Below, piece by piece: positions 1 to 64,000 of a stretch of 64,000 bases of DNA. The notes beneath the pieces are model-generated. The model searched no databases, was not told the DNA's origin, and saw nothing but the letters and a program-made list of their open reading frames with translations. The translations under genes were made by a program, and so were the position numbers. Numbering within the stretch: position 1 is the stretch's first letter; every line of letters starts with the position of its first letter. The stretch comes from Escherichia phage vB_VIPECOMC06: sequence record PQ416618.1, one strand, 5' to 3'.

Positions 1-29
1 CGTCTTCTGCGATGTGCTAAGGAATCATT

Positions 30-302
30 ATGTCTAAAGAACAAACCGAACTGGCCGAAGCCGTAGAAAAAATCTATGCAGCTATTGAGGCTGCCAAAGA
101 AATTGCTGATAAACAAAACACAACATTCGACTTGTATCCAGCTTATGGTATGGGTGGAACCTATCATTCACCTGGACAACTTAAAGCCGATCTTGAACGT
201 TGTACAAAAAACGGCTATGCTGAATGGGCTGACGTTTACCAATACGACTACAACCTGAGCCTCGAAACCGGTGGTTGGATTGCATCTTCTCACACTTGCT
301 AA
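30..302 (+). CDS. hypothetical protein (90 aa)
   Basis: ORF with AAGGAA SD before ATG; C-terminal GWIASSHTC resembles the C-terminus of the next ORF. Confidence 0.45.
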   Translation: MSKEQTELAEAVEKIYAAIEAAKEIADKQNTTFDLYPAYGMGGTYHSPGQLKADLERCTKNGYAEWADVYQYDYNLSLETGGWIASSHTC

Positions 303-311
303 GGAAATCAT

Positions 312-509
312 ATGTCTCGTGAATTAGATTGTGCTGTACGTACGGCAGTAGCTGCTCTGGAAAACCTGTTCCAAATTGCAACAGAAGAACGCGAAGAAGT
401 TACATTATGGATTGAAGATAACGCAGGTCTGAATCTCCAGAATGCAATCTCGGTATCAAATAATAGTATTACTGTTCAAGGCTGGGTATCATCTAGTTAT
501 TCTTGCTAA
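312..509 (+). CDS. hypothetical protein (65 aa), paralog of preceding ORF
   Basis: Near-identical SD/start context (AAGGAAATCATATGTCT) and similar C-terminus QGWVSSSYSC. Confidence 0.45.
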   Translation: MSRELDCAVRTAVAALENLFQIATEEREEVTLWIEDNAGLNLQNAISVSNNSITVQGWVSSSYSC

Positions 510-513
510 AACA

Positions 514-552
514 GTTTACAACAAGATAGGGCTATGTTATAGTAGTCCTATC
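514..552 (+). promoter_or_regulatory. early promoter with flanking inverted repeat (PeSL-like)
   Basis: GTTTAC, TGTTATAGT; GATAGGGCTA / TAGTCCTATC arms around the -10. Confidence 0.55.
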
Positions 553-571
553 AAATTAAATGGAGTCCACA

Positions 572-811
572 ATGATTTATTACGAAAGTATCGGAACCAA
601 AGTGGTTGGTAAAACCATTACTCGTGAAAAGTTTGCAAAGATATTCGATATGCGTTATAAAAAATCTGAACACAAAGGCATCAGATTCGAAGATGCACAC
701 TGTACAATTTGCCCTTATAATGAAGACATAAATGGTACAATCGTTCCATTGGTAGAGGCTTCACATGACGACCTCTGGGATGAATATAATATCGCATGTC
801 GCGAAATTTAA
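572..811 (+). CDS. hypothetical protein (~80 aa)
   Basis: ORF downstream of early-promoter cassette; GGAG SD before ATG at 572 (track start 560 is upstream in-frame). Confidence 0.4.
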   Translation: MIYYESIGTKVVGKTITREKFAKIFDMRYKKSEHKGIRFEDAHCTICPYNEDINGTIVPLVEASHDDLWDEYNIACREI

Positions 812-839
812 GTTAATGAATTAATCCGAGGAAATTATT

Positions 840-1796
840 ATGATGTTAGTTATTGGTTCTCGTGCACTTCACTATCATGGACTTATTGATTCTAACGCTA
901 TCAAAAATAGTGACTGGGACTTTATTGCGGACCAAGGTTCTTGGAATACATTCAAAAATCAAATGATGGGTGTATATGTTCACCAAGATAACCCTGATGT
1001 CCAAGTTTTCAAATGCTTCCATAACGGACGCGAAACTCATTTTGAAGCATATATTGTTCCGGCAATCACTAATGTCCGTGAATTAGTCGGTGAACTCACT
1101 CCTGAAGATTTCACGTCTTCTTACGACCTTTTAAAATACGCCAAGAAAAATTTAACTAAAGACCGTTTGAACGGGTTTTACTGGGCAACTCCTGGGATGT
1201 GTCTTGCAATTAAGATGTCTCATCGTTTCAAGAAAAATAATCCATTCTTTTTAAAGACTATGAACCATATTCAGTATCTTCGTGGTAAAGGTGTTACACT
1301 GAACGATGAACTTACTGAAATTATGCTGAAACGCCAGAAAGAAACCTTGAACTATGCTCACCCAGTTCTTGACACTTCTAAAAGTGCGTTCTTTAAAGAT
1401 GACATCTATACATATGACCATGATACTATTCATGAAGCCATTGCACTAACAGACCGTCCAGCATATACATTTTATATGAAAGACGGTTCTGAAGTCATGA
1501 CCTCACGCGAGAAGTTTGAATCATTACCAGAAATGGTCAAATTGGCCGGTGTATACGAAGAATCATGTGTACTAGCATTAGAACGTTCTCAGATTCCTAA
1601 TGACTTTAAAATTAACCCTGAATCCAGTTTCATGATGGCATTGGAAAAAGTCTGTACAAGCATCACCTCCGGTTGGTTCCGTGAGTATGCCTGGGAAAAC
1701 TACAGCAAAGTAGTAAGTATGTACCAAAGCTTAGGACATGATGATTACGTCAAACGTTTCAAACAAAATTTCCATATGGTAAAACCTTTCAAATAA
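840..1796 (+). CDS. hypothetical protein (318 aa)
   Basis: Long ORF with GAGGAAA SD; no family recognised. Confidence 0.55.
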   Translation: MMLVIGSRALHYHGLIDSNAIKNSDWDFIADQGSWNTFKNQMMGVYVHQDNPDVQVFKCFHNGRETHFEAYIVPAITNVRELVGELTPEDFTSSYDLLKYAKKNLTKDRLNGFYWATPGMCLAIKMSHRFKKNNPFFLKTMNHIQYLRGKGVTLNDELTEIMLKRQKETLNYAHPVLDTSKSAFFKDDIYTYDHDTIHEAIALTDRPAYTFYMKDGSEVMTSREKFESLPEMVKLAGVYEESCVLALERSQIPNDFKINPESSFMMALEKVCTSITSGWFREYAWENYSKVVSMYQSLGHDDYVKRFKQNFHMVKPFK

Positions 1797-1808
1797 CTTC
1801 ACAAAACT

Positions 1809-1846
1809 GTTTACAACATGATAGGACTATGTTATAGTAGTCCTAT
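1809..1846 (+). promoter_or_regulatory. early promoter with flanking inverted repeat (PeSL-like)
   Basis: GTTTAC, TGTTATAGT; ATAGGACTA / TAGTCCTAT perfect arms. Confidence 0.55.
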
Positions 1847-1866
1847 TAAAACATGAGGAGAATATT

Positions 1867-2172
1867 ATGAAATTAGGCGAAACCAACCGAATTGGTCTTT
1901 TAACAATATTTGCATCACCTTTTTACGCAGCCCTTTCTGTTGCAGTATTACAAAAGGCTTACGATATGGATGGTGTTCCTGGTTTTGTATTCTTATCGCC
2001 GTTTTTGCTATTCGTTGGAGCATTGTTATTATATGCCACGACTAGTTTCGACCATAACGTCTGGGTCAATTATAAATGTAAATTGTCTGAAGAAGAACAC
2101 GCGGAAGCTCGTAAAAAAGCTATTGAATCTACTAATCTAGAAAATTTCATTAAAGAATGTCGAGGAAAATAA
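1867..2172 (+). CDS. predicted membrane protein (101 aa)
   Basis: Two hydrophobic helices (LLTIFASPFYAALSVAVL, FVFLSPFLLFVGALLLYA); SD GAGGAGA upstream. Confidence 0.5.
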   Translation: MKLGETNRIGLLTIFASPFYAALSVAVLQKAYDMDGVPGFVFLSPFLLFVGALLLYATTSFDHNVWVNYKCKLSEEEHAEARKKAIESTNLENFIKECRGK

Positions 2173-2243
2173 TATGAATAGTTGATGGCAATGAAGGTAT
2201 TTCATACTATTCAGTAGATTGGACATCCTGTCCATCCTACTTA

Positions 2244-2642
2244 GTGAAACATATTTGCCAAGAATTTAAAATCGACCAGCCAGCAGGTATTATCGTGAAC
2301 AGATACATTAATGGATATCAACCTATCGATGAAGTAATACGAACAACCCAAGCTGAGCTTGAAAAGTTTTTCAATAAGTGCCAATGGATAACAGGATGGA
2401 TTATATTTGTACCATCGGTATGGTTTTTTAGTACTAAAGTAAGTGCCTTTGCCGTACTAGATATTATCGCCATCTTATTAGCATCTATTATCATAAGTGT
2501 TGTTGGTGGCATCATTGGCGGCGGTACCGCCGCCATCATTATTAATCTTATTAAAAGTAGTTTACAAGAACGTAAAGACAAGATAAAAGCCAAGAATAAT
2601 GAAGTTGAACGTTTTATTACCGAATGCAGGAATTTGAGATGA
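2244..2642 (+). CDS. predicted membrane protein (132 aa)
   Basis: Hydrophobic core with Gly-rich helix VVGGIIGGGTAAIII; start may be downstream of the track start. Confidence 0.45.
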   Translation: MKHICQEFKIDQPAGIIVNRYINGYQPIDEVIRTTQAELEKFFNKCQWITGWIIFVPSVWFFSTKVSAFAVLDIIAILLASIIISVVGGIIGGGTAAIIINLIKSSLQERKDKIKAKNNEVERFITECRNLR

Positions 2643-3097
2643 TGAGTAAGAAAAATAAAGTGAAAGAACTATCAGCCGGTATTATTTTCCTTACCGAAGA
2701 TAAAGAATTATTCATGGGGCGTGTAACTGGTTCTCGTCCTAAAGGTTCTTTAGCTCATCGGTGGGATATTCCTAAAGGTCGTGTCGAGCCCGGCGAATCT
2801 CCTATTGAAGCCGCTATTCGTGAATGTGAAGAAGAAACTGGGTTTACACAATATGACCCTGCCTTCCTGAAAGACCTAGGTGAACATCGTTACTCAGACA
2901 ATAAGAATATTCATCTGTTCCTATATACCATCCCTGTAGAGCACGAGCAATTCAGAAACAGTGTTTGTAATTCCTATCATACGTTCCCAGACGGACGACA
3001 GATTCCTGAATTTGATGCATTCGCTTTAATTAAACCTTCTCAATGGGAATATGTAATGGGCAAATCATTATATAAGGTGCTCACTACCCTCCTATAA
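2639..3097 (+). CDS. nudE: Nudix hydrolase
   Basis: Nudix box GRVEPGESPIEAAIRECEEETGF; sits immediately upstream of lysozyme as in T4 (e.1); ATGA overlap with upstream ORF. Confidence 0.8.
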   Translation: MMSKKNKVKELSAGIIFLTEDKELFMGRVTGSRPKGSLAHRWDIPKGRVEPGESPIEAAIRECEEETGFTQYDPAFLKDLGEHRYSDNKNIHLFLYTIPVEHEQFRNSVCNSYHTFPDGRQIPEFDAFALIKPSQWEYVMGKSLYKVLTTLL

Positions 3098-3104
3098 GTA
3101 ATAA

Positions 3105-3130
3105 ATACCTCCTATAAACGTGGGAGGTAT
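3105..3130 (+). promoter_or_regulatory. SD-sequestering hairpin with internal late-promoter-like box upstream of e
   Basis: ATACCTCC / GGAGGTAT inverted repeat; loop TATAAACG; right arm contains the e Shine-Dalgarno. Confidence 0.6.
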
Positions 3131-3131
3131 T

Positions 3132-3620
3132 ATGAATATATTTGAAATGCTTCGTAATGACGAAGGTCTTAGACTGACTTTATACAAAGACACTGAAGGC
3201 TTTTGGACGATTGGCATAGGTCATTTAGTAACAAAGAACCCGTCTTTAGCTGTAGCTAAAGCCGAACTTGACAGAATGATCGGGCGTAAATGCAACGGTA
3301 CAATTACCCTTGATGAGGCTGAAAAGTTATTTAATGAAGACGTTGATAAAGCTGTTCGCGGAATCTTGGGTAATGCTAAACTTAAACCGGTGTATGATTC
3401 TTTAGATGCAGTTCGTCGATGTGCATTGGTCAATATGGTCTTCCAAATGGGTGTAGCAGGCGTCGCCGGTTTTACTAATTCTCTTCGTATGCTTCAACAG
3501 AAACGTTGGGACGAAGCGGCAGTAAATCTAGCCCAATCTAAATGGTATCGTCAGACACCTAATCGCGCGAAACGCGTAATCTCAACATTTAAAACAGGAA
3601 CTTGGAAAGCGTATATATGA
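3132..3620 (+). CDS. e: endolysin (T4-type lysozyme)
   Basis: N-terminus [28 protein letters not shown] is the T4 lysozyme signature; ATG at 3132 (track start 3120 is a GTG inside the regulatory hairpin). Confidence 0.95.
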
Positions 3621-3898
3621 AAACATATAGTGAATTTTTATCAGAATCTATTCTTAACGAAGCTACTGACACATTTGCAACTAAGCTAGGTGCAGCTTTG
3701 GTTGAAGCTGAAAGTTTATTAGCACGTATTTCTGAACTTGCTAGTAAGATAGATACTCGCAAATTTGAGCGCACCAGTGATATCGTTAAGCTTGAAGCCT
3801 TGTTGCGTATGTGCGATAAACCAGAAGAAATCGCTAAGAACGGCTCGCTGATGAAACAACGTCTTGAAAAATATATTTCAGGCGCTTCAGAAAAATAG
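3617..3898 (+). CDS. internal-protein-like protein with capsid-targeting N-terminus
   Basis: Starts [10 protein letters not shown], resembling the T4 IP capsid targeting sequence MKTYQEFIAE; ATGA coupling to e. Confidence 0.5.
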
Positions 3899-3899
3899 T

Positions 3900-3953
3900 G
3901 TTTACTTCCTCCAAGGACTTTGATACTATACATTCATCAACTACTTGGAGGAA
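3900..3953 (+). promoter_or_regulatory. early promoter cassette with SD-pairing inverted repeat (denV)
   Basis: GTTTAC -35, TGATACTAT extended -10; TTCCTCCAAG (3906-3915) is the exact reverse complement of CTTGGAGGAA (3944-3953). Confidence 0.55.
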
Positions 3954-3956
3954 ATT

Positions 3957-4370
3957 ATGACTCGTATCAATTTAACACTTGTTTCTGAACTGACCGACCA
4001 ACATCTTATGGCGGAGTATCGTGAATTACCACGCGTATTTGGTGCAGTCCGTAAACATGTTCAAAACGGTAAACGTGTAAAGGATTTTAAAATCTCTCCA
4101 ACATTTATCTTAGGCACAGGACACGTAACATTCTTTTACGACAAACTCGAATTTTTACGTTTACGTCAAATCGAGCTAATCGCTGAATGCTTGAAACGTG
4201 GTTTCAAAATCAAGGACACGACTGTCCAGGATATTTCCGACATCCCTGCAGAATTTCGTAATAATTATGTCCCGTCCGAAGCGTCCATTGCGATAAGTCA
4301 AGCACGCTTAGACGAAAAAATTGCCCAACGTCCTACTTGGTACAAATACTATGGTAAATCAATTTACTAA
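3957..4370 (+). CDS. denV: endonuclease V (pyrimidine dimer DNA glycosylase)
   Basis: [32 protein letters not shown] matches the T4 endo V family; ATG at 3957 after GGAGG SD. Confidence 0.9.
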
Positions 4371-4401
4371 GGAAAAAGGTTGCGATGGTAAAGCTTAAAT
4401 T

Positions 4402-4431
4402 GTTTACGCTTAAGTATTAATATGGTATAAT
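4402..4431 (+). promoter_or_regulatory. early promoter upstream of internal protein genes
   Basis: GTTTAC, 18-bp spacer, TGGTATAAT. Confidence 0.55.
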
Positions 4432-4461
4432 TACTCTATCAAAACAAACAAGGAAACAAAA

Positions 4462-4776
4462 ATGAAAACGTATAAAGAATTTATTGCAGAATCCGCCAAC
4501 CAACGCGTTGAAGGTGGTTATATTTGGATTGAACAAGTTGAGCCACCGAGCCGCACTTCTACAGGTAAATGGAAAATTACTGTTGATGGTCCTGGTGGTA
4601 AACGTAGGACTCTTAAAGAAATTAATGGGTACTATGAAGAAGCTCTTTCGGATGCAGGAACTTACATGATGCAAATCATGATTAAAAACCCTGAAAACCG
4701 TTTTGCAGCTAAAGTCTTCCGTCGCATCGGTAATAAACTTTATGACGCATACTCTAAAAACTTCCCTAAAGAATAA
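4462..4776 (+). CDS. internal protein (injected, capsid-targeted)
   Basis: N-terminus MKTYKEFIAE (T4 IP capsid-targeting sequence with prohead-protease site). Confidence 0.7.
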   Translation: MKTYKEFIAESANQRVEGGYIWIEQVEPPSRTSTGKWKITVDGPGGKRRTLKEINGYYEEALSDAGTYMMQIMIKNPENRFAAKVFRRIGNKLYDAYSKNFPKE

Positions 4777-4802
4777 CATGAATTAAAACAATAGGAACAA
4801 AA

Positions 4803-5381
4803 ATGAAAACATATAAAGAATTTATCGCCGAGGCCTTTGCAGGAAAAGCTCAAGGCATTAATAAGGACGAGTGGACTTATCGTGGTGGAAACGGCTTTGA
4901 CCCTAAAACTGCTCCACTTGAACGATATCTAGCCACAAAGGCTTCCGACTTTAAAGCTTTCGCTTGGGAAGGACTTCGCTGGCGTAACGATCTAAATATT
5001 GAAGTTGACGGACTTAAATTTGCTCATATTGAAGATGTTGTTGCTAGTAACTTAGACGCAGCTTTTGTTAAAGCCGACAGTGATCTTCGACGCTGGAATT
5101 TAAAACTGTTCTCTAAACAAAAAGGACCGAAGTTTGTGCCTAAAGCTGGTAAATGGGTCATTGATAATAAATTAGCTAAGGCTGTCAACTACGCTGGTCT
5201 TGAATTCGCCAAGCACAAATCATCATGGAAAGGTCTTGATGCAATGGCTTTCCGTAAAGAATTTGCTGATGTTATGGCTAAAGGCGGCTTTAAGGCAGAA
5301 ATAGATACCTCTAAAGGTACGTTTAAAGACGCTAATGTTCAGTACGCTTACGCCGTTGCTAATGCAGCCCGTGGTAATTAA
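4803..5381 (+). CDS. internal protein (IPIII-like, 192 aa)
   Basis: N-terminus MKTYKEFIAEA; size similar to T4 IPIII. Confidence 0.7.
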   Translation: MKTYKEFIAEAFAGKAQGINKDEWTYRGGNGFDPKTAPLERYLATKASDFKAFAWEGLRWRNDLNIEVDGLKFAHIEDVVASNLDAAFVKADSDLRRWNLKLFSKQKGPKFVPKAGKWVIDNKLAKAVNYAGLEFAKHKSSWKGLDAMAFRKEFADVMAKGGFKAEIDTSKGTFKDANVQYAYAVANAARGN

Positions 5382-5402
5382 GGCCTATACTTAGGCCTAT
5401 TT
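5381..5402 (+). terminator. stem-loop, putative terminator after IPIII-like gene
   Basis: AGGCCTA-TACT-TAGGCCT perfect 7-bp stem followed by ATTT. Confidence 0.4.
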
Positions 5403-5419
5403 ACATTTAAAGGACACAT

Positions 5420-5749
5420 ATGAAAACATATCAAGAGTTTATCACTGAAGTTACATTATCTGCGGAACAGAAAGCTGCTATCGAAGAAGGTAAAAATCCC
5501 AAAGTAACATATAAAGTAAATAGTAAAGGCGTTTTTGATGGCTTGGTTCAAGACCCTGAATTGAAAAAAGCTCTTTCTAAAACTAATGCGTACTTTGCTC
5601 CTAAATTTAACACAGCCGGTGTACTTATTGGATTGGATGTATTCAACTCTAAAGGTGTTCTATCTAGTGCCTTTGGTTATGCCGCTAACAAAATTACCAA
5701 AGCCGCATGGGAATCCAATACCAAACAAGCTCAAAAGCCTAGAGTATAA
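5420..5749 (+). CDS. internal protein (109 aa)
   Basis: N-terminus MKTYQEFITE. Confidence 0.7.
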   Translation: MKTYQEFITEVTLSAEQKAAIEEGKNPKVTYKVNSKGVFDGLVQDPELKKALSKTNAYFAPKFNTAGVLIGLDVFNSKGVLSSAFGYAANKITKAAWESNTKQAQKPRV

Positions 5750-5922
5750 TTCTTGCCTAATAAAGGGAAACGCAACCTCTCCTTATGAACGTCGAGTCCT
5801 CTGAGTGATGTACCTTTTCCAACCTGTAATAAGGTCGAGCCCAAGTGCGGTAATGGGTTTACATAGCGAGTCGAAGGACCTAACATGTGCCACGGAATGG
5901 CCCCAACCTTAAGAGAAACTAA

Positions 5923-6462
5923 ATGAGAACATTTTTAACTGGACCTTATCTATCCCTGATGAATGCTTTTACACACCATTCTGATGCTAGAGTAGAAGAA
6001 ATTTGTAAGAACGGTTATGCCCCACCATTTGAAGACGTACTCAAGCAGTACTGTACACTTCGTTTAGATGGTGGCAGACAATCTGGTAAATCAACTGCAG
6101 TAACTAATTTTGCTGTTAATTGGCTGTATGACGGTGGAACGATTATTGTTCTTTCTAATACTTCAGCTTATGCTAAAATTTCTGCTGGCAACATTGAAAA
6201 AGAATTTTCTCGTTATTCTAGCGACGATATTCGATTCCGTTTATTTACTGATTCTGTTCGTAGTTTTATTGGCAATGAAGGTTCTAAATTCCGTGGATTA
6301 ACGCTTTCTCGTATTCTGTATATAATTGATGAGCCTATTAAAGCTCCTGATATGGATAAGATTTACAATGTCCATATTAAAACAGTCCAACACTGTTGCA
6401 AAAGCAAATATTGCATCAGCGGTAATGCTCGTCCTCAATTTTTTGTGATTGGAATGCAATGA
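5923..6462 (+). CDS. P-loop-containing hypothetical protein (179 aa)
   Basis: Walker-A-like GGRQSGKST; no family recognised. Confidence 0.45.
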   Translation: MRTFLTGPYLSLMNAFTHHSDARVEEICKNGYAPPFEDVLKQYCTLRLDGGRQSGKSTAVTNFAVNWLYDGGTIIVLSNTSAYAKISAGNIEKEFSRYSSDDIRFRLFTDSVRSFIGNEGSKFRGLTLSRILYIIDEPIKAPDMDKIYNVHIKTVQHCCKSKYCISGNARPQFFVIGMQ

Positions 6463-6767
6463 TGACAACTATTGAAGTTTTTGAGTATTGTTATAACAGC
6501 CCAGTATGCAATAAAAGGGCTCTTGTAGAAAATTATGAGATTTATCATTTTAAACCTAAACGATATCGTTTGACTAAAGGTCCGTTCGCAGGGCAGCAGG
6601 TTCTTTGTACTGCTCCTAATGCACGGTTGATGACTAGTATTCCGCATTTCAAAATGGAATTTATTGATGGGCCGTTTAAGGGATTAATCACTCAAAGTTT
6701 AATGGCGTTTAATTCCGACCCATTTTTGATTAAAGAAAAATCTTGGATAAATTTATTTTCTAATTGA
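6459..6767 (+). CDS. hypothetical protein (102 aa)
   Basis: ATGA start/stop overlap with upstream gene. Confidence 0.4.
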   Translation: MMTTIEVFEYCYNSPVCNKRALVENYEIYHFKPKRYRLTKGPFAGQQVLCTAPNARLMTSIPHFKMEFIDGPFKGLITQSLMAFNSDPFLIKEKSWINLFSN

Positions 6768-6773
6768 GGTTAT

Positions 6774-7136
6774 ATGAAAGCATATCAAATTCTTGAAGGC
6801 ACGCATAAAGGTACTATTTATTTTGAAGACGGTATTCAAGCACGAATTATTGTCTCTAAAACTTTTAAAGAAGACGCTATTGTAGACCCGGAAATTTTCT
6901 ACGGTTTGAATGCTCGTGAAATTGAAATTGAACATCAACCTAAAGTTAAAATTGAAGGTGGTCAACACCTGAACGTTAACGTTCTGCGTCGCGAAACTCT
7001 GGAAGATGCAGTTAAGCATCCAGAAAAATATCCACAGCTGACCATCCGTGTATCTGGTTATGCAGTTCGCTTTAACTCTCTGACTCCAGAACAGCAGCGC
7101 GACGTTATCGCTCGTACCTTTACTGAGAGTCTATAA
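6774..7136 (+). CDS. autonomous glycyl-radical cofactor (GrcA/YfiD-like)
   Basis: C-terminal glycyl radical motif [25 protein letters not shown]; ~120 aa as in GrcA and T4 Y06I. Confidence 0.8.
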
Positions 7137-7360
7137 TGGCTAAATTGATTATAGAAGGGTCTGAAGATGTTTTAAAATGTTTTGCCGCCTGGTTTAGTTG
7201 CTCAGGCGAGCAATCATTCATTGAAGCATTTAGAACGGGTGATATTACTGGAAAATATCCGTCAACCGATATCACTGTACGCGGATATGGTATTAATGAG
7301 CCTATCCAATTGGTCGAATATGACCTTGCCACCGATGAGGAAATTCCTTATGTCGATTGA
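7136..7360 (+). CDS. hypothetical protein (74 aa)
   Basis: Start overlaps upstream stop (TAATG). Confidence 0.4.
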   Translation: MAKLIIEGSEDVLKCFAAWFSCSGEQSFIEAFRTGDITGKYPSTDITVRGYGINEPIQLVEYDLATDEEIPYVD

Positions 7361-7616
7361 AGACATCAAAGGCTACAAGCCGCATACCGATGATAAAATC
7401 AGTAAAGTGAACGCTATTAAAGATGCAGAAGTCCGTCTTGGATTGATGTTTGATGCTCTGATTGAAGAAGCATATATCTTGAAAGAAAATGAATCAGAGC
7501 AACAAACCAAAGAAGATATGGATGCAGTGCAGGCTCTTAAGTATGCTAAGCAACATCTAAAAGAAGCCAGCATGTGGGCATGTCGTGCAGTATTTCGACC
7601 TGAGGAAAAATACTAA
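7350..7616 (+). CDS. hypothetical protein (~88 aa)
   Basis: In-frame ATG at 7350 overlapping the upstream stop; the longer track ORF from 7182 would overlap the upstream gene. Confidence 0.35.
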   Translation: MSIEDIKGYKPHTDDKISKVNAIKDAEVRLGLMFDALIEEAYILKENESEQQTKEDMDAVQALKYAKQHLKEASMWACRAVFRPEEKY

Positions 7617-7831
7617 TGGCTTCTACTATTACTGGGTTATTGGACTTTCAAGAAAAGGTCAACAAAATTTGTAGTGAATACTTAAAGTATCTTGAAGAAG
7701 ACCTTGAAGATTGTAAGGAAGAAGGCGAAGAAGACTATGCTGACCAGCGTCGTCGCCAAATCGAAGAGATGAGGCATTTCGCCGATATGGTATCTAAAGA
7801 ATCTTGGGCTTTAACTCCATTTTATCAATAA
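7616..7831 (+). CDS. hypothetical acidic protein (71 aa)
   Basis: TAATG coupling; highly acidic. Confidence 0.4.
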   Translation: MASTITGLLDFQEKVNKICSEYLKYLEEDLEDCKEEGEEDYADQRRRQIEEMRHFADMVSKESWALTPFYQ

Positions 7832-7835
7832 AGTA

Positions 7836-7886
7836 GTTTACTTCTCCTCTAGATGTGTTACTATAGACCTGTCAACTAGAGGAGAA
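7836..7886 (+). promoter_or_regulatory. early promoter cassette with SD-pairing inverted repeat (regB)
   Basis: GTTTAC, TGTTACTAT; TCTCCTCTAG (7843-7852) complementary to CTAGAGGAGA (7877-7886). Confidence 0.55.
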
Positions 7887-7892
7887 ATCAAA

Positions 7893-8351
7893 ATGACTAT
7901 CAATTCTGACGTTTTTATCCGCCGTAATAAACTCCGTCGAATCTTTGAAACGGAGTTCCGCAAAATAAATGCCGGTATAAAAGATGCTGCAAAGTCTCTT
8001 GGAATACCAGGCTTTCATATCAAGTATTCTCAACATCTCTTAGATCGTGCTATCCAGAGAGAAATAGATGAGAACTACGTTTTTGAATTATTTCGTAAAG
8101 TAAAAAATCATGTTAAAGAAGTTGCAGAATTTTTATCAATGCCGGCACGTCCAGATGTTGATGAAGATTTTGTCGAAGGTGTTGAATATCGCCCAGGCCG
8201 TTTAGAAATAACTGACGGAAATCTTTGGTTAGGACTTACAGTTTGTCGCGAAAATCCAGCATTCAAAATGAAGACTCTTCAATGCAGAATGGCTATTATT
8301 AACAGTAAACGACTACCAGGAAAAGCTTCTAAAGCAGTGATTAAAATCTAG
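7893..8351 (+). CDS. regB: RegB-like sequence-specific endoribonuclease
   Basis: MTINSDVFIRRNKLRR...HLLDRAIQREIDE...EYRPGRLEITDGNLWLG resembles T4 RegB as recalled; size ~152 aa; correct locus between denV and tk. Confidence 0.7.
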   Translation: MTINSDVFIRRNKLRRIFETEFRKINAGIKDAAKSLGIPGFHIKYSQHLLDRAIQREIDENYVFELFRKVKNHVKEVAEFLSMPARPDVDEDFVEGVEYRPGRLEITDGNLWLGLTVCRENPAFKMKTLQCRMAIINSKRLPGKASKAVIKI

Positions 8352-8359
8352 AGGTAAAC

Positions 8360-8902
8360 ATGAGAAAAGCACTACTCGCTGGTCTATTTGCTCTTTCATT
8401 ATCAGCACATAGCTCCGAGCATACTTTTAGTAATGTCCAACTCGATAACTTGAATTATGCTTATCAGTTTGGGGAACAGTTTTCTAAGGACGGAAAATTT
8501 AAAACGCATGAAAATATGCATAAGAAAGGACTTGGATACATAATGGCCGCAATACTATGGCAGGAATCATCTGCCGGTATTAATCTTAAAGATAAGAAAG
8601 GTCACCATGCGTATGGAATGTTCCAAAATTATCTACCAACAATGAGGGCAAGAATTAACCAGCTTGGTTATAATATGACTGATGCCCAAATTAAGAAAAT
8701 GCTATCTAAGCGGTCTAATTCAGCCAGATGGGCTTATATCGAATTTTCTTATTGGTTAAATATACATAACGGGGATATAAGAAAAGCTATATCCTCATAT
8801 AATGCGGGATGGAAGACGAGTGCTGGAAGTAAATATGCTTCTGAAGTCCTAGAAAAGGCTAATTACCTTAAATCAAACAAACTACTGGAAATAAAAGAAT
8901 GA
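8360..8902 (+). CDS. secreted protein, possible lytic transglycosylase-like
   Basis: Signal peptide MRKALLAGLFALSLSAHS; QESS...GxxQ motif region; family assignment tentative. Confidence 0.45.
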   Translation: MRKALLAGLFALSLSAHSSEHTFSNVQLDNLNYAYQFGEQFSKDGKFKTHENMHKKGLGYIMAAILWQESSAGINLKDKKGHHAYGMFQNYLPTMRARINQLGYNMTDAQIKKMLSKRSNSARWAYIEFSYWLNIHNGDIRKAISSYNAGWKTSAGSKYASEVLEKANYLKSNKLLEIKE

Positions 8903-9246
8903 CCAAAATGTTGGCTTTAATAGTTGGCTTGGTTTCATTTAACGCTCTTGCTAATACTACATATACTGATGTAACGGAGTATACAAACAGAACAGCGTCT
9001 GATTATTGTGGTAAAAGTCAAGAGTGTAAAGTAGATTTTTCACAAAAATTGTTATATGCGTATAAAGACGGAGAAAAAGATGGGGCGTCTAGTAGGTTCA
9101 AGGCGTCTACCTTAATTAAAAGATACTATAAAAAATGGCAAATATTAGAATGCTCGGTGGCGGAACCTAAAGATAAGGCAGCATGCAATTCTATGGTGGA
9201 CCGTCTAGTTGACTCTTATACTAGAGGACTTGCAGCAAGTGATTAA
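8899..9246 (+). CDS. secreted protein (115 aa)
   Basis: Signal peptide MTKMLALIVGLVSFNALA; Cys-containing mature part. Confidence 0.45.
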   Translation: MTKMLALIVGLVSFNALANTTYTDVTEYTNRTASDYCGKSQECKVDFSQKLLYAYKDGEKDGASSRFKASTLIKRYYKKWQILECSVAEPKDKAACNSMVDRLVDSYTRGLAASD

Positions 9247-9706
9247 AAACTATATCAAGGGCGATATTGTCGCCCTGTTTTCTAAAGGTAATAATATTGC
9301 TCATGGGTGTAATTGTTTTCATACAATGGGCGCTGGTGTGGCAGGACAATTAGCAAAGGCTTATCCAAAAATTCTAGAAGCCGATAAACTTCAAACCGAA
9401 TTCGGAGACGAGTCTAAACTCGGGACTTATTCGGTTTATGAAAAATATTTTAAGACCCATAAAGCTTATTGCTTTAATCTTTATACACAGTTTGAGCCTG
9501 GACCTAATTTTGAGTACTATGCTTTAATGAATTGTATAATAGAATTAAATGAATTCGGAAAGAATAAGATAACAAAGCCTGTAATTTATATGCCAAGAAT
9601 TGGTGCAGGTATCGGTGGCGGAAACTGGGATGTCATCGAAGAGATTTTAGATACGTATTCCACTAAACTAGAAATTGTGATTGTTGATTGGGAACCATTA
9701 TTATGA
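9209..9706 (+). CDS. macro-domain protein (ADP-ribose binding/processing)
   Basis: Macro-domain-like core NNIAHGCNCFHTMGAGVAGQLAKAYP and C-terminal GAGIGGGNW; start uncertain (overlaps upstream ORF by 38 nt). Confidence 0.55.
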   Translation: MTLILEDLQQVIKNYIKGDIVALFSKGNNIAHGCNCFHTMGAGVAGQLAKAYPKILEADKLQTEFGDESKLGTYSVYEKYFKTHKAYCFNLYTQFEPGPNFEYYALMNCIIELNEFGKNKITKPVIYMPRIGAGIGGGNWDVIEEILDTYSTKLEIVIVDWEPLL

Positions 9707-9915
9707 ATATACATTATCCACATCCATATGACCCAAAGAATAAGGCAGTAATTATTCGTCAATGGGAACGCATTTGTCGTACCAAATGTCCAATTAATAG
9801 TCCACACGATGTAGATAAAGACTACATCGGAACATTCGTTGAATATACCTTTATTGATAAGAAAGGCCGTAAACAACATGTAGAAGAATACTGCTTAAAG
9901 GTGACATGGCTATGA
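9703..9915 (+). CDS. hypothetical protein (~70 aa)
   Basis: ATGA overlap with macro-domain gene stop. Confidence 0.4.
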   Translation: MNIHYPHPYDPKNKAVIIRQWERICRTKCPINSPHDVDKDYIGTFVEYTFIDKKGRKQHVEEYCLKVTWL

Positions 9916-10097
9916 GTTTAAGCAAAGAACAAAAAGACAAACTCTTTTCTCTTATCCATGAAGTTATGGATAAAAATAGTGAATTGGAAAAAGTTTGTAA
10001 TGAATGCGGTCCTTTTAGTGCAAACGAGTACGAAGAACTTTCTAAAGAATTCGATAATAAAGAGCAAGAACTCATTGATTATATAAATTCCTTATGA
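9906..10097 (+). CDS. hypothetical protein (~61-63 aa)
   Basis: Overlapping start region with upstream stop (ATG at 9906 or 9912). Confidence 0.4.
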   Translation: MAMSLSKEQKDKLFSLIHEVMDKNSELEKVCNECGPFSANEYEELSKEFDNKEQELIDYINSL

Positions 10098-10291
10098 TTA
10101 CTCGCAAACAAAAGAACGAAATATTATTTTTAGTTAGTGAAATTGTTAGTTTAGAAAAGGATTTGTCTTTTGAAATATCTTCTGAATACGGAGATGCCGA
10201 AACATATTACGAATTAGTAAAATCTATCGATAAAGCTGAAAATGATTTAGAAACATATTTAGAAAATTTAACTAAGGACTCTTATGGCTAG
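10094..10291 (+). CDS. hypothetical acidic protein (65 aa)
   Basis: ATGA coupling. Confidence 0.4.
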   Translation: MITRKQKNEILFLVSEIVSLEKDLSFEISSEYGDAETYYELVKSIDKAENDLETYLENLTKDSYG

Positions 10292-10865
10292 TTTAATTTT
10301 TACATATGCCGCTATGAACGCTGGTAAATCTGCTTCATTACTTACTGCCGCACATAACTATAAAGAACGTGGCATGGGTGTATTAGTTCTTAAACCGGCT
10401 ATTGATACTCGCGATTCAAAAGGTGAAATAGTCTCTCGTATTGGTATTCGTCAGGACGCCAATATAATTACAAAAGACATGGATATCTTTGAATTCTATA
10501 AATGGGCTGCAGCACAAAAGGATATTCATTGTGTATTTGTTGACGAAGCTCAGTTTTTAACTACTGAAAAGGTGTATCAACTTAGTCGTATTGTTGACGT
10601 ATACAATGTGCCGGTAATGGCATATGGACTACGAACAGATTTTAAAGGTAATTTATTTGAAGGTTCTCAAGCATTAATGGCTATTGCCGATAAACTTGTT
10701 GAACTTAAAGGTGTCTGTCATTGCGGTAAAAAGGCCACAATGGTAGCTAGAGTCACGGAAGATGGACTTCCAATTACAGACGGCAGTCAAATTGAAATTG
10801 GTGATACTGATAGATATGTGTCATTATGCCGGAAGCATTGGAATGATTTGACAGGGTTGTTATAA
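10284..10865 (+). CDS. tk: thymidine kinase
   Basis: P-loop AAMNAGKSASLL, FVDEAQF, C-terminal Zn-binding CHCGKKAT...LCRKH; 193 aa as in T4 Tk. Confidence 0.9.
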   Translation: MASLIFTYAAMNAGKSASLLTAAHNYKERGMGVLVLKPAIDTRDSKGEIVSRIGIRQDANIITKDMDIFEFYKWAAAQKDIHCVFVDEAQFLTTEKVYQLSRIVDVYNVPVMAYGLRTDFKGNLFEGSQALMAIADKLVELKGVCHCGKKATMVARVTEDGLPITDGSQIEIGDTDRYVSLCRKHWNDLTGLL

Positions 10866-10892
10866 ATACTAATATCTAACCAAGAGGTATAT

Positions 10893-11105
10893 ATGCAGCA
10901 ATTAAACGAAAGACAACTTCGTAATCTTACTGTAACCCAATTGGATGAAATCCGAAGAGAATTAGGACATTCTATTTCTCATTTAAACGAGGATATCCGT
11001 CAAACTGGTTCTAAAGCTGATTATACACGCAAGCGCAAGCTGGAAAAATACCTCACAGATGTTAAGGCCGTCCAAAGGCGAAAAATAAATACTGGCCAAA
11101 ATTAA
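10893..11105 (+). CDS. hypothetical protein (70 aa)
   Basis: SD AAGAGG before ATG. Confidence 0.4.
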
Positions 11106-11117
11106 CAGGAGGCCTAT

Positions 11118-11420
11118 ATGGCCTTAAGAGCGATAGCTGTCATGGCGATGCTGGGGTTTTTTGCAGCAACAACTCCTATCGTTGGTACTGCGTACACTGA
11201 CCCATATTTTGATAACTTTATGGAATCAGGGATTAAAAACGTATATACTTTGTTTGAAATTCAAAATGTCGAGAATTCTGAAAAATTCTATAAGTATATG
11301 GCAAAGCATTACAAAAATAGCCCCTGTGATGATGCATTTGAATGTCATGAACAAGGCATAAAAACTGCTAGACAATTTGCCGAGTTCATGAAAATAAAAT
11401 TAGAGCCTACATCTATCTAA
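11118..11420 (+). CDS. hypothetical protein with N-terminal hydrophobic segment (100 aa)
   Basis: SD AGGAGG; N-terminus MALRAIAVMAMLGFFAATTPIVGTA is signal-peptide-like. Confidence 0.4.
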   Translation: MALRAIAVMAMLGFFAATTPIVGTAYTDPYFDNFMESGIKNVYTLFEIQNVENSEKFYKYMAKHYKNSPCDDAFECHEQGIKTARQFAEFMKIKLEPTSI

Positions 11421-11426
11421 TTTACT

Positions 11427-11454
11427 AGCCCCTTCCTTACGGTTGGGGCTTTTT
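11427..11454 (+). terminator. putative rho-independent terminator
   Basis: AGCCCC...GGGGCT stem followed by TTTT. Confidence 0.5.
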
Positions 11455-11465
11455 GGCATTTAGCA

Positions 11466-11494
11466 GTTTACTTTTCCTCAGGTTGTGTTATAGT
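11466..11494 (+). promoter_or_regulatory. early promoter
   Basis: GTTTAC, 17-bp spacer, TGTTATAGT. Confidence 0.55.
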
Positions 11495-11521
11495 AGACCT
11501 TACTTACTAGAGGAGAACGTT

Positions 11522-11701
11522 ATGTCACGTAAAGAAAAAATTTCTAAGTTAATGTTTTTGATTGAAGAGTACGCTAATGCGGTGTCTGATTGGGAAAATG
11601 CTCATGGTTGCGAAGATGGAGACATCGACATTAACAGAGCTATGAAAAAGATGGCAGATGCCCACACTGAATTACAAATGTATGTTAACGAGATTATGTG
11701 A
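11522..11701 (+). CDS. hypothetical protein (~59 aa)
   Basis: ATG at 11522 after GAGGAGA SD; track start 11453 lies inside the promoter. Confidence 0.35.
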   Translation: MSRKEKISKLMFLIEEYANAVSDWENAHGCEDGDIDINRAMKKMADAHTELQMYVNEIM

Positions 11702-11708
11702 GGATATT

Positions 11709-11876
11709 ATGCTTTACGATTATACCGGAAAATCTGAAGACGGTGTATTTGAACTTTTACCTGAAAGCGCTGAAGATGATGATATGGTGGTGATATATTG
11801 TGTTGGTTGTCAATCAATGCATGATGAAATTTTTAAACGTGAACCAAGAAACTGTTGGCACAGGAGCATGAGATGA
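11709..11876 (+). CDS. hypothetical protein (~55 aa), member of tandem paralog pair
   Basis: Starts MLYDYTGKSEDGVFELLPE; similar to ORF at 11968. Confidence 0.4.
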   Translation: MLYDYTGKSEDGVFELLPESAEDDDMVVIYCVGCQSMHDEIFKREPRNCWHRSMR

Positions 11877-11967
11877 TTTATTATCTTGAACCTTGGGCTT
11901 GGTTAACAATGGCTGTAGGACCTGTTTTAATTGGTTTATTCTTTTCATGGTTAGCGAGGAAACTGTA

Positions 11968-12183
11968 ATGTTATATGACCCAAGCGGTTGTTCTGAAGAT
12001 GGTGTGATTGTTCTGGAGCCTGAGCATCCAGTTGGTGATGTATATCGCACCGTTGAAGTATGCGAATGTAATTTCGTTGAAGGTAATACTGGCGGAATTT
12101 CCATTGAGCAAGATGATGATGTTATTTACCTGGATGCAAGCCAAGTAGAAGCTCTTTATAACATTTTAAAACATAATCGGTAG
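11968..12183 (+). CDS. hypothetical protein (~71 aa), member of tandem paralog pair
   Basis: Starts MLYDPSGCSEDGVIVLEPE; SD GAGGAAA. Confidence 0.4.
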   Translation: MLYDPSGCSEDGVIVLEPEHPVGDVYRTVEVCECNFVEGNTGGISIEQDDDVIYLDASQVEALYNILKHNR

Positions 12184-12221
12184 TTTACGTCTTGGTAGGA
12201 CTATGATATAGTAATCCTACC
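12183..12221 (+). promoter_or_regulatory. early promoter with flanking inverted repeat (PeSL-like)
   Basis: GTTTAC, TGATATAGT; GGTAGGACTA / TAATCCTACC arms. Confidence 0.55.
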
Positions 12222-12528
12222 AAAACAAATGGAGAACAAAATGAAACTTTTGCTTATCGCTTATGTTGTAGTACAATACAATTATCCGATGTTTACTTAT
12301 AACATGGTAAACGGCATAGTGAATCTTATTGAAACGAGTATGGTAAAATGACCCGTGAACAAGCTAATAAATTGATGGACCTTATCCATGACTTACGTGA
12401 AGCCGATTCAGATTTGAATGATGTAGCTTATCACGCGGTAAATGATAACGGAGACTTTTATGAAAATCAGGTTGATGCTTGCCAGAATGCTTTGGTGAAT
12501 TTTGTTGAAACTTTAATTGGTGAATAAT

Positions 12529-13059
12529 ATGAAAACTGTAATTGAAACGACCGAACTGTTCGGTGATTTGACTATCGAAAAACGTGGTAATGTATACGTT
12601 CTGACTCAGGAAGATGATGGTATTACTATTTGTCCTATGGAACTAGACGAGATTTTGAAACTCAATCCGCCTGGTCATGCATCGGCAATTAATATTGGTG
12701 GAGACCTTCAGGCTCGTTTTTATCATGGGCTTTATAACGGTGCTAATATCGAAACTGAAGACAAATGCCTTTCTATCGATAACTGGAAAACATTCGTTGC
12801 TAAGGTGAAAGAATTCTTGGAATCCGAACCACCTGAAAAGGCTAAACTTAAATGGGGTATCAGTCGTGGTGCTTACATTATTAATCCAATAGCTCCAAAC
12901 TATACCACGACTTTGGCTGTCATGAATTCTTATGAAGATGGTGATGTAGTAACTATTCGCCAAAATGATGATTTACGTTCACATGTTACTACATTTACCA
13001 AAGACGAAGCTGTAGCTCTTAAAGCTTATCTCGATTCCATTATCCCAACTTTGAAATAA
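12529..13059 (+). CDS. hypothetical protein (~176 aa)
   Basis: ATG at 12529 (track start is a TTG). Confidence 0.5.
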   Translation: MKTVIETTELFGDLTIEKRGNVYVLTQEDDGITICPMELDEILKLNPPGHASAINIGGDLQARFYHGLYNGANIETEDKCLSIDNWKTFVAKVKEFLESEPPEKAKLKWGISRGAYIINPIAPNYTTTLAVMNSYEDGDVVTIRQNDDLRSHVTTFTKDEAVALKAYLDSIIPTLK

Positions 13060-13068
13060 GGAATTATT

Positions 13069-13542
13069 ATGATTATCAATGAAAACTCTTGGCACTTTAA
13101 AATTTATGCCGCGTTCAATAGTACATGGAATCGTCCGAAAACGTTGTGTGTTTATTTTTGGAAAACGTTAATCCCGGTATTGGCTGTTTCAATTATTGGA
13201 TTTGCTATTTTAGCCGCAGTCACAATTATTGGCCAGGAATTTTTAACTAGATTCTTTGTTTTTAGTAGTCTATGGACATTAGTTCCGGCCTCAATTGGCG
13301 TAGGCATTTTAATGGTAGCAGTCATGGCTTTTATTGCTGCCGGGGCGGTAATTGGTCCGTCTTGGTTGTTAGACAAATATAACGACAGAAAATATTATAA
13401 AGAAATTGAGCTCATTGCGCAAAACCAAGAACGAATTAAAAATGGACTTGAACCTATTGAACGTAAGAAATCATTAATAGGTGAATACCTTAAAGCTCGT
13501 AAAGAAAAAGTCTGTCCTACTCTTGAATATAAGGCTAAATGA
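13069..13542 (+). CDS. predicted membrane protein (157 aa)
   Basis: Three hydrophobic helices; C-terminal charged tail. Confidence 0.5.
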   Translation: MIINENSWHFKIYAAFNSTWNRPKTLCVYFWKTLIPVLAVSIIGFAILAAVTIIGQEFLTRFFVFSSLWTLVPASIGVGILMVAVMAFIAAGAVIGPSWLLDKYNDRKYYKEIELIAQNQERIKNGLEPIERKKSLIGEYLKARKEKVCPTLEYKAK

Positions 13543-14528
13543 TGAAAACAATTATGAAAGGCTACTTTGGTAGCCACCTTTATGGAACGTCTACTCCTGA
13601 ATCTGACGTCGATTTTAAAGAAATTTATGTCCCTCACGCTCGTGATATCTTGACCGGTAACGTTAAAGAACACATGAGCAAGAACACGAATAACACATCT
13701 TCTAAGAACACAAAAGACGACGTGGACCATGAGTTGTATAGTCTCAAATATTTCTTTAAACTAGCTGCAGACGGTGAAACCGTCGCATTAGATATGCTTC
13801 ACACTCCACAAAGTCTAGTAGTTAAATCTGATTTGCCTGATGTATGGAAGTATATTCAAGATAACAGGTCTCGTTTCTATACTACTAACATGAAATCTTA
13901 TTTAGGGTATGTCCGTAAGCAAGCTTCTAAATATGGTGTCAAGGGTTCTCGACTGGCTGTTCTTCGTCAAGCCCTTAAACGTTCTAATGAATGGGGACAA
14001 TACTTTGATAATGGTGCAGTAATTCGTTTATCACATATGAAGAATGTTCTGCCTATAGGTGAATTTGCTTCATGGGTTGAAACAGAAAACGAGAAAACAG
14101 GTAAGCAAACATTCTATAATCTGTTAGACCGTAAATTCCAAGACACATTAACCAATAAAGAGTTCAATGCCATCCTGGTTAAACTGGAAGAGAACTATGG
14201 TGAACGTGCTCGTAAGGCAGAAGCTAACGAAGGTATTGACTGGAAAGCATTGAGTCATGCATGTCGTGGTGGACTTCAATTATTGGAAATTTACAAAACC
14301 GGCGACCTGGTTTACCCACTTCAGGATGCTCCATTTATTCTCGATGTTAAGCTTGGTAAACATACTTTTAAAACTGTACAAGAATTCCTAGAAGATATCG
14401 TTGACCAAGTTGAACATGCGTCAGAACAAGCTGCCAAGAACGGTATGCAACAAAAAGTAGATATGAGTTTCTGGGATGACTTCCTTGAACAGGTCTATCT
14501 CGAAAATCATAATTCTTACTATAAATAA
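13539..14528 (+). CDS. predicted pol-beta-superfamily nucleotidyltransferase (329 aa)
   Basis: N-terminal GSHLYGTSTPESDVDF (GS...SDxD nucleotidyltransferase signature); ATGA coupling. Confidence 0.55.
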   Translation: MMKTIMKGYFGSHLYGTSTPESDVDFKEIYVPHARDILTGNVKEHMSKNTNNTSSKNTKDDVDHELYSLKYFFKLAADGETVALDMLHTPQSLVVKSDLPDVWKYIQDNRSRFYTTNMKSYLGYVRKQASKYGVKGSRLAVLRQALKRSNEWGQYFDNGAVIRLSHMKNVLPIGEFASWVETENEKTGKQTFYNLLDRKFQDTLTNKEFNAILVKLEENYGERARKAEANEGIDWKALSHACRGGLQLLEIYKTGDLVYPLQDAPFILDVKLGKHTFKTVQEFLEDIVDQVEHASEQAAKNGMQQKVDMSFWDDFLEQVYLENHNSYYK

Positions 14529-14559
14529 GTAGATAAATAACCATTAACTTGAGGTAAAT

Positions 14560-14823
14560 ATGAAAAAATTGGTAATTGGTTTATTCGCAGTAATGATGGC
14601 ATTCTCTGTTGGTGCTACCACGGGTGCAGCCGGCGGTAACCAGACTTCTGGGCCTTCTAATGGTTCGGTAAATGCATCACATTCTCAGGGTATTGAGAAC
14701 ATTAAATCAAGCTATATTAATAGCACGGCCGGACAAGCAACTGAAGCATGGTCAAAGGGACGAGTAGTTACTCGCTCCGTATTCTGTGATATGCCTAATT
14801 ATGTTGCTAAGTGCGATAAGTAA
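14560..14823 (+). CDS. small secreted protein (87 aa)
   Basis: Signal peptide MKKLVIGLFAVMMAFSVGA; followed by GGGACC-TTCG-GGTCCC stem-loop. Confidence 0.45.
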   Translation: MKKLVIGLFAVMMAFSVGATTGAAGGNQTSGPSNGSVNASHSQGIENIKSSYINSTAGQATEAWSKGRVVTRSVFCDMPNYVAKCDK

Positions 14824-14826
14824 ATG

Positions 14827-14843
14827 TGGGGACCTTCGGGTCC
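14827..14843 (+). terminator. stem-loop, putative terminator
   Basis: GGGGACC-TTCG-GGTCCC; weak T-tract (TTTAGGGGG). Confidence 0.4.
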
Positions 14844-14875
14844 CTTTAGGGGGTTAAAATATTTTTAAAAAAGTA

Positions 14876-14904
14876 GTGTACATGCTTTTAGGATATGTTA
14901 TTAT
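14876..14904 (+). promoter_or_regulatory. early promoter variant
   Basis: GTGTAC, 17-bp spacer, TGTTATTAT. Confidence 0.5.
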
Positions 14905-14942
14905 AGACCTATCGAAACGAAATGAGTAAATTGGAGAATAAA

Positions 14943-15923
14943 ATGTTCAACGTTCAAATCAAAAAAGGTATCTATCGTAATAACGAAATCTCTGGTTCTT
15001 ATGTTGCCACAAAGACATGGTTCCCGGCAAAGCTTAATCCTGAATGTTCCCACTTAGGTGATGGTAAAATTTTCGTTATGATTGATGGTTCTGAACGTGG
15101 AGTATGGGTCTTCAAATCAGACATCGTAATGGAAGGAGTTGAGACATCACCAGTTGCAGTTGTTGAAAGCACTGAAGATATGAAAACTCGTATCAACAAA
15201 CGCTTTAAAGTAATGAACATGATGACGAATGGCATTATCGATGGCAAAATTCGTTCACTCATTATTTCAGGTGCAGCTGGTATTGGTAAGACGTATTCTC
15301 TGGATAAAGCACTTAATAACGCTAATGATAATGGTTTCATCAAATACAAAAGCATTAATGGTAAAATCTCTGGTATTGGCCTTTACGAACAACTTTGGCT
15401 CAACCGTGATGCAGACAGCGTTCTCTTAATCGACGACGTTGACGTATTCTCAGATATGGACATCTTGAACCTTCTTAAAGCAGCATTAGATACTGGAGAT
15501 AAACGCAAAGTTTGCTGGAGCACTGCGTCATCTTATCTCGATGATAAGGGTATTGATAAAGAATTTGAGTTTGAAGGTACTATCGTTTTCATTACAAACG
15601 TTGATATCGATAAAGAGTTAGAACGCGGTTCGAAACTTGCTCCACACCTTCAAGCTTTAGTATCTCGTTCAGTGTATCTCGACCTTGGAGTACACTCTAA
15701 TGAAGAGATTATGGTTCGAGTTGAAGATGTAATATTATCTACTGACATGATGCAGAAACGTGGTCTGACAGATGCAGAAACGTATAAAGCATTGTCCTGG
15801 ATGAAGGCTAACGTATCTCGTCTTCGCAATGTATCATTACGTACGGCTCTTTACGTAGCAGATTTTATTTCAACTGATAAAGATGGTTGGGAGGAAATCT
15901 CTGAAGTTACTTTACTGAAATAA
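14943..15923 (+). CDS. AAA+/P-loop ATPase (~326 aa)
   Basis: Walker A SGAAGIGKT and Walker B VLLIDDVD; ATG at 14943 preceded by GGAG. Confidence 0.6.
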   Translation: MFNVQIKKGIYRNNEISGSYVATKTWFPAKLNPECSHLGDGKIFVMIDGSERGVWVFKSDIVMEGVETSPVAVVESTEDMKTRINKRFKVMNMMTNGIIDGKIRSLIISGAAGIGKTYSLDKALNNANDNGFIKYKSINGKISGIGLYEQLWLNRDADSVLLIDDVDVFSDMDILNLLKAALDTGDKRKVCWSTASSYLDDKGIDKEFEFEGTIVFITNVDIDKELERGSKLAPHLQALVSRSVYLDLGVHSNEEIMVRVEDVILSTDMMQKRGLTDAETYKALSWMKANVSRLRNVSLRTALYVADFISTDKDGWEEISEVTLLK

Positions 15924-15939
15924 GCTTATAGGAAGTTCT

Positions 15940-15985
15940 GAGGTAACAAAAGCCATAAAGATGAATAATCATATGGCTTACCTCA
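15940..15985 (+). other. long imperfect hairpin in intergenic region
   Basis: GAGGTAA..GCCATA / TATGGC..TTACCTC nested inverted repeats. Confidence 0.35.
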
Positions 15986-16061
15986 AAGAAGGACACCAGG
16001 AACCTACTGAGGGCATAGAAATATTTAAAAATAATGTTGTACAAATCAAAGAGGCTATGTT

Positions 16062-16349
16062 ATGGATTTTATGCAAAAAATTAAAGCCGCAGTAGAACTG
16101 TATGCTCATCGTATGGTTAGTTCTACAATGCAATATAGCGAGGAGGTTCGCCAGGACTCTTCCTTGAAAGGAAAAACTAAAGCCTTAATTACCTTAGATC
16201 GTTTGCAAAAGAATGCCCTAGAGTTGTTCCAGTACGACAAGGATGCATATAAGAAAGAACAGGAAGAGAAACTTAAATCTGAAAAATTACAGAAAATTCC
16301 GAAATCAGTTTGGTTCAGTGGAAAAAATACCGAAAAAAGTTTCTTTTAG
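16062..16349 (+). CDS. hypothetical protein (95 aa)
   Basis: ORF, Lys/Glu-rich. Confidence 0.4.
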   Translation: MDFMQKIKAAVELYAHRMVSSTMQYSEEVRQDSSLKGKTKALITLDRLQKNALELFQYDKDAYKKEQEEKLKSEKLQKIPKSVWFSGKNTEKSFF

Positions 16350-16351
16350 TT

Positions 16352-16386
16352 GTTTACAAGGTCTATGGTTATGTTATTATAGACCT
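16352..16386 (+). promoter_or_regulatory. early promoter with flanking inverted repeat (PeSL-like)
   Basis: GTTTAC, TGTTATTAT; AGGTCTAT / ATAGACCT arms. Confidence 0.55.
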
Positions 16387-16407
16387 ATCAACTACTGGAG
16401 GTAAAAC

Positions 16408-16935
16408 ATGAACGCTAAAGATATTTTCAACCTGGTAAATTATAACGACGGTAAATTTAAATCTGAAGCACAAAGCAAGTTCTTTAATGACGTTGCTTAT
16501 GGTAACGAGATTACCGTGGACGGAGGTCAGATTTTCAAATCTCGCTGGAATTGGATTGTTATCATCGATTCAGTTGGAATTGTGGAAGTCTACAAAAACA
16601 CTAACAAAAAACGTACATTATTCTGGTCTCGTGAAACTAACGAGCAGTACAAAAAGGATAAAGCATCTCGTTTATCTAAAGTAACCCAGGAAGATATCGA
16701 GTTTATCAAGAAAGATATCGAGATGTACGAAAATTTAATCGCTGAAGACCAGGCAGTACTCGATAAGTTTGATGAAATTAAAGCTTCTCGTGAAATCCCT
16801 GACTTCATGAAAGAAACAGTAAACGAACGATACGCTCTCACTTCAGAACGTATTGCAAACTATACAAAACAGAAAGCAGAACGTATTAGTACTCTTCGGA
16901 AATTTGAAGAACGTTTAAAGACGGTTCACGCATAA
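16408..16935 (+). CDS. hypothetical protein (175 aa)
   Basis: SD GGAGG; downstream of promoter cassette. Confidence 0.45.
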   Translation: MNAKDIFNLVNYNDGKFKSEAQSKFFNDVAYGNEITVDGGQIFKSRWNWIVIIDSVGIVEVYKNTNKKRTLFWSRETNEQYKKDKASRLSKVTQEDIEFIKKDIEMYENLIAEDQAVLDKFDEIKASREIPDFMKETVNERYALTSERIANYTKQKAERISTLRKFEERLKTVHA

Positions 16936-16997
16936 ACGCTTTACCCAAGGACGGGTTATAATGGTTCTGAGTTCCAATTAAATCTGAGGAAATAGTT

Positions 16998-17993
16998 ATG
17001 AGCATTACATCTGATGCGGTAAAACATGAAATTAACGGTTTATGTGCTTCACAGATTAAAGTGTGGTTTAAAGACCATAATGATCGCAGAGCACTTAATT
17101 ATGAGCAAATTGCTATCCAAGTTCATCAATTACTGACTAGTAAATTTGATTTTCATATGCCGTCTGAAATCTATACTAATCTACCGCGAGCGCTTATTAA
17201 AGCGTGTAAAGGTTATGGAAAATCAATGGCTGATGGAATCTTCAGCGCGCTGAATAAACTTAACGTTCTGTCGATGATTAACTCTAACAACATCCTGCGT
17301 AATCTAGGACGTACTGATTTGTTCGGTCGTGAACAGTGTAAAATGCCTTTGAAATGGATTGTTGCTCATCTTAACGAGAACCAAACACGTTTTATGGCTG
17401 TATCAGCACGCTTACAAATGGGCCTAGATCGTCAGATGAACTTTAAAACTCATCCACGTTATTCAGGTTCAACAGACTTTTATAAATGTGAGCTTCAAAA
17501 GGTTGCAGGTAAAACTGTCTTAGTAGTTCGTGTAACGTTTGAAGGACGACGTCAAGGATATTTTGACCTAATCGGCTCTGGTCTTAAACATTGTGGATTT
17601 ATTGACGAAGTTGATATCAAGCGAGACAGCATTGGATACCGTATTGGATATGTTTGTACTCTTAAAGAAGAGATTTCAGGACCAGTACCAGGACTAAAAG
17701 ACGTTAGATATAAAGACGAGCTCGTTGAAGAAATAAAAGAAGTTGAATATGATATCAACCAAGAAGATGCTCTTAAAGACCTTATTGATGAACTAAACCA
17801 AGACGTTATTCCGGTTCAGAAATTTGAATCAAAACATGCTGAGCAAATCAAATACTTTGAAGCTTTGATTAACGAACTTAATGTAACTATTCAACAGACT
17901 GACGATGAAATCTCGCGATTAGCAGGCTTAAACGGTAAAAATAAAACGGAACGAGCTAATCTTATTCAGGTAGTAAAACTTCTTAAGGAATGA
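16998..17993 (+). CDS. hypothetical protein with C-terminal coiled coil (331 aa)
   Basis: SD GAGGAAA; heptad-like C-terminus. Confidence 0.5.
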   Translation: MSITSDAVKHEINGLCASQIKVWFKDHNDRRALNYEQIAIQVHQLLTSKFDFHMPSEIYTNLPRALIKACKGYGKSMADGIFSALNKLNVLSMINSNNILRNLGRTDLFGREQCKMPLKWIVAHLNENQTRFMAVSARLQMGLDRQMNFKTHPRYSGSTDFYKCELQKVAGKTVLVVRVTFEGRRQGYFDLIGSGLKHCGFIDEVDIKRDSIGYRIGYVCTLKEEISGPVPGLKDVRYKDELVEEIKEVEYDINQEDALKDLIDELNQDVIPVQKFESKHAEQIKYFEALINELNVTIQQTDDEISRLAGLNGKNKTERANLIQVVKLLKE

Positions 17994-18022
17994 TGTACAA
18001 CCAAGGATGGTTGGAGTATAAT
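17994..18022 (+). promoter_or_regulatory. repeated promoter cassette CAACCAAGGATGGTTGGAGTATAAT (copy 1)
   Basis: TGTACA -35-like, palindrome CAACCA-AGGA-TGGTTG, -10 TATAAT. Confidence 0.55.
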
Positions 18023-18048
18023 AAATTTTTCAACATGAGGAATATAAA

Positions 18049-18981
18049 ATGGCTTTTATTACACGTAGAGAACTTATCAAAGAATTTACCTCGAACGCAT
18101 ATACTCCAGGACCTAATCCTATCCGTATGCCTGTAAAGACTCCTGAAGAGATTGAGGAAATCTGTTCATATTATGGGATTAATTCTCGTAAGTTTACTCA
18201 ATTTGAATGCGTTACTAACACACCCGTTAAAGAGTTCATTAAAAATGGTGAGTTCAGCCGTTTATTAGCCAAACAGAAACTTCGTAATTTTTGTATCGGC
18301 GGTGAAGGACAATATTTCGCTAAGCAGTTCAGGAATAACCTTAACAATCTGATGGCCATTGCTTCTCGTATTCGTCCTCAAGCAATTAACATGAAACATT
18401 TGAAATATACTTACGATAAGTTAGAAATCATGGTTATCAGTGAGAACGAGTTCACTCTTAAGTATAAACCTAAGAATGATAACGTTGCTCGTGTATTCCA
18501 CCAAGCGTTGGAAGTTTTAGGTGATAATATCCACCAGATTAAAGCAATTTATTCTCGTGAGCTTAATATTATCGACCCTATCAAGAATAAGGGCCATATC
18601 GCTATCCAGGCTCGTGTATCTATTGGTAAAAAGGTTCCTGCGCCATGGTGGCACAAAGACTCTGAATATTATAAAAATCTTAAAAAGGAAAATGCAACGT
18701 TTGAAGCGTCAATTATTGTCGCCCCGACTATCGGTAAGATTAACGCAGCTTCAGCACAACCTGTTATGTTTAACGGCACGTCTTCGACTAAACTGGAAAT
18801 CTCTAATGGTCTTCTTCCTGCCGAAGATTACTATTATAATCAAATCAAAGCCACTGTGGACCAACTGTCTGTTGAACTTGACAAAGCACAAGCTAAGCTT
18901 CGTGATGCTCAACAAGTAGTTACCAAGCTCCAGTTGCAGTACTCTAAACTTTTTAACGCAATGAATGCATTAAAATCATAA
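18049..18981 (+). CDS. hypothetical protein with C-terminal coiled coil (310 aa)
   Basis: Preceded by CAACCAAGGATGGTTGGAGTATAAT cassette; C-terminal LDKAQAKLRDAQQVVTKLQLQ. Confidence 0.5.
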   Translation: MAFITRRELIKEFTSNAYTPGPNPIRMPVKTPEEIEEICSYYGINSRKFTQFECVTNTPVKEFIKNGEFSRLLAKQKLRNFCIGGEGQYFAKQFRNNLNNLMAIASRIRPQAINMKHLKYTYDKLEIMVISENEFTLKYKPKNDNVARVFHQALEVLGDNIHQIKAIYSRELNIIDPIKNKGHIAIQARVSIGKKVPAPWWHKDSEYYKNLKKENATFEASIIVAPTIGKINAASAQPVMFNGTSSTKLEISNGLLPAEDYYYNQIKATVDQLSVELDKAQAKLRDAQQVVTKLQLQYSKLFNAMNALKS

Positions 18982-18985
18982 ATCA

Positions 18986-19015
18986 GTTTACAACCAAGGA
19001 TGGTTGGAGTATAAT
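18986..19015 (+). promoter_or_regulatory. repeated promoter cassette (copy 2)
   Basis: GTTTAC, CAACCAAGGATGGTTGG, TATAAT. Confidence 0.6.
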
Positions 19016-19043
19016 CTTTCTATCTTAACGAGAGGAAAATATT

Positions 19044-19994
19044 ATGACACGTTCACATTACATTGATTATTTTGCAGGTCTTATCGCTAACGTTCATGCC
19101 CAACGTGCTTCTGGTTCATTAGGATTTGATGTTCCACACCGAGTTGTAGTAAGTGGTATTCTTCGCGATTTTGGTACATACACAGGCCAAGAAAATCATA
19201 TCTGTAAAGATACTCAGAATGCGTATTCTCATTCATTAGGGACACTGCTTCAATGGTTCAAACGTTCTCGTTTATTATCTTCTACTGTAGCTCGCGATAA
19301 CATTAAAAACTTTATGAAGCCGAGCTTTATTAAATCTGTGACATCTAAAACCGATTTGGTTGAATTTACTATTATTAACGATGTTAAAAAGACTCATTTA
19401 GCTGATTGGTTATCTACCATTCCTGAAACTAAATTTGCTGATAAATTTGCTTGTGAATTCAATAACCAAGTGAATATGCTTTTTAAACATTCTCGTAAAT
19501 TATTCACAGGTGGCGATGATCGTACAAATAAAGTTCATGTTAAAGATTGGGTTACTGCAGTATTCAAACCGACCGGTAATGGTAACGCATCATTGTCAAT
19601 TGATATCCAGGTTCCGTATTACTACTCACGTAATCTCGGCACCATGAAAGCTGAAGAAATTAAGAAGCACAACAAAACCATTCGTTCGCTGTCTTATAAA
19701 CTTCGCATGATGTTAAGAATCATGGACGTGGTAGAAATGTATGATGAAACCGAAGATAACGGTTCAATGTTATTCAGTTCTCGTATTCAAATTAAGCTGA
19801 AGAACCCTAACGAGTATAAGCCTAAGCCTATTAAAGAGACTAAAGCAGAAAAAGCTGATAATTTAAGAGAAGAACGCGAATATCTCAAATCTCGTCTGAA
19901 AGAAGTCGAAGCCCAGATTGCAGAACAAACTAAATCATTAAAAGCTCTGAATGCAAAAGCTGATGGTTTACGAAATGCTATTGAGGTTTTATAA
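19044..19994 (+). CDS. hypothetical protein with C-terminal coiled coil (316 aa)
   Basis: Preceded by the same promoter cassette; C-terminal LKSRLKEVEAQIAEQTKSLKALNAKADGL. Confidence 0.5.
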   Translation: MTRSHYIDYFAGLIANVHAQRASGSLGFDVPHRVVVSGILRDFGTYTGQENHICKDTQNAYSHSLGTLLQWFKRSRLLSSTVARDNIKNFMKPSFIKSVTSKTDLVEFTIINDVKKTHLADWLSTIPETKFADKFACEFNNQVNMLFKHSRKLFTGGDDRTNKVHVKDWVTAVFKPTGNGNASLSIDIQVPYYYSRNLGTMKAEEIKKHNKTIRSLSYKLRMMLRIMDVVEMYDETEDNGSMLFSSRIQIKLKNPNEYKPKPIKETKAEKADNLREEREYLKSRLKEVEAQIAEQTKSLKALNAKADGLRNAIEVL

Positions 19995-20299
19995 TGAAAC
20001 TACGTCTTTTAGAGGATATTGATATGAGCACTAATCACGGCTTGGTTAAGTTTATTGACGATAGTTCAAAGATTGAATTTGTTCAGCGAGATAAAATCCA
20101 CGGTGAAGAAGAGTTCGTTCCTCCGGCATGGAACGAAATCATGAAAATGGTTGAACGACGTGAAAATGCTGCCAAATCGGCAGCAAAACATCCGTGCCCG
20201 GAATGTGGAACTATCCAAGTCCAACTGGTTAACTGGACCACTGATAACTTGAAATTGAAATGCCGTAAATGCTTCCACAAATTTGAGAGAACATTATAA
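19994..20299 (+). CDS. zinc-ribbon protein (101 aa)
   Basis: CPECG...CRKCFH four-Cys motif. Confidence 0.45.
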   Translation: MKLRLLEDIDMSTNHGLVKFIDDSSKIEFVQRDKIHGEEEFVPPAWNEIMKMVERRENAAKSAAKHPCPECGTIQVQLVNWTTDNLKLKCRKCFHKFERTL

Positions 20300-20712
20300 T
20301 GAGATATAGCCTTCGTTGTTTTATCGCAGCTTTAGTTTTTGCCATCATTCCATTCATTTGGAACAGCCAGAATACTTACATGGAAACTAAAGTAATTCCT
20401 GTGGAGGTAGTGGAATTAATCTCAGGCCAATCTACAGGAAAATATTCTAAATTGGAATTTATTGCAGTTTATAAAGATGAACAAGGTCGAGTTTTTGACA
20501 GGCATGTATCACCGTCGTTTTATACGCTTCTGAATAAAGGTGATACGATAGCTATAGAAATTCGTGAGATGGATATCAAACAAACTACTAAAGATAACTT
20601 GATTTGGTTCTTTGGTACAGTGTTGTTGGTTTCTATCTGTATCACAGGTTTTATTACATGTATTGTATTTGGCATTACATATTTAATCGATGAAAGGAAA
20701 AATAATGTTTAA
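20299..20712 (+). CDS. predicted membrane protein (137 aa)
   Basis: N- and C-terminal hydrophobic helices. Confidence 0.45.
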   Translation: MRYSLRCFIAALVFAIIPFIWNSQNTYMETKVIPVEVVELISGQSTGKYSKLEFIAVYKDEQGRVFDRHVSPSFYTLLNKGDTIAIEIREMDIKQTTKDNLIWFFGTVLLVSICITGFITCIVFGITYLIDERKNNV

Positions 20713-20968
20713 AGTGTATGGTTATGACTCTACTATTCATAAATGCATTTATTGCGATAATGTAAAACGATTGCTGACTGTTAAGAAACAGCCATTCGAA
20801 TTCATTAATGTTATGCCAGAAAAAGGTATTTTTGATGATGAGAAAATTGCTGAGCTTCTGGTTAAGCTTGGACGTGAATCACAAGTCGGATTGACTATGC
20901 CTCAAGTGTTTGCTCCTGATGGAACTTCGATCGGTGGCTTTGACCAACTACGAGAATATTTTAAATGA
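20705..20968 (+). CDS. nrdC: thioredoxin/glutaredoxin-like (T4 NrdC type)
   Basis: MFKVYGYDS..HKCIYCDN..FDQLREYFK; 87 aa; CxYC active site; ATG at 20705 after AGGAAA. Confidence 0.85.
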   Translation: MFKVYGYDSTIHKCIYCDNVKRLLTVKKQPFEFINVMPEKGIFDDEKIAELLVKLGRESQVGLTMPQVFAPDGTSIGGFDQLREYFK

Positions 20969-21321
20969 CATATTCATTAAATCTTAAAGATTTCCAAGAT
21001 GTATACGAAGTTTGTGCTAATGAACTTGGTCCTGATGCTCCAACTATTATTGAAGTTTTAAATGTGCTCCCTTCATCATTAGCTTACGAAGCCAAATCAT
21101 GGGGTTGGAACGACACTGTCGTTCGTGATGACCTTTACGTCCTGATGAACGATATGATGGTTAAAAAGGCAGAACAGGCTGCACCAATGGTTACCATTAC
21201 CGTTAAAGAATATAATCGCCTGCAAGCCATTGAAGAGCTTCTGTGGAACATTGAATGTGACCTGCCATCCGGACTAGAATCCTGGATTGATTATGAAGAG
21301 CTCAATAAACTCCGGGGTTAA
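20965..21321 (+). CDS. hypothetical protein (118 aa)
   Basis: ATGA coupling to nrdC. Confidence 0.45.
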   Translation: MTYSLNLKDFQDVYEVCANELGPDAPTIIEVLNVLPSSLAYEAKSWGWNDTVVRDDLYVLMNDMMVKKAEQAAPMVTITVKEYNRLQAIEELLWNIECDLPSGLESWIDYEELNKLRG

Positions 21322-21333
21322 ACCGTGGTATTC

Positions 21334-21357
21334 GGCTCGATGGGAGACAGTCGAGCC
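21334..21357 (+). terminator. stem-loop, putative terminator
   Basis: GGCTCGA-(10 nt)-TCGAGCC perfect 7-bp stem. Confidence 0.35.
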
Positions 21358-21370
21358 AGACGTCGAAACA

Positions 21371-21400
21371 GTTTACAACGACGAAGAAAAATGTTATGAT
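21371..21400 (+). promoter_or_regulatory. early promoter
   Basis: GTTTAC, TGTTATGAT. Confidence 0.5.
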
Positions 21401-21449
21401 GAGCCTTCAATAAATGAATTAATTGATATGGAAATGGGAAGAGATTATT

Positions 21450-21620
21450 ATGCAAGTTAAATTATTGTACCGTTTATTAAAAAATGGCAAGCATGATTGG
21501 TATTTGCTTATTAAAACCGATCCGAATTTTTTCTCTGGACAACCATTTACAGTTCGTCCTACTAAACGTCAGCTTCGCAAAGCTAAACGTTCTCATCATA
21601 ACTTTTATAGAGAATATTGA
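21450..21620 (+). CDS. small basic protein (~56 aa)
   Basis: ATG at 21450; C-terminus VRPTKRQLRKAKRSHHNFYREY; paralog of the ORF at 22046. Confidence 0.35.
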   Translation: MQVKLLYRLLKNGKHDWYLLIKTDPNFFSGQPFTVRPTKRQLRKAKRSHHNFYREY

Positions 21621-21621
21621 T

Positions 21622-22035
21622 ATGAATATTTCTGAAACTCGCGGTAAATGGTTCAAGATTGTTAAAGAAGACGAAGAACTCCAAGATAAGTTTCCTGAAT
21701 TAAAGAAAGATACGATCATCAAGGTAATTGGTACTACTACCGAAGATGGTTATGGCGACCATGGCATTATCGAAGTGATGTTGAACACAGGTGAGAAACT
21801 TTGCATCTATGACCGTGATACTTCTCTTTGGTGCTTCTGGGAATCCCATTCAATAGATGAACTCGAAGAAATTGACCAAGTAGTTTGTGATGGTGGACTT
21901 GGCGAATTCGAAGGTGAACGTATTTCTTATGCTTTAGCTAAATTAGCCGCCCAAGAAAATAATGACGGTTATGAAGGTAATCTGATGCAAGCCGCAGCGG
22001 AATACATTGAATATTTAGAAAGACGTTTAAGTTAA
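21622..22035 (+). CDS. hypothetical acidic protein (~137 aa)
   Basis: ATG at 21622 just after upstream stop. Confidence 0.45.
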   Translation: MNISETRGKWFKIVKEDEELQDKFPELKKDTIIKVIGTTTEDGYGDHGIIEVMLNTGEKLCIYDRDTSLWCFWESHSIDELEEIDQVVCDGGLGEFEGERISYALAKLAAQENNDGYEGNLMQAAAEYIEYLERRLS

Positions 22036-22045
22036 GGGCTTATTA

Positions 22046-22225
22046 TGAAAACTGCATTATTTTTTGGCGAAAGAACAAACGGTCAAAAATCTTGGAAATT
22101 TGTTATGATTGGTGCTCCAAACAATCCGAACATGAGGACTTCAATCATTTCTGTAACACGTCCTACTAAAAGAATGATTCGCCAATACAAACGTTTCCAT
22201 CGTGACTTTTATAACATTTATTAAA
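22046..22225 (+). CDS. small basic protein (59 aa)
   Basis: Below track cutoff; C-terminus VTRPTKRMIRQYKRFHRDFYNIY parallels the ORF at 21450. Confidence 0.3.
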
Positions 22226-22226
22226 T

Positions 22227-22257
22227 TATAAATACCCTTATCTAATATGGTAAGGGT
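22227..22257 (+). promoter_or_regulatory. late promoter plus SD-sequestering hairpin upstream of gene 49
   Basis: Exact TATAAATA at 22227-22234; ACCCTTA / TAAGGGT stem including the SD. Confidence 0.65.
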
Positions 22258-22262
22258 TTATT

Positions 22263-22736
22263 ATGTTATTATCAGGCGCAAAATATAAAGAAGAAAAACA
22301 AAAATTTTATGATGCACAGAATGGTAAGTGTCCTATTTGCCACCGTGAATTAGACCCTGATGTTCAAGGTAACCATCTTGACCACGACCACGAATTAAAC
22401 GGGCCAAAAGCAGGTAGAGTTCGTGGGTTACTCTGTAATCTGTGCAACGCAGCAGAAGGCCAAATGAAGCATAAGTTCAACCGTTCGGGTCTTAAAGGAC
22501 GTGATGTCGACTACCTCGAATGGCTTGAAGCTCTTCTTGCTTATTTGAAACAAGATTATTCTGATAATAATATCCATCCTAATTTTGTTCCAGACAAAAC
22601 TAAAGAGTTCTCAAGACTAGGTAAAGAGGAAATGATGGCCGAGATGCTTCAAAGAGGATTTGAATATAATGAATCTGATACTAAAACACAATTAATAGCT
22701 TCATTCAAAAAGCAGCTTAGAAAGAGTTTAAAATGA
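22263..22736 (+). CDS. 49: endonuclease VII (Holliday junction resolvase)
   Basis: MLLSGAKYKEEKQKFYDAQNGKCPIC..HLDHDHELNGPKAG..RGLLCNLCN; 157 aa as in T4 gp49. Confidence 0.9.
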   Translation: MLLSGAKYKEEKQKFYDAQNGKCPICHRELDPDVQGNHLDHDHELNGPKAGRVRGLLCNLCNAAEGQMKHKFNRSGLKGRDVDYLEWLEALLAYLKQDYSDNNIHPNFVPDKTKEFSRLGKEEMMAEMLQRGFEYNESDTKTQLIASFKKQLRKSLK

Positions 22737-24550
22737 AAATTGAAAAAGAAATTGAAGGATTAATTCATAAAACTAATAAAGATCTTTTGAACGAGAATGC
22801 TAATAAAGATTCTCGTGTTTTTCCAACTCAACGGGACCTTATGGCTGGTATTGTGTCTAAGCACATTGCCAAAAATATGGTCCCGTCTTTTATTATGAAA
22901 GCACATGAAAGCGGAATTATCCATTTCCATGATATTGATTATTCCCCTGCTCTTCCATTTACTAATTGTTGTTTAGTAGATTTAAAGGGAATGCTTGAAA
23001 ATGGGTTTAAGCTAGGTAATGCTCAAATTGAAACGCCTAAATCTATCGGTGTTGCTACTGCAATTATGGCACAAATTACCGCACAGGTTGCTTCCCATCA
23101 ATATGGCGGAACGACTTTTGCTAATGTAGATAAAGTACTTTCTCCTTATGTTAAACGCACCTATGCAAAACATATTGAGGATGCAGAAAAATGGCAAATC
23201 GCTGATGCGTTGAATTATGCCCAATCTAAAACAGAAAAAGACGTATACGATGCATTTCAAGCTTATGAGTATGAAGTAAATACTCTTTTTAGCTCAAACG
23301 GTCAAACGCCTTTTGTAACAATTACATTTGGTACTGGAACTGACTGGACTGAACGAATTATTCAGAAGGCAATTCTTAAAAACCGCATTAAAGGCCTTGG
23401 TCGTGATGGAATAACTCCTATTTTCCCTAAACTTGTTATGTTCGTTGAAGAGGGTGTCAATCTTTATAAAGACGACCCGAACTACGATATTAAGCAGCTT
23501 GCTCTAGAGTGTGCAAGCAAAAGAATGTATCCTGATATTATTTCAGTTAAGAACAATAAAGCTATCACCGGTTCATCTATTCCTGTTTCTCCAATGGGTT
23601 GTCGTAGTTTCTTGAGTGTATGGAAAGATTCGACAGGTAATGAAATTCTTGATGGGCGTAATAATCTTGGTGTTGTAACACTGAATCTTCCTCGTATTGC
23701 GTTAGATTCTTATATTGGAACACAGTTCAATGAACAAAAATTTACTGAATTGTTCAATGAGCGAATGGATCTGTGTTTTGAAGCATTGATGTGTAGAATT
23801 AGTTCCTTAAAAGGAGTTAAAGCTACTGTTGCTCCTATTCTTTACCAAGAAGGTGCATTTGGGGTCCGTCTTAAACCTGATGATGATATAATTGAGTTAT
23901 TTAAAAACGGTAGAAGTTCAGTGTCCTTAGGATACATTGGAATTCACGAATTGAATATTCTTGTCGGACGTGATATTGGACAGGAAATTTTGACTAAAAT
24001 GAATGCTCGTCTTAAGCAGTGGACTGAAAGAACCGGTTTTGCTTTTAGCTTGTATTCTACTCCTGCTGAAAACCTGTGCTATCGATTCTGTAAACTTGAT
24101 ACTGAGAAATATGGAAGGGTAAAAGATGTTACTGATAAAGGCTGGTACACTAATAGTTTCCACGTTTCGGTAGAAGAAAATATTACTCCGTTTGAAAAGA
24201 TTTCTCGCGAAGCCCCATATCATTTCATTGCGACTGGCGGACACATTTCTTATGTTGAACTTCCTGATATGAAAAATAACCTAAAAGGTCTTGAGGCTGT
24301 CTGGGATTATGCTGCGCAACATTTAGATTATTTTGGTGTTAATATGCCGGTAGATAAATGTTTTACGTGTGGAAGTACTCATGAAATGACTCCTACTGAA
24401 AACGGATTTGTTTGTTCTATTTGTGGAGAAACTGATCCTAAAAAGATGAACACAATAAGAAGAACTTGTGGTTATTTGGGAAATCCGAATGAACGCGGAT
24501 TTAATCTCGGCAAAAATAAAGAAATCATGCATAGGGTTAAACACCAATGA
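22733..24550 (+). CDS. nrdD: anaerobic ribonucleoside-triphosphate reductase (class III)
   Basis: 605 aa; C-terminal Zn ribbon CFTCGS..CSICG and glycyl radical motif RRTCGYLG; uninterrupted (no intron). Confidence 0.95.
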   Translation: MKIEKEIEGLIHKTNKDLLNENANKDSRVFPTQRDLMAGIVSKHIAKNMVPSFIMKAHESGIIHFHDIDYSPALPFTNCCLVDLKGMLENGFKLGNAQIETPKSIGVATAIMAQITAQVASHQYGGTTFANVDKVLSPYVKRTYAKHIEDAEKWQIADALNYAQSKTEKDVYDAFQAYEYEVNTLFSSNGQTPFVTITFGTGTDWTERIIQKAILKNRIKGLGRDGITPIFPKLVMFVEEGVNLYKDDPNYDIKQLALECASKRMYPDIISVKNNKAITGSSIPVSPMGCRSFLSVWKDSTGNEILDGRNNLGVVTLNLPRIALDSYIGTQFNEQKFTELFNERMDLCFEALMCRISSLKGVKATVAPILYQEGAFGVRLKPDDDIIELFKNGRSSVSLGYIGIHELNILVGRDIGQEILTKMNARLKQWTERTGFAFSLYSTPAENLCYRFCKLDTEKYGRVKDVTDKGWYTNSFHVSVEENITPFEKISREAPYHFIATGGHISYVELPDMKNNLKGLEAVWDYAAQHLDYFGVNMPVDKCFTCGSTHEMTPTENGFVCSICGETDPKKMNTIRRTCGYLGNPNERGFNLGKNKEIMHRVKHQ

Positions 24551-25017
24551 ATTATGATAGATTTTATCCTTGCGATTTTGTGAATGGCCCTGGTTGCAGG
24601 GTCGTTCTTTTCGTTACAGGTTGTTTGCATAAATGCGAAGGGTGTTATAATAAATCAACATGGAACGCTAGAAATGGTATTCCATTCACGGGTGAAACAC
24701 TAGAGCAATTAATTGAATGTTTGAATAATGATTATATAGAAGGATTAACTATAACTGGAGGAGACCCTCTCTATCCTGATAACCGAGATGATGTTCATTG
24801 CATTGCTCAAACAGTAAAAAATCTTTATCCCAATAAAAGCATTTGGTTGTGGACAGGGTACAAGTTTGAAGATATTAAACAACTAGAAATGCTTAAATAT
24901 GTTGATGTTATTATTGATGGGAAGTATGAGAAAAATCTTCCGACTAAAAAGCTGTGGCGAGGATCAGATAATCAGCGACTTTGGTCAAATACCGATGGGG
25001 TGTGGAAACATGATTAA
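24547..25017 (+). CDS. nrdG: anaerobic RNR activating enzyme (radical SAM)
   Basis: N-terminal Cys-rich radical-SAM-type region (FVTGCLHKCEGCYNK); ATGA coupled to nrdD. Confidence 0.9.
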   Translation: MNYDRFYPCDFVNGPGCRVVLFVTGCLHKCEGCYNKSTWNARNGIPFTGETLEQLIECLNNDYIEGLTITGGDPLYPDNRDDVHCIAQTVKNLYPNKSIWLWTGYKFEDIKQLEMLKYVDVIIDGKYEKNLPTKKLWRGSDNQRLWSNTDGVWKHD

Positions 25018-25131
25018 ATTGAATTATATTATGGATACTATAAATGATATGATTTTTCATTTTGGTCCAGAATTTTATTCACAATATAGTTTAGTGTTTA
25101 TCAATGCTTGGTTAATTAATTAAGGGTAAAT

Positions 25132-25347
25132 ATGTATAAATTTCGTAAAGGTTTAGCTGATTTTCTTACAACTGTAACGTTCTTTTTGTTTATGGCAGTT
25201 GGAGCTATTTTTCTTATTCCTTTTACTGTTGTATTTTTCTTGATTAGTTTAATTTCTCCGGAAAAGGGTTTATCCTCCAGCGAATTCAATGAACGTTTGG
25301 ACAAAATTACTAATAAACTGAATTCTGTTCTTGATAAAAAGGCTTAA
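25132..25347 (+). CDS. small membrane protein (71 aa)
   Basis: Hydrophobic helix FFLFMAVGAIFLIPFTVVFFLISLI. Confidence 0.4.
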   Translation: MYKFRKGLADFLTTVTFFLFMAVGAIFLIPFTVVFFLISLISPEKGLSSSEFNERLDKITNKLNSVLDKKA

Positions 25348-25349
25348 TT

Positions 25350-25667
25350 ATGATTAGTTTTGAGCAGTATGTGGTAGAGAGTTGGAAAGGTTTTGATATG
25401 TTCGGTAATGACTATTATTTTTATGAATGTAGTCTAAATCCTAGTTTTTGGGCTGGACGTGAACGAGATCTCGAAGAAATTAATGCTCGTGTCGAATTGT
25501 TAGGTGAACTGCCTACAGTTTATTTTACCTTTGATGAATCTGGATTTGTTATCCAGGTTTATTTTCCTGAAGAAAACTCTGGCGAGGATTCTGTTAATCC
25601 TCCTTATTGGGCTTACCAAGGAATTATTTCTCGTGGAACAAAACTCGAACTTAAAGAACAAGATTGA
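25350..25667 (+). CDS. hypothetical protein (105 aa)
   Basis: ORF directly after upstream stop. Confidence 0.4.
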   Translation: MISFEQYVVESWKGFDMFGNDYYFYECSLNPSFWAGRERDLEEINARVELLGELPTVYFTFDESGFVIQVYFPEENSGEDSVNPPYWAYQGIISRGTKLELKEQD

Positions 25668-25956
25668 AATCTATGGCATCCCTGAAGAAGTAGGACGTTG
25701 TCCCGGATGTTATACTGTTACAAAACTTTTAAAGGAGCTCAATGCTCCTTATACATTTTATAAAGTCCTCACTAATAATGGTAAGATTGAATATGACCGT
25801 CCTTTAATCGTATCTCTTGCTAAACGTGCAGGATTCACTTCACTTAATATTCGTTATCCTGTCATATTTTTAAATGATAAGAAACAAAAGAATATTGCAG
25901 AGTTTAAAAAGTCCTTGATTTCATTAGGATATGACTCTGATATCATAGAAGATTGA
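25633..25956 (+). CDS. nrdH: glutaredoxin-like protein (NrdH-like)
   Basis: KIEIYGIPEEVGRCPGCYTV (CxxC redox motif) in the T4 nrdH position; no in-frame ATG, so a GTG at 25633 is assumed; start uncertain. Confidence 0.45.
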   Translation: MEQNSNLKNKIEIYGIPEEVGRCPGCYTVTKLLKELNAPYTFYKVLTNNGKIEYDRPLIVSLAKRAGFTSLNIRYPVIFLNDKKQKNIAEFKKSLISLGYDSDIIED

Positions 25957-26064
25957 CCAGGTGCCGCCTGGTCTTCTTTATCTCATTTCTAATATAATCC
26001 ATTGGAATCTTCACTTCACTATCTCCTTGTGCCCCTCTCAAATCAAAAATATTTTCATAAAACA

Positions 26065-26093
26065 GTTTACATCCTCAATAGATGTGTTAAGAT
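26065..26093 (+). promoter_or_regulatory. early promoter
   Basis: GTTTAC, 17-bp spacer, TGTTAAGAT. Confidence 0.5.
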
Positions 26094-26121
26094 TAAACCA
26101 TCTACTATAGAGGAAAATAAA

Positions 26122-26370
26122 ATGATTAGTTTAGATTCAAAGAAAGTTGTTCTAACTCTTAATGTAAACAACGAACGTCTGATATTCATTACCATTTCCG
26201 ATTTGAACGTTGAAATTGCTAATGGCGTCCGTACTTATCAAACGTCTAAAACACAATGGGACTATATCCCAATGTTGACGCTTACTCAGCGTTTAGAATC
26301 AATCGGTCTTAAAGACCTTTCAGTAAGTGAAGTGAATTTTATCAAACGCATTGTATCAATCAACCTCTGA
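26122..26370 (+). CDS. hypothetical protein (~82 aa)
   Basis: ATG at 26122 after AGAGGAAA SD, downstream of promoter cassette. Confidence 0.4.
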   Translation: MISLDSKKVVLTLNVNNERLIFITISDLNVEIANGVRTYQTSKTQWDYIPMLTLTQRLESIGLKDLSVSEVNFIKRIVSINL

Positions 26371-26377
26371 GGTACTT

Positions 26378-26671
26378 ATGGGTAAAACGTATCGTCGTAA
26401 AGATTTGAAAGTTCGTGATTACGACTATTTTGGTAAACGTAAAGCTCCTGACGGTGTTAGCCACAAAGACATGGTTGAAAACATTTTCCGCTCAGATAAA
26501 TGGAAACGTATGAAAGGTGTTGATTCTGAAGTCAAGAACGAAATGAATCGACAACTTCGCAAAGAAGTTCGTAAGTTGAAAAAAGATGTTTACAGTAAAG
26601 AAGATTATGATTATAATACTTCTCATACTGAAGCCAAACGTAAAGCTAACGAATGTTATCGTTACAGTTGA
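26378..26671 (+). CDS. small basic protein (~97 aa)
   Basis: ATG at 26378 after GAGG SD; Lys/Arg-rich. Confidence 0.4.
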   Translation: MGKTYRRKDLKVRDYDYFGKRKAPDGVSHKDMVENIFRSDKWKRMKGVDSEVKNEMNRQLRKEVRKLKKDVYSKEDYDYNTSHTEAKRKANECYRYS

Positions 26672-26678
26672 GGAAATT

Positions 26679-26813
26679 ATGAATATCAAACGAATGCTTT
26701 TTAAGCAGGGATTATATACTTTAAATGCTAATCCAAAGGGTGATACAACTAAATGGTCTGTAAATGACTGGATTAAGTTCATCGACGAAAACGGGGCGTG
26801 GAACACAAAATGA
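26679..26813 (+). CDS. hypothetical small protein (~44 aa)
   Basis: ATG at 26679 after GAGGAAA SD; the longer track ORF from 26586 overlaps the upstream gene. Confidence 0.3.
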   Translation: MNIKRMLFKQGLYTLNANPKGDTTKWSVNDWIKFIDENGAWNTK

Positions 26814-27010
26814 ATCCTGAAAATATTGTGTCATGGCAACTTCGTGAAGAACGTGCCGAATTCTTTGCCAATATGAAACTCAACGGTGTTGAGGACGAAG
26901 ACTTTTTACGTTGGTTCTGGATTTACAAATACAAAGAATGCCAGCACGCTGTACTACTGACTTGTGCAGTTATGTATGAAGGCTGGAAAGGCGCTAAAAA
27001 GTTCGGTTAA
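26810..27010 (+). CDS. hypothetical protein (~66 aa)
   Basis: ATG at 26810 overlapping upstream stop (ATGA). Confidence 0.35.
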   Translation: MNPENIVSWQLREERAEFFANMKLNGVEDEDFLRWFWIYKYKECQHAVLLTCAVMYEGWKGAKKFG

Positions 27011-27023
27011 TAATATACAACGA

Positions 27024-27057
27024 TAGGAAGACATGTTATTATCTTCCTATCGTCTTA
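27024..27057 (+). other. perfect 12-bp inverted repeat (PeSL-like stem-loop)
   Basis: ACGATAGGAAGA-(10 nt)-TCTTCCTATCGT. Confidence 0.5.
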
Positions 27058-27073
27058 AAATGAGGAAAATATC

Positions 27074-27313
27074 ATGGAACAAGAATTAGACATTATTACA
27101 TCGAAAAAACGTCTTGAAGTCGTAGTGAATGGCTCAACTATTAAGTTTGTATACGACACTTTAACTGATGCTATTACTGTTAGTTGTGGTGGAAAGGCTT
27201 TTAGTCTAGATTCTACTGAAAACAAATACCCGTTCTATAAAGGTATCTTTGATATGGGTGTTGATATCAGTGTTCGTCAAGCAAACTATTTACATTATCT
27301 TATCACGGAATAA
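27074..27313 (+). CDS. hypothetical protein (79 aa)
   Basis: SD GAGGAAA; downstream of inverted-repeat cassette. Confidence 0.4.
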   Translation: MEQELDIITSKKRLEVVVNGSTIKFVYDTLTDAITVSCGGKAFSLDSTENKYPFYKGIFDMGVDISVRQANYLHYLITE

Positions 27314-27381
27314 TGCACAAACTCTTGAGAGCAGAGTATAATGCTCTCTCATTGGATAATAAAATAACCGAGGAAAATAAT

Positions 27382-27714
27382 ATGTCTACTAAAATCAAAA
27401 ACGTAGTTAATTCTTTCGCTTTCGATAAAGTTGTTGCTCTTCTGGAATCCGGCAATATTGTTACTCCTCAAGTCCTTGACGCGTGGGAATTCCGTCTTTA
27501 TGAAATCATGCAAAAACACGACCAGAAAATTGGACGTAATTCTATTCGCGAAATTCTAGTACAATATATTCTTTCTGAATTTGACGTTGCTGCATTTGGT
27601 GTTGAATCTAAAGCTTATCAGAAACATGAAATCTCTGAAAAAACTATCCGTCGTATGAAAAATCAACGTAAGAAAAAATTCGTTGACCTGAAAATTGTTA
27701 AGGCGGTAAAATGA
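27382..27714 (+). CDS. hypothetical protein (~110 aa)
   Basis: ATG at 27382 after GAGGAAA SD. Confidence 0.4.
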   Translation: MSTKIKNVVNSFAFDKVVALLESGNIVTPQVLDAWEFRLYEIMQKHDQKIGRNSIREILVQYILSEFDVAAFGVESKAYQKHEISEKTIRRMKNQRKKKFVDLKIVKAVK

Positions 27715-27938
27715 GCGTATTAACAGAAACTTTGATTAATGACCTGCGTCTAGCTGGTTACGAAGTTGGTACAAATAGCCTAGGTCTTTCTCAGATTGAA
27801 GGGCTTGGATTTATCCTAGAATATGAATTCAAACAATGGTGGCTATATGCTACGGCTGACGATGCGTTGAATATCGATTTCGTTGACCAATTTGATTCGT
27901 TGGATGATGCTCTTGAAGCAGCAAAGGAACTAGAATGA
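27711..27938 (+). CDS. hypothetical acidic protein (75 aa)
   Basis: ATGA coupling. Confidence 0.4.
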   Translation: MSVLTETLINDLRLAGYEVGTNSLGLSQIEGLGFILEYEFKQWWLYATADDALNIDFVDQFDSLDDALEAAKELE

Positions 27939-28204
27939 AATTAACTCGAATCAGTATAACTGAAGAAAAGCTGGGCGAATTTTATGTTGACGAATACATG
28001 AAAGTCACGTATTTTCCATTCGTTAAAGGTGTTGGTTTTTGGGAAACTCATGTATCTCAATTAAACGAAGGCGACTATAACGAAACTCATGAGAACTTTT
28101 TAGATTTTCTTTATAATGCCGGTCTTACTGAGCTTTATATCGATATCCATGAGTTCAAACGTTTAATGGAAAAAGTGTTTCAGGCTTATTGTTTGCTCCG
28201 ATAG
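27935..28204 (+). CDS. hypothetical protein (89 aa)
   Basis: ATGA coupling. Confidence 0.4.
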   Translation: MKLTRISITEEKLGEFYVDEYMKVTYFPFVKGVGFWETHVSQLNEGDYNETHENFLDFLYNAGLTELYIDIHEFKRLMEKVFQAYCLLR

Positions 28205-28211
28205 TATCTCG

Positions 28212-28250
28212 TGCTTTAAGATAGGTCTCTAAATATTATGATATAATAGA
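28212..28250 (+). promoter_or_regulatory. putative middle/early promoter with inverted repeat upstream of gene 55
   Basis: MotA-box-like TGCTTTA; ATAGGTCT / AGACCTAT arms flanking TATGATATAAT. Confidence 0.4.
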
Positions 28251-28276
28251 CCTATGAATTGAGCTAAGAGGTACTT

Positions 28277-28834
28277 ATGACTGAACAAAAACCTAAAAAT
28301 AACTATGTGAATAATAAAGAGCTTCTCGCCGCTATAATCGAGTGGAAAAAGGAGCTCTTAAATAATAAAGACCCAAACAAAATTATTCGTCAGAATGATA
28401 CCATCGGTTTAGCAATTATGCTTATCGCCGAAGGCCTGTCCAAACGTTTCAACTTTTCAGGATATACCCAGTCTTGGAAGCAGGAGATGATTGCAGATGG
28501 GATTGAAGCCTCTATTAAGGGACTTCATAATTTCGACGAAACTAAGTACAATAACCCACATGCATACATAACTCGAGCTTGTTTTAATGCTTTTGTCCAA
28601 CGTATCAAAAAAGAACGTAAGGAAGTTGCAAAGAAATATAGTTACTTCGTTCATAACGTCTACGACAGTCATGACGATGATATGGTAGCGTTGGTAGATG
28701 AAACGTTTATTCAAGACATCTACGATAAAATGACGCATTACGAAGAATCCGCTTATAAAGCTCCTGGGGCTGAAAAGAAGGAAGTTGTTAGCGATTCGCC
28801 TAGTTTGGATTTTTTATATGAGGATGACAATTGA
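28277..28834 (+). CDS. 55: late sigma factor gp55
   Basis: 185 aa as in T4 gp55; position between nrdD side and gene 47; sequence recalled as gp55-like. Confidence 0.8.
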
Positions 28835-29033
28835 CATCTCTAACTACTTAGAAGAACCTTTTGACGAAGCAATCCCTTATTTGGTAAAACTGTTGGGTCG
28901 TGAATTTAAAATTAATTTTGACATCGACCCTTTGAACCCACATGACGTGTCATTTTCGATAAATGGGACTCCGGTTGAGTATGAGTTCTGTATTGAAGAG
29001 GACGGACGTTTTTATTTTAATTTAATGAGATAA
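28824..29033 (+). CDS. hypothetical protein (~69 aa)
   Basis: ATG overlapping end of gene 55. Confidence 0.35.
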
Positions 29034-29034
29034 T

Positions 29035-29358
29035 ATGACTACCGAGATTATTGAAAATAAAGAAGCAGAAGATGCAGTAGCTAAAATGCTACAAGAAATC
29101 CAAAAGAAAAATGAAGCTGAAGCACGTAAAAAATCCGAAAAGATTCTTAAAAAGAATCGTTTTGAACTAAACCGTCTTTATGCTCATGCTCAAGAAGCAG
29201 CAATTCAAAACAACTTCGAAGCTTATGAATATGCTATTAAGAAATCTCGGGATATTCTACGACAACCATATAATGACAAGTTAATTAAAATCCAGTGGGT
29301 TACTACACGTCAGGCTATTGAGGACATCATTAATGGCGCTAGTTCAAACAAAGTTTAA
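29035..29358 (+). CDS. hypothetical protein (107 aa)
   Basis: Lys/Glu-rich helical ORF. Confidence 0.4.
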   Translation: MTTEIIENKEAEDAVAKMLQEIQKKNEAEARKKSEKILKKNRFELNRLYAHAQEAAIQNNFEAYEYAIKKSRDILRQPYNDKLIKIQWVTTRQAIEDIINGASSNKV

Positions 29359-29539
29359 ACGTCTGAAGTTGAACGCAGGGTTCACCCTTAAATTGGGAGG
29401 TCCTCTTTGTGTTAAAATCTCTGAAAAGGAATATCACGACGGTTCTATTACAGAAATTTGTCCGCCTATTGTAAAGGCAGACCCAAAACAACTCGTGTGG
29501 GTTGATTCATTTCAAGTTAAGAAATGGTGGAAACGATGA
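29333..29539 (+). CDS. hypothetical protein (~68 aa)
   Basis: ATG at 29333 overlapping upstream gene end. Confidence 0.35.
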   Translation: MALVQTKFKRLKLNAGFTLKLGGPLCVKISEKEYHDGSITEICPPIVKADPKQLVWVDSFQVKKWWKR

Positions 29540-29578
29540 GAGAAATCGATTTAGGTATTTTCTGAGAGGTGATTATGC

Positions 29579-29752
29579 ATGACGAACGACCTGACCTCTG
29601 AAAATTTCGATAAAATCCGTAAAGGCAAAGCAGAAAGAATGAGACGTTTTAAAGAGTCTTATGATAAAGCTAAAGCCGAAGGAACTATTACATACAAGCC
29701 CATTCGATTTAAAAGTTCAAATGAGCCTCTGTACGGTGTACTATGTGGATAG
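29579..29752 (+). CDS. hypothetical small protein (57 aa)
   Basis: Below track cutoff; followed directly by a strong terminator. Confidence 0.3.
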   Translation: MTNDLTSENFDKIRKGKAERMRRFKESYDKAKAEGTITYKPIRFKSSNEPLYGVLCG

Positions 29753-29775
29753 GAACTCTTCGGAGTTCCTTTTTT
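29752..29775 (+). terminator. rho-independent terminator
   Basis: GGAACTC-TTCG-GAGTTCC followed by TTTTTT. Confidence 0.8.
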
Positions 29776-29821
29776 GCTTTATAAACGGATGATAGAATGA
29801 ATTAACTAATGAGGAAATAAT

Positions 29822-30841
29822 ATGAAAATTTTAAATTTAGGTGATTGGCATTTAGGTGTTAAAGCTGATGATGAGTGGGTTCAATCCATTCAGTTGGATG
29901 GAATTAAGCAGGCGATAGAATATTCTAAGAAAAATGGAATTACTACATGGATTCAATACGGTGATATTTTTGATGTGCGAAAAGCAATCACGCATAAAAC
30001 TATGGAGTTCGCACGTGAAATAGTTCAAATGCTTGATGATGCTGGTATTACCCTACATACTGTTGTAGGAAACCATGATATGCACTTTAAAAATACTTTA
30101 ACTCCAAACGCTTCTACTGAGCTTTTAGCTAAATATCCTAATGTTAAAGTATATGATAAGCCTACTACAGTAGATTTTGACGGATGTTTGATTGATTTAA
30201 TTCCTTGGATGTGCGAAGAAAATACTGGTGAAATTCTTGAACATATCAAAACTTCATCTGCTTCTTTTTGTGTTGGGCACTGGGAACTGAATGGCTTTTA
30301 TTTCTATAAAGGAATGAAGTCTCATGGGCTTGAACCTGATTTCTTAAAGACCTATAAACAAGTCTGGTCCGGCCACTTCCACACAATCTCTGAAGCTGCT
30401 AACGTCAAATATATTGGGACACCATGGACACTTACTGCAGGTGATGAGAATGACCCGCGCGGATTCTGGGTATTTGACACTGATGTTGAACGTATGGAAT
30501 TTATTCCTAATGAAACAACATGGCATCGACGAATCACTTATCCGTTTAAAGGCAAAATCAATTATTCTGATTATACTAATCTAGCCGTACGTGTTATAGT
30601 ATCAGAAATTGATTCAGAGTTGACTAAGTTTGAATCTGAACTTGAAAAAGTAGTTCACTCTCTTCGTATGGTTTCTAAAGTTGATAACAGTGTTGAATCT
30701 GATGATGACCAGGAAATCGAGATTAAATCACTTCAAGATATCATTAAAGAATATATTGACGCGATTCCAGATATCTCAGACGAAGACAGAGAAGCGCTGG
30801 TCAAATATTCTAACGAACTTTATATTGAGGCAACACAATGA
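29822..30841 (+). CDS. 47: recombination endonuclease subunit gp47 (Mre11/SbcD-like)
   Basis: Phosphoesterase motifs GDWHLG, GDIFD, GNHD, GHWE; 339 aa. Confidence 0.9.
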   Translation: MKILNLGDWHLGVKADDEWVQSIQLDGIKQAIEYSKKNGITTWIQYGDIFDVRKAITHKTMEFAREIVQMLDDAGITLHTVVGNHDMHFKNTLTPNASTELLAKYPNVKVYDKPTTVDFDGCLIDLIPWMCEENTGEILEHIKTSSASFCVGHWELNGFYFYKGMKSHGLEPDFLKTYKQVWSGHFHTISEAANVKYIGTPWTLTAGDENDPRGFWVFDTDVERMEFIPNETTWHRRITYPFKGKINYSDYTNLAVRVIVSEIDSELTKFESELEKVVHSLRMVSKVDNSVESDDDQEIEIKSLQDIIKEYIDAIPDISDEDREALVKYSNELYIEATQ

Positions 30842-31095
30842 CTTTAGATGAATTTAACAATGCTGGGCTTGGGCTTGAAGTTGAAATGGACGTTAAAGAT
30901 GATGACGGATTCGAGAACACTATCAAGTATTGGATTGAGCCATTACGCGTTGAAGGCAATGAAGTTAAAGCAGTTCATGTCTGCACCGACTGGGCTATTG
31001 AATTTAGCTTTAATATAATGGACAACGATACTCCTGGCTCTATTCTTAAAATGGCTGAAGCATGTATTGAGGACGCGTATAATGACGAAGACTGA
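30838..31095 (+). CDS. hypothetical acidic protein (85 aa)
   Basis: ATGA coupling to gene 47. Confidence 0.4.
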   Translation: MTLDEFNNAGLGLEVEMDVKDDDGFENTIKYWIEPLRVEGNEVKAVHVCTDWAIEFSFNIMDNDTPGSILKMAEACIEDAYNDED

Positions 31096-31321
31096 TTATG
31101 AAATCCATCGTCATGAATTTAGTATTGGCGACGGTTATATTGGTGTCGTTGAATGGACTGAGAATTACGAGGAATCAACTCCTCGTTTCTTTGGAACCAT
31201 GTATGTTACCTGTGAGTACGCACCAGGTGTTGTCATGTATGCAGAACTAGATGAATATTTTGCTGATAGAGATGACATGTTAAAATATGTAGAGGACTTC
31301 ATTCGAAGAGAATACATATGA
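31082..31321 (+). CDS. hypothetical protein (~79 aa)
   Basis: ATG at 31082; start uncertain. Confidence 0.4.
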   Translation: MTKTDYEIHRHEFSIGDGYIGVVEWTENYEESTPRFFGTMYVTCEYAPGVVMYAELDEYFADRDDMLKYVEDFIRREYI

Positions 31322-33006
31322 AATCATTTAAATTAAATCGTGTTCGTTATCAAAACATCATGTCGGTAGGTGGGAATCCTATTGACATCCAATTAGATAA
31401 AGTCCAAAAGACATTAATCACTGGTAAAAATGGTGGTGGTAAATCTACGATGTTAGAAGCCATTACTTTCGGACTTTTCGGTAAACCATTTCGTGATGTT
31501 AAGAAAGGGCAAATCATTAATAGCACGAACAAGAAAGAGCTCTTAGTTGAGCTTTGGATGGAATTTGATGGTAAAAAATACTTCATTAAACGTGGCCAAA
31601 AGCCCAATATTTTCGAAATCTCCGTTGACGGTGTTCGTCTCGATGAATCTGCCAGCAGTCGTGACTTCCAAGAAGAATTTGAACGTAGCATCGGAATGTC
31701 ATACGCGTCTTTTAAACAAATCGTTGTGCTTGGGACGGCAGGGTATACCCCTTTCATGGCTCTTAGCACCCCTGCTCGCAGAAAACTTGTCGAAGACCTT
31801 TTAGAAGTCGGCACACTCGCTGAAATGGATAAAATCAATAAGTCTCAAGTTCGAGAACTTAATTCCCAAGGACAAGTTCTCGATGCCAAGAAAGATGGTA
31901 TTATCCAACAAATTAAGATTTATAACGAGAATATCGAACGTCAAAAGAAATTATCTGGTGATAATGTAGCGCGTCTACAGAATATGTATGACGACCTAGC
32001 CAAAGAAGCTCGTTCATTAAAAGCAGAAATCGAAGAAGCTAACGAGCGTCTACTTAATATCGTTCTTGACGAAGACCCTACTGAGGCATTCAACAAGATA
32101 GGACAAGAAGCATTCTTGATTAAATCTAAAATTGACTCATATAATAAAGTTATTAAGATGTATCATGATGGTGGTACATGTCCTACTTGTGCATCACAGT
32201 TGCACCAGGGTGATCCTATTGTCTCTAAGATTACCGATAAGCTTCATGAATGTAATCACTCATTCGAGCAACTTACCTGTCACAGAGATAATCTGAGTGT
32301 CCTAGTGGACGAATATAGAGCTAATGTTAAGACTAAACAGGACCTTGCATCTGATATTCGTACTAAGAAACAAGCAATGATTGCCACTATTGATAAAGCT
32401 AAGAAAGTTAAAGCTGCAATAGAACAAGCCTCAGCGGAATTTATCGACCATGCTGATGAGATAGCTTTGCTTCAAAAAGAACTTGATAAAATCATTAAAA
32501 CAAAATCGGATATCGTTCTTGAAAAATACCATCGTGGTATTATCACAGATATGTTAAAAGATTCCGGTATTAAAGGTGCTATCATTAAAAAATATGTGCC
32601 TCTGTTCAACAAGCAGATTAACTATTATCTTAAAATCATGGAAGCTGATTATGTGTTTTCTATTGACGAAGAATTCAATGAATCTATAAAATCACGTGGT
32701 CGTGAAGATTTTAGTTATGCTTCATTTAGTCAAGGTGAAAAGGCACGTATCGATATCGCATTGTTGTTTACATGGCGAGATATTGCTGAAAAGGTCTCTG
32801 GTGTTAAAATCAACACTCTGATTCTTGATGAGGTTTTTGATGGTGCTGTCGATTCTGAGGCTGTTAAGGCTATAGATACCATTCTTGGAAGTTTACAAAA
32901 TACTAATGTGTTCATTATCTCTCATCGAGACCATGACCCTCAACGTTATGGACAACATCTTCAAATGAGCAAAGTTGGACGATTTACGGTAATGACTGTT
33001 TCATAA
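31318..33006 (+). CDS. 46: recombination endonuclease subunit gp46 (Rad50/SbcC-like)
   Basis: Walker A GKNGGGKST, central coiled coil with Zn-hook-like CPTC, C-terminal signature/Walker B LILDEVFDG; 562 aa. Confidence 0.9.
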   Translation: MKSFKLNRVRYQNIMSVGGNPIDIQLDKVQKTLITGKNGGGKSTMLEAITFGLFGKPFRDVKKGQIINSTNKKELLVELWMEFDGKKYFIKRGQKPNIFEISVDGVRLDESASSRDFQEEFERSIGMSYASFKQIVVLGTAGYTPFMALSTPARRKLVEDLLEVGTLAEMDKINKSQVRELNSQGQVLDAKKDGIIQQIKIYNENIERQKKLSGDNVARLQNMYDDLAKEARSLKAEIEEANERLLNIVLDEDPTEAFNKIGQEAFLIKSKIDSYNKVIKMYHDGGTCPTCASQLHQGDPIVSKITDKLHECNHSFEQLTCHRDNLSVLVDEYRANVKTKQDLASDIRTKKQAMIATIDKAKKVKAAIEQASAEFIDHADEIALLQKELDKIIKTKSDIVLEKYHRGIITDMLKDSGIKGAIIKKYVPLFNKQINYYLKIMEADYVFSIDEEFNESIKSRGREDFSYASFSQGEKARIDIALLFTWRDIAEKVSGVKINTLILDEVFDGAVDSEAVKAIDTILGSLQNTNVFIISHRDHDPQRYGQHLQMSKVGRFTVMTVS

Positions 33007-33046
33007 ACGCTTTAACACGATGTGGTTATAATGACCACATCAAATT
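33007..33046 (+). promoter_or_regulatory. putative middle promoter with hairpin after gene 46
   Basis: CGCTTTA box, TATAAT 13 bp downstream, inside ATGTGGT-TATAATG-ACCACAT hairpin. Confidence 0.4.
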
Positions 33047-33060
33047 AAATGGAGAACAAC

Positions 33061-33249
33061 ATGGAGTATTCAACCGGACAACATCTTCTCGTTGTCCCTG
33101 AAATTAAAAAATATGTTTTGACCAATACGTTTTCAGGTGAAGAACATATTGTTACTGAACAAATGCTCAAATCTGCTTTTAAAGATGAGTATAATAAAAT
33201 AATGTCTAATCGCAATTCCGCATGGACAGTTACCGACTTCTACGAATAA
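33061..33249 (+). CDS. hypothetical protein (~62 aa)
   Basis: ATG at 33061 after GGAG; downstream of hairpin/promoter. Confidence 0.35.
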   Translation: MEYSTGQHLLVVPEIKKYVLTNTFSGEEHIVTEQMLKSAFKDEYNKIMSNRNSAWTVTDFYE

Positions 33250-33261
33250 GAGAGAAATAAT

Positions 33262-33678
33262 ATGTTTACTACTGCTAAAGGTTTCACTGCTGCTGATCTG
33301 AAAGTTACTTCTATCCGTACTGACGCTAACCCACATAACCATAATCGTGTTCGTAAAGCATGGGTCCTGCATTGTGATGACGCAAGTGCTAAAAAACTCC
33401 AATCTTTGCCACAAGAAACTCGTTTTATGATTTATGGTTTTATTGATAACGATGTATCTGATATGTGGATTCATCTGATGCGTAAGCACTATAAAGATTC
33501 TATTGAAGCCGGCGGAAAAATCGTTCTTGATAAAGATGGTTCTGAGCGTCTGGAAGATTTCTACTGTGTTGATGCCGACGAACAACTAATTGCAGCTGGC
33601 GAAATTGTTGCTTCTAAAATTCCAGAATATATTGAATCATTGCCTGAAGCTATTAAAAAGCAGATGGTTGCTGCATAA
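33262..33678 (+). CDS. rpbA: RNA polymerase-binding protein RpbA-like
   Basis: Position between gene 46 and gene 45 as in T4; ~138 aa; assignment is positional. Confidence 0.5.
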   Translation: MFTTAKGFTAADLKVTSIRTDANPHNHNRVRKAWVLHCDDASAKKLQSLPQETRFMIYGFIDNDVSDMWIHLMRKHYKDSIEAGGKIVLDKDGSERLEDFYCVDADEQLIAAGEIVASKIPEYIESLPEAIKKQMVAA

Positions 33679-33720
33679 TAAATTTGTTATAAACTTTGAA
33701 TTGTCTTGAAAGGAAATAAA

Positions 33721-34407
33721 ATGAAACTGTCTAAAGATACTATCGCTATTCTGAAAAACTTTGCCTCTATTAACTCTGGTATTCTGCTGAGTCAAGGTAA
33801 ATTTATTATGACTCGTGCAGTTAATGGCACCACTTATGCGGAAGCAAATATCTCTGATGAAATTGATTTTGACGTAGCACTTTATGATTTGAATAGCTTC
33901 TTAAGCATTTTGAGTCTAGTGTCTGATGACGCCGAAATTTCAATGCACACCGATGGCAATATTAAAATTGCAGATACACGTTCCACGGTTTATTGGCCTG
34001 CCGCTGACAAGAGCACCATTGTTTTTCCTAATAAGCCAATTCAATTCCCAGTGGCTTCTGTGATTACTGAAATTAAAGCTGAAGACCTTCAACAATTGCT
34101 TCGAGTTTCACGTGGTCTTCAGATTGATACAATTGCTATTACAAATAAAGATGGTAAAATTGTTATCAATGGCTATAATAAAGTTGAAGATTCTGGACTA
34201 ACTCGTCCTAAGTATTCTTTGACTCTTACCGATTATGATGGTTCTAACAATTTTAACTTCGTAATCAATATGGCTAATATGAAAATCCAGCCAGGTAACT
34301 ATAAAGTAATGTTGTGGGGAGCTGGTGATAAAGTTGCAGCCAAGTTTGAAAGCTCTCAAGTAAGTTATGTTATTGCGATGGAAGCCGATTCTACTCACGA
34401 CTTCTAA
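33721..34407 (+). CDS. 45: sliding clamp gp45
   Basis: MKLSKDTIAILKNFASINSGI...EADSTHDF; 228 aa as T4 gp45; ATG at 33721 (track start is a TTG). Confidence 0.9.
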   Translation: MKLSKDTIAILKNFASINSGILLSQGKFIMTRAVNGTTYAEANISDEIDFDVALYDLNSFLSILSLVSDDAEISMHTDGNIKIADTRSTVYWPAADKSTIVFPNKPIQFPVASVITEIKAEDLQQLLRVSRGLQIDTIAITNKDGKIVINGYNKVEDSGLTRPKYSLTLTDYDGSNNFNFVINMANMKIQPGNYKVMLWGAGDKVAAKFESSQVSYVIAMEADSTHDF

Positions 34408-34482
34408 GTCAAAGCTTTACGTTTATTGTGATACGATTATGGAGGAGAAATCCTCCAGTTTAATGATAATGAGGAAAATTAC

Positions 34483-35445
34483 ATGATTACTATCAATTCC
34501 AAAGAACACATTCTAGAACAGAAATATCGTCCTTCTTCCATTGACGAATGTATTCTGCCTGCGTATGACCATGAAACATTCAAGTCTTTAGTATCTAAAG
34601 GAAAACTTCCTCATATTATTTTGCACTCTCCTTCTCCTGGTACAGGTAAAACAACCGTAGCAAAAGCATTATGTAATGATATCAATGCCGAAATGATGTT
34701 CGTCAACGGTTCTGATTGTAAGATTGATTTTGTGCGGGGTCCGTTAACCGCATTCGCTCGTTCAGTCTCAATGGAAGGCAAGCCTAAAGTTATTGTTATT
34801 GATGAATTTGACCGTAGTGGCCTCGCCGAATCACAACGTCACCTTCGTACGTTTATGGAAGAATTCTCTAGTAACTGTTCTATTATTATTACTGCTAACA
34901 ACATCGATGGAATTATTGAACCATTACGTAGTCGTTGTCGAGTTATCGAATTCGGACGTCCAACCGAAGAAGATAAAATCTCGATGATGAAGAAAATGAT
35001 TCATCGTATGGTTGAAATCTGTAAGAACGAAAATATCGAAATCGCTGATATGAAAGTTGTTGCAGCTCTGGTTAAAAAGAACTTCCCGGACTTTCGTCGC
35101 ACAATCGGTCAATTAGACCAGTACTCGTCTAAAGGTGTTCTTGATGCGGGTATTTTGTCTATCGTAACTAATGACCGTGGCACAGTCTCTGATGTTATCG
35201 AAGCAATGAAGAACAAAGATATCAAACAGCTTCGTGCATTAGCTCCAAAATATGCCGCAGATTATTCATGGTTCATCGATAAATTAGTTTCAGAATGTTA
35301 TGACCAAGTTGCACCTGGTAAAAGTATTATTTCGCTTTATGAAATTGCAGGCGAAAACAATAAGTTTCATGGATTAGCAAGTAATATTGAATTACATGTT
35401 ATGTATATGCTTCTTCAACTGACCTGCGAACTGACTTGGAAATAA
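34483..35445 (+). CDS. 44: clamp loader large subunit gp44 (AAA+)
   Basis: Walker [11 protein letters not shown], Walker [12 protein letters not shown] motif LRSRC; 320 aa. Confidence 0.9.
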
Positions 35446-35446
35446 T

Positions 35447-36010
35447 ATGAACTTATTTGATGATGACGTCCAGCTTAACGAGCACCAAATTGCATGGAAG
35501 TCTAATGACGCTGATGCGATTCAAAAATGTGCTGATATGTTTAAAGAAAAACCTGAGAATGAATTCTTTAAAATCATTAATGCTATTAATGAAAAGAAAT
35601 CTATGTCAATTGCTCAGGTCGACTACTCAAAATTTATGGTTGAGAACTCATTATCCCAGTTCCCAGAATGTATGCCAGCTGTTTACATGATGAACTTAGT
35701 CGGTTCTGAATTAAGTGATGAAGCGCACTTCAACTATATGATGGCGGCAATTCCGCGTGGTCGTCGATTCTCTAAATGGGCTAAACTAGTCGAAGACACT
35801 TCAGAGTTACTAGTTATCAAACTGTTGATGAAACATTACACAATCAACATGAATGATGCTACAGAGTATAAGCGGCTCCTTGAAAAAAATAACAAGTTGC
35901 CAATAGTCCTTAAAGAACTGAAGGCCATGGTCACTGATGAGTTTCTCAAAGAAGTTACAAAAAATGTGAAAGAACAAAAACAATTTAAAAAATTAGCATT
36001 GGAATGGTAA
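35447..36010 (+). CDS. 62: clamp loader small subunit gp62
   Basis: 187 aa immediately after gene 44, as in T4. Confidence 0.85.
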
Positions 36011-36012
36011 AA

Positions 36013-36381
36013 ATGATTGAAATTAAATTGAAGAACCCTGAAGATTTTCTGAAAGTCAAAGAGACTTTGACCCGTATGGGCATCGCTAATAACAAGGATA
36101 AAGTCCTTTACCAGTCTTGTCATATCCTCCAAAAGCAAGGTAAGTACTATATCGTCCACTTTAAAGAAATGCTGCGTATGGACGGACGTCAGGTTGATAT
36201 TGATGGTGAAGACTATCAGCGACGTGATTCGATTGCTCAGTTGCTTGAAGAATGGGGATTGATTGTTATTGAAGACTCTGCTCGTGAAGATCTGTTTGGC
36301 CTGACTAATAACTTCCGTGTTATCTCTTTTAAACAGAAAGATGACTGGACTTTGAAAGCAAAATATACAATTGGTAATTAA
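36013..36381 (+). CDS. regA: translational repressor RegA
   Basis: MIEIKLKNPEDFLKVKETLTRMGIANNKDKVLYQSCHILQK; 122 aa; ATG at 36013. Confidence 0.85.
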   Translation: MIEIKLKNPEDFLKVKETLTRMGIANNKDKVLYQSCHILQKQGKYYIVHFKEMLRMDGRQVDIDGEDYQRRDSIAQLLEEWGLIVIEDSAREDLFGLTNNFRVISFKQKDDWTLKAKYTIGN

Positions 36382-36385
36382 AGCA

Positions 36386-36415
36386 ATGGGACTTCGGTCC
36401 CATTTGGAGTATAAT
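36386..36415 (+). promoter_or_regulatory. stem-loop plus -10 element between regA and gene 43
   Basis: ATGGGAC-TTCG-GTCCCAT hairpin followed by GAGTATAAT. Confidence 0.5.
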
Positions 36416-36462
36416 AAGTTCATCAACAAACAAAAGACAATAACTCGTCTAAAGGAAATTAA

Positions 36463-39174
36463 ATGAAAGAATTTTACTTAACGGTTGAACAGATTGGTGA
36501 TTCAATTTTTGAACGTTACATCGATTCTAATGGCCGTGAACGTACTCGTGAAGTAGAATATAAACCATCACTGTTTGCTCATTGTCCAGAAAGTCAGGCT
36601 ACGAAATATTTCGATATCTACGGTAAGCCGTGTACTCGTAAGTTGTTCGCCAATATGCGTGATGCCTCCCAATGGATTAAACGCATGGAAGATATCGGAC
36701 TTGAAGCACTTGGCATGGACGATTTCAAATTGGCGTATTTGTCTGACACTTATAACTATGAAATCAAATACGACCATACAAAAATTCGTGTGGCTAACTT
36801 CGACATCGAAGTAACATCTCCAGATGGGTTCCCTGAGCCGGCACAAGCAAAACATCCTATTGATGCTATCACCCATTATGACTCAATTGACGACAGGTTC
36901 TACGTATTTGATCTATTGAATTCTCCATATGGTAATGTAGAAGAATGGTCTATCGAAATTGCGGCTAAGCTTCAAGAACAAGGTGGTGATGAAGTTCCAT
37001 CTGAAATTATCGATAAAATCATTTATATGCCGTTCGATAACGAAAAAGAATTGTTGATGGAATATCTCAACTTCTGGCAACAGAAAACTCCTGTCATTTT
37101 GACTGGATGGAACGTTGAGTCATTTGATATTCCATATGTGTATAACCGAATCAAGAATATTTTTGGCGAATCTACTGCGAAACGTTTATCACCACATCGT
37201 AAAACTCGTGTTAAAGTTATCGAAAACATGTATGGTTCTCGTGAAATCATTACATTGTTCGGTATCTCTGTTCTTGATTACATTGACCTTTACAAAAAAT
37301 TCTCTTTTACCAATCAACCGTCATATTCCCTGGATTACATTTCAGAATTTGAATTGAACGTTGGTAAACTGAAATATGACGGCCCTATTTCTAAGCTTCG
37401 TGAAAGCAATCACCAACGATATATTTCTTATAACATTATCGACGTGTATCGTGTATTGCAAATTGATGCTAAGCGTCAGTTCATCAACTTGAGTTTGGAC
37501 ATGGGTTATTATGCTAAAATTCAGATTCAATCTGTGTTTAGCCCAATTAAAACATGGGATGCTATTATTTTTAATAGCCTTAAAGAGCAGAACAAGGTGA
37601 TTCCACAAGGTCGTTCTCATCCGGTTCAACCTTATCCTGGCGCTTTTGTTAAGGAACCTATTCCAAATCGATACAAATATGTAATGAGTTTCGACCTTAC
37701 ATCTCTGTATCCAAGTATTATTCGCCAAGTGAATATTAGCCCAGAAACAATAGCAGGAACGTTTAAAGTAGCTCCATTGCATGATTATATTAACGCTGTT
37801 GCTGAACGTCCTTCTGATGTGTACAGTTGTTCTCCTAACGGCATGATGTATTATAAAGACCGTGACGGTGTTGTTCCAACTGAAATCACTAAGGTCTTTA
37901 ATCAACGTAAAGAACATAAAGGTTACATGCTTGCAGCTCAACGTAATGGTGAAATAATTAAAGAGGCATTGCATAATCCTAATCTTTCTGTTGACGAACC
38001 ATTAGATGTTGATTATCGTTTCGACTTCAGTGATGAGATTAAAGAAAAGATTAAAAAGTTGTCTGCTAAATCTCTTAATGAAATGTTGTTTAGAGCTCAA
38101 CGTACTGAAGTTGCAGGTATGACTGCCCAAATTAACCGTAAATTGCTCATCAACTCGCTTTATGGTGCGCTTGGCAACGTTTGGTTCCGTTATTACGATT
38201 TGCGTAATGCTACTGCAATCACAACATTTGGTCAAATGGCTTTACAGTGGATTGAACGTAAAGTTAATGAATATCTGAATGAAGTTTGTGGCACAGAAGG
38301 TGAAGCTTTCGTTCTTTATGGTGATACAGACTCTATTTACGTATCTGCCGATAAAATTATCGATAAGGTTGGTGAATCTAAATTCCGTGATACCAACCAT
38401 TGGGTAGACTTCTTAGATAAGTTTGCACGTGAACGTATGGAACCAGCTATTGATAGAGGTTTCCGTGAAATGTGTGAATACATGAACAATAAACAACACT
38501 TAATGTTCATGGACCGAGAAGCTATCGCTGGGCCTCCACTCGGTTCTAAAGGTATTGGCGGATTCTGGACCGGTAAGAAACGTTATGCATTAAACGTGTG
38601 GGATATGGAAGGTACTCGTTACGCTGAGCCTAAACTCAAAATCATGGGTCTAGAGACTCAGAAATCTTCGACTCCTAAAGCAGTACAGAAAGCTCTTAAA
38701 GAATGTATTCGTCGTATGCTTCAAGAAGGTGAAGAATCATTACAAGAATATTTTAAAGAGTTTGAAAAAGAATTCCGTCAATTGAATTATATTAGCATCG
38801 CGTCGGTATCTTCTGCGAATAACATTGCTAAATATGATGTAGGTGGATTCCCTGGTCCCAAATGCCCGTTCCATATTCGTGGAATTCTGACGTATAACCG
38901 GGCTATCAAAGGTAATATCGATGCACCGCAAGTTGTAGAAGGTGAAAAAGTATATGTTCTGCCTTTACGTGAAGGAAACCCATTCGGTGATAAATGTATC
39001 GCATGGCCTTCCGGTACTGAAATCACAGATTTAATTAAAGACGACGTACTTCATTGGATGGACTACACTGTTCTCCTTGAGAAGACATTTATTAAACCAC
39101 TTGAAGGATTCACATCAGCAGCGAAACTCGAGTATGAGAAGAAAGCATCTCTGTTCGATATGTTCGATTTTTGA
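36463..39174 (+). CDS. 43: DNA polymerase (family B) gp43
   Basis: 903 aa; exo motifs FDIEV and YNIIDV, polymerase motifs DLTSLYPSII, KLLINSLYG, YGDTDS; length and N-terminus typical of the RB69-type enzyme. Confidence 0.97.
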   Translation: MKEFYLTVEQIGDSIFERYIDSNGRERTREVEYKPSLFAHCPESQATKYFDIYGKPCTRKLFANMRDASQWIKRMEDIGLEALGMDDFKLAYLSDTYNYEIKYDHTKIRVANFDIEVTSPDGFPEPAQAKHPIDAITHYDSIDDRFYVFDLLNSPYGNVEEWSIEIAAKLQEQGGDEVPSEIIDKIIYMPFDNEKELLMEYLNFWQQKTPVILTGWNVESFDIPYVYNRIKNIFGESTAKRLSPHRKTRVKVIENMYGSREIITLFGISVLDYIDLYKKFSFTNQPSYSLDYISEFELNVGKLKYDGPISKLRESNHQRYISYNIIDVYRVLQIDAKRQFINLSLDMGYYAKIQIQSVFSPIKTWDAIIFNSLKEQNKVIPQGRSHPVQPYPGAFVKEPIPNRYKYVMSFDLTSLYPSIIRQVNISPETIAGTFKVAPLHDYINAVAERPSDVYSCSPNGMMYYKDRDGVVPTEITKVFNQRKEHKGYMLAAQRNGEIIKEALHNPNLSVDEPLDVDYRFDFSDEIKEKIKKLSAKSLNEMLFRAQRTEVAGMTAQINRKLLINSLYGALGNVWFRYYDLRNATAITTFGQMALQWIERKVNEYLNEVCGTEGEAFVLYGDTDSIYVSADKIIDKVGESKFRDTNHWVDFLDKFARERMEPAIDRGFREMCEYMNNKQHLMFMDREAIAGPPLGSKGIGGFWTGKKRYALNVWDMEGTRYAEPKLKIMGLETQKSSTPKAVQKALKECIRRMLQEGEESLQEYFKEFEKEFRQLNYISIASVSSANNIAKYDVGGFPGPKCPFHIRGILTYNRAIKGNIDAPQVVEGEKVYVLPLREGNPFGDKCIAWPSGTEITDLIKDDVLHWMDYTVLLEKTFIKPLEGFTSAAKLEYEKKASLFDMFDF

Positions 39175-39214
39175 TATAATGTCATGGACGGTAAACTAAT
39201 TAAATGAGAGAAAT

Positions 39215-39850
39215 ATGAAAACTACTCCTATTACTATCGCTATTGACGCAATCATAAAACAAGCTTCTTCTTTGGCCGCTATGGCCAAAGTAATTAGTCA
39301 AAACCCTGCTCGTTATAATGCTATTCTAGAAACTCTTCGACGCCCAGGACTTAGTAATTATGAAAGCCGAGTAATTATTACAGGTGTTGGTAAGAATGCT
39401 AATATTGCAACTAAAGCTTCTGAGACATTTGCTTCACTCGGTATCCCGAGTATGTACTTGAACACAGGGCATTATTCTCATGGTGATGCAGGATTCATTG
39501 CGCCTAATGATGTGTTGATTCATATTAGTCGTTCTGGTAAAACTGAAGAAATGATAGGTGTGGCTAAGCATCTTAAAATGATTCGTCCGAACGTCAAACA
39601 GATTCTGTTGCATTGTAACCCTGACATTCCACAAGAATACGAAGCTCTTTTTGATTATACGTTCTGTACAGGCATCGCAGTAGAGGTTGATGAGAATTCT
39701 CTGGCTCCGACCATGTCCACTACATTGTTGTTAGCGCTTATCGATACGTTTGCTATCAACCTTTCGTCTGAACGTGGATTTACCTCTAATGACTTCCTTA
39801 AGTTCCACCCTGGCGGTGCACTAGGTGCCATGTTACGAGGCGAACAATGA
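39215..39850 (+). CDS. SIS-domain sugar-phosphate isomerase (KdsD/GutQ-like arabinose-5-phosphate isomerase, no CBS domains)
   Basis: SIS core VIITGVGKNANIATKASETFASLGIPSMYLNTGHYSHGDAGFIAPNDVLIHISRSGKTEEM parallels the KdsD N-terminal domain. Confidence 0.7.
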   Translation: MKTTPITIAIDAIIKQASSLAAMAKVISQNPARYNAILETLRRPGLSNYESRVIITGVGKNANIATKASETFASLGIPSMYLNTGHYSHGDAGFIAPNDVLIHISRSGKTEEMIGVAKHLKMIRPNVKQILLHCNPDIPQEYEALFDYTFCTGIAVEVDENSLAPTMSTTLLLALIDTFAINLSSERGFTSNDFLKFHPGGALGAMLRGEQ

Positions 39851-39990
39851 AAGCAATAACAATAGGACTTTTACTATTGATGCTTGTCATGACTATCTAC
39901 TGGAGCTTAACGGCTCCAGTATTGATTCCAACACTTGTAATCGGATGGATTATGATTGGACTACAAGCAAAGTATGAATGCTTTAACTAG
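39847..39990 (+). CDS. small hydrophobic peptide (47 aa)
   Basis: ATGA-coupled to the SIS gene; two hydrophobic segments; not in ORF track (<60 aa). Confidence 0.35.
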   Translation: MKAITIGLLLLMLVMTIYWSLTAPVLIPTLVIGWIMIGLQAKYECFN

Positions 39991-40003
39991 AATAGTGTAC
40001 AAT
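39979..40003 (+). promoter_or_regulatory. putative MotA-dependent middle promoter for the nucleotidyltransferase/kinase gene
   Basis: MotA-box TGCTTTA (39979-39985) with TACAAT 12 bp downstream. Confidence 0.4.
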
Positions 40004-40031
40004 ACACCTACTTACCAATGAGGACCACAAC

Positions 40032-41717
40032 ATGAAAAAAGCTGTTATTCTTGGTGCTGGATTGGCAACTCGTTTGTATCCAATAACGCATCATATTCCT
40101 AAGGTGCTTGTTAACTATAAACAAGACACTATTCTGAGCAATTTGTATACAATTTATTCTGACCTTGGCGCAGATGAAATTATTGTAGTAGTTCATTCAA
40201 AATTTGCTGAAACTGTTCGAGCTTATTGTGAGCAAGAAGGGTTCAATGTGACTATTCGTACAGTTGATGAAGCGTATGGTTCTGCTTATGCTCTTGCTAA
40301 ATTACACAAAGATTTAGACGGCCATAATGTAATTGTTAACTGGTGTGATATTATTCCTGATTTCGGTTCATGGTCTTGGAATGTTAACGCAATCTATGTT
40401 AAGGGTGACGAATGTCGATATAATTTCGACGGTGAAAATATCACTAACGTAGGTTCAACAGGTGGTAATGTTGTAGGAATTTATCAGTTCAAAGACTGGG
40501 AATTCTATATGGGTTCTACTGATGAGGAAATTCATGAATACTGCAAAGGACGTGATTTCGTAGAATTCCTTTACGGCAGCGCATTCAATAAATCAGAGCT
40601 TATGAATCTAATTGATTTAGGTGATATGCCTAAACTTGAAAAAGCTCATGAAGTTCGTGAACTTAATCGTAGTTTTAATGCAGTTGAAATTGGTGAAGAA
40701 ACTGTAACTAAATTCGCATTAACCGAACAGGGCCGAGCTCTTCAGAAAGATGAGATTTCATGGTATCTTAAAGTGAAATCAGATTCAGTTCCTCAGTTAG
40801 TTTCTGTTAATGAAAATAACTTTGAAATGGAACGCATTAAAGGTAAGCCGGCATTTGAATATATTAAATCCAAATCAAGTCTTGCTCGTCCACAAATTGT
40901 TGATGCAATTTTAGACGCACTGAAATTCAGCACAGACACTTATTTTGTAAGTCCTGAAACTGTTCGTCGTGATTTCACTAAAGAATTCTATACGAAAGTT
41001 ATTGATCGTTGTGAAAGTATTCAACCATTGATTGATTCATTTGGTAAAATCACACATGTAAACTACACTAAGATTGGGCGTCTGAAGCCAATGTTGAAAC
41101 AAGCTTTAGAACACCTTATTCGTTATCATAACCGTTCTCAGGGACAGTACTCTGTTATTCATGGTGACCCGAACTTCAGTAATACTATGATTACTGATAA
41201 CGGTGAAGTCAAGTTTATCGACCCTCGTGGATATTTTGGCGAAACCAAGATTTACGGGCCAAAATTGTATGATGAAGCTAAAGTGCTTTATGCTGTTTCA
41301 GGTTATGATGAATTCAACGCTAATCCGACCTGGGGGCAGTTTACTATTGATGAAACAACTTGTAATGTGACTATTAACATCAATCCATTAGTTTACAAAT
41401 ATGGAAAGATGAGTTCGTTTAACGAGTATCATCATTTGGCAGTGGCAATTATCTGGATTGCATTAGGTGGTTATTTCAAGAATAATCCACTTAAAGCGGT
41501 AGCCGCATATTATAAAGGTATGGAACTTCTGACTAAGCAATTACGTAACATGGGCCGTGTACTTCAGGACGGCTCTATTAGTTATGACGTAGCAGAACCT
41601 GTAACGGCTACTCTGATTACAAAAAATCCTGGTAAATGGGTACTAACTGATAAAGAAACTGGTGTTTCCTATCGTCCAATCGGTGGCGATATCACTCATC
41701 AATGGGAACGAATCTAA
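40032..41717 (+). CDS. bifunctional sugar-1-phosphate nucleotidyltransferase / anomeric sugar kinase (561 aa)
   Basis: N-terminal RmlA/MurU-type motif AVILGAGLATRLYP; C-terminal APH/choline-kinase-type catalytic loop VIHGDPNFSN and FIDPRGYFG. Confidence 0.7.
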   Translation: MKKAVILGAGLATRLYPITHHIPKVLVNYKQDTILSNLYTIYSDLGADEIIVVVHSKFAETVRAYCEQEGFNVTIRTVDEAYGSAYALAKLHKDLDGHNVIVNWCDIIPDFGSWSWNVNAIYVKGDECRYNFDGENITNVGSTGGNVVGIYQFKDWEFYMGSTDEEIHEYCKGRDFVEFLYGSAFNKSELMNLIDLGDMPKLEKAHEVRELNRSFNAVEIGEETVTKFALTEQGRALQKDEISWYLKVKSDSVPQLVSVNENNFEMERIKGKPAFEYIKSKSSLARPQIVDAILDALKFSTDTYFVSPETVRRDFTKEFYTKVIDRCESIQPLIDSFGKITHVNYTKIGRLKPMLKQALEHLIRYHNRSQGQYSVIHGDPNFSNTMITDNGEVKFIDPRGYFGETKIYGPKLYDEAKVLYAVSGYDEFNANPTWGQFTIDETTCNVTININPLVYKYGKMSSFNEYHHLAVAIIWIALGGYFKNNPLKAVAAYYKGMELLTKQLRNMGRVLQDGSISYDVAEPVTATLITKNPGKWVLTDKETGVSYRPIGGDITHQWERI

Positions 41718-42103
41718 TGCACCGTGTAAAAAACATGCTTAATCTTTGTTTTGATGTCGATGATTGTATAACAGAGTGGAATAACAATCGTGATTACGTG
41801 AACTTCAAACCAGACGTCGAAATGGTATCTGCCATTAATGCTCTGTATGATGCAGGGCATACCATAACGCTTTACACTGCTCGCGGTATGAAGTCAGTCG
41901 GTCCTGGTCGTATAGCAATCGACATTCTCCCAAGTCTGATTCAGAACTTGGCAAACATTGGCTTGAAGTACCATAATTTGCTAACACATAAACCAGTATA
42001 TGATTGGATTATCGACGACAAAGCTATGCGTCCTGACGAATTCAAAGCTCTTATGAATAAAGGCGAATTCGAAACATTTAAATCATATAAACCGAATCTA
42101 TAA
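41717..42103 (+). CDS. HAD-superfamily phosphatase (KdsC-like)
   Basis: HAD motif I FDVDDCITE, motif II TLYTARG, motif III K (THKPVYD), motif IV IIDDKA; start uncertain (41717 or 41735). Confidence 0.65.
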   Translation: MHRVKNMLNLCFDVDDCITEWNNNRDYVNFKPDVEMVSAINALYDAGHTITLYTARGMKSVGPGRIAIDILPSLIQNLANIGLKYHNLLTHKPVYDWIIDDKAMRPDEFKALMNKGEFETFKSYKPNL

Positions 42104-42157
42104 TAATTTAAGTAAGACCTGCAAAAACCATCGCAACAATTAACGCGAGATGCAAAA

Positions 42158-43318
42158 ATGAATACCTTTAAAATCGGAACGAATTTTGATTTAGCTCTTC
42201 TTGATAAAATCGTAGAGCTCAATAAAACTTATCCTAATAGCTTGATAAACGAAGTATACGGCTCTACAAGAGAAATGGCTTTTGTAGCAGCCAGACCTGA
42301 TTTTAGGCTTCCTGACGTTGACAAAAAGATGTTAGAAGATTACGTTAAACGTTGTAACGAATTAGGTATTTGCTTTAACTATACACTCAACACGATAAAT
42401 CCTGGTTCAAAAAGAGAACTAGTTGAGTGGAAGAAGAAAGCTATTCAGGATTATGTTCAGTATCTTTGGTCAATAGGCGTATGGCGTATTACTATCGCTA
42501 ACCCTGTTGTTATGGAAATTGTTCGTGAAGTCAATAAAGACATTGAGATTGAAGTTTCAACAATTCTACATGTCGATGCTGTAACTCAAATCAAATACTT
42601 GCATGACCAGTATAATATCAAAAAGGTCTGCTGTGGAATTCATAAGAACCGTTCAGTTTCTTTCCTGAAGCGTGCAGCAGAGTTTTGCAATAAGAACAAT
42701 ATAATATTTGAAGTTCTTGTAAATGAGTTCTGTTCTAATGCTGGTAAAGGGTATACAACACATTGTAGTTATCGTGACTCTTGCTATATTTTCCATAGCA
42801 CCGATGTTACAGTAGATGATGCCAAATCCTTAAATGGATATCCAATGCAACACTGCATTAAAGCTCGTGATACAGACCCATTTAACTGGTTGAGAACTCG
42901 TTTTGTTCGTCCTCAAGATTTGAAACTTTATAATGATATTGGTATCACTCAATTTAAAGTTTCTGGACGTACAGGTAGCACCGACTACATTTTGAAAGTT
43001 CTTGAAGCTTATGCTTCTGAAAAGTTTGAAGGTAATTTGTTAGAACTGTGGAAGCCTTTAGAGACTATTTTCACTCTTGAAAACGAAACTGAGTTTTCAC
43101 ATACGGTAAATATTGAAACCTCTTTGTTAGATGGCTTTTTAGAAAAAAGGTGGTTCAAACATCCAGATTTCGATTGTGCTAATGAAATCTGTGGGACGAC
43201 GTGTACATATTGTGAAAGATATTATAAACGTCAGTTATCTAAAAACGGGTTATCAGAAAATTCTATATCTATTATTGATATAACTAACTCTGATGACGCT
43301 TTGAGGTACCCAGAATGA
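42158..43318 (+). CDS. Cys-rich enzyme of unknown function (386 aa)
   Basis: Cys cluster EFCSNAGKGYTTHCSYRDSC and C-terminal CANEICGTTCTYC; weak resemblance to the TIM-barrel peptidase-U32 (RlhA/UbiU) pattern; part of the sugar-nucleotide cassette. Confidence 0.55.
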   Translation: MNTFKIGTNFDLALLDKIVELNKTYPNSLINEVYGSTREMAFVAARPDFRLPDVDKKMLEDYVKRCNELGICFNYTLNTINPGSKRELVEWKKKAIQDYVQYLWSIGVWRITIANPVVMEIVREVNKDIEIEVSTILHVDAVTQIKYLHDQYNIKKVCCGIHKNRSVSFLKRAAEFCNKNNIIFEVLVNEFCSNAGKGYTTHCSYRDSCYIFHSTDVTVDDAKSLNGYPMQHCIKARDTDPFNWLRTRFVRPQDLKLYNDIGITQFKVSGRTGSTDYILKVLEAYASEKFEGNLLELWKPLETIFTLENETEFSHTVNIETSLLDGFLEKRWFKHPDFDCANEICGTTCTYCERYYKRQLSKNGLSENSISIIDITNSDDALRYPE

Positions 43319-43458
43319 TTTCTAGAAAAACTTTTAACCACCAACTTAATGAAGAGATTTTGACTATTAAAATTAACAGCAACGAACAAATTCTTAAACA
43401 GGCCCATAAGGGCCTGTTTGAAACTAAAGCGGCTAAAGTGATTAAAGAACCTAACTAG
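43315..43458 (+). CDS. hypothetical small ORF (47 aa)
   Basis: ATGA-coupled to upstream gene; contains CAGGCCC-ATAA-GGGCCTG hairpin; may be noncoding. Confidence 0.2.
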   Translation: MISRKTFNHQLNEEILTIKINSNEQILKQAHKGLFETKAAKVIKEPN

Positions 43459-43591
43459 AATACTACGCTGATGCATTTCTTCATAGTGTTCTTGGAAGTA
43501 TCGATGCCGAAGCTTTACGTTATATCAACATCGCTAAGAAATTCAAATAAGCTTTATGAATTGAGTATATAATAACTGTATTGAGGTAAAC

Positions 43592-44308
43592 ATGGGAAAA
43601 CATAACACAATGAAATATATTAAAGCCGCAGATTTTCAATCCGCATTTAAAGCAGTCAATCGTGAAATTTTAGAAAACCCGGAATTCGTAACTGATTCTC
43701 GTATTGGACGTTGTAATGAAATTGGGTCTATGACAGTAGTTGTTGACACTCCATCTTCATTCAAAATGACCGATCCACGTATTAACCGCATCTCTTATGA
43801 ATATGCTGAAGATTTCTGGAAGTTTATGATTTCTGGTGGTACTGATGCAGAAGAAGCATTTAAGGCATATCCTAACGTTGCTAAATTTATTTCTAAACCT
43901 AAATCAGACGCTTTGCCTGCAAACTTCAACACTTTCTATGGTCCACGAATTGCGGCCCAGTTACCAGCTCTTTTAAAAGAACTTAAAGAGAAACCTAACT
44001 CCCGAAGAGTTGTGTTCCAAATTCTTGAAAGTTCAGATCAGGCTTTGCTTGATTCAGACGAAACACTTGAATATCCATGTACTGACTCAGTGACTTATTA
44101 TATTCGTGATGGTAAGCTTTATACCCACTGTCATATGCGTTCACAGAACTGTGCTGTTGTTATGCAGTTGGATTTTTATCTCCAAGGAAAATTACTTCAT
44201 TATATCGCTAAAGAATGTGGTGTAGAAGTTGGTGATTATACTCATACCATGGTAAGTGCCCATGTGTTTGAACGTGATTTTGATTATGTTAAAGGATTCC
44301 TTGACTAA
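43592..44308 (+). CDS. 42: thymidylate-synthase-fold pyrimidine hydroxymethylase (dCMP hydroxymethylase-like)
   Basis: TS-family pattern NSRR, catalytic Cys in YPCTDSVTYYIRDGK, MRSQN; position of gene 42 between 43 and uvsX; N-terminal half differs from T4 gp42 as recalled. Confidence 0.6.
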   Translation: MGKHNTMKYIKAADFQSAFKAVNREILENPEFVTDSRIGRCNEIGSMTVVVDTPSSFKMTDPRINRISYEYAEDFWKFMISGGTDAEEAFKAYPNVAKFISKPKSDALPANFNTFYGPRIAAQLPALLKELKEKPNSRRVVFQILESSDQALLDSDETLEYPCTDSVTYYIRDGKLYTHCHMRSQNCAVVMQLDFYLQGKLLHYIAKECGVEVGDYTHTMVSAHVFERDFDYVKGFLD

Positions 44309-45207
44309 TGGCTATTTTCCGCGTACCTATCTTGAGTATGCGGTCTTATGAAACTGGACAGTATGCTATCCTTAAGGATGGCAACTTCCAACTTCATTTG
44401 CACCGTGCTAATCCAGGTGATGTGATTACATATCCACGTAATGCATCTGATATTAAAGAATGCGAACGTCTTTTCCCAGAATTTAAGTTTGTTCCATTAT
44501 GGTATAAAGATAACGCGTATAACACTCGTAAATATTTCTGGTCTGAAAATGAATTTGTGGTTGATTCATTAATTGATTATTATGATTGTGATTTTCTAAT
44601 CACAGATATCACTGGATATGACGGCGCTTTTGATGTGGAATTCAATTTCAATATCACTGCAGACCCTAATAAACCACGTTTTTATATTGACGAATTCTTA
44701 AAAACCGACATGTTGTCTGTTAATCGTTCACTTCAAACTACTGTGTTGAATGAACGTCAAAAAGAAGTGCTGGTTAACGCAGGTGCAGATGGTAATAAGA
44801 TTATCGTAACCCAGAAAGTTATACGTCCTTCCATCATGCAGCGTCTTGTAGGTGATTTGGCTCCTATTCATCTAGATGGTATTTTTCATCCATTTCGAAT
44901 TAGTGACCCATGCTATCGTTTTGAACAAGTGGTTGAATGCGCAATTCAATTAGGCCAACCGCTTTATATAACCGATCCAAATAATAGCTTCGACAGAAAT
45001 AAGTATCCTGAAGAAGCGCTGATTCGAATTTTTAATCCAACTAAAACTGAGTACTATCAAATTCTTAAAGGACGTCCGAAGATTCAATATTTCGAAAATC
45101 CTGAAGAAGTATTCCATCCAGGTCTTGGTGAGTTCATCTACTTTAATGCTTTAATTTCTTCGCCGTATAATATACCTAAATATGAAGATGTCGTAATCGA
45201 GGAATAA
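44308..45207 (+). CDS. hypothetical protein in the beta-gt slot (299 aa); candidate DNA sugar transferase
   Basis: TAATG-coupled to gene 42; occupies the locus where T4 has beta-glucosyltransferase; no motif recognised. Confidence 0.5.
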   Translation: MAIFRVPILSMRSYETGQYAILKDGNFQLHLHRANPGDVITYPRNASDIKECERLFPEFKFVPLWYKDNAYNTRKYFWSENEFVVDSLIDYYDCDFLITDITGYDGAFDVEFNFNITADPNKPRFYIDEFLKTDMLSVNRSLQTTVLNERQKEVLVNAGADGNKIIVTQKVIRPSIMQRLVGDLAPIHLDGIFHPFRISDPCYRFEQVVECAIQLGQPLYITDPNNSFDRNKYPEEALIRIFNPTKTEYYQILKGRPKIQYFENPEEVFHPGLGEFIYFNALISSPYNIPKYEDVVIEE

Positions 45208-45208
45208 A

Positions 45209-45757
45209 ATGGCTAAAATTATTTTAGTAGATGGCCCGGATAATGCCGGTAAAACAACTTTCATTAATGACATAATGGAAATTAGTGAAAGATATGTAAA
45301 GATTGATTTCCCTAAACGAACAGTTGATGGACGTTTCGATGTTAAGTCTCGAAATGAAGTTGGCTGTTTCGAAACGATGTTGAATTATTTAGACCCTACT
45401 AAGATTTATCTGTTAGACCGTGGATATATTAGTAACTGGGTTTATGGACGTATTCGACAAGATGCGGACTCGGTTCTTGACGTTTATGAACAGGATTATG
45501 TTCGTCTTTGCCAAAACCATGATGTGTTCACAATTATTTTAACACGTAACGAAATGACTGAAAGTTTTGAAGACGACCTTATTACTTTGTCTTCATTCGG
45601 TTTTAATACAGTCATTTCATATTTTGAAGAGTTTGCAATTCATAACAAAATTCAAACGTATCAATTACTTAATCATGATGGTGCTAACAAAGTTATAGGA
45701 TTTAATGCAAGCGAACGTAATAATTTGATTACAGAAATTATCAAATGGGCTCGTTAA
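45209..45757 (+). CDS. P-loop nucleoside/nucleotide kinase-like protein (182 aa)
   Basis: Walker A ILVDGPDNAGKTT, LLDRGY; resembles dNK/TMK-type kinases, not T4 gp1. Confidence 0.55.
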   Translation: MAKIILVDGPDNAGKTTFINDIMEISERYVKIDFPKRTVDGRFDVKSRNEVGCFETMLNYLDPTKIYLLDRGYISNWVYGRIRQDADSVLDVYEQDYVRLCQNHDVFTIILTRNEMTESFEDDLITLSSFGFNTVISYFEEFAIHNKIQTYQLLNHDGANKVIGFNASERNNLITEIIKWAR

Positions 45758-45856
45758 GAGCCTGTTTAAAGTTTTAAATGCTGTATAACCGTTAGTATAT
45801 AATCGTCTTATCTTTTAAACATGAGTAAAATATAATGATGCCTATGGAAAAATACA

Positions 45857-47029
45857 ATGTCTGATTTAAAATCTCGTCTGATTAAAGCTTCTACTTCTAA
45901 AATGACTGCAGACTTGACTAAGTCTAAGCTGTTTAATAATCGTGATGAAGTCCCTACTCGTATTCCGATGTTGAATATTGCATTAGGTGGTGCACTGAAT
46001 GCCGGGTTGCAATCAGGCTTAACTATTTTTGCTGCTCCTTCTAAACACTTTAAAACGTTGTTTGGACTGACCATGGTTGCAGCGTATATGAAGAAATATA
46101 AAGATGCAATTTGTTTGTTCTATGATTCAGAATTTGGTGCTTCAGAATCTTATTTTCGTTCAATGGGTGTTGATTTAGACCGTGTAGTTCATACCCCGAT
46201 TCAATCTGTCGAACAACTTAAAGTTGATATGACTAATCAGCTTGACGCGATTGAACGCGGTGATAAAGTTATTATCTTTATCGATTCAATCGGTAATACT
46301 GCATCTAAGAAAGAAACCGAAGATGCGTTGAACGAGAAAGTTGTAGGTGATATGTCTCGTGCTAAGGCACTTAAATCTCTGTTCCGCATTGTGACTCCTT
46401 ATCTGACTATTAAAGATATTCCATGTGTTGCAATCAACCACACAGCAATGGAAATCGGCGGACTATATCCTAAAGAGATTATGGGTGGTGGTACAGGTAT
46501 TCTTTACTCTGCTAACACTGTGTTCTTTATCTCTAAACGTCAGGTTAAAGAAGGTACAGAATTGACTGGTTATGACTTCACACTGAAAGCAGAAAAATCT
46601 CGTACAGTTAAAGAGAAATCTACTTTCCCGATCACGGTTAATTTTGATGGCGGTATTGACCCATTCAGTGGCTTGTTAGAAATGGCAACTGAAATTGGTT
46701 TTGTAGTTAAGCCTAAAGCTGGTTGGTATGCTCGCGAATTCCTTGACGAAGAAACAGGCGAAATGATTCGTGAAGAAAAATCATGGCGTGCTAAAGCTAC
46801 TGATTGTGTAGAATTCTGGGGGCCGTTGTTTAAACATAAGCCTTTCCGTGACGCAATTGAAACTAAATATAAACTAGGTGCTATCTCTTCTATTAAAGAA
46901 GTTGATGATGCTGTTAACGACCTTATTAATTGCAAAGCAACAACTAAAGTTCCGGTTAAAACTTCTGATGCTCCGTCTGCAGCAGATATAGAAAACGACC
47001 TTGACGAAATGGAAGATTTCGATGAATAA
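45857..47029 (+). CDS. uvsX: RecA-like recombinase UvsX
   Basis: Walker A region FAAPSKHFKT, 390 aa, acidic C-terminus DLDEMEDFDE; order uvsX-40-41. Confidence 0.95.
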   Translation: MSDLKSRLIKASTSKMTADLTKSKLFNNRDEVPTRIPMLNIALGGALNAGLQSGLTIFAAPSKHFKTLFGLTMVAAYMKKYKDAICLFYDSEFGASESYFRSMGVDLDRVVHTPIQSVEQLKVDMTNQLDAIERGDKVIIFIDSIGNTASKKETEDALNEKVVGDMSRAKALKSLFRIVTPYLTIKDIPCVAINHTAMEIGGLYPKEIMGGGTGILYSANTVFFISKRQVKEGTELTGYDFTLKAEKSRTVKEKSTFPITVNFDGGIDPFSGLLEMATEIGFVVKPKAGWYAREFLDEETGEMIREEKSWRAKATDCVEFWGPLFKHKPFRDAIETKYKLGAISSIKEVDDAVNDLINCKATTKVPVKTSDAPSAADIENDLDEMEDFDE

Positions 47030-47363
47030 TCTCGATGATTTAAATCTAGAAATCGTTGATGAATCCCCTTCTTCGGAAGGGGAAGACATTCGCAAAGAAC
47101 GAGTGTTTAATGAATCTCTTAAAATTATCCGTTCAGCAATGGAAAATGTCATTCAAGAGATTCTGATTACACTTGAAGATGGTTCTCATCATATAGTCTA
47201 TATTACAAAACTAGACTGGGTTGATGGTAAAATCGTAATGGACTTTGCAGTTCTTGACCAGGACAGAAAAGCAGAACTTGCACCACATGTTGAAAAATGT
47301 GTTACAATGCAAGTACAACAAGCTTTTAATGAACGGGCCAAGAAAAAATTTAAATTCTTTTAA
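47022..47363 (+). CDS. 40: gp40-like protein (head vertex assembly accessory)
   Basis: Small ORF between uvsX and gene 41 as in T4; ATG at 47022 overlapping uvsX end. Confidence 0.55.
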   Translation: MNNLDDLNLEIVDESPSSEGEDIRKERVFNESLKIIRSAMENVIQEILITLEDGSHHIVYITKLDWVDGKIVMDFAVLDQDRKAELAPHVEKCVTMQVQQAFNERAKKKFKFF

Positions 47364-47372
47364 GGAGTTATC

Positions 47373-48815
47373 GTGGTAGAAATTATTTTGTCTCATCTAG
47401 TATATGACCAGGCTTATTTTTCTAAGGTCTGGCCTTATATGGATTCTGAGTATTTTGAGCGTGGACCGGCAAAAAACGTCTTTAAAATTATAAAGAGCCA
47501 CGTTAACGAATATAATGCAATGCCGTCTATCAATGCATTAAAGGTGGCTTTAGATAACAGTTCTTTAACTGAAGCCGAATATAAAGGAACTTCAGACCTA
47601 ATTGAAAAATTGGCTGATACTCCTGAAGACCATGAATGGTTGGTTAAAGAAACTGAGAAATATGTCCAGCAAAAAGCGATGTATAATGCTACATCCAAAA
47701 TCATTGAGATTCAGTCTAATGCTGAACTACCTCCAGAACAACGTAACAAGAAAATGCCTGATGTAGGAGCTATTCCTGATATTATGCGTCAAGCACTTTC
47801 AATTTCGTTTGATAGTTATGTTGGACATGACTGGATGGAAGACTACGAAGCACGCTGGCTTTCTTATCTGAACAAAGCACGTAAGGTCCCGTTCAAATTA
47901 AACATTCTGAATAAAATCACTAAAGGTGGTGCTGAAACCGGTACACTGAATGTTTTAATGGCTGGTGTTAACGTTGGTAAATCTTTAGGCCTTTGTTCAC
48001 TTGCTGCAGATTATCTTCAAACAGGTCATAACGTTCTTTATATTTCCATGGAAATGGCTGAAGAAGTTTGTGCTAAGCGTATAGATGCAAACATGCTTGA
48101 CGTATCGCTCGATGATATCGATGATGGTAACGTATCTTATGCTGAATATAAAGCTAAGATGGAAAAATGGCGTTCAAAAACAACATTAGGACGTTTAGTA
48201 GTTAAACAGTATCCTACTGGCGGAGCTAATGCTAATACATTCCGTGCATTGCTTAATGAATTGAAACTCAAGAAGAACTTTGTGCCGTCTGTAATCATGG
48301 TTGATTACTTAGGTATTTGTGGGTCTTGTCGTATCAGAGTTTACACTGAAAATAGCTACACATTAGTTAAAGCTATCGCAGAAGAACTTCGGGCATTAGC
48401 AGTAGAATCTGAAACAGTTCTATGGACTGCAGCTCAAGTAGGACGTGCAGCATGGGATGCTTCGGATATGAACATGAGTGATATTGCAGAATCAGCAGGT
48501 TTACCAGCAACGGCAGATTTCATGTTGGCTGTAATTGAAACCGAAGAACTTGCACAAGCTGAACAACAACTTATCAAGCAAATCAAATCACGATATGGCG
48601 ATAAGAATAAGTGGAATAAATTCCTGATGGGTGTACGTAAAGGCAACCAGAAATGGGTTGAGATTGAGCAAGAAGGCATGAACACACCTAACACAGTAAA
48701 TGAAAACGCAGGTGCTCAGATGCGTCAGGCAGAGGTGAATCGTACGGAACGCGTAGGTAAAGCCAAAGCAACACGTGCTGACCTAGATAGCTTAGCCAAT
48801 GAGTTAAAATTTTAA
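47373..48815 (+). CDS. 41: replicative DNA helicase gp41 (DnaB-like)
   Basis: MVEIILSHL...Walker A GVNVGKSLG; 480 aa; GTG start after AAGGAG SD. Confidence 0.95.
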   Translation: MVEIILSHLVYDQAYFSKVWPYMDSEYFERGPAKNVFKIIKSHVNEYNAMPSINALKVALDNSSLTEAEYKGTSDLIEKLADTPEDHEWLVKETEKYVQQKAMYNATSKIIEIQSNAELPPEQRNKKMPDVGAIPDIMRQALSISFDSYVGHDWMEDYEARWLSYLNKARKVPFKLNILNKITKGGAETGTLNVLMAGVNVGKSLGLCSLAADYLQTGHNVLYISMEMAEEVCAKRIDANMLDVSLDDIDDGNVSYAEYKAKMEKWRSKTTLGRLVVKQYPTGGANANTFRALLNELKLKKNFVPSVIMVDYLGICGSCRIRVYTENSYTLVKAIAEELRALAVESETVLWTAAQVGRAAWDASDMNMSDIAESAGLPATADFMLAVIETEELAQAEQQLIKQIKSRYGDKNKWNKFLMGVRKGNQKWVEIEQEGMNTPNTVNENAGAQMRQAEVNRTERVGKAKATRADLDSLANELKF

Positions 48816-48821
48816 TAAAAA

Positions 48822-48840
48822 GGAGACTTCGGTCTCCTTT
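48822..48840 (+). terminator. rho-independent terminator after gene 41
   Basis: GGAGAC-TTCG-GTCTCC followed by TTT. Confidence 0.65.
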
Positions 48841-48844
48841 CGGG

Positions 48845-48875
48845 GTTTACATCTTCCTCTAGGCATGATATGATA
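48845..48875 (+). promoter_or_regulatory. early promoter
   Basis: GTTTAC, TGATATGAT. Confidence 0.5.
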
Positions 48876-48903
48876 TACTTACACTAACCAAGAGGAGAAC
48901 AAA

Positions 48904-49221
48904 ATGGAAACCATCGATTGTAAAGCAGAATTTAAGATTTTTTATCACGGTTCAAGCAGTTCAGCTAACATCGAAAACATGCTTTGTCCTCCTGAGGAAA
49001 CAGGAGTTCTGTCTGAAACTGGACGTAAGAAAAACTTGGATCGTGTATTCTTTACTGAAGATATCGGTTTAGCAAAGATTTATGCAGGACGAGCAGCACG
49101 CTCTTATGGAGGTGAACCACGTCTCTATCGAGTAATTTCTCCGGTAGACGTAGTTCAAATGAATAATACTAAAGGTGCTACAGTTTATCACGCTGAATGG
49201 GCATTTTGCGAGGAAATATGA
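48904..49221 (+). CDS. hypothetical protein (105 aa)
   Basis: SD AGAGGAGAA downstream of promoter cassette. Confidence 0.4.
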   Translation: METIDCKAEFKIFYHGSSSSANIENMLCPPEETGVLSETGRKKNLDRVFFTEDIGLAKIYAGRAARSYGGEPRLYRVISPVDVVQMNNTKGATVYHAEWAFCEEI

Positions 49222-49406
49222 ACAAATTAACTAAAGTTACTTTTATCGGTTGGTTTAAAAGCGGCGAGATGTTCACTAAAGATATCATGTTATCAGGTGA
49301 TCGCGAAGAAATCGAGTGGGTTGCGGTACAACTCGCTGAAGTGAACAGTGCACTTGTTAAAGCATTTGTCGATGATAAGAAAGTTTTTGAAGCAGATTTT
49401 CGATAA
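49218..49406 (+). CDS. dmd: Dmd-like antitoxin (inhibitor of host RnlA/LsoA toxins)
   Basis: VTFIGWFKSGEMFTKDI...WVAVQLAEVNSALVKAFVDDKKVFEADFR matches the T4 Dmd pattern as recalled; ~62 aa; next to gene 41. Confidence 0.6.
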   Translation: MNKLTKVTFIGWFKSGEMFTKDIMLSGDREEIEWVAVQLAEVNSALVKAFVDDKKVFEADFR

Positions 49407-49419
49407 TTTTAAAATAACT

Positions 49420-49449
49420 GTTTACAAGCATCGCATACTGTGTTACTAT
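49420..49449 (+). promoter_or_regulatory. early promoter
   Basis: GTTTAC, 18-bp spacer, TGTTACTAT. Confidence 0.55.
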
Positions 49450-49477
49450 CTTTCTATCAACTACAGAGGAAATTGAA

Positions 49478-49846
49478 ATGAAAAAATTAATCGCTTTAGC
49501 AATGGTATTTGGATTAACCGGATGTGGTGCCCATGGCTTTATCCCTAATAACGTCGGCCAATTGATTTACAATCCGAATGTTAAACAGTATGACCAACCT
49601 AAAGTTGAAGTGGAAGACCCGGTTACTGTAGGTAATCGAATGATTCAAGCTGATGCCCATGCTCAACGTTATCGTGACTCTGATACTGTAGCATTGTCAA
49701 AAGAACAACGCGTTAAAGAACATTGTCTACAGGCTACTGAAATCGCATTCATTCGCTATGTTGAAACAACTGGTAAAGAGCCTACCCAGAAACAAATCGC
49801 AAATAACTACGTCCAGTGTATTGAACGTTTAAACAAATTTAACTAA
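49478..49846 (+). CDS. predicted lipoprotein (122 aa)
   Basis: Signal peptide with lipobox LTGC (MKKLIALAMVFGLTGC). Confidence 0.5.
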   Translation: MKKLIALAMVFGLTGCGAHGFIPNNVGQLIYNPNVKQYDQPKVEVEDPVTVGNRMIQADAHAQRYRDSDTVALSKEQRVKEHCLQATEIAFIRYVETTGKEPTQKQIANNYVQCIERLNKFN

Positions 49847-49907
49847 TTGGTTTATACCAAAGTTAAAATAAGATATTATAAACATAACAAATCAAGAGGA
49901 AATTAAC

Positions 49908-50156
49908 ATGGAATTATTCGTAGCTAGTTCAGTAGCTGTTTTAATCGCAGGTATTGGTTCAATCATCATTTACATGTTGCCTTGGGTAATCGCACTTATT
50001 CGTGGCACAAAAAGCACAACAGCAATCTTTTTTGTATCTTTACTCTTTAACTGGACGATGATTGGTTGGATTGGAACTTTAATTTGGTCTATCGTTGCCG
50101 AAAAGAAATCTGCTCAGCAGCCTCAACAAGTAATTATTATTCGCGAAAAAGAATAA
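49908..50156 (+). CDS. small inner-membrane protein (82 aa)
   Basis: Two hydrophobic helices; size and topology reminiscent of superinfection-immunity-type proteins. Confidence 0.45.
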   Translation: MELFVASSVAVLIAGIGSIIIYMLPWVIALIRGTKSTTAIFFVSLLFNWTMIGWIGTLIWSIVAEKKSAQQPQQVIIIREKE

Positions 50157-50160
50157 ACTT

Positions 50161-50198
50161 GTTTACATTATAGATGGACTATAGTATAGTAGTCCTAT
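50161..50198 (+). promoter_or_regulatory. early promoter with flanking inverted repeat (PeSL-like)
   Basis: GTTTAC; GGACTAT / TAGTCC arms around TATAGT. Confidence 0.5.
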
Positions 50199-50219
50199 CA
50201 AATCAACTAAGGAGTTAAA

Positions 50220-50513
50220 ATGAAAAAGTTATCATTGGCAGCAATCTTACTTGCAGTATCATGTGCACCGGCTCCAGTTACGGCAGGTTATGATAAAGAC
50301 CTCTGTGAGTGGTCAATGACTGCAAATCAAGAAGATGTTGAACAACAAATCTTCTCTGATATCATGAACATCACTAAACGAGACCGTCCTAATATGGTTA
50401 ATAAAGTTGTTGAACAACTTAAGTCTGGCGGTATCATGCAGTACAATTATGTTTTGTATTGTGACCCTAATTTCGATAACAAAGATATCGTAACCGAAAT
50501 CACAGGTGAATAA
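50220..50513 (+). CDS. sp: spackle-like periplasmic protein (97 aa)
   Basis: Signal peptide MKKLSLAAILLAVSCAPAPVTAG; mature part GYDKDLCEWSMT...YNYVLYCD; size and locus (41-61 interval) as T4 sp. Confidence 0.45.
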   Translation: MKKLSLAAILLAVSCAPAPVTAGYDKDLCEWSMTANQEDVEQQIFSDIMNITKRDRPNMVNKVVEQLKSGGIMQYNYVLYCDPNFDNKDIVTEITGE

Positions 50514-50514
50514 T

Positions 50515-51165
50515 ATGATTTATTATATGCACAAAAATGCGCCATTTAAATATGGTAAATTTCCTAATGCACAATGTTATAATATAACGCCGAACGAAAA
50601 TAATAACGGATATCATATTGGTGTAATTTTTGTAATTGTTAAAGATAACGAAATCGTTGCCTGGGCAGATTTTAAAGGTACAACGTATGATGTTAATCCA
50701 GTGCCTTTCACATATTACAATATAATGGATTTGGCATATGATTATAATTGGTTTAATCACGACGCGTTGGCTCATATTGAAGGTGTAGGATTTGACATCT
50801 CTTATTCTAGCTATTCATTATGTCCTATGAGCCGAGCTCACGGTAAAGATGCATCATATCTTTCATTTCGGAAACGTGTAAACTTCAAACGTAGTACAGA
50901 GTATGTCGGTGGACTCTTTGTTAAAGATAATAAAATAACCCGTATTAGTTATCCTTTAAGTGTAGGTCAAAAAGATGTTGATGTTGATTTAGACTTAACC
51001 GAAAATAACATTAATCATATTGCTTCTGTATATTTTGATATCGATGAAAAAATTGTAGTGTGTGGATACGAATTACCACCTGAAGAAAAGGCCGAAACAA
51101 TTGAAGTCGAATTAGAAATTTCTGTTGATGACCAAATATTTAATGCATTTATGAATCGAGGTTAA
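50515..51165 (+). CDS. hypothetical protein (~216 aa)
   Basis: ATG at 50515 (track start is a GTG overlapping the upstream stop). Confidence 0.45.
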   Translation: MIYYMHKNAPFKYGKFPNAQCYNITPNENNNGYHIGVIFVIVKDNEIVAWADFKGTTYDVNPVPFTYYNIMDLAYDYNWFNHDALAHIEGVGFDISYSSYSLCPMSRAHGKDASYLSFRKRVNFKRSTEYVGGLFVKDNKITRISYPLSVGQKDVDVDLDLTENNINHIASVYFDIDEKIVVCGYELPPEEKAETIEVELEISVDDQIFNAFMNRG

Positions 51166-51166
51166 A

Positions 51167-51364
51167 ATGACTACTGCAATTTGCACTGGTTCTAAAATTA
51201 GTGTTTTTACAAGTTTTGAAGATTATGAAGTTGTTTCAAAACACCAATACCATATTAGCGTAAAAGCTAATGATGGTGTAATTTGGAATATTCCACAGTA
51301 TGAAGGCACCACATATGAAGTCACAGATATAAATGGTGACAAAGCAATCTTTGTAATTGATTAA
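51167..51364 (+). CDS. hypothetical protein (65 aa)
   Basis: SD GAGG before ATG. Confidence 0.4.
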   Translation: MTTAICTGSKISVFTSFEDYEVVSKHQYHISVKANDGVIWNIPQYEGTTYEVTDINGDKAIFVID

Positions 51365-51383
51365 ATATACTCAGGAGGTACCT

Positions 51384-51851
51384 ATGGGTATTATTAACAC
51401 TGCAATAGATTCTGTTTATGCATATAAGTTTATTCGACTAATGCAAAAACCTTTTATCGAATGGAAAGCATACGAAGCCAAAATCATCGATGAACGTGGA
51501 AGCGTTCTTAAACGTCCTTCTACTCCCGAAGAGAAAGCGGCGTATACACCTTTTCATGCTTCAGTTCGTTCAATGAAGCGAATGATGAGCACTGTTCCGG
51601 GTCTTAATGGAATGGCCTCAATGATGTCTGCCTGGAGTGCTGTAGCATCCCGCTATAACATTACAGAAGAACAACAGAAAGAAATATTTAAAGAACTCCC
51701 TTTATTTGAGGATATGGTTGCTGGTGATTCAGGTGGCAGCCCCCAAGCTATTGCATCAGGAACAACTACAGGTGCAGTCGTAAATAAAGGTCCAGAACAA
51801 ATTCCTTCCAAGAAAAGAAAGCGAATTAAAGTAAATATTAATAAGTTGTGA
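51384..51851 (+). CDS. hypothetical protein (~155 aa)
   Basis: ATG at 51384 after AGGAGG SD; basic C-terminus KKRKRIK. Confidence 0.45.
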   Translation: MGIINTAIDSVYAYKFIRLMQKPFIEWKAYEAKIIDERGSVLKRPSTPEEKAAYTPFHASVRSMKRMMSTVPGLNGMASMMSAWSAVASRYNITEEQQKEIFKELPLFEDMVAGDSGGSPQAIASGTTTGAVVNKGPEQIPSKKRKRIKVNINKL

Positions 51852-51890
51852 TATGATGGCCTTATTAATTTAAGGCCTCTGGAGAATACT

Positions 51891-52913
51891 ATGGCTGAAT
51901 GGATAGATAATGAATTTGCTTATCGTGCGTTTTCTCACCTACCTCGTTTTAGACAAATCAATAATTCAAGCACATTTAAATTAACATTTCGATGTCCAGT
52001 TTGTGGCGACTCCCAGACAGATGCAATGAAAGCTCGCGGATGGTATTATGGCGGTACTCCTGGTAATGTACATTGCTATAATTGTCAATACCACAATACA
52101 ATTTCCGGATACTTAAAAGAGTATGATGAAGAGCTTTATCGCGAATATCTAATGGAAGTTCGTAAAGAAAAAGCTAGAATGGAACCAAAGATTGAAAAGG
52201 TTCCTGAACATAAACCAGAGCCGGAGAAAAAGACTATAAATTCTTTGCCGTCTTGTTCTCGTCTGGACAAGCTGCCTGAAGAGCATCCTATTGTGAAATA
52301 TGTTAAGTCTCGATGCATTCCTAAAGAATCATGGAACAGATTATGGTTCACATTAGAATGGCCTAAATTGGTCAACAAGATTCAACCCGGCACATATAAG
52401 AAAGAGATTCCTGAACCGCGTTTGGTTATTCCTATTTTTAATAAAGACGGGAAGGCTGAGTCATTCCAAGGACGTGCACTTCGTAAAGATGCTCCTCAGA
52501 AATATATCACTATTAAAGCGTTTGAGTCTGCAACAAAAATTTATGGTGTTGAACGTGTTAAGGAAGGAGACGTCTGGGTAATGGAAGGCCCTATTGATAG
52601 TTTATTCATACCCAATGCAATAGCTATTACAGGCGGCTCGATAGATTTAGATGTGGTACCATTTAAAGAACGTCGGGTATGGGTAATGGATAATGAACCT
52701 AGGCATCCGGATACTATAGCTCGCATGAAGCGATTAGTTGATGCAGGCGAACGTGTCATGTTCTGGGACCGAGCTCCGTGGAGATCAAAGGATGTGAATG
52801 ATATGGTGATGAAAGAAAATGCAACACCACAAGAAATTTTAGAATATATGAAACAGAATATTTCAAGTGGGTTGCATGCTAAAATGAGATTATCTCGTTA
52901 TTCGAAGATTTAA
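51891..52913 (+). CDS. 61: DNA primase gp61
   Basis: Zn ribbon CPVCGDS...CYNC followed by TOPRIM-like region (VMEGPIDS); 340 aa. Confidence 0.9.
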   Translation: MAEWIDNEFAYRAFSHLPRFRQINNSSTFKLTFRCPVCGDSQTDAMKARGWYYGGTPGNVHCYNCQYHNTISGYLKEYDEELYREYLMEVRKEKARMEPKIEKVPEHKPEPEKKTINSLPSCSRLDKLPEEHPIVKYVKSRCIPKESWNRLWFTLEWPKLVNKIQPGTYKKEIPEPRLVIPIFNKDGKAESFQGRALRKDAPQKYITIKAFESATKIYGVERVKEGDVWVMEGPIDSLFIPNAIAITGGSIDLDVVPFKERRVWVMDNEPRHPDTIARMKRLVDAGERVMFWDRAPWRSKDVNDMVMKENATPQEILEYMKQNISSGLHAKMRLSRYSKI

Positions 52914-53107
52914 ACAAGCCCTATAATAGCAAAGGCCAAATCAACTACAGTATCCAATGGAACAGAAGGAACTATAATACCATGGGCAACTAACAATGGT
53001 GCAATCCCGAAGTTCCACGAAATAATGCCACCTACAACTATTGCAGCGATAGCAGTTTTCTTTTTATTGCCTTTAATAGCGTTGATTAACGATGGAAGTT
53101 TAAACAT
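52910..53107 (-). CDS. small hydrophobic membrane protein (65 aa)
   Basis: Only convincing minus-strand gene: strong SD (AAGGAG, 5-nt spacer) before ATG on the minus strand; lies in the 61-56 intergenic gap. Confidence 0.5.
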   Translation of the reverse strand: MFKLPSLINAIKGNKKKTAIAAIVVGGIISWNFGIAPLLVAHGIIVPSVPLDTVVDLAFAIIGLV

Positions 53108-53196
53108 AATATCTCCTTAGTTACCTTATTATTTATTACGCTTTATAAAATTAATGTTAGAATTAACTCTCTTATACTGAATTGAAAGGAAAAATA

Positions 53197-53718
53197 ATGG
53201 CGCACTTTAACGAATGTTCACAACTTATTTCTGGTGTTGATAAAGCAGAAGAAGCTTATTTTAATGCTCTGATTCACGAAGATAAAGACCCACTGCAGGT
53301 AATGCTTGATATGCAGAAATCTTTACAAGTTCGTCTGGCAAATGACAAGCCTGAACATAACAAACATCCTGATGAATTGGCCACTGCTGGTGATGTTGTT
53401 GATTGGCTGCGTAATCAGAAAGATTATATTGATGATGAATTCCGTGAACTGTTGACTTCACTTGGCGGTATGAGCAATGGTGAAAAAGCCGCTAGCTCTG
53501 TATGGAAACCGTGGAAGGCACAACATGCTGAATATCGAAATCGTCGTATCGATGAACTGTCTCCTGAAGACCAGCTTGAAATTAAATTCGAGATGATTGA
53601 TATCCTCCACTTTGTCCTGAACATGTTCCAAGGTCTGGGTCTTTCTGCTGAAGAAATCTTTAAACTGTATTACTTGAAAAACCAACACAACTTTGAACGT
53701 CAGGATAATGGTTACTAA
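53197..53718 (+). CDS. 56: dCTP pyrophosphatase (dCTPase) gp56
   Basis: MAHFNECSQLISGVDKAEE...EIFKLYYLKNQHNFERQDNGY matches the T4 gp56 pattern; ATG at 53197. Confidence 0.85.
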   Translation: MAHFNECSQLISGVDKAEEAYFNALIHEDKDPLQVMLDMQKSLQVRLANDKPEHNKHPDELATAGDVVDWLRNQKDYIDDEFRELLTSLGGMSNGEKAASSVWKPWKAQHAEYRNRRIDELSPEDQLEIKFEMIDILHFVLNMFQGLGLSAEEIFKLYYLKNQHNFERQDNGY

Positions 53719-53724
53719 TTAAGT

Positions 53725-53732
53725 TATAAATA
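53725..53732 (+). promoter_or_regulatory. late promoter (soc)
   Basis: Exact T4 late consensus TATAAATA about 30 nt upstream of soc ATG. Confidence 0.65.
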
Positions 53733-53763
53733 CACCTGTAATTAAACAACAAAGGAGTTAATT

Positions 53764-54000
53764 ATGGGTGGTTATGTAAACATCAAAACCTTTACGCATC
53801 CTGCCGGTGAAGGCAAAGAAGTTAAAGGTATGGAAGTTTCTGTACCGTTTGAGATTTATTCAAACGAACATCGGATTGCAGATTCTCATTACCAAATCTT
53901 TCCGTCAGAAAAGGCAGCATATTCTACTGTAGTTTCTGATGCAGCTGATTGGAAAACTAAGAATGCTGCAATGTTTACCCCTACACCGGTAAGCGGTTAA
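53764..54000 (+). CDS. soc: small outer capsid protein Soc
   Basis: GYVNIKTF...HYQIFPSEKAAYSTV; 78 aa; preceded by exact late-promoter box TATAAATA and followed by a strong terminator. Confidence 0.75.
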   Translation: MGGYVNIKTFTHPAGEGKEVKGMEVSVPFEIYSNEHRIADSHYQIFPSEKAAYSTVVSDAADWKTKNAAMFTPTPVSG

Positions 54001-54008
54001 TAATTTAA

Positions 54009-54042
54009 GGAATCCTTCGGGATTCCTTTTTTTTTTTTTTGT
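54009..54042 (+). terminator. strong rho-independent terminator after soc
   Basis: GGAATCC-TTCG-GGATTCC followed by a 16-nt T-tract. Confidence 0.9.
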
Positions 54043-54049
54043 TTCTACA

Positions 54050-54078
54050 GTTTACAACCACTAAAAACTGTGTTAAGA
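54050..54078 (+). promoter_or_regulatory. early promoter
   Basis: GTTTAC, TGTTAAGAT. Confidence 0.5.
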
Positions 54079-54108
54079 TAATTCTTACTTACTCAAGAGG
54101 AGAACAAT

Positions 54109-54336
54109 ATGTTAAATCGTTGGATTAAACCTAATAACACATTAGGTGCTTTGATTGCTCAAGAAGTTTCGTTGAAATACGGTCTTGGATATTACGATGA
54201 TGTAGTCGTACACTCATTCATGATGGATGGTGAAGACGTCAAATTTAATGCCGAAATCCGTTGGGATGATGGTGGTGTTCGTTTTGTTCGAGGAACAATT
54301 AATGCTTACGATGCTGAAGAAGTTGTTTGCTGTTAA
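54109..54336 (+). CDS. hypothetical protein (75 aa)
   Basis: SD GAGGAGAA downstream of promoter. Confidence 0.45.
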   Translation: MLNRWIKPNNTLGALIAQEVSLKYGLGYYDDVVVHSFMMDGEDVKFNAEIRWDDGGVRFVRGTINAYDAEEVVCC

Positions 54337-54349
54337 ACCAGGCGAAGGT

Positions 54350-54550
54350 ATGATGCCTATTCCCGATGCACACGAAAAAAGTTGGGAATATATCGGTGAC
54401 GGAATGGTGGAAGAAGTTGTTCGTCCAAAAACAAAACAGGTTAATGTTTCAAGCTCTTCAAGTTATAATCATTCATACGTATCGTCTTGGCCCGGTGATT
54501 CTGGGTCAAGTTATTCTGATTGTGGTTCAAGCTCAGGGAGCTGCGAATGA
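54350..54550 (+). CDS. hypothetical Ser-rich protein (~66 aa)
   Basis: ATG at 54350; Ser-rich C-terminus. Confidence 0.35.
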   Translation: MMPIPDAHEKSWEYIGDGMVEEVVRPKTKQVNVSSSSSYNHSYVSSWPGDSGSSYSDCGSSSGSCE

Positions 54551-54726
54551 ACAGAGTGATAAGATGGTTTAAAAGCTGGGACGATGGTGTCGGTCCGGAA
54601 GATTGGCTGGATGTTCTTGAAGAGAATATGGCTAAAGAATTCCAGAAACACGAAGAGAAGCTCATCGAAGATGAAGGCGAACGTATTGTAAAACTTTATA
54701 TGGGTGAACCATTGAGGAAATTATAA
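54547..54726 (+). CDS. hypothetical protein (~59 aa)
   Basis: ATGA coupling. Confidence 0.35.
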   Translation: MNRVIRWFKSWDDGVGPEDWLDVLEENMAKEFQKHEEKLIEDEGERIVKLYMGEPLRKL

Positions 54727-55190
54727 TGGATGCTATGTTATTTAAAATGTATTTGCTTGAAGCCAAGTCGTTTAAACATATACCAGTAGAAGATAAGACT
54801 CCACTAGAAATAGCTATTCTCATTAACAAAAGTCTAAATAATCCGCAATATATCGTAGAAGAATTCTGTAAATTGCAGATTCCTAAAGGTTACAAAATTC
54901 GTGTAGAGCGAGTTGGAGCTATTACTCATTCTAAAAATTCTCCGTTTAGTCTTGAAGAAGGCATAAAGGACTTAGGTTATGAATCTACGGAAAATGCCGT
55001 TTATGTTAATCCTGAAAAGCGTTTAGATTTGTTTGAAAAGCGAGACCATAAGTATTTTGCTAAAAAATACTTTATTACATCATTAGCAGATTTAACCCAT
55101 TTGCAACGAGCTATTTGGAAATTTTTTAAGACAAAAGGTGTATCGCTAGAAACATTCTCTGAACCTGCTAGTTTTTATCTCGGTGAATAA
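54726..55190 (+). CDS. hypothetical protein (154 aa)
   Basis: TAATG coupling. Confidence 0.45.
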   Translation: MDAMLFKMYLLEAKSFKHIPVEDKTPLEIAILINKSLNNPQYIVEEFCKLQIPKGYKIRVERVGAITHSKNSPFSLEEGIKDLGYESTENAVYVNPEKRLDLFEKRDHKYFAKKYFITSLADLTHLQRAIWKFFKTKGVSLETFSEPASFYLGE

Positions 55191-55191
55191 T

Positions 55192-55371
55192 ATGGACTTG
55201 ATGAGTATGTTTGATGAGCCTGAAGTTGAGGCTCCTAAAGTGCATCGTAGTGAACTTGTTGATGAACTAGATAGTATTATACAACGTCACGGCTTTAGTT
55301 TACCTGTTGAAGCCCTGAAAGACCTTGCCTCTTATTATGATGACCCTCCACCATGGAGTCCTTGGAAATGA
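55192..55371 (+). CDS. hypothetical acidic protein (~59 aa)
   Basis: ATG at 55192. Confidence 0.35.
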   Translation: MDLMSMFDEPEVEAPKVHRSELVDELDSIIQRHGFSLPVEALKDLASYYDDPPPWSPWK

Positions 55372-55532
55372 AAGAGAAATTTAAAGAGAAATTCTTACTA
55401 GAAATCAAGGAAAAAGACTTTGAGACATGGTATCGAATGGTGAAAGGGTTGACATTGCTTTTTAAAGCATCGTTATTCATGTTAGAACAACCTGGACCTG
55501 ATGGACCTTTAGTAGGAAAGCTTAAAAAGTAG
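55368..55532 (+). CDS. hypothetical small protein (54 aa)
   Basis: ATGA coupling; below track cutoff. Confidence 0.3.
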   Translation: MKEKFKEKFLLEIKEKDFETWYRMVKGLTLLFKASLFMLEQPGPDGPLVGKLKK

Positions 55533-55560
55533 TTTACATTCCCTCCTCTCGTGTTATGAT
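55532..55560 (+). promoter_or_regulatory. early promoter
   Basis: GTTTAC, 17-bp spacer, TGTTATGAT. Confidence 0.5.
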
Positions 55561-55660
55561 AGGCTTATCTTTAAATGGAGGTCTATCATGACATGTCAAT
55601 CTGAACTTCAAGAACGCGAATACCTAACAAAATCATTCATTTAAAAATATTGAATTTTTA

Positions 55661-55690
55661 GTGTACAATCTCTTCCGATGATGATACTAT
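55661..55690 (+). promoter_or_regulatory. early promoter variant upstream of the ART gene
   Basis: GTGTAC, TGATACTAT. Confidence 0.45.
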
Positions 55691-55718
55691 ACCTTTATCA
55701 ACCATAGGAGAAACCTAA

Positions 55719-56327
55719 ATGTTTATGCCGTATAATGAATGTGAAATTGAAGAAATGGTTCGTCGTGCTCAATGCCCGGACTATCAGGATGAACTTCAGT
55801 ACAAAATAGATGAGCAATTCAGTGACATTGAACAAAGTGTACTGTGGCAATGTATGGAAAACAAGCCAGACAGCATCCAACAAGATTTAAGTGCAATTGT
55901 TCGTAGAAATTGGTCTTCTTCTGTTCCTGAGACAATGTATCGTGGAATCTCTAAGAAAACTATGGCCACACTCGATGATAAAGGCATTGGTAGTATTATT
56001 AAATTTGACAGAGTAATGAGCTTCAGCCCAGTGTTCAGTGTAGCACGTAACTTCGCTTCATATAATTTTTATGGAACATTTAATATGTTCTGCATCAAAG
56101 ATGCACCATTTGCTTTCAACTTCCGTGAACATATGCTTAACATGATTCTGGCTGCACCATCTTGCGAGTTCAATGGAGCTTTCCCTGAAGCTACAAGACG
56201 GTCTAATGCTAGACTTATATCTGACGAATGTGAATTTATGCTCCCTATAGGGACTACACTGCGTGTAGATTCTATTATTCAAGATGGACGTTATACAATC
56301 TGGAATCTGTCTATTGTAGGTTACTGA
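55719..56327 (+). CDS. ADP-ribosyltransferase (T4 ModA/ModB-like)
   Basis: ART triad-like elements: Arg in YRGIS, S-x-S in FSPVFSV, ExE in SDECEFM; ~200 aa; locus between soc and dda as T4 mod genes. Confidence 0.55.
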   Translation: MFMPYNECEIEEMVRRAQCPDYQDELQYKIDEQFSDIEQSVLWQCMENKPDSIQQDLSAIVRRNWSSSVPETMYRGISKKTMATLDDKGIGSIIKFDRVMSFSPVFSVARNFASYNFYGTFNMFCIKDAPFAFNFREHMLNMILAAPSCEFNGAFPEATRRSNARLISDECEFMLPIGTTLRVDSIIQDGRYTIWNLSIVGY

Positions 56328-56401
56328 CTGGATTGGAATAACCAGATGGAACTCAGAACCATTATAACACATAAAAAATTAAAGCATTTTACGAAAAAAG
56401 A

Positions 56402-56430
56402 GTGTACACTACCTGAGGGCATGATATTAT
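56402..56430 (+). promoter_or_regulatory. early promoter variant
   Basis: GTGTAC, 17-bp spacer, TGATATTAT. Confidence 0.45.
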
Positions 56431-56479
56431 AAGCTTATCAGCTAAACGACCTAACGTCCGTAAGACAGAGGAAAATATT

Positions 56480-57226
56480 ATGTTATCAAATAATAAAATT
56501 AACAAAATCAATCGTCGTCTTGACCACACCAGAGCTTCTGCGAAGAGACGCTCTAAGGATTTTAACTTAGACTTTAATTACCTTAAAAACATTCTTGATC
56601 AAAAGGTCTGCGCTTACTCAGGTGAATCTTTCAATAACTCTGTTGAAGGTGAGAAATTATCCTTAGAACGTTTTAATAATGATATAGGCTACATTAAAGG
56701 TAATGTTATCCCAGTTAAGAAAAAATATAACACGGCTCGTTCTGATTTAACATTAGAAGAGCTTATTGAGAAACGTGATGCCATTGCAAGACGTATCGCT
56801 AATCCTTCTGCCCGTAAAGTAGAGAAACTTAACCTCGACGAGAAGAAATGGGCCCAAATTAAAAAGGTTTATGGTACTATTTTAAAAATCCGAGCAAAAC
56901 GTGAAAATCGTGTTAAGCATATGGCGAACATGATGAAAAATCAACCTTTATCTAACGAATCTAAACTTAGAATTGTTGCTTTGAAAGCACGCATTAATGG
57001 CTCACATCAAGCAGAAGGCCATGAACTTACTAAACTCAACGTTCTTCTTAAAGGCTCTGACTGGAAAACTAAAACTAAATTAACTGACGCTGAATCGCTT
57101 TTCGATACATATGATAAAGTTATCCAAGGTCTGCAACGTTTTGAAAAGATCGGTTTCATTGGTAAATTAAAATTGAAACGTGGCTTACCACTTAGCGCAT
57201 CATTATTCCAACTGATTAAAGGTTAA
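56480..57226 (+). CDS. hypothetical basic protein (248 aa), possibly Srd-like
   Basis: Position corresponds to T4 srd (upstream of dda.1/dda); assignment is positional only. Confidence 0.4.
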   Translation: MLSNNKINKINRRLDHTRASAKRRSKDFNLDFNYLKNILDQKVCAYSGESFNNSVEGEKLSLERFNNDIGYIKGNVIPVKKKYNTARSDLTLEELIEKRDAIARRIANPSARKVEKLNLDEKKWAQIKKVYGTILKIRAKRENRVKHMANMMKNQPLSNESKLRIVALKARINGSHQAEGHELTKLNVLLKGSDWKTKTKLTDAESLFDTYDKVIQGLQRFEKIGFIGKLKLKRGLPLSASLFQLIKG

Positions 57227-57228
57227 TT

Positions 57229-57540
57229 ATGGTTTATGTATATGCAATAGTTTATCGAGATATGGAAGGATTTACTGTCCCGGTTCCACTTGATGAGCAT
57301 CGTCCTGCAGTATTTTTTAGAAAGGATATTGCAGATAAAGTTTTCGATACTTTGAAAACACAGTATAAAACAGATTTAAAAATGGGAGTTCTAAGAATGG
57401 TCGAAACTCCGCGTAAGTTCTGGTTTAATAAGCTTGAAATGAAACACGTTAAACTGGATGCGGAGACGCAAAAATTGTATCAACGAATCCTGGACACAGG
57501 CCGTATTGTTAGTATTCCAATTGCAGGGACTTTACGATGA
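57229..57540 (+). CDS. hypothetical protein (103 aa)
   Basis: Immediately upstream of dda, ATGA-coupled. Confidence 0.45.
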   Translation: MVYVYAIVYRDMEGFTVPVPLDEHRPAVFFRKDIADKVFDTLKTQYKTDLKMGVLRMVETPRKFWFNKLEMKHVKLDAETQKLYQRILDTGRIVSIPIAGTLR

Positions 57541-58850
57541 CATTTGATGATTTGACTGAAGGCCAGAAAAACGCCTTCAACGTTGTTATGAACGCTATTA
57601 AAGAAAAGAAACATCACGTAACTATTAATGGGCCTGCTGGTACAGGTAAAACAACCCTTACTAGATTCATCGTTGAAGCCCTTATTTCTTCTGGAGAATC
57701 AGGTATTATTTTAGCAGCCCCTACACATGCCGCTAAAAAGGTTCTAAGCAAACTTGCTGGACAAGAAGCATCGACTATTCATAGCATTCTTAAAATCAAC
57801 CCAACTACATACGAAGAAAACGTATTGTTTGAACAGAAAAAGGTTCCCGACTTAGCCTTGTGCCGTGTACTGTTATTTGATGAAGCATCAATGTGCGACC
57901 GTTCTCTGTTTAAAATAATGTTAGCTAGTATCCCTAAATGGTGTACAGTAATTGGAATCGGCGACCGATGCCAGATTCGTCCAGTAGACCCAGGCGAATC
58001 AACTGCGTATCTAAGTCCTTTCTTCACTCACAAAGACTTCGTGCAATGCAACCTTACAGAAGTTAAACGTAGCAATGCGCCAATTATTGATGTTGCGACT
58101 GATATTCGTAATGGCAAATGGATTTATGATAAAGTAGTTGATGGACATGGTGTTCATGGATATACAGACCTTAAATCGTATATGATGAACTATTTTAATG
58201 TCGTTAAAACTCCTGAAGACCTTTTCGAAAATCGAATGATGGCATTCACAAATAAGTCGGTGGACAAGTTAAATTCAATTATTCGCCGAAAACTTCTTGA
58301 AACAGAAAAACCATTTATTAAAGACGAAGTCATTGTTCTACAAGAGCCATTTACTAAGACATATAAGCTAGATGGTAAAAATATGACCGAAATGCTTTTC
58401 AATAACGGTCAATTCGTTCGTATTCGAGATGCTGTAGAAACGTCTACATTCGTTAAAGCACGTGGTGTTTCGGGCGAATATATGATACGATACTGGAATC
58501 TTACAGTAGAAACATATGGGGATGATGAAGAATACATCCGTGAAGATATAAAGGTTATTTCTTCTGAAGAAGAGCTTTATAAATTCAATTTGTTTTTGGC
58601 TAAGACAGCAGAAACATACAAATTCTGGAATAAAGGTGGTAAAGCTCCATGGAGCGAATTCTGGGATGCTAAACGTATGTTCACTAAGGTGAAGGCACTA
58701 CCAGTATCAACCTTCCATAAGGCTCAGGGTATGTCTGTTGACACGGCCTTTGTTTATACACCGTGTATCCATTATGCCGATTCAGAATTAGCTAAACAGT
58801 TATTGTATGTCGGCACAACTCGTGGCCGGTTTGACGTCCATTTTATTTGA
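57537..58850 (+). CDS. dda: SF1 DNA helicase Dda
   Basis: Walker A GPAGTGKTT, Walker B LFDEASM, C-terminal YVGTTRG; 437 aa. Confidence 0.9.
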   Translation: MTFDDLTEGQKNAFNVVMNAIKEKKHHVTINGPAGTGKTTLTRFIVEALISSGESGIILAAPTHAAKKVLSKLAGQEASTIHSILKINPTTYEENVLFEQKKVPDLALCRVLLFDEASMCDRSLFKIMLASIPKWCTVIGIGDRCQIRPVDPGESTAYLSPFFTHKDFVQCNLTEVKRSNAPIIDVATDIRNGKWIYDKVVDGHGVHGYTDLKSYMMNYFNVVKTPEDLFENRMMAFTNKSVDKLNSIIRRKLLETEKPFIKDEVIVLQEPFTKTYKLDGKNMTEMLFNNGQFVRIRDAVETSTFVKARGVSGEYMIRYWNLTVETYGDDEEYIREDIKVISSEEELYKFNLFLAKTAETYKFWNKGGKAPWSEFWDAKRMFTKVKALPVSTFHKAQGMSVDTAFVYTPCIHYADSELAKQLLYVGTTRGRFDVHFI

Positions 58851-58859
58851 GAGAAAATT

Positions 58860-59537
58860 ATGAGCACTGATGTTATTATAGATTTTGAAACATTCGGCAA
58901 TACATCAAAAGCGGCTGTTATTGACCTTGCGGTTATTGCATATAATTCCGGCCCTGAAGTTGTTGAATCATTTGAAGAACTTGTTCAACGAGGTAAGCGA
59001 ATTAAATTTAATTTAGCTTCTCAGAAAGGGAAGCGAGTTTTCGCTAAATCCACTATGAAATGGTGGAAAGAACAATCGGCTGAAGCACGTAAAAACTTGG
59101 CTCCGTCTGAAGACGATGTCACTACGCTTGAAGGCATTAAAATCTTTTTAGATTATTGTCGAGCTAATAAAGTTGACCAATGGAAATCACAGATGTGGTG
59201 CCGTGGTATGAGCTTTGACTTCCCGATCTTGGTCGATTTGATTCGTGACCTCTATCGTGATGAAGGTGTTCTTGAACCAGATATTGATACTGATAAATTA
59301 GAACCGGTTAAATTCTGGGCTCAACGTGATATTCGTACGGCAATCGAAGCTTACTCGTTGACACGAGGATTAAGTATGTGTCCATTACCGATGGGTACGC
59401 TAAAAGGATTCATTGCCCATGATAGTATTCATGATTGTGCTAAAGATATTTTGATGTTAAAATATGCTCAGCGTTATGCGCTTGGCCTTGAAGATGTCCC
59501 TGAGAATCCTGACCCGTTAAGTGTAAAACAGCGATAA
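58860..59537 (+). CDS. dexA: exonuclease A (DEDD-type)
   Basis: N-terminal IIDFETFG exonuclease motif; 225 aa; adjacent to dda as in T4. Confidence 0.85.
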   Translation: MSTDVIIDFETFGNTSKAAVIDLAVIAYNSGPEVVESFEELVQRGKRIKFNLASQKGKRVFAKSTMKWWKEQSAEARKNLAPSEDDVTTLEGIKIFLDYCRANKVDQWKSQMWCRGMSFDFPILVDLIRDLYRDEGVLEPDIDTDKLEPVKFWAQRDIRTAIEAYSLTRGLSMCPLPMGTLKGFIAHDSIHDCAKDILMLKYAQRYALGLEDVPENPDPLSVKQR

Positions 59538-59542
59538 AACCA

Positions 59543-59572
59543 GTTTACAACCAAGGATGGTTGGAGTATAAT
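59543..59572 (+). promoter_or_regulatory. repeated promoter cassette (copy 3)
   Basis: GTTTAC, CAACCAAGGATGGTTGG, TATAAT; same sequence as at 18986. Confidence 0.6.
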
Positions 59573-59601
59573 GAATTCAATTAAACAAAGAGAGAGAAAT
59601 T

Positions 59602-60057
59602 ATGATTACTATTGGTGAAATTAAGTATGTATCGCCTGTATCTCGTTCTAAAGCTGCAGGACGATTGGTTGAAGTGGTGGGACTTCGCACAAATGGCATG
59701 GGACGCATTAAAGAAGTTAAAGTTCGAATCATTCATAACTCCGGGCAAAAAGATGTTCAGTTCGCTTATGTAAGTCCTAAATTCTTGGAAACTCCTGCGA
59801 GCGCTCATTCTGCTTCTACCGAACCTAATGTACAGTTCAAATGGGCCCTTTGCAAAGGCGTTGAATTTATAACCGATAAAGAATTTGATTACATCGACGA
59901 ATACGGTTATCCAAGCAAAACTGATACTATGTGTGGCTTCATTAGTGACCAATGGGTTGAAGATGGTGAAAAGCTATACAATATCGTATTCTTAGGTGAC
60001 TTCCGAGTTGTTAAAGAATCTGAAATCACTCGCTATGTGTCTCCTCGTAAAGCTTAA
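59602..60057 (+). CDS. hypothetical protein (151 aa), tandem paralog A
   Basis: Shares FKWxLC..GFISDxWVEDGxKLYNIVF with the next ORF. Confidence 0.5.
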   Translation: MITIGEIKYVSPVSRSKAAGRLVEVVGLRTNGMGRIKEVKVRIIHNSGQKDVQFAYVSPKFLETPASAHSASTEPNVQFKWALCKGVEFITDKEFDYIDEYGYPSKTDTMCGFISDQWVEDGEKLYNIVFLGDFRVVKESEITRYVSPRKA

Positions 60058-60066
60058 GGAATTATT

Positions 60067-60486
60067 ATGAATATTGTAAATCTCTCTACAGGTGATTACG
60101 TATATGTATCTGTTGCTTCTCACTCTAAAGTTGCCGGGAAGTTGGTTGAAGTTCTTTCTGTGAGTGATCCGGTTTTTGGACGTAACCAAGTTAAAGTTCG
60201 TGATGCTAATGGTAATATTGGTTACGTTAAAAGCCAATTCATTGAACCAGAAGAAAAAGCGTTCAAATGGGGACTATGCAGATCAGTTTCTGTTGAAAAA
60301 GACCATGAATTCACTATTGCTGCGGCAACTGATGGAACACCGTGGAAAACTAAGCAAATCGCCGGATTTATTAGCGACCGTTGGGTAGAAGATGGTGTTA
60401 AGCTTTATAACATCGTTTTCGCTGGACAGTTCATGGTAGTTCCTGAATTCCAAATTAAAAAATATAGCCCAGCTGCTTTCGCATAA
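60067..60486 (+). CDS. hypothetical protein (139 aa), tandem paralog B
   Basis: Paralog of the ORF at 59602. Confidence 0.5.
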   Translation: MNIVNLSTGDYVYVSVASHSKVAGKLVEVLSVSDPVFGRNQVKVRDANGNIGYVKSQFIEPEEKAFKWGLCRSVSVEKDHEFTIAAATDGTPWKTKQIAGFISDRWVEDGVKLYNIVFAGQFMVVPEFQIKKYSPAAFA

Positions 60487-60490
60487 AGTT

Positions 60491-60541
60491 GTTTACTTCT
60501 CCTCCGGTTTTGATATTATAACCATATCAACCAGAGGAGAA
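60491..60541 (+). promoter_or_regulatory. early promoter cassette with SD-pairing inverted repeat
   Basis: GTTTAC, TGATATTAT; TTCTCCTCCGGTT vs AACCAGAGGAGAA (12/13 complementary). Confidence 0.5.
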
Positions 60542-60545
60542 TAAT

Positions 60546-61070
60546 ATGTTAGTTTACCGCGTAGAACGTAGTTTTTGTACTCAACGTGAATCATTACCAG
60601 GAATTGCTATCGAAGATGGTAAAGCCGTCAGAATTTGGGAAACCTCTTGGAATAAAGAACCTCGCTCGCCATACGGTTGGTCGGGCACCGACAACTCTGA
60701 AGAAACATGGGAGTTCCTTGATAAGCATGGAATAATCTCAGGTAACTTCTACCATCACGGCGACAACTATAATGTCCCTAATCGTCCTACAGTAAATGAA
60801 GACAAACTCCTTGAACAAAATATCTTAAGATACCATAGAATTGAGCACACATTTGAATTGAGTGAAGATTGGGCTCAAGGGTTCTATTTTGGATTTGAAA
60901 GTGTTGACGCGGTTTATGCATGGTTTGATGACCAGATGGATGTTGAACTCTTGAAAGCTAAAGGATACTACATCGCGATCTATGAAGCACCTGATTTCAT
61001 CCTCGGAAGTTGTCAATTAATGTTTAGACGTTCATTGGCAGAACAAGTTGATTTTATTTTGCTAAAATGA
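60546..61070 (+). CDS. hypothetical protein (174 aa)
   Basis: SD GAGGAGAA. Confidence 0.45.
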   Translation: MLVYRVERSFCTQRESLPGIAIEDGKAVRIWETSWNKEPRSPYGWSGTDNSEETWEFLDKHGIISGNFYHHGDNYNVPNRPTVNEDKLLEQNILRYHRIEHTFELSEDWAQGFYFGFESVDAVYAWFDDQMDVELLKAKGYYIAIYEAPDFILGSCQLMFRRSLAEQVDFILLK

Positions 61071-61103
61071 TGTACAACAACTACGGTCTATGATACTATA
61101 GAC
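61071..61103 (+). promoter_or_regulatory. early promoter variant with flanking inverted repeat
   Basis: TGTACA, TGATACTAT; GGTCTAT / ATAGACC arms. Confidence 0.45.
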
Positions 61104-61127
61104 CTATCAAAACAAGAGGAGAATATT

Positions 61128-61355
61128 ATGAAACGTCAAATCATTAAAAACGTGACTACTGATTCAAACATCGATGAGTTTGAAGATGTTCTGTTTAATC
61201 CTGATTTAGTTGTTGTACAGAAAAACTGGACCGAATTTTTATGCTACACTGAAGTGGTTTACGTTTATGAAAAACTCGGTGATGAAATGCCTATCTATGG
61301 TATCTTCCGTGAAATCACTGAAAACGGTACAACTTATTGGAAGGAAACTTACTAA
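61128..61355 (+). CDS. hypothetical protein (75 aa)
   Basis: SD AGAGGAGAA. Confidence 0.4.
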
Positions 61356-61765
61356 TGGCTAATAAATTCCGCGTTAACTCATGGTACCAATTTATAGATA
61401 AACGTGCCCAAGAAGAGTTTATTAAAGACCACACTGATAACGGGATTTATGCACGACGTCTTGGCATGGAACCATTTAAAGTATTAGATGTTGACCATCT
61501 TGGTCGTCCTACTAAAATTGTGACATCTACTGGCACGGTTGGATACGCAACAGGCGGTGATATTCTTGATGAAAACTTTATCTGGCTCTCTACTAGTGAA
61601 GCAGAGTTTTTTGACGAAGTGGGAAATCCATATCAAGCGTCTGAAGAGCAAGATTCTGGTGAACTTGACGAATTGACTGAATTTCCTGTGATGACGATTA
61701 CTATCGAAAATAACGACCAGGCATGGTCTTTGTATCAAATGTTGAAAGCACATTTTAAGGAATAA
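61355..61765 (+). CDS. hypothetical acidic protein (~136 aa)
   Basis: ATG at 61355 overlapping upstream stop (TAATG). Confidence 0.45.
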
Positions 61766-61767
61766 TA

Positions 61768-61947
61768 ATGCCGTTATACGACTATAAATGTCAATCTGAA
61801 GATTGTGGTCATGAATATGAAAAAATTAAAAGGATCTCTGAACGAGAAAACGATGTTTGCCCTGAATGTCATCGTCTGTCTACTCGTCGGGTTTCTGCTC
61901 CTAAACATGTAAATGGTGGTTTTTACGACTTACTTAAGAAGGGTTAA
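61768..61947 (+). CDS. FmdB-type zinc-ribbon protein (59 aa)
   Basis: MPLYDYKCQSEDCGHEYE...CPECH; below track cutoff. Confidence 0.4.
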   Translation: MPLYDYKCQSEDCGHEYEKIKRISERENDVCPECHRLSTRRVSAPKHVNGGFYDLLKKG

Positions 61948-61949
61948 TT

Positions 61950-62375
61950 ATGGCTTTTAAAGGTTTTGAAGTTGGTAAGAAATATCGTATTATCAAAGGA
62001 CAGGAAGATAATTTCTTGAGAATGCTTAATACGACTGGTAAACGTCTTAATACTAATCTGCATACTACTTTATTGTCCAAAGATTTTATTGTAGAAGAGA
62101 TGATTGGTTACGGCGTTTCGATTATTGCTGTAGAAGCCGTAGGCGATTATGGCCGAACTATTCATAGTATGCAAGGTGATATTCTGCTTTATGGTGCAGA
62201 ATTTAAATTCTTTGAAGAAGTTCCGGAACCAGATACAGCTGTCGATTTCAAAAAAGGCTCTGTAGAATTTGTTGATGGTTCGGTGATCGTATCAGGTGAT
62301 GTGGTCATTACAGTTAAAAGTGAACAAGGGCGTTTGGCTGCAATTGATGCACTTCAGAAAATTAAATTTAAATAA
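61950..62375 (+). CDS. hypothetical protein (141 aa)
   Basis: Followed by GGGC-TTCG-GCCC-TTTTT terminator. Confidence 0.45.
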   Translation: MAFKGFEVGKKYRIIKGQEDNFLRMLNTTGKRLNTNLHTTLLSKDFIVEEMIGYGVSIIAVEAVGDYGRTIHSMQGDILLYGAEFKFFEEVPEPDTAVDFKKGSVEFVDGSVIVSGDVVITVKSEQGRLAAIDALQKIKFK

Positions 62376-62392
62376 GGGCTTCGGCCCTTTTT
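62376..62392 (+). terminator. rho-independent terminator upstream of gene 39
   Basis: GGGC-TTCG-GCCC followed by TTTTT. Confidence 0.75.
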
Positions 62393-62438
62393 GCTTTAGA
62401 TTTCGGATGATAGAATACCTTCATAACGAGGAGACAAC

Positions 62439-64000
62439 ATGATTAAAAATGAAATTAAGGTATTGTCAGATGTAGAACATATTAAGAAACGCAGTGGCAT
62501 GTATATTGGTTCTTCGGCCAAAGAAGCCCACGAGCGTTTTTTGTTTGGTAAATATCAACAAGTTGAATATGTTCCTGGTCTGGTTAAATTAATCGATGAG
62601 ATTATTGACAACTCGGTTGATGAAGCTATTCGTACATCATTTAAGTTTGCAAATAAAATCGATGTGCAAATTAAAAATAATCAAGTTTCGGTGGAAGATA
62701 ACGGACGTGGTATTCCTCAAGGTTTAGTTACTGACCAAACAGGTGAACAAATTCCTGGGCCTGTAGCAGCCTGGACTATTCCAAAGGCTGGCGGCAACTT
62801 TGGCGATGACTCTGAACGCAAGACTGGTGGTATGAACGGCGTCGGGAGTAGTTTAACTAATATCTTCTCTACGTTGTTTACAGGCATCACGTCAGATGGC
62901 GAAAATGAAATCACCGTTAACTGTTCAAACGGAATGGAAAACAAATCATGGTCTTCTAAGAAATCTAAAGGTAAAGGCACTAAAGTAATCTTCACTCCTG
63001 ATTTCTCTTCATTTGAAGAACATAATTTATCTCAAATTTATTTAGATATTACTTTAGACCGACTTCAAACGTTGGCAGTCGTTTATCCTGATATCAAGTT
63101 CACATTTAATGGTAAAAAGGTTGATGGTAATTTTAAACGATTTGCTAAACAATTTGGCGAAGATAACATCATTCAAGAAAATGATAAAGTCTCTATAGCA
63201 TTCACAACATCACCAGACGGCTTCCGTCATTTAACTTATGTGAATAACATCCATACTAAAAATGGCGGTCATCATGTTGAATGTGTAATGGATGATATCT
63301 GCGAACATCTTTTGCCGGGTATTAAAAAGAAATATAAGGGTATTGAAGTCACTAAAGCTCGTGTTAAAGAATGCCTCACAATGTTGATGTTTATTAGAGA
63401 CATGAGCAACATGCGTTTTGATTCTCAGACTAAAGAACGTTTAACGTCAACGTATGGTGATATTCGTAATCATATCCAATTAGATGCTAAGAAAATTGCT
63501 CAGGCACTTCTTAAAAACGAAGCCTTGATTATGCCTATTGTTGAAGCAGCATTAGCTCGTAAATTGGCAGCAGAAAAGGCTGCAGAAACTAAAGCAGCTA
63601 AAAAGGCAACTAAAGCTAAGGTTCATAAGCATATTAAAGCTAACCAATGCGGTAAAGATGCAGATACGACATTGTTCTTAACAGAAGGTGATTCAGCAAT
63701 TGGTTATCTCATTGATGTTCGTGACCGTGAACTACACGGCGGATTCCCATTACGTGGTAAGGTGATGAATAGCTGGGGTATGTCATATGCTGATATGATG
63801 AAGAACAAAGAGCTCTTTGATATCTGTGCTATCACAGGTCTTATTCTTGGTGAAAAGGCAGAGAATACAAACTATCGTAATATTGCAATTATGACCGATG
63901 CCGATCATGACGGTCTTGGAAGTATTTATCCGGCTTTGCTTGCTTTCTTTAGTAATTGGCCTGAATTGTTTGAACAAGGACGTATTCGCTTTGTTAAAAC
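62439..64000 (+). CDS. 39: DNA topoisomerase II large subunit gp39 (GyrB-like), 5' partial
   Basis: GHKL ATPase motifs EIIDNSVDE, DNGRGIP, GGMNGVGSS; TOPRIM region TEGDSA; runs off the window end. Confidence 0.9.
   Translation, partial: MIKNEIKVLSDVEHIKKRSGMYIGSSAKEAHERFLFGKYQQVEYVPGLVKLIDEIIDNSVDEAIRTSFKFANKIDVQIKNNQVSVEDNGRGIPQGLVTDQTGEQIPGPVAAWTIPKAGGNFGDDSERKTGGMNGVGSSLTNIFSTLFTGITSDGENEITVNCSNGMENKSWSSKKSKGKGTKVIFTPDFSSFEEHNLSQIYLDITLDRLQTLAVVYPDIKFTFNGKKVDGNFKRFAKQFGEDNIIQENDKVSIAFTTSPDGFRHLTYVNNIHTKNGGHHVECVMDDICEHLLPGIKKKYKGIEVTKARVKECLTMLMFIRDMSNMRFDSQTKERLTSTYGDIRNHIQLDAKKIAQALLKNEALIMPIVEAALARKLAAEKAAETKAAKKATKAKVHKHIKANQCGKDADTTLFLTEGDSAIGYLIDVRDRELHGGFPLRGKVMNSWGMSYADMMKNKELFDICAITGLILGEKAENTNYRNIAIMTDADHDGLGSIYPALLAFFSNWPELFEQGRIRFVK

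What the first reader, a model, noticed from the sequence alone, without database searches (positions are those of the whole stretch)
514..552. Second class of promoter cassettes: inverted repeats flanking the -10 (PeSL-like)
Promoters at 514, 1809, 12183, 16352, 50161, 61071 and the element at 27024 have 7-12 bp arms such as GATAGGACTA / TAGTCCTATC or AGGTCTAT / ATAGACCT around the -10. The arm sequences differ between copies but stay complementary within each, which implies selection for the structure. Such promoter-stem-loop cassettes are thought to mediate modular shuffling in T4-type phages.
Basis: partly seen in the sequence, partly recalled or inferred. Interest (0 to 1): 0.45.

Follow-up and report, generated by a model that had tools for sequence, protein, structure and literature searches.

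The report
Early promoters wrapped in hairpin arms
Seven early promoters of this RB69-like T4-type phage have short inverted repeats bracketing the -10 box; the pattern is real and far beyond chance, but it is the T-even version of the promoter/stem-loop (PeSL) cassettes already described in T4-type phages.

Summary
The window is an RB69-like (Mosigvirus) genome segment, with early genes on the + strand. All seven named sites carry a GTTTAC-type early promoter (27013 is a weak one). In each, part of the spacer is complementary to the segment running from the last -10 base to about +3.

This is not chance. Stems of at least 8 bp across the -10 occur at 13 of 45 RB69 promoters and 11 of 36 T4 promoters, against about 1 expected from spacer shuffles. 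About 31 unrelated arm sequences occur among 495 T4-type promoters, with compensatory changes between paralogs and between T4 and RB69 orthologs.

The 5' arm lies upstream of the predicted start site. The hairpin can therefore exist only in DNA or in RNA reading through from upstream promoters. Internal mismatches are G.T 34 versus A.C 11 on the sense strand, which favours a sense-strand RNA hairpin. No cassette has a T-run, so they are not canonical terminators.

The architecture matches known PeSL cassettes (RB49/phi1, T4/PST, T-even IP loci), so this is a new member of a known kind. Window/RB69 indel junctions do fall at promoter cassettes (8 of 19), but only one falls at this class.

The parts
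514..519 (+). -35 element GTTTAC (T4-type early promoter) of the focal cassette
   Evidence: TTTACA-17-TATAGT, 10 of 12, TG present; ortholog is RB69 Pe:69254, the top-scoring promoter in that list at 37.8
525..534 (+). 5' arm GATAGGGCTA, in the variable part of the spacer (-25 to -16)
538..543 (+). -10 hexamer TATAGT preceded by TG (extended -10); its first five bases lie in the hairpin loop
543..552 (+). 3' arm TAGTCCTATC (-7 to +3); predicted start site is A550
   Evidence: The start site is inferred from the spacing and from the C-rich -3 to -1 consensus described for RB69
562..574 (+). Shine-Dalgarno GGAG (562-565) and ATG (572-574) of the RB69 ORF135c homolog; both lie outside the hairpin
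1809..1848 (+). class-2 cassette: GTTTAC 1809-1814, arms 1819-1829 / 1838-1848, -10 TATAGT; upstream of the RB69 ORF133c homolog
   Evidence: RNA -17.9 kcal/mol, z = -4.3; RB69 Pe:67959
12183..12226 (+). class-2 cassette: GTTTAC 12183-12188, hairpin 12189-12226, -10 TATAGT 12207-12212
   Evidence: RB69 Pe:57689. RB69 has G.T where the window has G-C
16352..16386 (+). class-2 cassette, different arms and register: AGGTCTAT 16359-16366 / ATAGACCT 16379-16386, -10 TATTAT
   Evidence: RB69 Pe:53683
27013..27053 (+). longest stem (12 of 12: ACGATAGGAAGA / TCTTCCTATCGT) around TATTAT 27037-27042, with a weak -35-like ATATAC
   Evidence: RB69 Pe:42816 (score 15.9, ATGTAC, one extra base in the 5' arm)
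50161..50199 (+). class-2 cassette with a bulged stem: GGACTA / TAGTCC plus GAT / ATC; upstream of sp
   Evidence: RB69 Pe:19020
61070..61104 (+). class-2 cassette: ATGTAC, GGTCTAT 61085-61091 / ATAGACC 61098-61104, -10 TACTAT; upstream of cef
   Evidence: RB69 Pe:6863

Best explanation
These are T-even-type PeSL cassettes: sigma-70 early promoters (GTTTAC, 17-18 nt, TAnnnT) in which the free-to-vary half of the spacer (about -26 to -16) is kept complementary to the discriminator/start-site segment (about -7 to +4). The -10 box therefore sits in the loop.

Because the 5' arm lies upstream of the start site, RNA begun at the cassette's own promoter cannot form the hairpin. Only early transcripts reading through from upstream promoters carry it.

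I take the selected object to be this intercistronic RNA hairpin. It is superimposed on the promoter because intergenic spaces are only about 60 nt. Its most likely role is as an attenuator or 3'-exonuclease barrier that insulates neighbouring early gene modules. It is not a canonical intrinsic terminator.

As conserved repeats of about 45 nt, the cassettes also offer homology patches for recombination.

Shown: existence, enrichment, covariation, geometry, strand-biased wobble pairs. Inferred: that the RNA form is the functional one, and what it does to the transcript.
For: Enrichment:
- Stems of at least 8 bp across the -10: RB69 13 of 45 against 1.1 expected; T4 11 of 36 against 1.0.

Covariation on 150 unselected promoters in one fixed register (-16:-7 outward):
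- 49.9% of cells paired against 46.5 +/- 0.8 in shuffles (0 of 500 reach it).
- Covariation score 0.234 against 0.193 (0 of 500).
- Slid controls give 29-42% paired.

With one representative per arm family, in-register runs of at least 7 occur 5.1 times against 0.19. About 31 arm families exist.

Compensatory changes:
- T4 57990 (GACAAGATTA / TAATCTTGTC) against RB69 57675 (GGTAGGACTA / TAGTCCTATC).
- T4 7215 (GGGACCA / TGGTCCC) against RB69 165008 (GAGAGCA / TGCTCTC).

Geometry: the dyad axis is at -11.5 in 36 of 78 cassettes, and the 5' arm is always upstream of +1.

Strand bias:
- Internal mismatches are G.T 34 against A.C 11 (p = 0.0008). Composition-matched cross-paired controls give 299:302.
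- The sense RNA hairpin is more stable than the antisense one in 75 of 93 cassettes.

Stability: RNA -9.7 to -18.7 kcal/mol, against only -4.3 to -11.1 as ssDNA.

General design: in RB69 plus T4, 27 of 81 promoter spacers have a perfect complement of at least 7 nt downstream (1.8 expected). Seventeen are start-site-proximal and nine overlap the Shine-Dalgarno sequence.

Precedent: RB49/phi1 PeSL stem-loops overlap the -10, and one of them blocked read-through in a lacZ assay.
Against: - No transcript data were available; start sites and read-through are inferred.
- The G.T excess loses significance at stricter stem thresholds (17:10 at score 8 or more, 11:4 at 9 or more).
- I first ran the G.T/A.C test at 16:10 (not significant) and repeated it as scans were added (26:11, p = 0.02; then 34:11). 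The final p-value therefore reflects optional stopping.
- A sense-strand C-to-T mutation bias could contribute to the G.T excess.
- Promoters without cassettes also show a smaller sense-over-antisense folding bias.
- No cassette has a T-run after the stem (0 of 74 with at least 5 T in 8 nt; mean 1.6 T and 4.0 A). Stems are only 32% G+C.
- The genome uses separate canonical UUCG-tetraloop terminators where it terminates, so strong termination is unlikely and the exact RNA-level effect is unknown.
- Part of the pairing baseline (46.5%) comes from a quasi-palindromic promoter consensus.
Confidence: 0.5

Rival explanations
1. The structure acts in DNA. The inverted repeat extrudes as a cruciform, or folds on single-stranded DNA during replication or recombination. 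This creates a break or pairing hotspot that drives cassette-to-cassette recombination: the shuffling mechanism itself.
For: - PeSL-mediated deletions and mini-circles, with crossovers mapped in the loop, were shown for RB49/phi1.
- Eight of 19 window/RB69 junctions lie at promoter cassettes, and two are crossovers inside promoter cores.
- The T4 RefSeq record notes a 14-bp segment (133300-133313) 'inverted complement of previously reported sequence' in early promoter Pe133295. It is centred exactly on the dyad of that cassette.
Against: - A cruciform needs both strands, so G.T and A.C should be equally tolerated. The observed ratio is 34:11.
- The ssDNA hairpins are weak (-4.3 to -11.1 kcal/mol, 8-nt loops).
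- Only 1 of 19 junctions is at a class-2 cassette, and the clean crossovers are at promoters without this repeat.
- Homology alone explains those events.
Confidence: 0.15
2. No function. The complementarity is a by-product of copying a few ancestral cassettes, plus quasi-palindrome 'correction' by intra-strand template switching during replication, acting on a promoter consensus that is already partly self-complementary.
For: - Four of the seven window copies are near-identical paralogs.
- The baseline pairing of shuffled columns is already 46.5%.
- Templated quasi-palindrome mutagenesis is known from T4 genetics (my own knowledge, not tested here).
Against: - About 31 unrelated arm families exist.
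- Hairpins are retained with different sequences at orthologous T4 and RB69 promoters.
- Enrichment persists with one representative per family.
- Template switching would perfect both strands equally and does not predict a G.T excess.
Confidence: 0.15
3. The hairpins are bona fide transcription terminators, so each cassette is a terminator plus promoter, as PeSLs are described in the literature.
For: The stem-loop of RB49/phi1 PeSL211/210 reduced lacZ expression as strongly as the rrnB T1 terminator. The 2014 paper calls PeSLs promoter-terminator motifs.
Against: - None of 74 cassettes has a T-run; tails are A-rich; stems are 32% G+C.
- The terminator scan lists none of them on either strand.
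- Canonical GC-rich UUCG-loop terminators with T-runs exist separately in the same window, for example 48819-48840 and 54007-54028, each just upstream of a promoter.
Confidence: 0.1
4. The inverted repeat is a palindromic operator for a dimeric DNA-binding protein that shuts off early promoters.
For: The dyad is centred at -11.5, over the -10. The mechanism of early-promoter shut-off is described as not completely understood.
Against: At least six unrelated arm sequences occur within one genome (RB69) and about 31 overall. Conservation is of pairing, not of sequence. The wobble mismatches are strand-biased.
Confidence: 0.03

Closest known systems
PeSL (promoter-early stem-loop) cassettes of RB49/phi1 (Arbiol et al. 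2010, PMC2839356)
   Same: - Intergenic composite: AT-rich upstream region, early promoter, stem-loop, Shine-Dalgarno sequence and ATG.
- The stem-loop is most often between -35 and -10 or overlapping the -10.
- G-T pairs occur in the stems.
- The cassettes are repeated many times in the early and hyperplastic regions.
   Different: - RB49 promoters are near-perfect TTGACA/TATAAT and the stems are typically GGGG...CCCC. Here the promoters are GTTTAC-type and the stems are AT-rich (32% G+C) with many unrelated sequences.
- Terminator activity and mini-circles were shown for RB49/phi1 only.
PeSLs of T4/PST and PeSL/PmSLs of nt-1/KVP40 (Comeau et al. 2014, PMC4122927)
   Same: - TTTACW-N17-TAYWAT promoters.
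- Variable stems 'often AGNA-loop-TCNT', which fits AGGA...TCCT in five of the seven window cassettes.
- Location in variable regions.
- The window also has a Mot-box plus inverted-repeat element (28212-28255) resembling a PmSL.
   Different: - The figure legend places the PST stem-loops 'just upstream of the promoter'. Here they straddle the -10.
- RB69-type phages were not analysed in that paper.
Early-promoter/stem-loop elements of the T-even internal-protein (IP) loci (Repoila et al. 1994, as summarised in Arbiol 2010)
   Same: - T4-type early promoters with weaker, AT-rich stem-loops of variable size.
- T4 ipI, ipII and ipIII promoters carry 10-, 14- and 9-of-10-bp repeats across the -10. 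So do the RB69 ipI-locus promoters.
   Different: That description is restricted to IP loci. Here the class is genome-wide and, in the window, is not at IP genes. I could not read the primary paper.
Promoter-inside-hairpin translational control of T4 e, soc, 49 and I-TevI (reviewed in PMC3014915)
   Same: The 5' arm of an RNA helix lies upstream of an internal promoter. Only transcripts from farther upstream can form the helix.
   Different: In those cases the promoter is a late one and the helix sequesters the Shine-Dalgarno sequence or AUG. The class-2 hairpin ends at about +3 and leaves the Shine-Dalgarno sequence free. The window's other class, spacer against Shine-Dalgarno, is the closer analogue.

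Membership tests
PeSL (Arbiol 2010 / Comeau 2014) | Sigma-70-type early promoter with -35 and -10 boxes at about 17 bp | tested here: met
   All seven match. The RB69 orthologs are published predicted early promoters. The -35 is GTTTAC-type, as in T4/PST, not TTGACA as in RB49. 27013 has only ATATAC.
PeSL (Arbiol 2010 / Comeau 2014) | Stable stem-loop within or overlapping the promoter | tested here: met
   Stems of 7-12 bp across the -10. RNA MFE -9.7 to -18.7 kcal/mol, z = -2.1 to -4.3.
PeSL (Arbiol 2010 / Comeau 2014) | AT-rich region upstream of -35; Shine-Dalgarno sequence and start codon at the 3' end | tested here: met
   The 12 nt upstream are 8-11 A/T. A Shine-Dalgarno sequence and ATG lie 20-30 nt after the -10 in all seven.
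PeSL (Arbiol 2010 / Comeau 2014) | Stem-loop acts as terminator or attenuator of upstream transcription | not testable with these tools
   The sequence proxies argue against a canonical terminator: no T-run in 0 of 74 cassettes, 32% G+C, none listed by the terminator scan. Attenuation or 3'-end protection remains possible.
PeSL (Arbiol 2010 / Comeau 2014) | Preferential location in hyperplastic regions, next to ORFans and to indels between close relatives | tested here: inconclusive
   - About 7 of 18 RB69 class-2 cassettes precede RB69-specific ORFs, against 13 of 57 for all early promoters.
- Eight of 19 junctions are at promoter cassettes but only 1 is at class 2.
PeSL (Arbiol 2010 / Comeau 2014) | Recombination between cassettes (deletions, mini-circles) | tested here: inconclusive
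   Two promoter-core crossovers separate the window from RB69 (the ORF102c indel at 14876; motB.1/ORF012 at 59546-59572). Both are at promoters without the class-2 repeat. Mini-circles cannot be tested here.
RB49-type PeSL specifically | polyG/polyC stem (GN-loop-CN) | tested here: not met
   The arms are GATAGGACTA, GGTCTAT, ACGATAGGAAGA and so on, with no G or C runs.
Intrinsic (Rho-independent) terminator | GC-rich hairpin immediately followed by a U-tract | tested here: not met
   Real examples in the window look different (48819, 54007, 62371).
Any curated RNA family (Rfam 15) | Match at gathering score | tested here: not met
   No hits in the whole window.

The most novel reading that the evidence does not exclude
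In T4-like phages the promoter spacer may routinely double as the 5' arm of an RNA helix that exists only in read-through transcripts. One third of T4 and RB69 early promoters have such an arm (27 of 81 against 1.8 expected). It pairs either with the Shine-Dalgarno sequence or with the start-site segment. This would be a genome-wide system that marks 'foreign' (read-through) copies of each early mRNA apart from 'own-promoter' copies and gives them a different fate in translation, processing or decay. The class-2 hairpin would be the non-translational arm of that system.
Probability: 0.25. Interest if true: 0.6.

Novelty: new member of a known kind. Interest (0 to 1): 0.35.

Why it matters
It extends the PeSL concept to RB69-type phages. 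It also shows that in T-even phages the stem-loop is not an accessory placed next to the promoter. It is written into the two stretches of the promoter that are free to vary (spacer and discriminator), in a fixed register, at roughly a quarter to a third of early promoters.

Three results argue that the published label 'promoter-terminator' is probably wrong for the T-even version:
- the sense-strand wobble bias;
- the impossibility of the hairpin forming in the cassette's own transcript;
- the absence of terminator tails.

Together they point to a testable RNA-level role on read-through transcripts. Practically, these repeats are predictable recombination and assembly trouble spots in therapeutic T4-like phage genomes.

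Tried and rejected
- **IMG/VR scan with only 14 specified bases.** It returned mostly chance hits. I replaced it with 17-18-base patterns that do not specify the 5' arm.
- **G.T against A.C test on the first data set.** It gave 16:10, not significant, and reached significance only after enlarging the data. It is not significant at stricter stem thresholds, so I treat it as supporting evidence rather than decisive.
- **Single-linkage clustering of arms at 8 or more differences.** It chained almost everything into one cluster and gave no usable test.
- **Palindromic-operator idea.** Rejected because the arms are unrelated within one genome.
- **Canonical-terminator idea.** Rejected on tail composition.
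- **RNase E site (RAUUW) after the hairpin.** Present at 514 only, so dropped.
- **Rfam.** No hits.
- **Promoter features in the T4 GenBank and RefSeq records.** None are annotated.
- **T4 transcript-end data.** The literature search found none.
- **Primary papers.** Miller 2003 is not held in the library, and a full-text search did not find Repoila 1994.

Full report
**What the window is.** Bases 1-6000 match Mosigvirus genomes (Shigella phage phi25-307 97.8%, RB69 97.1%). The whole window is colinear with the minus strand of RB69 from about 69753 to 3919. Early genes therefore run on the + strand. The focal cassette with its flanks (490-600) is 100% identical to RB69 69154-69264, between ORF136c and ORF135c. 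It is present at 80% coverage or more in 145 phage records.

**Checking the observation.** All seven sites exist as described. Coordinates are given under 'parts'.
- Each has a T4-type -35 (GTTTAC, or ATGTAC at 61070, or only ATATAC at 27013), 17-18 nt of spacer usually ending in TGn, and a -10 TAnnnT.
- The 5' arm occupies the upstream, variable part of the spacer.
- The 3' arm starts at or next to the last base of the -10 and ends at about +3.
- The extended -10 therefore forms the 6-12-nt loop.
- Orthologs of all seven sites are in the published RB69 early-promoter prediction (Nolan et al. 2006, Additional file 3). That paper does not mention inverted repeats.

As RNA, the seven 65-nt cassettes fold at -9.7 to -18.7 kcal/mol with z-scores of -2.1 to -4.3. 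Three other early promoters of the window give z = 0.0, +1.7 and -0.6.

**Is it more than chance?** A generic hairpin scan shows that stems of 8 matches with one mismatch are common in this AT-rich DNA, at about one per 500 nt. I therefore tested promoters specifically.
- RB69 (genome fetched): 13 of 45 GTTTAC-type promoters have a stem of at least 8 matched bp centred on the -10. Shuffling the spacer predicts 1.1. Pairing the 5' half of one promoter with the 3' half of another predicts 3.2.
- T4: 11 of 36 against 1.0.
- Four IMG/VR scans with patterns that leave the 5' arm unspecified gave 495 unique T4-type early promoters. Of these, 93 have stems scoring 7 or more, falling into about 31 unrelated arm families.

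On 150 unselected promoters with 18-nt spacing, I imposed one fixed register (-16:-7, -17:-6, and so on outward) and counted pairs (alignment A1).
- 49.9% of cells pair, against 46.5 +/- 0.8 in shuffles (0 of 500 reach the observed value).
- The covariation score is 0.234 against 0.193 (0 of 500).
- All slid registers are lower, at 29-42%.

With one representative per arm family, in-register runs of at least 7 occur 5.1 times against 0.19 expected.

Two caveats apply.
- The high shuffled baseline shows that the promoter consensus is itself partly self-complementary. CCTATCAA at the start site occurs in many promoters that lack a 5' arm.
- Within the window the seven copies represent only three arm types.

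**Covariation in detail.**
- Within the window, GATAGG...CCTATC (514, 1809) becomes GGTAGG...CCTACC at 12183, and GGACTA / TAGTCC becomes GGAAGA / TCTTCC at 27024.
- RB69 adds TGGTACAGG / CCTGTACCA (131656), TGGTGGAGTT / AACTCTACCA (134547) and GAGAGCA / TGCTCTC (165008, 72055).
- Orthologous promoters keep the hairpin with changed sequence. T4 57990 AGTTGACAAGATTA / TAATCTTGTCAACT against RB69 57675 TTGGTAGGACTA / TAGTCCTATCAA has three double compensatory changes. T4 7215 GGGACCA / TGGTCCC against RB69 GAGAGCA / TGCTCTC has two, one of them a C-G to G-C swap.

**Anatomy and what it implies.** The dyad axis lies at -11.5 in 36 of 78 cassettes. This is the tightest hairpin that can be written without touching the -35 and -10 consensus, because only the spacer and the discriminator are free to vary.

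With +1 at the A of CCT-A-TC, the 3' arm ends at +3 to +5 and the 5' arm is always upstream of +1. This placement is inferred from spacing and from the published RB69 logo, which has C at -3 to -1. A transcript started at the cassette's own promoter therefore cannot form the hairpin. The hairpin can exist only in DNA or in RNA reading through from upstream early promoters.

The same logic holds for the window's other promoter class, in which the spacer is complementary to the downstream Shine-Dalgarno sequence (3900, 7836, 11466, 26065, 48845, 60491). In RB69 plus T4, 27 of 81 spacers have a perfect complement of at least 7 nt between the -10 and the start codon (1.8 expected). Seventeen of these complements are start-site-proximal and nine overlap the Shine-Dalgarno sequence.

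**RNA or DNA?** A duplex-level structure, whether cruciform or operator, treats G.T and A.C mismatches alike. A single sense strand tolerates only G.T (G.U).
- Internal mismatches in the 93 cassettes are G.T 34, A.C 11 and transversion-type 17 (binomial p = 0.0008). Composition-matched cross-paired pseudo-cassettes give 299:302, with 65% transversion-type.
- I first ran this test at 16:10 and repeated it as data were added. The excess is not significant at stricter thresholds (17:10, 11:4).
- Sense RNA hairpins are more stable than antisense ones in 75 of 93 cassettes (-13.65 against -11.10 kcal/mol). Promoters without cassettes show a smaller bias of the same sign.
- As ssDNA the stems are weak, at -4.3 to -11.1 kcal/mol.

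I read this as moderate evidence for a sense-strand RNA hairpin. A sense-strand C-to-T mutation bias is not excluded.

**Terminator?** The PeSL papers call the stem-loops terminators, on the basis of one GC-rich RB49/phi1 example. Here the evidence points the other way.
- None of 74 cassettes has at least 5 T in the 8 nt after the stem (mean 1.6 T, 4.0 A).
- Stems are 32% G+C.
- The terminator scan lists none of them.
- The window has separate textbook terminators, with UUCG loops, GC stems and T-runs, at 48819, 54007, 62371 and elsewhere.

The likely role is something weaker: attenuation, pausing, or a 3'-exonuclease barrier after processing. This step is inference.

**Shuffling.** The window and RB69 differ at 19 junctions. 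Eight lie within early-promoter cassettes, which cover 4.9% of the window. Because viable indels must end between genes, the fair null is gene boundaries, and under it p = 0.02-0.18.

Two junctions are clean promoter-to-promoter crossovers.
- The 14876 promoter is the 5' half of RB69 Pe:55296 joined to the 3' half of Pe:55018, inside a shared 19-nt core ATGTTATTATAGACCTATC. This removes ORF102c.
- 59546-59572 lies inside the repeated spacer of a third promoter class and removes motB.1 plus ORF012.

Neither promoter carries the class-2 repeat. Only one junction (12142) is near a class-2 cassette. Promoter cassettes as homology patches are therefore supported. A special role of the inverted repeat in recombination is not.

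**Comparison with what is known.**
- Arbiol et al. 2010 define PeSLs in RB49/phi1 and state that the stem-loops most commonly lie between -35 and -10 or overlap the -10. They also say that T-even IP-locus elements (Repoila 1994) are analogues with T4-type promoters and weaker AT-rich stems.
- Comeau et al. 2014 report PeSLs in T4/PST with TTTACW-N17-TAYWAT promoters and variable AGNA-loop-TCNT stems. That motif fits AGGA...TCCT in five of the seven cassettes here.
- T4 ipI, ipII and ipIII promoters do carry strong repeats across the -10.
- RB69-type phages are not mentioned in either paper.

**Verdict.** It is a new member, in RB69-type phages, of a known kind.

This analysis adds four things: the fixed register, the genome-wide frequency, the exclusion of the hairpin from the cassette's own transcript, and the wobble bias together with the lack of terminator tails. 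Interest is moderate to low at 0.35.

Noticed in passing
window 3900, 7836, 11466, 26065, 48845, 55532, 55661, 60491 (+ strand): This is a second promoter class. The spacer just after GTTTAC (for example TTCTCCTCTAG) is complementary to the downstream Shine-Dalgarno sequence (CTAGAGGAGAA). Read-through RNA would hide the ribosome site, while RNA from the gene's own promoter would not. In RB69 plus T4, 9 of the 27 spacers that have a downstream complement are of this kind.
   Followed up: partly
window 17993, 18986, 59543: Three early promoters share an identical spacer, aaCCAAGGATGGTTGGagTATAAT (a third class). The window/RB69 junction at 59546-59572 lies inside this repeat. RB69 carries motB.1 plus ORF012 between two such promoters (Pe:8947 and the weak Pe:8387).
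   Followed up: partly
window 14876-14930: This is a hybrid promoter. Its 5' half is RB69 Pe:55296 and its 3' half is RB69 Pe:55018, joined within the shared 19-nt core ATGTTATTATAGACCTATC. RB69 ORF102c is absent from the window.
   Followed up: yes
window 55588-55644: modB (an ADP-ribosyltransferase gene) is missing at its RB69 position. Only an 18-codon remnant, MTCQSELQEREYLTKSFI*, remains. It joins the first 14 codons to the last few across an ACAAA microhomology.
   Followed up: partly
window 28212-28255: A MotA-box-like TGCTTTA is followed by the inverted repeat ATAGGTCTCT / ATAGACCTAT (9 of 10, 15-nt loop rich in TATnAT), in the gap upstream of gene 55 (ATG 28277). It resembles the 'PmSL' (middle-promoter stem-loop) described for nt-1.
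   Followed up: no
L244 (T4 NC_000866) record 133300-133313: The RefSeq misc_feature reads 'inverted complement of previously reported sequence; corrects the early promoter Pe133295'. The 14 bp are centred exactly on the dyad of that promoter's repeat (GGTAGAGTT / AGCTCTACC). Either the loop has flipped between the arms in some stock, or the hairpin caused a sequencing artefact.
   Followed up: partly
window 48819-48840, 54007-54028, 62371-62392, 29749-29772, 36385-36404, 47064-47083: These are canonical hairpins with UUCG tetraloops and GC-rich stems, several followed by T-runs. Two sit immediately upstream of early promoters (P48845, P54050). That gives a separate terminator-then-promoter arrangement, distinct from the class-2 cassettes.
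   Followed up: no
window 3104-3131: The hairpin AAATACCTCCTA / TGGGAGGTATT covers the Shine-Dalgarno sequence directly upstream of the ATG of the lysozyme (e) homolog. This is the known read-through-transcript translational block of gene e.
   Followed up: no
window 4377-4387, 48894-48901, 49398: RB69 genes are absent from the window, with junctions at promoter cassettes:
- internal head protein ORF125c, just upstream of P4402;
- ORF041c, at the Shine-Dalgarno sequence of P48845;
- gp61.4, just upstream of P49420.
   Followed up: partly

Follow-up and report, generated by a model that had tools for sequence, protein, structure and literature searches.

The region between the endolysin gene e and vs.8 in the window (the whole 64 kb stretch of DNA that was analysed) is, with a probability of roughly 85%, the internal-protein (Ip) locus of a Mosigvirus, whose four ip genes would encode proteins that are packaged via a capsid-targeting sequence (CTS), injected as inhibitors of type IV restriction enzymes and reshuffled via a repeat of ribosome-binding site (RBS) and CTS codons. 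Of this reading, we observed tags, locus, homologies and junctions ourselves and took the function of the CTS, the fact of injection and the T4 Ip1-3 targets from the literature. For ipA, Ip10 and ipD, we infer packaging, processing and targets or anti-defence activity from tag and locus.

Four tagged genes occupy a known internal-protein locus

The window is DNA of a Mosigvirus (RB69-like T-even phage) and shares 98% identity with Shigella phage phi25-307; matches extend to ~880 Tevenvirinae genomes. T-even phages are known to have two Ip loci; one of them, the e–denV–vs.8 interval, holds four tagged ORFs here, which according to both the ORF list and the raw sequence all lie on the plus strand and start with ATG (Table 1). 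An earlier reading of the sequence alone (the sequence-only reading) had claimed four such ORFs in a consecutive row. All four were present at exactly the positions it gave, and the count stood; strict adjacency did not, since denV separates the first ORF from the second, as its own title already indicated. The member it placed upstream of denV is real and carries the RefSeq annotation 'internal head protein' in RB69 and phi25-307.

Assignment to the Ip locus is based on synteny with the T4 e…denV…vs.8 region and with seven other T-even genomes. The flanks are those of T4 ipIII-ipII-denV, with nudE and e upstream and vs.8, vs.7 and vs.6 downstream, and the likeness extends to the 10-residue CTS, the RBS leader motif (TATTTACATTTAAAGGAAACAT-ATG), ipIII and the position of denV inside the cluster. 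While the T4 order is e–ipIII–ipII–denV, the window has the order e–ipA–denV–ip10–ipIII–ipD, without ipII, and three of its four Ip bodies are without a T4 counterpart. Judged by this synteny, the four-ORF cassette is the T4 ipIII-ipII-denV locus in rearranged form. The two phages also differ in their DNA, which is expected to contain arabinosyl-modified cytosine in the window and is glucosyl-modified in T4. An arabinose gene cluster was placed in the window through the 98% synteny with phi25-307, and cytosines are arabinosylated in Mosigvirus DNA, which BrxU, an enzyme of the GmrSD family, cleaves (PMC13390438).

Within the cassette, the stop codon of e (TGA) overlaps the ATG of ipA (ATGA), and denV, located between ipA and ip10, is preceded by a sequence resembling the T4 denV leader. 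PP01 has no denV in the corresponding slot. No head genes were evident among the mapped content of the window, which consisted of replication and nucleotide-metabolism genes; the gp21 protease and gp22 scaffolding core genes, which are reported as core in T4-related phages (PMC9026906), would lie outside it, a point counted against the preferred reading.

Table 1. Positions of genes, repeats and non-coding elements at the Ip locus of the window
Feature	Position	Strand	Properties and evidence
Gene e (endolysin)	3132..3620	+	Pfam Phage_lysozyme; BLASTP 83% aa identity to T4 e; borders the locus upstream
RBS+CTS direct repeat of 36 nt, four copies	3610-3645, 4455-4490, 4796-4831, 5413-5448	+	Repeat search, 69-92% identity
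ipA (ORF1), RB69ORF127c-type internal protein	3617..3898	+	93 aa, mature 83 aa, pI 6.3; phrog_3499 'internal head protein', E = 1e-46
Early-type promoter-like GTTTAC..TACTAT	3900-3929	+	Just upstream of denV
denV (endonuclease V, pyrimidine-dimer glycosylase)	3957..4370	+	Pfam PF03013 (Pyr_excise); 91% aa identity to T4 DenV
Scar left by the loss of a fifth ip gene (RB69ORF125c type, MKMYQEFI.EA...)	4371..4399	+	Alignment with S143_2, phi25-307 and RB69
Sigma-70/T4 early-type promoter-like site, TTTACG-17-TATAAT with extended TG	4403..4431	+	Before ip10; best in promoter scan, 10/12 positions
ip10 (ORF2; ipB = Ip10)	4462..4776	+	104 aa, mature 94 aa, pI 9.6; 96% identity to PP01 'Ip10 internal head protein'
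ipIII (ORF3; ipC = ipIII/Ip3 orthologue by homology)	4803..5381	+	192 aa, mature 182 aa, pI 9.6; phrog_5341, E = 2e-117, matched 1-192 of 192
Short G+C hairpin (AGGCCTATACTTAGGCCT)	5381..5398	+	Terminator-like in scan; separates ipIII from ipD; the T4 ipII-type leader TATTTACATTTAAAGGAcACAT comes next
ipD (ORF4), RB69ORF123c-type internal-protein candidate	5420..5749	+	109 aa, mature 99 aa, pI 9.7, 14% Lys

The four genes share a capsid-targeting tag and a 36-nt repeat

The N-termini of all four ORFs fit the pattern MKTY-x-EF-[LI]-x-E; Ip10 and the ipIII product both begin with MKTYKEFIAE and ipD with MKTYQEFITE. The first 10 residues of IPIII suffice for targeting, with residues 4 and 7 of the CTS being important for targeting itself and residues 8 and 10 for cleavage by gp21, as the work of Mullaney & Black 1996 is reported in PMC9026906. 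MKTY at residues 1-4 and F7 were found in 4/4 ORFs, and residues 8-10 read L-S-E, I-A-E, I-A-E and I-T-E, from which cleavage by gp21 is predicted. With Y4, F7, L/I8 and E10 in every one of the four, the tag had been correctly recognised as the T4 CTS in the sequence-only reading. The predicted mature sizes after removal of the tag are 9.2, 10.8, 20.2 and 10.6 kDa for ipA, Ip10, Ip3 and ipD.

When all six frames of the 64 kb were searched with a loose CTS pattern, no CTS ORFs beyond these four were detected. The 600 shuffled controls, 300 of mononucleotides and 300 of triplets, gave a mean of 0 occurrences per shuffle for the strict pattern MKTY.EF[LI].E and of 0.02 for the loose one. At the DNA level, the tag is part of the 36-nt direct repeat, which spans the ribosome-binding site and the CTS codons of each ip gene.

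The bodies behind the tag are unrelated

The earlier claim that the bodies are unrelated was borne out by body BLASTP and body-only hhalign. Pairwise BLASTP of the bodies returned nothing below E = 0.004, and the match at that value is a 34-residue low-complexity stretch. Ip10 and ipD each match phrog_3966 over their full length, a common match that is either tag-driven or due to a heterogeneous family, since the probability collapses without the tag. A deep homology between these two was rejected: hhalign gave a probability of 93.8% with the CTS and 0.1% for the bodies only, and a phmmer search of ipD against 1.84 billion representatives missed Ip10. Matches to T4 IPI and IPII were essentially limited to the tag region; the only one beyond it comprises 11 residues at an insignificant E = 0.19. 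Searches of Pfam, NCBIfam and PDB revealed no recognisable domains in the four proteins.

ORF3 can be compared with T4 ipIII over the full length, with 92% amino acid identity over 192 residues (E = 2e-133) and 90.5% nucleotide identity. By this homology it is the orthologue of T4 IPIII/Ip3, and ipIII-homologous DNA was found in 246 phage records. ORF2 shares a 90% identity cluster with Ip10 of phage Pol (CAA84455); its AF2 model (pLDDT 47) was unusable.

Copies of the ipA protein with 100% identity occur in numerous Mosigvirus genomes and in some of Tequatrovirus. The protein shares 48-51% identity over 84 residues with Ip5 of T2, PP01 and AR1 (E = 1e-13 to 2e-17), and on the strength of this alignment ipA is a paralogue of Ip5 at a different locus, not its orthologue. 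Phage Bas37 encodes a CTS protein that inhibits McrBC (10.1101/2025.11.20.689424). This protein, Bas37_0260 (HIDEN-SEQ preprint, 2025), resembles the products described here as a small CTS-tagged T-even protein that blocks type IV restriction, and is encoded at the ipI locus. We rejected ipA/Ip5 as the McrBC inhibitor by gene size: the inhibitor is a protein of 77 aa, and what corresponds in size to Ip5 is the adjacent gene, bas37_0261, with 85 aa.

Members of the ipD family were found in 90 phage records and are 'hypothetical' in all named records and cluster members examined. The same phmmer search detected a sole other homologue cluster, the WG01/KIT01 type with 40% identity, which begins with MKTYQQFITE and so keeps 9/10 CTS residues. 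Consecutive protein accessions suggest that the KIT01 homologue adjoins KIT01 denV. The AF2 model of ipD (pLDDT 77.5) consists of disordered residues 1-10 followed by a small alpha/beta body. We take the retained tag of the WG01/KIT01 type and this disordered N-terminus ahead of a folded body as support for selection on the tag. The window flags the RB69ORF123c type as a candidate ip gene family, which appears to be absent from the numbered Ip series.

Cassettes are exchanged at the RBS+CTS repeat

Across eight phages, the e…vs.8 slot contains two to six CTS-type genes. Near-identical ipA, ip10 and ipD in the same order around denV link the window to the RB69 cluster ORF127c/ORF125c/ORF124c/ORF123c and to phi25-307, S143_2 and HX01 (in HX01 itself, ipA is split, and ip10 and ipD are absent). 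Compared with its Mosigvirus relatives, the window lacks ipII, of which phi25-307, a carrier of six ip genes, and HX01 have an orthologue, and has only a scar in place of an ORF125c-type gene; on the other hand, it possesses ipIII, which is missing from RB69 and APCEc01. What the scar retains of the lost gene is its RBS, 16 nt from the interior and the final codons including the stop. At this position, an intact gene of 84-86 aa is found in S143_2, phi25-307 and RB69, and the same scar in HX01, SF, TH58 and ZQ3.

A locus that visibly loses genes in this way might also contain ORFs that are still tagged but have become decaying or non-functional remnants. Apart from the scar and the split ipA of HX01, the RB69 reference points in this direction, with a scrambled CTS in ORF127c, a frameshifted C-terminus in ORF124c and the exchange E10A in ORF123c. 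In contrast, the three genes that the window shares with RB69 are intact, as is its fourth; all four have Shine-Dalgarno-like sequences at the right spacing, and their exact protein sequences recur on many independent contigs (541, 218, 8 and 4). We therefore regard decay of one or more of the four as highly improbable.

The junctions themselves lie in the shared segment. The leader of ip10 runs into the ip10 body in the window and into the ipII body in HX01; the switch falls within the initial ~10 nt of the CTS codons. The leader before ipIII in the window is near-identical to the one before ipD in RB69. The leader TATTTACATTTAAAGGAcACAT before ipD corresponds to that of the ipII slot in T4 and phi25-307, and this ipII-type leader is fused to the ipD body inside the CTS codons in the window, while phi25-307 keeps both genes. 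Aligned with one another, these sequences show that cassettes are gained, lost and replaced by crossover inside the 36-nt RBS+CTS repeat, which is thereby documented as the crossover point at single-nucleotide resolution.

The polymorphic ipI locus (Repoila et al. 1994 and later; Ip1, Ip4-Ip10) is similar in being a fixed slot for non-homologous genes with only the CTS in common. Its series includes Ip10, which corresponds to ORF2 of the window, and Ip5, the closest relative of ORF1; it differs in being another chromosomal site (57B–tRNA region), outside the window. A second parallel is found in anti-CRISPR/anti-defence hotspots, where small, fast-turnover and mutually non-homologous inhibitor genes lie at a fixed locus (an analogy drawn by Silas et al.). 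Unlike the products of these hotspots, Ip products are pre-made and delivered in the virion, and the N-terminal tag doubles as a recombination handle.

Putative role as injected inhibitors of type IV restriction

In the proposed mechanism, the 10-residue CTS would bind each product to the scaffolding core while the prohead assembles, and the prohead protease gp21 would cleave after Glu10. The mature Ip would remain with the DNA in the head and be ejected with the genome into the next host cell, where it could act at once, ahead of phage gene expression, by stoichiometric inhibition of a modification-dependent (type IV) nuclease, which if left active would cut DNA with sugar-modified cytosine. 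Between non-homologous bodies, the conserved ~36-nt RBS+CTS segment would act as a homologous-recombination linker, reshuffling the sets between phages.

Virion presence, N-terminal processing and ejection are established for T4 IPI-III only (PMC9026906, PMC9391042, PMC3012670), and our literature search found no virion proteomics or injection data on ipA, Ip10 and ipD or on RB69-group phages. T4 Ip1, Ip2 and Ip3 each inhibit one distinct GmrSD variant without cross-protection (Silas 2025, PMC12373910), which agrees with the statement in the sequence-only reading that T4 internal proteins include anti-restriction effectors. E. coli ECOR17 is a host on which T4 Ip3 is required, and the protein functions there even when its CTS is missing (PMC9391042); the T4 allele inhibits the ECOR17 type IV nuclease GmrS1/GmrSD2 (PMC12373910). 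The Ip3 orthologue of the window most likely blocks GmrS1/GmrSD2-type enzymes, and ipA, Ip10 and ipD would most likely block other type IV enzymes or other first-response defences. Tags, locus and Ip3 orthology support the earlier suggestion of a diversified injected-effector cassette, which as an idea is already published: T-even internal proteins are diverse defence proteins with only the CTS in common, as stated by Rao & Black 2010 where they cite Repoila 1994. Polymorphic CTS-tagged ip genes were described in 1994 and have been seen as injected anti-restriction proteins since 2007-2025. The locus is an ordinary example of this published T-even system, the understanding of which is unchanged by the window.

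The internal proteins could instead be mainly structural polycations, hundreds of copies of which neutralise the charge of the DNA and aid packaging or ejection, their diversity reflecting weak constraint. In mature form, Ip10, Ip3 and ipD are basic (pI 9.6-9.7; ipD with 14% Lys), like T4 IPI*, IPII* and IPIII*, and about 1000 internal protein molecules are present per T4 head, where solid-state NMR detected contacts of lysines with DNA phosphates (PMC3012670). This explanation is at odds with the specific nuclease targets of all three T4 Ips, each without cross-protection (PMC12373910), and with the complementation by plasmid-borne IPIII without a CTS (PMC9391042), which implies that IPIII acts in the cytoplasm and not in the head. 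Moreover, ipA is not basic, and the bodies are conserved across Mosigvirus and Tequatrovirus (ipA 100%, Ip10 96%), contrary to weak constraint. Polycation and inhibitor roles are compatible with each other; as the main function, charge neutralisation seems quite improbable to us.

The near-neutral pI of ipA (6.3) was, in comparison with the basic T4 Ips, also counted against the reading as type IV inhibitors. As its charge is unlike that of known nuclease inhibitors, it would fit better with injected effectors that have targets other than type IV enzymes, namely other immediate defences or, like the injected ADP-ribosyltransferase Alt, host takeover. Alt is likewise packaged via the prohead core, functions differently and contributes to Mokosh evasion. 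The bodies without recognisable domains are in line with such targets, and so is the lack of any reproducible inhibition by the ip4-10 series in a panel of 15 GmrSD clusters (PMC12373910), although the Ip10 allele used there possibly differs from ORF2; for Ip10, a type IV target class is therefore putative. Against this, type IV enzymes are what all CTS-type Ips with a known target (Ip1, Ip2, Ip3, Bas37_0260) inhibit. The challenge phages of the GmrSD panel were limited to T2, T4, T6 and T4 mutants, with no Mosigvirus among them, and GmrSD diversity far exceeds the panel. Targets outside the type IV class are thus unlikely in our estimate.

The modified DNA of Mosigviruses allows a further proposal, which we consider tentative and rather doubtful: ipD, possibly together with ipA and Ip10, might inhibit nucleases that recognise arabinosylated cytosine, or else a defence class new to internal proteins. 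If so, the failure of the published panels, challenged with T2, T4 and T6, to find targets would be explained, and the natural cassette variants in RB69, APCEc01, HX01 and phi25-307 would be ready-made isogenic probes for the targets. A T4-type Ip3 in a phage with arabinosylated DNA also raises the question of whether GmrS1/GmrSD2-type enzymes attack such DNA.

Promoter-like sites and non-coding elements

Between positions 3000 and 6000, no canonical late promoter TATAAATA was found, and only early-type promoter-like sites are present there. As prohead assembly is late, we counted this absence against the preferred reading; T4 ipIII and ipII are fronted in the same way, so that it is no distinguishing objection. 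The late promoters that T4 has before e are degenerate in all Mosigviruses compared. The promoter-like site before ip10 is conserved in relatives. Downstream of ipD, a 173-nt non-coding gap (5750-5922) gave no Rfam family match; it contains only an early-type promoter-like site and folds less stably than its own shuffles (z = +2.1).

Four tagged genes in a Mosigvirus genome

Scanning all 64 kb in six frames with a loose motif for the 10-residue capsid-targeting sequence (CTS) of T4 internal proteins (Ip), we retrieved exactly the four ORFs proposed in the sequence-only reading, ipA to ipD. The set lies far above chance, as the strict motif MKTY.EF[LI].E did not occur in 600 shuffled windows. 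The two further claims, that one member precedes denV and that the bodies are unrelated, were also confirmed: ipA lies upstream of denV, and outside the tag we found no relatedness among the four bodies. Homology between the bodies of ipB and ipD was considered and rejected, since their common phrog_3966 match was lost without the tag and the hhalign probability dropped from 93.8 % to 0.1 %. At the DNA level, a 36-nt direct repeat spanning the ribosome-binding site (RBS) and the tag codons is found at all four ORF starts; Y4, F7, L/I8 and E10 are present in every tag.

Positions of the ip genes and their neighbours in the window
Feature	Position	Strand	Remarks
endolysin gene e	3132-3620		TGA stop overlaps ATG of ipA (ATGA)
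ipA	3617-3898	+	93 aa
denV	3957-4370		between ipA and ip10
125c-type scar	4371-4399		29 nt, between denV and ip10
ipB (ip10)	4462-4776	+	104 aa, MKTYKEFIAE
ipC (ipIII)	4803-5381	+	192 aa, MKTYKEFIAE
ipD	5420-5749	+	109 aa, MKTYQEFITE
ipD-vs.8 spacer	5750-5922		173 nt, non-coding
early-type promoter-like site	5858-5886		in ipD-vs.8 spacer

The ip region shares 98 % identity with two Mosigviruses (RB69 group, Tevenvirinae), Shigella phage phi25-307 and Escherichia phage S143_2. Synteny with phi25-307 extends over the remaining window at 93-98 %, including the arabinose-pathway genes beside the DNA polymerase gene. As judged from 98 % synteny with phi25-307, this Mosigvirus cytosine-arabinosylation cluster (~39200-44300) encodes a KpsF-like arabinose-5-phosphate isomerase, a GlmU-like nucleotidyltransferase, a phosphoheptose-isomerase-like and a thymidylate-synthase-family protein, so that arabinosylated cytosine is expected in the DNA of this phage. 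Mosigvirus DNA contains this modification and is cleaved by BrxU, a type IV enzyme of the GmrSD family (PMC13390438).

Three named Ip families and one unannotated family

ipC is the full-length orthologue of T4 ipIII (92 % at the amino acid level). ipB shares 96 % identity with a PP01 gene carrying the annotation Ip10, and it clusters at 90 % identity with Ip10 of phage Pol. ipA is of the RB69ORF127c type (RefSeq: 'internal head protein'), with a 100 % identical protein in many Mosigvirus and some Tequatrovirus genomes and 48-51 % identity to Ip5 of T2 and PP01. By sequence, ipA, ipB and ipC fall into named Ip families; ipD, of the RB69ORF123c type, represents an unannotated family with every Ip sequence feature. 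It is found in 90 phage records, and all named members examined in its cluster are 'hypothetical' or 'uncharacterized'. A search of 1.84 billion representative proteins returned one further family only, the WG01/KIT01 type (40 % identity), which keeps the tag nearly intact (MKTYQQFITE). The KIT01 member of this family and KIT01 denV have consecutive protein accessions, suggesting neighbouring genes. AF2 models the tag of ipD as a disordered extension ahead of a folded alpha/beta body, for which no informative fold relatives were found; AF2 modelling of Ip10 gave no usable structure.

ipIII-like DNA (4777-5425) also occurs at 87-90 % identity in ~89 Klebsiella phage records and in Dhakavirus-type coliphages (JS10, WG01). 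Among the four genes compared, Ip3 had the most matching records, with search modes that differed between genes.

The cassette as putative injected inhibitors

In T4, the first ten residues of IPIII suffice for loading into the prohead core; within the CTS, positions 4 and 7 are important for targeting and positions 8 and 10 for gp21 protease cleavage (PMC9026906). The internal proteins leave the head together with the DNA at ejection. IPI* acts as an inhibitor of the GmrSD enzyme from E. coli CT596 (PMC3012670). T4 growth on ECOR17 needs IPIII, where the tag-less protein works as well (PMC9391042). The GmrSD variant of ECOR21 is inhibited by Ip2 and that of ECOR17 by Ip3, and Ip1-3 do not cross-protect (PMC12373910). 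McrBC, furthermore, is inhibited by a tagged protein from phage Bas37 (10.1101/2025.11.20.689424). The literature thus bears out that T4 internal proteins are injected and include anti-restriction effectors. Based on these reports, the four residues shared by all tags and the tag model of ipD, we read the cassette as four products that would be pre-loaded in the head, injected and inhibit first-response defences of the host. For the Ip3 orthologue, GmrS1/GmrSD2-type nucleases are the most probable targets. ipA, Ip10 and ipD may aim at targets other than type IV restriction; when ip4-10 were assayed against 15 GmrSD clusters with T-even model phages as challenge, no hit was reproducible (PMC12373910). 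Our search of the literature yielded no virion proteomics data on ipA, Ip10 and ipD.

A purely structural role in neutralising charge would agree with the basic character of three of the four proteins (ipA is near-neutral) and with the lysine-phosphate contacts seen in T4 heads (PMC3012670), but it is at odds with the specific genetic phenotypes known from T4 and with the strong conservation of single bodies across genera. The reading as a diversified injected-effector cassette is supported, although it restates the published picture and would not surprise a specialist; a comparison of the two T-even Ip loci to anti-CRISPR hotspots has been drawn (PMC12373910). Useful leads come from ipD, which is unnamed, from naturally occurring cassette variants, which could be used as probes to find targets, and from the occurrence of Ip3 in a phage whose DNA is expected to be arabinosylated.

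Exchange and decay between e and vs.8

Gene sets between e and vs.8 differ across the eight phages compared.

Gene content between e and vs.8
Phage	Genes
T4	ipIII, ipII, denV
PP01 (L005, 8418-10500)	ip10, ipIV; no denV
ime09	ipA, denV, ip4
HX01	ipA (annotated as two short ORFs; L008, 1811-2079), denV, ipII
RB69	127c, denV, 125c, ip10, 123c
S143_2	ipA, denV, 125c-type, ip10, ipIII, ipD
phi25-307	S143_2 set + ipII
window	ipA, denV, ip10, ipIII, ipD

Since denV is absent from PP01, it behaves as part of the variable cassette and not as a fixed neighbour. The ip10 leader of the window equals that of HX01 up to ATGAAAAC, beyond which HX01 reads ipII; there, the fusion between an ip10-type leader and the ipII body falls in the first ~10 nt of the CTS codons (L008, 2552-2945). 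In phi25-307, ipIII is followed by an ipII-type leader with ipII and then by ipD with its own leader, whereas in the window and S143_2 the ipII-type leader is fused inside the tag codons straight to the ipD body. Hence, a crossover between two tag repeats removed ipII. The leader before ipIII in the window is near-identical to that before ipD in RB69. These junctions indicate that the RBS-CTS segment acts as a portable linker for recombination.

A mosaic also shows in the divergence from T4 when ipIII (4803-5381) is set against 3132-4370 and 5923-7136: nucleotide identity reaches 90.5 % for ipIII and 93.7 % for vs.6/grcA, compared to 69-78 % for e, denV, vs.8 and vs.7, which suggests fairly recent swaps of single genes between Tequatrovirus and Mosigvirus lineages.

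Signs of decay are present at the locus, in the window as well as in the RB69 reference. The scar behind denV consists of the RBS, a 16-nt internal fragment and the last codons of a 125c-type gene (tag MKMYQEFI.EA), which RB69, S143_2 and phi25-307 carry in intact form (84-86 aa) at the same position; the scar itself recurs in phages including HX01, SF, TH58 and ZQ3. The RB69 reference (L004) has lesions in ORF127c (2917-3198; a -1/+1 compensated frameshift scrambling CTS residues 5-12), ORF124c (Ip10, 4001-4273; a frameshift near the C-terminus, 90 instead of 104 aa) and ORF123c (4342-4671; Ala for Glu at cleavage position 10), reflecting either sequencing errors of 2003 or decay in laboratory passage. 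Against decay of the window's own set, its four ip genes are intact and occur on many contigs.

Promoters and flanking regions

No canonical late promoter was found in the cassette, and promoter-like sites are of the early type only, before denV and before ip10. As T4 has the same arrangement before ipIII and ipII, the window is not unusual in this respect. ipA is probably carried on e transcripts via the ATGA overlap. Two canonical late promoters (TATAAATA) precede e in T4, PP01 and ime09; here (3085-3131) and in all Mosigviruses checked they are degenerate (TATAAGTA / AATAAATA / TATAAACG). The RBS-sequestering inverted repeat (cctcc…gggagg) is retained. The entire 64 kb contain four TATAAATA sites only.

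The ipD-vs.8 spacer had no match to Rfam families and folds less stably than its shuffles; in RB69, S143_2 and phi25-307, ipD and vs.8 are likewise ~170-210 nt apart. Outside both classical Ip loci, upstream of e.8, ime09 encodes a 187-aa ORF of the RB69ORF149c type with the start MKTYAEFLTEA (L006, 12-575) and no counterpart in the window. It is annotated as 'hypothetical', in one source as 'isopenicillin N synthase-like dioxygenase', and is possibly a further tagged protein.

What the first reader, a model, noticed from the sequence alone, without database searches (positions are those of the whole stretch)
3900..3953. Early-promoter cassettes whose upstream arm base-pairs with the downstream Shine-Dalgarno
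At denV (3906-3915 versus 3944-3953), regB (7843-7852 versus 7877-7886), 11466, 48845 and 60491, the bases just after the -35 GTTTAC are the near-exact reverse complement of the gene's AGAGGAGAA ribosome-binding site, with the -10 element in the loop. Read-through transcripts from upstream would hide the SD in a hairpin, whereas transcripts started at the local promoter would lack the left arm and be translatable. This is the logic known for T4 e and gene 49, here apparently applied to many early genes.
Basis: partly seen in the sequence, partly recalled or inferred. Interest (0 to 1): 0.6.

Follow-up and report, generated by a model that had tools for sequence, protein, structure and literature searches.

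The report
Early promoters nested in ribosome-site-hiding hairpins
In this RB69-like T4-type phage, about a quarter of the early promoters carry, between their -35 and -10 boxes, the complement of the downstream gene's ribosome-binding site, so RNA arriving from upstream should fold that site away while RNA started at the gene's own promoter leaves it open; this is a known trick of T4 late genes, found here on early genes and conserved across many T4-like phages.

Summary
The window is an RB69-like phage. Seven early-promoter cassettes on the + strand put a CCTC-containing arm just after the -35 GTTTAC and a GAGG Shine-Dalgarno (SD) downstream; shuffles give 0.00. In read-through RNA the SD is paired, with hairpins of -12 to -22 kcal/mol. 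In RNA started about 7 nt after the -10 the SD is free. Three sites are strong (denV, regB, motB.2), three moderate, and one (a modB stub) uses the -10 box as its left arm.

The pairing is under selection. T4 has it at the same genes with different stem sequences. Across 24 distinct cassettes, 81% of cells pair against 40-50% in slid controls, with 57 double changes against 6-19. In an IMG/VR pattern scan that did not require pairing, 51% of promoter-like matches had at least 4 extra contiguous pairs, against 2% of matches without a -10.

Most likely this blocks translation of read-through RNA, as at T4 e and gene 49, both recovered here as positive controls. The held reviews describe that mechanism only for late genes, and the PeSL papers do not describe SD pairing. 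Scope is 6-7 of about 23 early cassettes. The translational effect itself is untested.

The parts
3900..3905 (+). denV cassette: -35 hexamer GTTTAC
   Evidence: The RB69 orthologue was predicted as Pe:64934.
3906..3915 (+). denV cassette: left arm (anti-SD) ttcctccaag, in the promoter spacer (-30 to -21)
   Evidence: Exact reverse complement of 3944-3953.
3924..3929 (+). denV cassette: -10 hexamer TACTAT preceded by TG, lying in the hairpin loop. Predicted +1 is ~3936.
3944..3953 (+). denV cassette: right arm cttggaggaa, which is the Shine-Dalgarno. denV ATG is at 3957-3959.
   Evidence: P(unpaired) is 0.00 in read-through RNA and 0.50 in local RNA.
7842..7852 (+). regB cassette: left arm ttctcctctag (-35 at 7836-7841, -10 at 7859-7864)
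7876..7886 (+). regB cassette: right arm ctagaggagaa, which is the SD. regB ATG is at 7893.
   Evidence: P(unpaired) is 0.00 in read-through RNA and 0.45 in local RNA.
11472..11482 (+). mobD.2a (DUF7438) cassette: left arm ttttcctcagg, imperfect (-35 at 11466-11471, -10 at 11489-11494). A terminator-like hairpin lies just upstream at ~11430-11455.
11507..11517 (+). mobD.2a cassette: right arm ctagaggagaa, which is the SD. ATG is at 11522.
   Evidence: 0.14 against 0.58
26072..26084 (+). 55.6-like (DUF7290) cassette: interrupted left arm tcctc..tagatg (-35 at 26065-26070, -10 at 26088-26093)
26099..26114 (+). 55.6-like cassette: right arm catcta..gagga, which includes the SD. ATG is at 26122.
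   Evidence: 0.27 against 0.61
48852..48863 (+). RB69ORF041c-like cassette: left arm tcttcctctagg, imperfect (-35 at 48845-48850, -10 at 48869-48874). A GC hairpin with UUCG loop lies just upstream at 48823-48838.
48888..48899 (+). RB69ORF041c-like cassette: right arm ccaagaggagaa, which is the SD. ATG is at 48904.
   Evidence: 0.03 against 0.77
55550..55565 (+). modB-stub cassette, variant register: the left arm contains the -10 box (55555-55560). The -35 is at 55532-55537.
   Evidence: (-22.5 kcal/mol)
55580..55595 (+). modB-stub cassette: right arm covering the end of the SD and the ATG (55588)
60497..60507 (+). motB.2 cassette: left arm ttctcctccgg (-35 at 60491-60496, -10 at 60514-60519)
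60531..60541 (+). motB.2 cassette: right arm ccagaggagaa, which is the SD. ATG is at 60546.
   Evidence: 0.14 against 0.73
3104..3131 (+). Positive control, known kind: hairpin aatacctcctat/gtgggaggtatt sequestering the SD of gene e (lysozyme, 3132-3620), -25.6 kcal/mol
   Evidence: Mechanism is described in PMC3014915.
22227..22257 (+). Positive control, known kind: late promoter TATAAATA followed by hairpin acccttatc/ggtaagggt sequestering the gene 49 SD (ATG at 22263)

Best explanation
Each cassette is a sigma-70-type T4 early promoter built inside an RNA hairpin. The 5' arm of the hairpin lies in the promoter spacer, just after the -35. The 3' arm is the gene's own Shine-Dalgarno.

RNA polymerase arriving from any upstream promoter (early read-through, middle or late) transcribes both arms. 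The SD is then locked in a 10-12 bp helix and the cistron is poorly translated. RNA polymerase starting at the cassette's own promoter begins about 20 nt downstream of the 5' arm, so its mRNA has a free SD.

The result is that denV, regB, motB.2 and a few small early genes are translated essentially only from their own promoter. That restricts them to the immediate-early burst and insulates them from cumulative upstream transcription. This is the mirror image of the late-only genes e and 49 in the same transcription units.

What is shown: the anatomy, the predicted folding difference, and evolutionary selection for pairing. What is inferred: the block to translation, the position of +1, and the temporal consequence. 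A knock-on Rho-dependent attenuation of untranslated read-through RNA is plausible but speculative.
For: Anatomy and chance:
- 7 pattern matches against 0.00 expected from shuffles.
- Duplex energies reach -19 kcal/mol, with 0/500 shuffles reaching them at three sites.

Folding:
- Read-through MFE is -12 to -22 kcal/mol with the SD paired. Local transcripts fold at 0 to -3 with the SD free.
- P(SD unpaired) is 0.00-0.27 in read-through context against 0.45-0.77 in local transcripts. That matches the known e and 49 hairpins in the same window, at 0.00 and 0.02.

Promoters:
- The RB69 orthologues of all these promoters were independently predicted, with +1 downstream of the left arm.

Read-through is plausible:
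- No terminator-like site is predicted directly upstream of 3900, 7836 or 60491. The nearest + strand call before 3900 is a weak one at 3693-3710 inside the preceding ORF.
- Upstream early promoters exist on the same strand.
- The two cassettes that sit behind visible terminator-like hairpins (11466, 48845) have the weakest stems.

Selection:
- T4 has the same arrangement at denV, regB, motB.2 and nrdC.8, with different stem sequences.
- denV in ~35 IMG/VR T4-like phages and regB in ~15 keep the SD paired with changed inner stems (ccaag/cttgg, ctgtag/ctacag, ccgtttg/caaacgg, tctag/ctaga, tcttgac/gttaaga, tctttatg/cataaaga, tgtaag/cttaca). In some lineages the left arm has moved onto the -10 box.
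- On 24 distinct cassettes, 81.4% of cells pair against 40-50% when slid. There are 57 double-change cells against 6-19, and a covariation score of 0.421 against <=0.116, reached by 0/500 shuffles.
- In a pattern scan of IMG/VR that did not require inner pairing, 51% of 55 promoter-like matches had >=4 extra contiguous pairs, against 2% of 57 matches without a -10.

Indirect T4 data:
[quoted passage not shown] The abundant regB mRNA must therefore be the hairpin-free, promoter-proximal species.
Against: No experimental 5' ends, structure probing or translation data for this phage were available. +1 is inferred from promoter geometry and a published HMM prediction.

A loop of ~28 nt, and co-transcriptional ribosome loading, could make the block leaky.

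Only 6-7 of ~23 early cassettes have it. Several cassettes with the same AGAGGAGAA SD (1809, 54050, 61128) lack an anti-SD arm, so it is gene-specific, not a general rule.

At nrdC.8 T4 has an SD-pairing arm, while this phage has a hairpin that does not touch the SD. The hairpin classes may therefore be interchangeable for some other purpose.

The wobble-pair asymmetry that would prove an RNA-level rather than a DNA-level structure is not significant: G.U 5 against A.C 3.

Cassette copies and orthologues are related, so shuffle statistics overstate independence. The slid-partner control and the diversity of stem sequences answer this only in part.
Confidence: 0.7

Rival explanations
1. PeSL-type module (promoter-early stem-loop; Arbiol 2010, Comeau 2014). 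On this view the stem-loop is primarily a transcription attenuator or terminator for upstream transcription. The conserved cassette sequence is a substrate for homologous recombination that shuffles genes, and involvement of the SD is incidental.
For: The cassettes have the PeSL composition: an AT-rich upstream region, a strong sigma-70-like promoter, a stem-loop, an SD and an ATG. The RB49 stem-loop reduced lacZ expression when placed between a promoter and the reporter. Other cassettes in the window carry hairpins that do not touch the SD. Three identical promoter copies exist at 17997, 18990 and 59547. Several class A genes are small, variable ORFs (mobD.2a, ORF041c-like).
Against: No U-tract follows the right arm; it is followed by A-rich sequence and the ATG. 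None of the class A hairpins was called terminator-like. The stems differ in sequence between copies and co-vary, which argues for structure and not for shared sequence homology. At denV and regB, which are conserved and not hyperplastic, the SD is the paired partner in nearly every lineage, even when the left arm moves. The five published PeSL subclasses do not include SD pairing. This view is not exclusive of the main explanation: a translation block could cause Rho-dependent attenuation.
Confidence: 0.12
2. RNA-stability device. The hairpin shields the GGAG of the SD from the phage RegB endoribonuclease (and the decay that follows it) in long polycistronic RNAs. It could also serve as a protective structure for the flanking cistrons.
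For: All the right arms contain GGAG or GAGG. [quoted passage not shown]
Against: The T4 denV SD is RegB-resistant for sequence reasons, because it lacks the A-rich 3' context, yet it has one of the best-conserved hairpins. Among 70 cassettes, a good RegB 3' context is not significantly more common when the stem is paired: 15/40 against 7/30, p=0.30. Shielding and translational block would occur together, so this is at most an additional effect.
Confidence: 0.08
3. Translational coupling. The hairpin keeps the SD closed until a ribosome finishing the upstream ORF melts the left arm, so that the downstream gene is translated only when the upstream gene is.
For: The upstream stop codons lie very close to the cassettes: TAG at 3896-3898, TAA at 7829-7831, TAA at 60484-60486.
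Against: The left arms begin 8-11 nt after the last base of the stop codon. From general knowledge of the ribosome footprint, that is at or beyond the reach of a terminating ribosome. The arrangement makes no use of the promoter that always sits in the loop. Cassettes 11466 and 48845 follow terminator-like hairpins, not closely abutting ORFs.
Confidence: 0.04
4. A DNA-level or non-adaptive inverted repeat. Examples are quasi-palindrome 'correction' by template switching during replication, or a cruciform or ssDNA hairpin used in recombination or replication, with no role in RNA.
For: Inverted repeats are symmetric, so the sequence alone cannot tell DNA from RNA. The wobble asymmetry test was inconclusive. 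From memory, T4 is a classical system for quasi-palindrome-templated mutation.
Against: The right arm is always the SD of a gene on the transcribed strand, and all 7 occurrences are on the early-transcribed strand. The same genes keep SD pairing while the left arm changes position: spacer in some lineages, -10 box in others. That is expected for selection on SD occlusion, not for a fixed DNA palindrome.
Confidence: 0.04

Closest known systems
T4 late-gene RBS-sequestering hairpins with a nested promoter (e, soc, 49, I-TevI; also segB, mobE)
   Same: The SD and/or AUG is paired with an upstream arm in transcripts that start far upstream. A promoter placed inside the structure makes transcripts that lack the 5' arm and are translated (PMC3014915; PMC2988022). 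Two members, e and 49, are present in this window and give the same accessibility signature.
   Different: In those cases the nested promoter is a gp55 late promoter (TATAAATA), and the effect is 'late only'. The 2010 review states that the genes regulated this way 'are all late genes'. Here the nested promoter is a sigma-70 early promoter, the anti-SD sits in the -35/-10 spacer, and the predicted effect is 'own-promoter, immediate-early only'.
PeSL, promoter-early stem-loop cassettes of RB49/phi1, T4/PST and nt-1/KVP40 (Arbiol 2010; Comeau 2014)
   Same: A composite intergenic cassette of AT-rich region, strong early promoter, stem-loop, SD and ATG, repeated many times in the early regions of T4-like phages.
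   Different: The published stems lie between -35 and -10, overlap one of the boxes, or lie upstream of the promoter or just before +1. They are interpreted as terminators or attenuators and as recombination sites. Pairing with the SD and a translational role are not mentioned in the text I could read. RB69-type phages were not analysed there.
Bacillus subtilis sigG read-through hairpin
   Same: [quoted passage not shown] The logic is the same, with a non-late promoter.
   Different: It is a single bacterial locus with 20+ bp. It is not a repeated cassette, and the arm is not located in the promoter spacer as a family rule.
IS10/Tn10 'fold-back inhibition', protection from external promoters (recalled from memory, not checked here)
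   Same: Transcripts entering from outside pair an upstream segment with the transposase ribosome-binding site. Transcripts from the element's own promoter start inside the structure and are translatable. This insulates a gene from read-through.
   Different: It is a transposon, not a phage early gene. The resemblance is recalled and was not tested.
RegB/S1 target sites (GGAGRAYARAA) in T4 early SDs
   Same: The right arms are GGAG-containing early SDs, some with a good RegB 3' context, for example 48892-48902 GAGGAGAACAA.
   Different: The RegB site is a single-stranded sequence element, not a hairpin. No significant association was found between pairing and RegB context.

Membership tests
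Promoter-nested RBS-sequestering hairpin (T4 e/soc/49/I-TevI type) | The SD and/or start codon lies in a stable helix in transcripts initiated upstream | tested here: met
   MFE is -12 to -22 kcal/mol with the SD paired. P(unpaired) is 0.00-0.27.
Promoter-nested RBS-sequestering hairpin (T4 e/soc/49/I-TevI type) | A promoter lies inside the structure, so that its transcripts lack the 5' arm | tested here: met
   The -10 is in the loop. Predicted +1 is ~20 nt 3' of the left arm. The orthologous RB69 promoters were independently predicted. This rests on prediction only; no 5' ends were mapped.
Promoter-nested RBS-sequestering hairpin (T4 e/soc/49/I-TevI type) | The nested promoter is a late (TATAAATA, gp55) promoter and the gene is a late gene | tested here: not met
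   The nested promoters are GTTTAC-N17/18-TAnnnT early promoters. No TATAAATA occurs in these cassettes. regB and denV are early genes in T4.
Promoter-nested RBS-sequestering hairpin (T4 e/soc/49/I-TevI type) | Translation is demonstrably lower from long than from short transcripts | not testable with these tools
   This needs reporters, toeprinting or ribosome profiling.
PeSL (promoter-early stem-loop) | A strong sigma-70-like early promoter with an AT-rich upstream region, followed by the SD and ATG of the next gene | tested here: met
.
PeSL (promoter-early stem-loop) | The stem-loop is in one of the five described positions: upstream of -35, overlapping -35, between the boxes, overlapping -10, or just before +1 | tested here: not met
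   The class A helix runs from the spacer to the SD and encloses the -10 and +1. Other cassettes in the window (class B and C) do fit the described positions.
PeSL (promoter-early stem-loop) | The stem-loop acts as a transcription terminator or attenuator | tested here: inconclusive
   There is no U-run after the stem and no terminator-like call at these sites. Rho-dependent or other attenuation cannot be tested here.
PeSL (promoter-early stem-loop) | Association with indels or gene shuffling in hyperplastic regions | not tested
   Only one indel was examined. The modB deletion has its end points inside the ORF, not in cassettes.
Intrinsic (Rho-independent) terminator | A GC-rich stem immediately followed by a U-run | tested here: not met
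   The right arms are followed by aaattATG, aaatcaaaATG or taatATG. They are not in the terminator lists.
Described RNA family (Rfam) | A match to a curated covariance model | tested here: not met
   0 matches at gathering threshold over the whole window.

The most novel reading that the evidence does not exclude
T4-like phages may use the otherwise unconstrained -35/-10 spacer of early promoters as a programmable 'anti-SD' (or anti-leader) register. Each early cassette would then decide for itself whether RNA arriving from upstream may be translated. This would be a general, evolvable insulation code that defines an 'immediate-early only' protein class (regB, denV, motB.2 and others). Through Rho acting on untranslated RNA it could also set the boundaries of early transcription units. 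The co-occurring hairpins that pair the spacer with the region just after the -10 would be a second setting of the same device.
Probability: 0.3. Interest if true: 0.65.

Novelty: new variant of a known kind. Interest (0 to 1): 0.5.

Why it matters
Three reasons it would matter if confirmed:

1. It would add a translational layer to the classical immediate-early / delayed-early distinction in T4-type phages. Some early proteins, notably the tightly controlled RegB nuclease, would be made only from their own promoter, even though their cistrons keep being transcribed from upstream at later times. A 2022 T4 transcriptome/proteome study reports mRNA/protein timing discrepancies and lists SD-level regulation as an open question.

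2. It would reinterpret part of the 'PeSL' stem-loops as translational insulators and not as terminators.

3. It is a compact, portable design for synthetic biology: a promoter whose spacer silences read-through expression of its own gene.

It is directly testable in T4, where the same hairpins exist at denV, regB, motB.2 and nrdC.8.

Tried and rejected
- **MAFFT alignment of natural regB leaders (A1).** It mis-registered the SDs. I replaced it with an alignment anchored on CTCC...GGAG with an artificial linker (A2). Only natural bases were counted.
- **Sense versus antisense folding energy.** This was uninformative: the sense strand was more stable in 15 of 48 cassettes.
- **G.U versus A.C wobble asymmetry.** A first count (21 against 3) was biased by my helix definition. 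The symmetric recount gave 5 against 3, which is not significant. RNA-level versus DNA-level pairing is therefore not settled by this test.
- **RegB 3'-context enrichment among paired cassettes.** Not significant, p=0.30.
- **motB.2 orthologue collection.** The single-protein scan returned only near-identical loci. The modB query failed because modB is largely deleted in this phage.
- **Enrichment of occluded SDs at promoter-proximal versus other genes.** The difference is weak: 7/21 against 15/95 with P<0.2. The claim rests on the specific spacer-SD pairing, not on a global excess.
- **Exact TATAAATA upstream of gene e.** It was not found. Only near matches occur in 3085-3120, so I do not claim a mapped late promoter feeding denV.
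- **Older T4 literature.** Miller 2003 MMBR, Valerie 1986 and McPheeters 1986 are not held in the library. Liebig & Ruger 1989 and the 1994 T4 book were not looked up. I therefore cannot exclude that individual early-gene hairpins (denV, regB) were noted there.
- **Rfam.** No hits.

Full report
**Identity of the window.** A 6 kb piece (3000-9000) is 97-98% identical to RB69-like coliphages (Mosigvirus: S143_2, phi25-307, RB69) and carries e, denV and regB. Early genes run on the + strand. I transferred gene names from the RB69 record by coordinate arithmetic and BLAST.

**The observation.**
- At denV, 3906-3915 (ttcctccaag) is the exact reverse complement of 3944-3953 (cttggaggaa).
- At regB the complementarity is 11/11 (7842-7852 with 7876-7886).
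- In each case the left arm directly follows the -35 GTTTAC, the -10 hexamer lies in the loop, and the right arm is the SD 4-7 nt before the ATG.

A scan for GTTTAC-N16-19-TAnnnT followed by SD+ATG+ORF finds 23 early cassettes on the + strand. Six of them have a spacer/SD duplex of <= -10 kcal/mol:

| Cassette | Duplex energy | Spacer shuffles reaching it (of 500) |
|---|---|---|
| denV | -17.5 | 0 |
| regB | -19.0 | 0 |
| 60491 | -17.8 | 0 |
| 48845 | -12.5 | 7 |
| 11466 | -11.2 | 31 |
| 26065 | -10.8 | 1 |

. A seventh cassette, 55532, uses another register. The -10 box and its flank pair with the end of the SD and the ATG, at -22.5 kcal/mol. The pattern GTTTAC-N1-5-CCTC-N22-46-GAGG occurs 7 times, all on the + strand, against 0.00 in 100 shuffles. 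That is roughly a quarter of early cassettes, which is less than 'many'.

**Which genes.**
- 3900: denV
- 7836: regB
- 11466: mobD.2a (DUF7438)
- 26065: a 55.6-like DUF7290 protein
- 48845: an RB69ORF041c-like ORF
- 60491: motB.2
- 55532: the remnant of modB

.

**Folding.** With 10 nt upstream of the -35 included, the minimum-energy fold pairs the SD with the spacer arm, at -12.1 to -22.5 kcal/mol. RNAs starting 7 nt after the -10 fold at 0 to -3 kcal/mol with the SD open. With 120 nt of upstream context, the mean probability that the SD is unpaired is as follows:

| Gene | Read-through | Local transcript |
|---|---|---|
| denV | 0.00 | 0.50 |
| regB | 0.00 | 0.45 |
| 48904 | 0.03 | 0.77 |
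| mobD.2a | 0.14 | 0.58 |
| motB.2 | 0.14 | 0.73 |
| 26122 | 0.27 | 0.61 |

- Gene e (3132-3620; Pfam Phage_lysozyme) has a -25.6 kcal/mol hairpin at 3104-3131 and P = 0.00.
- Gene 49 (ATG at 22263) has TATAAATA at 22227 followed by a hairpin and P = 0.02.

**Are the promoters real, and is +1 downstream of the left arm?** No 5' ends are available for this phage. However, Nolan et al. (2006) predicted RB69 early promoters with an HMM. Their list contains the orthologue of every cassette discussed here: Pe:64934 denV, Pe:61376 regB, Pe:7443 motB.2, Pe:58138 mobD.2a, Pe:20971, Pe:43945 and Pe:13466 modB. In that model the 3' end is the putative start site. That corresponds to window position ~3936 for denV, 21 nt beyond the left arm. 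[quoted passage not shown] By sigma-70 geometry, a spacer element cannot be part of the transcript that the promoter makes.

**Is there read-through?**
- No terminator-like site is predicted directly upstream of 3900, 7836 or 60491. The nearest + strand calls before 3900 are 2516-2535 and a weak one at 3693-3710, inside the preceding ORF.
- Upstream ORFs end 1-4 nt before the -35.
- Other early promoters lie upstream on the same strand.
- The review literature states that long early transcripts run into gene e, which lies two genes upstream of denV here.
- The two cassettes that sit just behind visible terminator-like hairpins (11466 and 48845) have the weakest, mismatched stems. This is what relaxed selection would give, but n = 2.

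**Comparative evidence.** The same scan on the early regions of RB69 and T4 gives 6 of 26 and 4 of 30 cassettes. In T4 they precede denV (atctcctgtag/ctacaggaga, -17.8), regB (ttttcctcttgac/gttaagaggagaa, -21.6), motB.2 and nrdC.8. The feature is therefore not peculiar to this phage. At denV, regB and motB.2 it is orthologous between T4 and RB69-like phages while the stem sequence differs.

Upstream regions of denV from ~35 IMG/VR T4-like genomes and of regB from ~15 nearly always sequester the SD. There are at least eight different inner-stem sequences. In several denV lineages the left arm has moved onto the -10 box (tatgatgtcttcc/ggaggacatcatg), the same register as window cassette 55532.

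I anchored 24 distinct cassettes on CTCC...GGAG without regard to the rest, which kept three that do not pair. Results:
- Own arms give a mean contiguous inner run of 4.3 pairs, against 1.15 for arms swapped between cassettes.
- The pair-count tool gives 81.4% of cells paired against 40-50% for partners slid by 1-3 columns.
- There are 57 cells changed on both sides against 6-19 in the slid controls.
- The covariation score is 0.421 against <=0.116, reached by 0 of 500 shuffles.

As a test that did not use pairing for selection, I scanned IMG/VR for GTTTAC-NN-CTCC-N26-44-GGAG-N5-11-ATG. Among 112 distinct matches, the 55 with a -10 hexamer at the right spacing had >=4 further contiguous pairs in 51% of cases. 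The 57 without a -10 (chance matches) did so in 2%. Selection for pairing between the spacer and the SD is therefore well supported.

**What I could not show.**
- Whether the structure acts in RNA or in DNA is not settled by wobble asymmetry: G.U 5 against A.C 3 under a symmetric count. An earlier count was biased.
- The argument for RNA is that the conserved partner is always the SD of the downstream gene on the transcribed strand, and that the left arm may sit in different places as long as the SD is covered.
- The translational effect itself is an inference from established knowledge of SD occlusion and from the T4 e precedent, where translation is reduced 100-fold.

**Mechanism proposed.** RNA from any upstream promoter contains both arms, so the SD is closed and the cistron is poorly translated. 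RNA from the cassette's own promoter lacks the left arm, so the SD is open.

Early promoters are shut off within minutes, while upstream middle, late or read-through transcription continues. The expected result is own-promoter, immediate-early-only synthesis of RegB, DenV, MotB.2 and a few small proteins. This fits the statement that RegB production 'must be tightly regulated'.

It also fits the fact that RegB cleaves the SD of its own mRNA in vivo although it is inhibited by secondary structure. The abundant regB mRNA must be the open, promoter-proximal form. An untranslated read-through cistron might in addition be subject to Rho. That would reconcile this view with the 'attenuator' reading of PeSLs, but it is speculation.

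**Rivals.**
1. *PeSL attenuator/recombination module.* The composition is the same. But there is no U-tract and no terminator call. The stems co-vary, which argues for structure, not for conserved homology. SD pairing is not among the five published stem positions.
2. *Shielding of GGAG from RegB.* This is plausible as a side effect. But T4 denV is RegB-resistant for sequence reasons, and pairing is not associated with a good RegB context (p = 0.30).
3. *Translational coupling.* The left arms start 8-11 nt past the stop codon, at or beyond the reach of a terminating ribosome. The model also ignores the nested promoter.
4. *DNA-level or non-adaptive palindrome.* This does not explain why the SD is always the partner.
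5. *Chance.* Excluded.

**Relation to what is known.** The logic is that of the T4 late genes e, soc, 49 and I-TevI and of some homing-endonuclease genes. It is also that of B. subtilis sigG and, from memory, of IS10 fold-back inhibition. The difference is the promoter class and the direction of the temporal effect. The 2010 review explicitly says that the T4 genes regulated this way 'are all late genes'. The reviews of T4 post-transcriptional and prereplicative control, the RB69 genome paper and the two PeSL papers do not mention an anti-SD in early-promoter spacers. No Rfam family matches.

Older T4 papers are not in the held library. I therefore rate it a new variant of a known kind, with the reservation that single cases may have been noted before 2000.

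**Verdict.** The translational effect remains to be measured.

Noticed in passing
window 514-560, 1809-1850, 12183-12230, 16352-16395, 50161-50205, 61071-61112: A second class of early-promoter hairpin. The spacer pairs with the last bases of the -10 and the ~10 nt after it (e.g. ataggacta...tagtcctat, ttggtagga...tcctaccaa, aggtctat...atagacct). The SD is not included. Duplexes are -10 to -15 kcal/mol, with 0-3 of 300 shuffles reaching them. T4 promoters show the same, with other sequences. This fits the published PeSL class that overlaps the -10. Its function is unknown, and it never co-occurs with the anti-SD class.
   Followed up: partly
window 17997-18022, 18990-19015, 59547-59572: Three identical copies of a promoter core, ACAACCAAGGATGGTTGGAGTATAAT (0.00 expected by chance). 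It has a small hairpin, AACCA-agga-TGGTT, inside the spacer. Two copies are 1 kb apart and the third is 40 kb away. They are possible substrates for recombination between cassettes.
   Followed up: partly
window 55588-55720: About 500 bp of modB present in RB69 are missing here. Alignment to RB69 jumps from reverse-complement position 56148 to 56652. This leaves the modB promoter, hairpin, SD and ATG in front of an 18-codon stub (MTCQSELQEREYLTKSFI*). The deletion end points lie inside the ORF, not in promoter cassettes.
   Followed up: partly
window 3085-3131 and 22227-22262: The classical SD-sequestering hairpins of gene e (lysozyme, -25.6 kcal/mol) and gene 49 (TATAAATA plus hairpin) are both present. 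Upstream of e there are only near matches to the late-promoter consensus (tataagta, taataaata, tataaac), with no exact TATAAATA.
   Followed up: partly
window 13030-13070 (gene starting 13069), also 18049 and 10893: The SDs of these genes are also predicted to be almost fully paired in read-through context (P unpaired 0.02, 0.07 and 0.12). At 13069 and 10893 no promoter was recognised in the structure. At 18049 an early-promoter copy (17997-18022) lies just upstream but was not in my promoter list. I did not examine these further.
   Followed up: no
L009, L015, L016, L024-L026, L028, L030, L031, L037, L038 (denV upstream, positions ~330-403 of each locus): In several T4-like lineages the denV SD and ATG are sequestered by an arm made of the -10 hexamer and the next ~7 nt (e.g. 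tatgatgtcttcc with ggaggacatcatg, -22 to -25 kcal/mol), not by the -35-proximal spacer. The outcome is the same with a different architecture at an orthologous site.
   Followed up: partly
window 16352-16410 compared with T4 nrdC.8 upstream (T4 coordinates ~53886-53943): At the orthologous nrdC.8 cassette, T4 pairs the spacer with the SD (gttcctc/ggaggaac, -16.1). This phage instead has the hairpin that flanks the -10 and leaves the SD free. Hairpin classes therefore turn over at a given gene.
   Followed up: no
window 544-554, 16381-16391, 50191-50201, 61100-61110 (also 7865-7875, 11495-11503 with changes): There is a conserved motif AG(A/T)CCTATCAA directly after the -10 of many early promoters: 4 exact matches against 0.10 expected. 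It corresponds to the C-rich -3 to -1 preference noted for RB69 by Nolan et al. 2006. It forms the right arm of the second hairpin class.
   Followed up: partly
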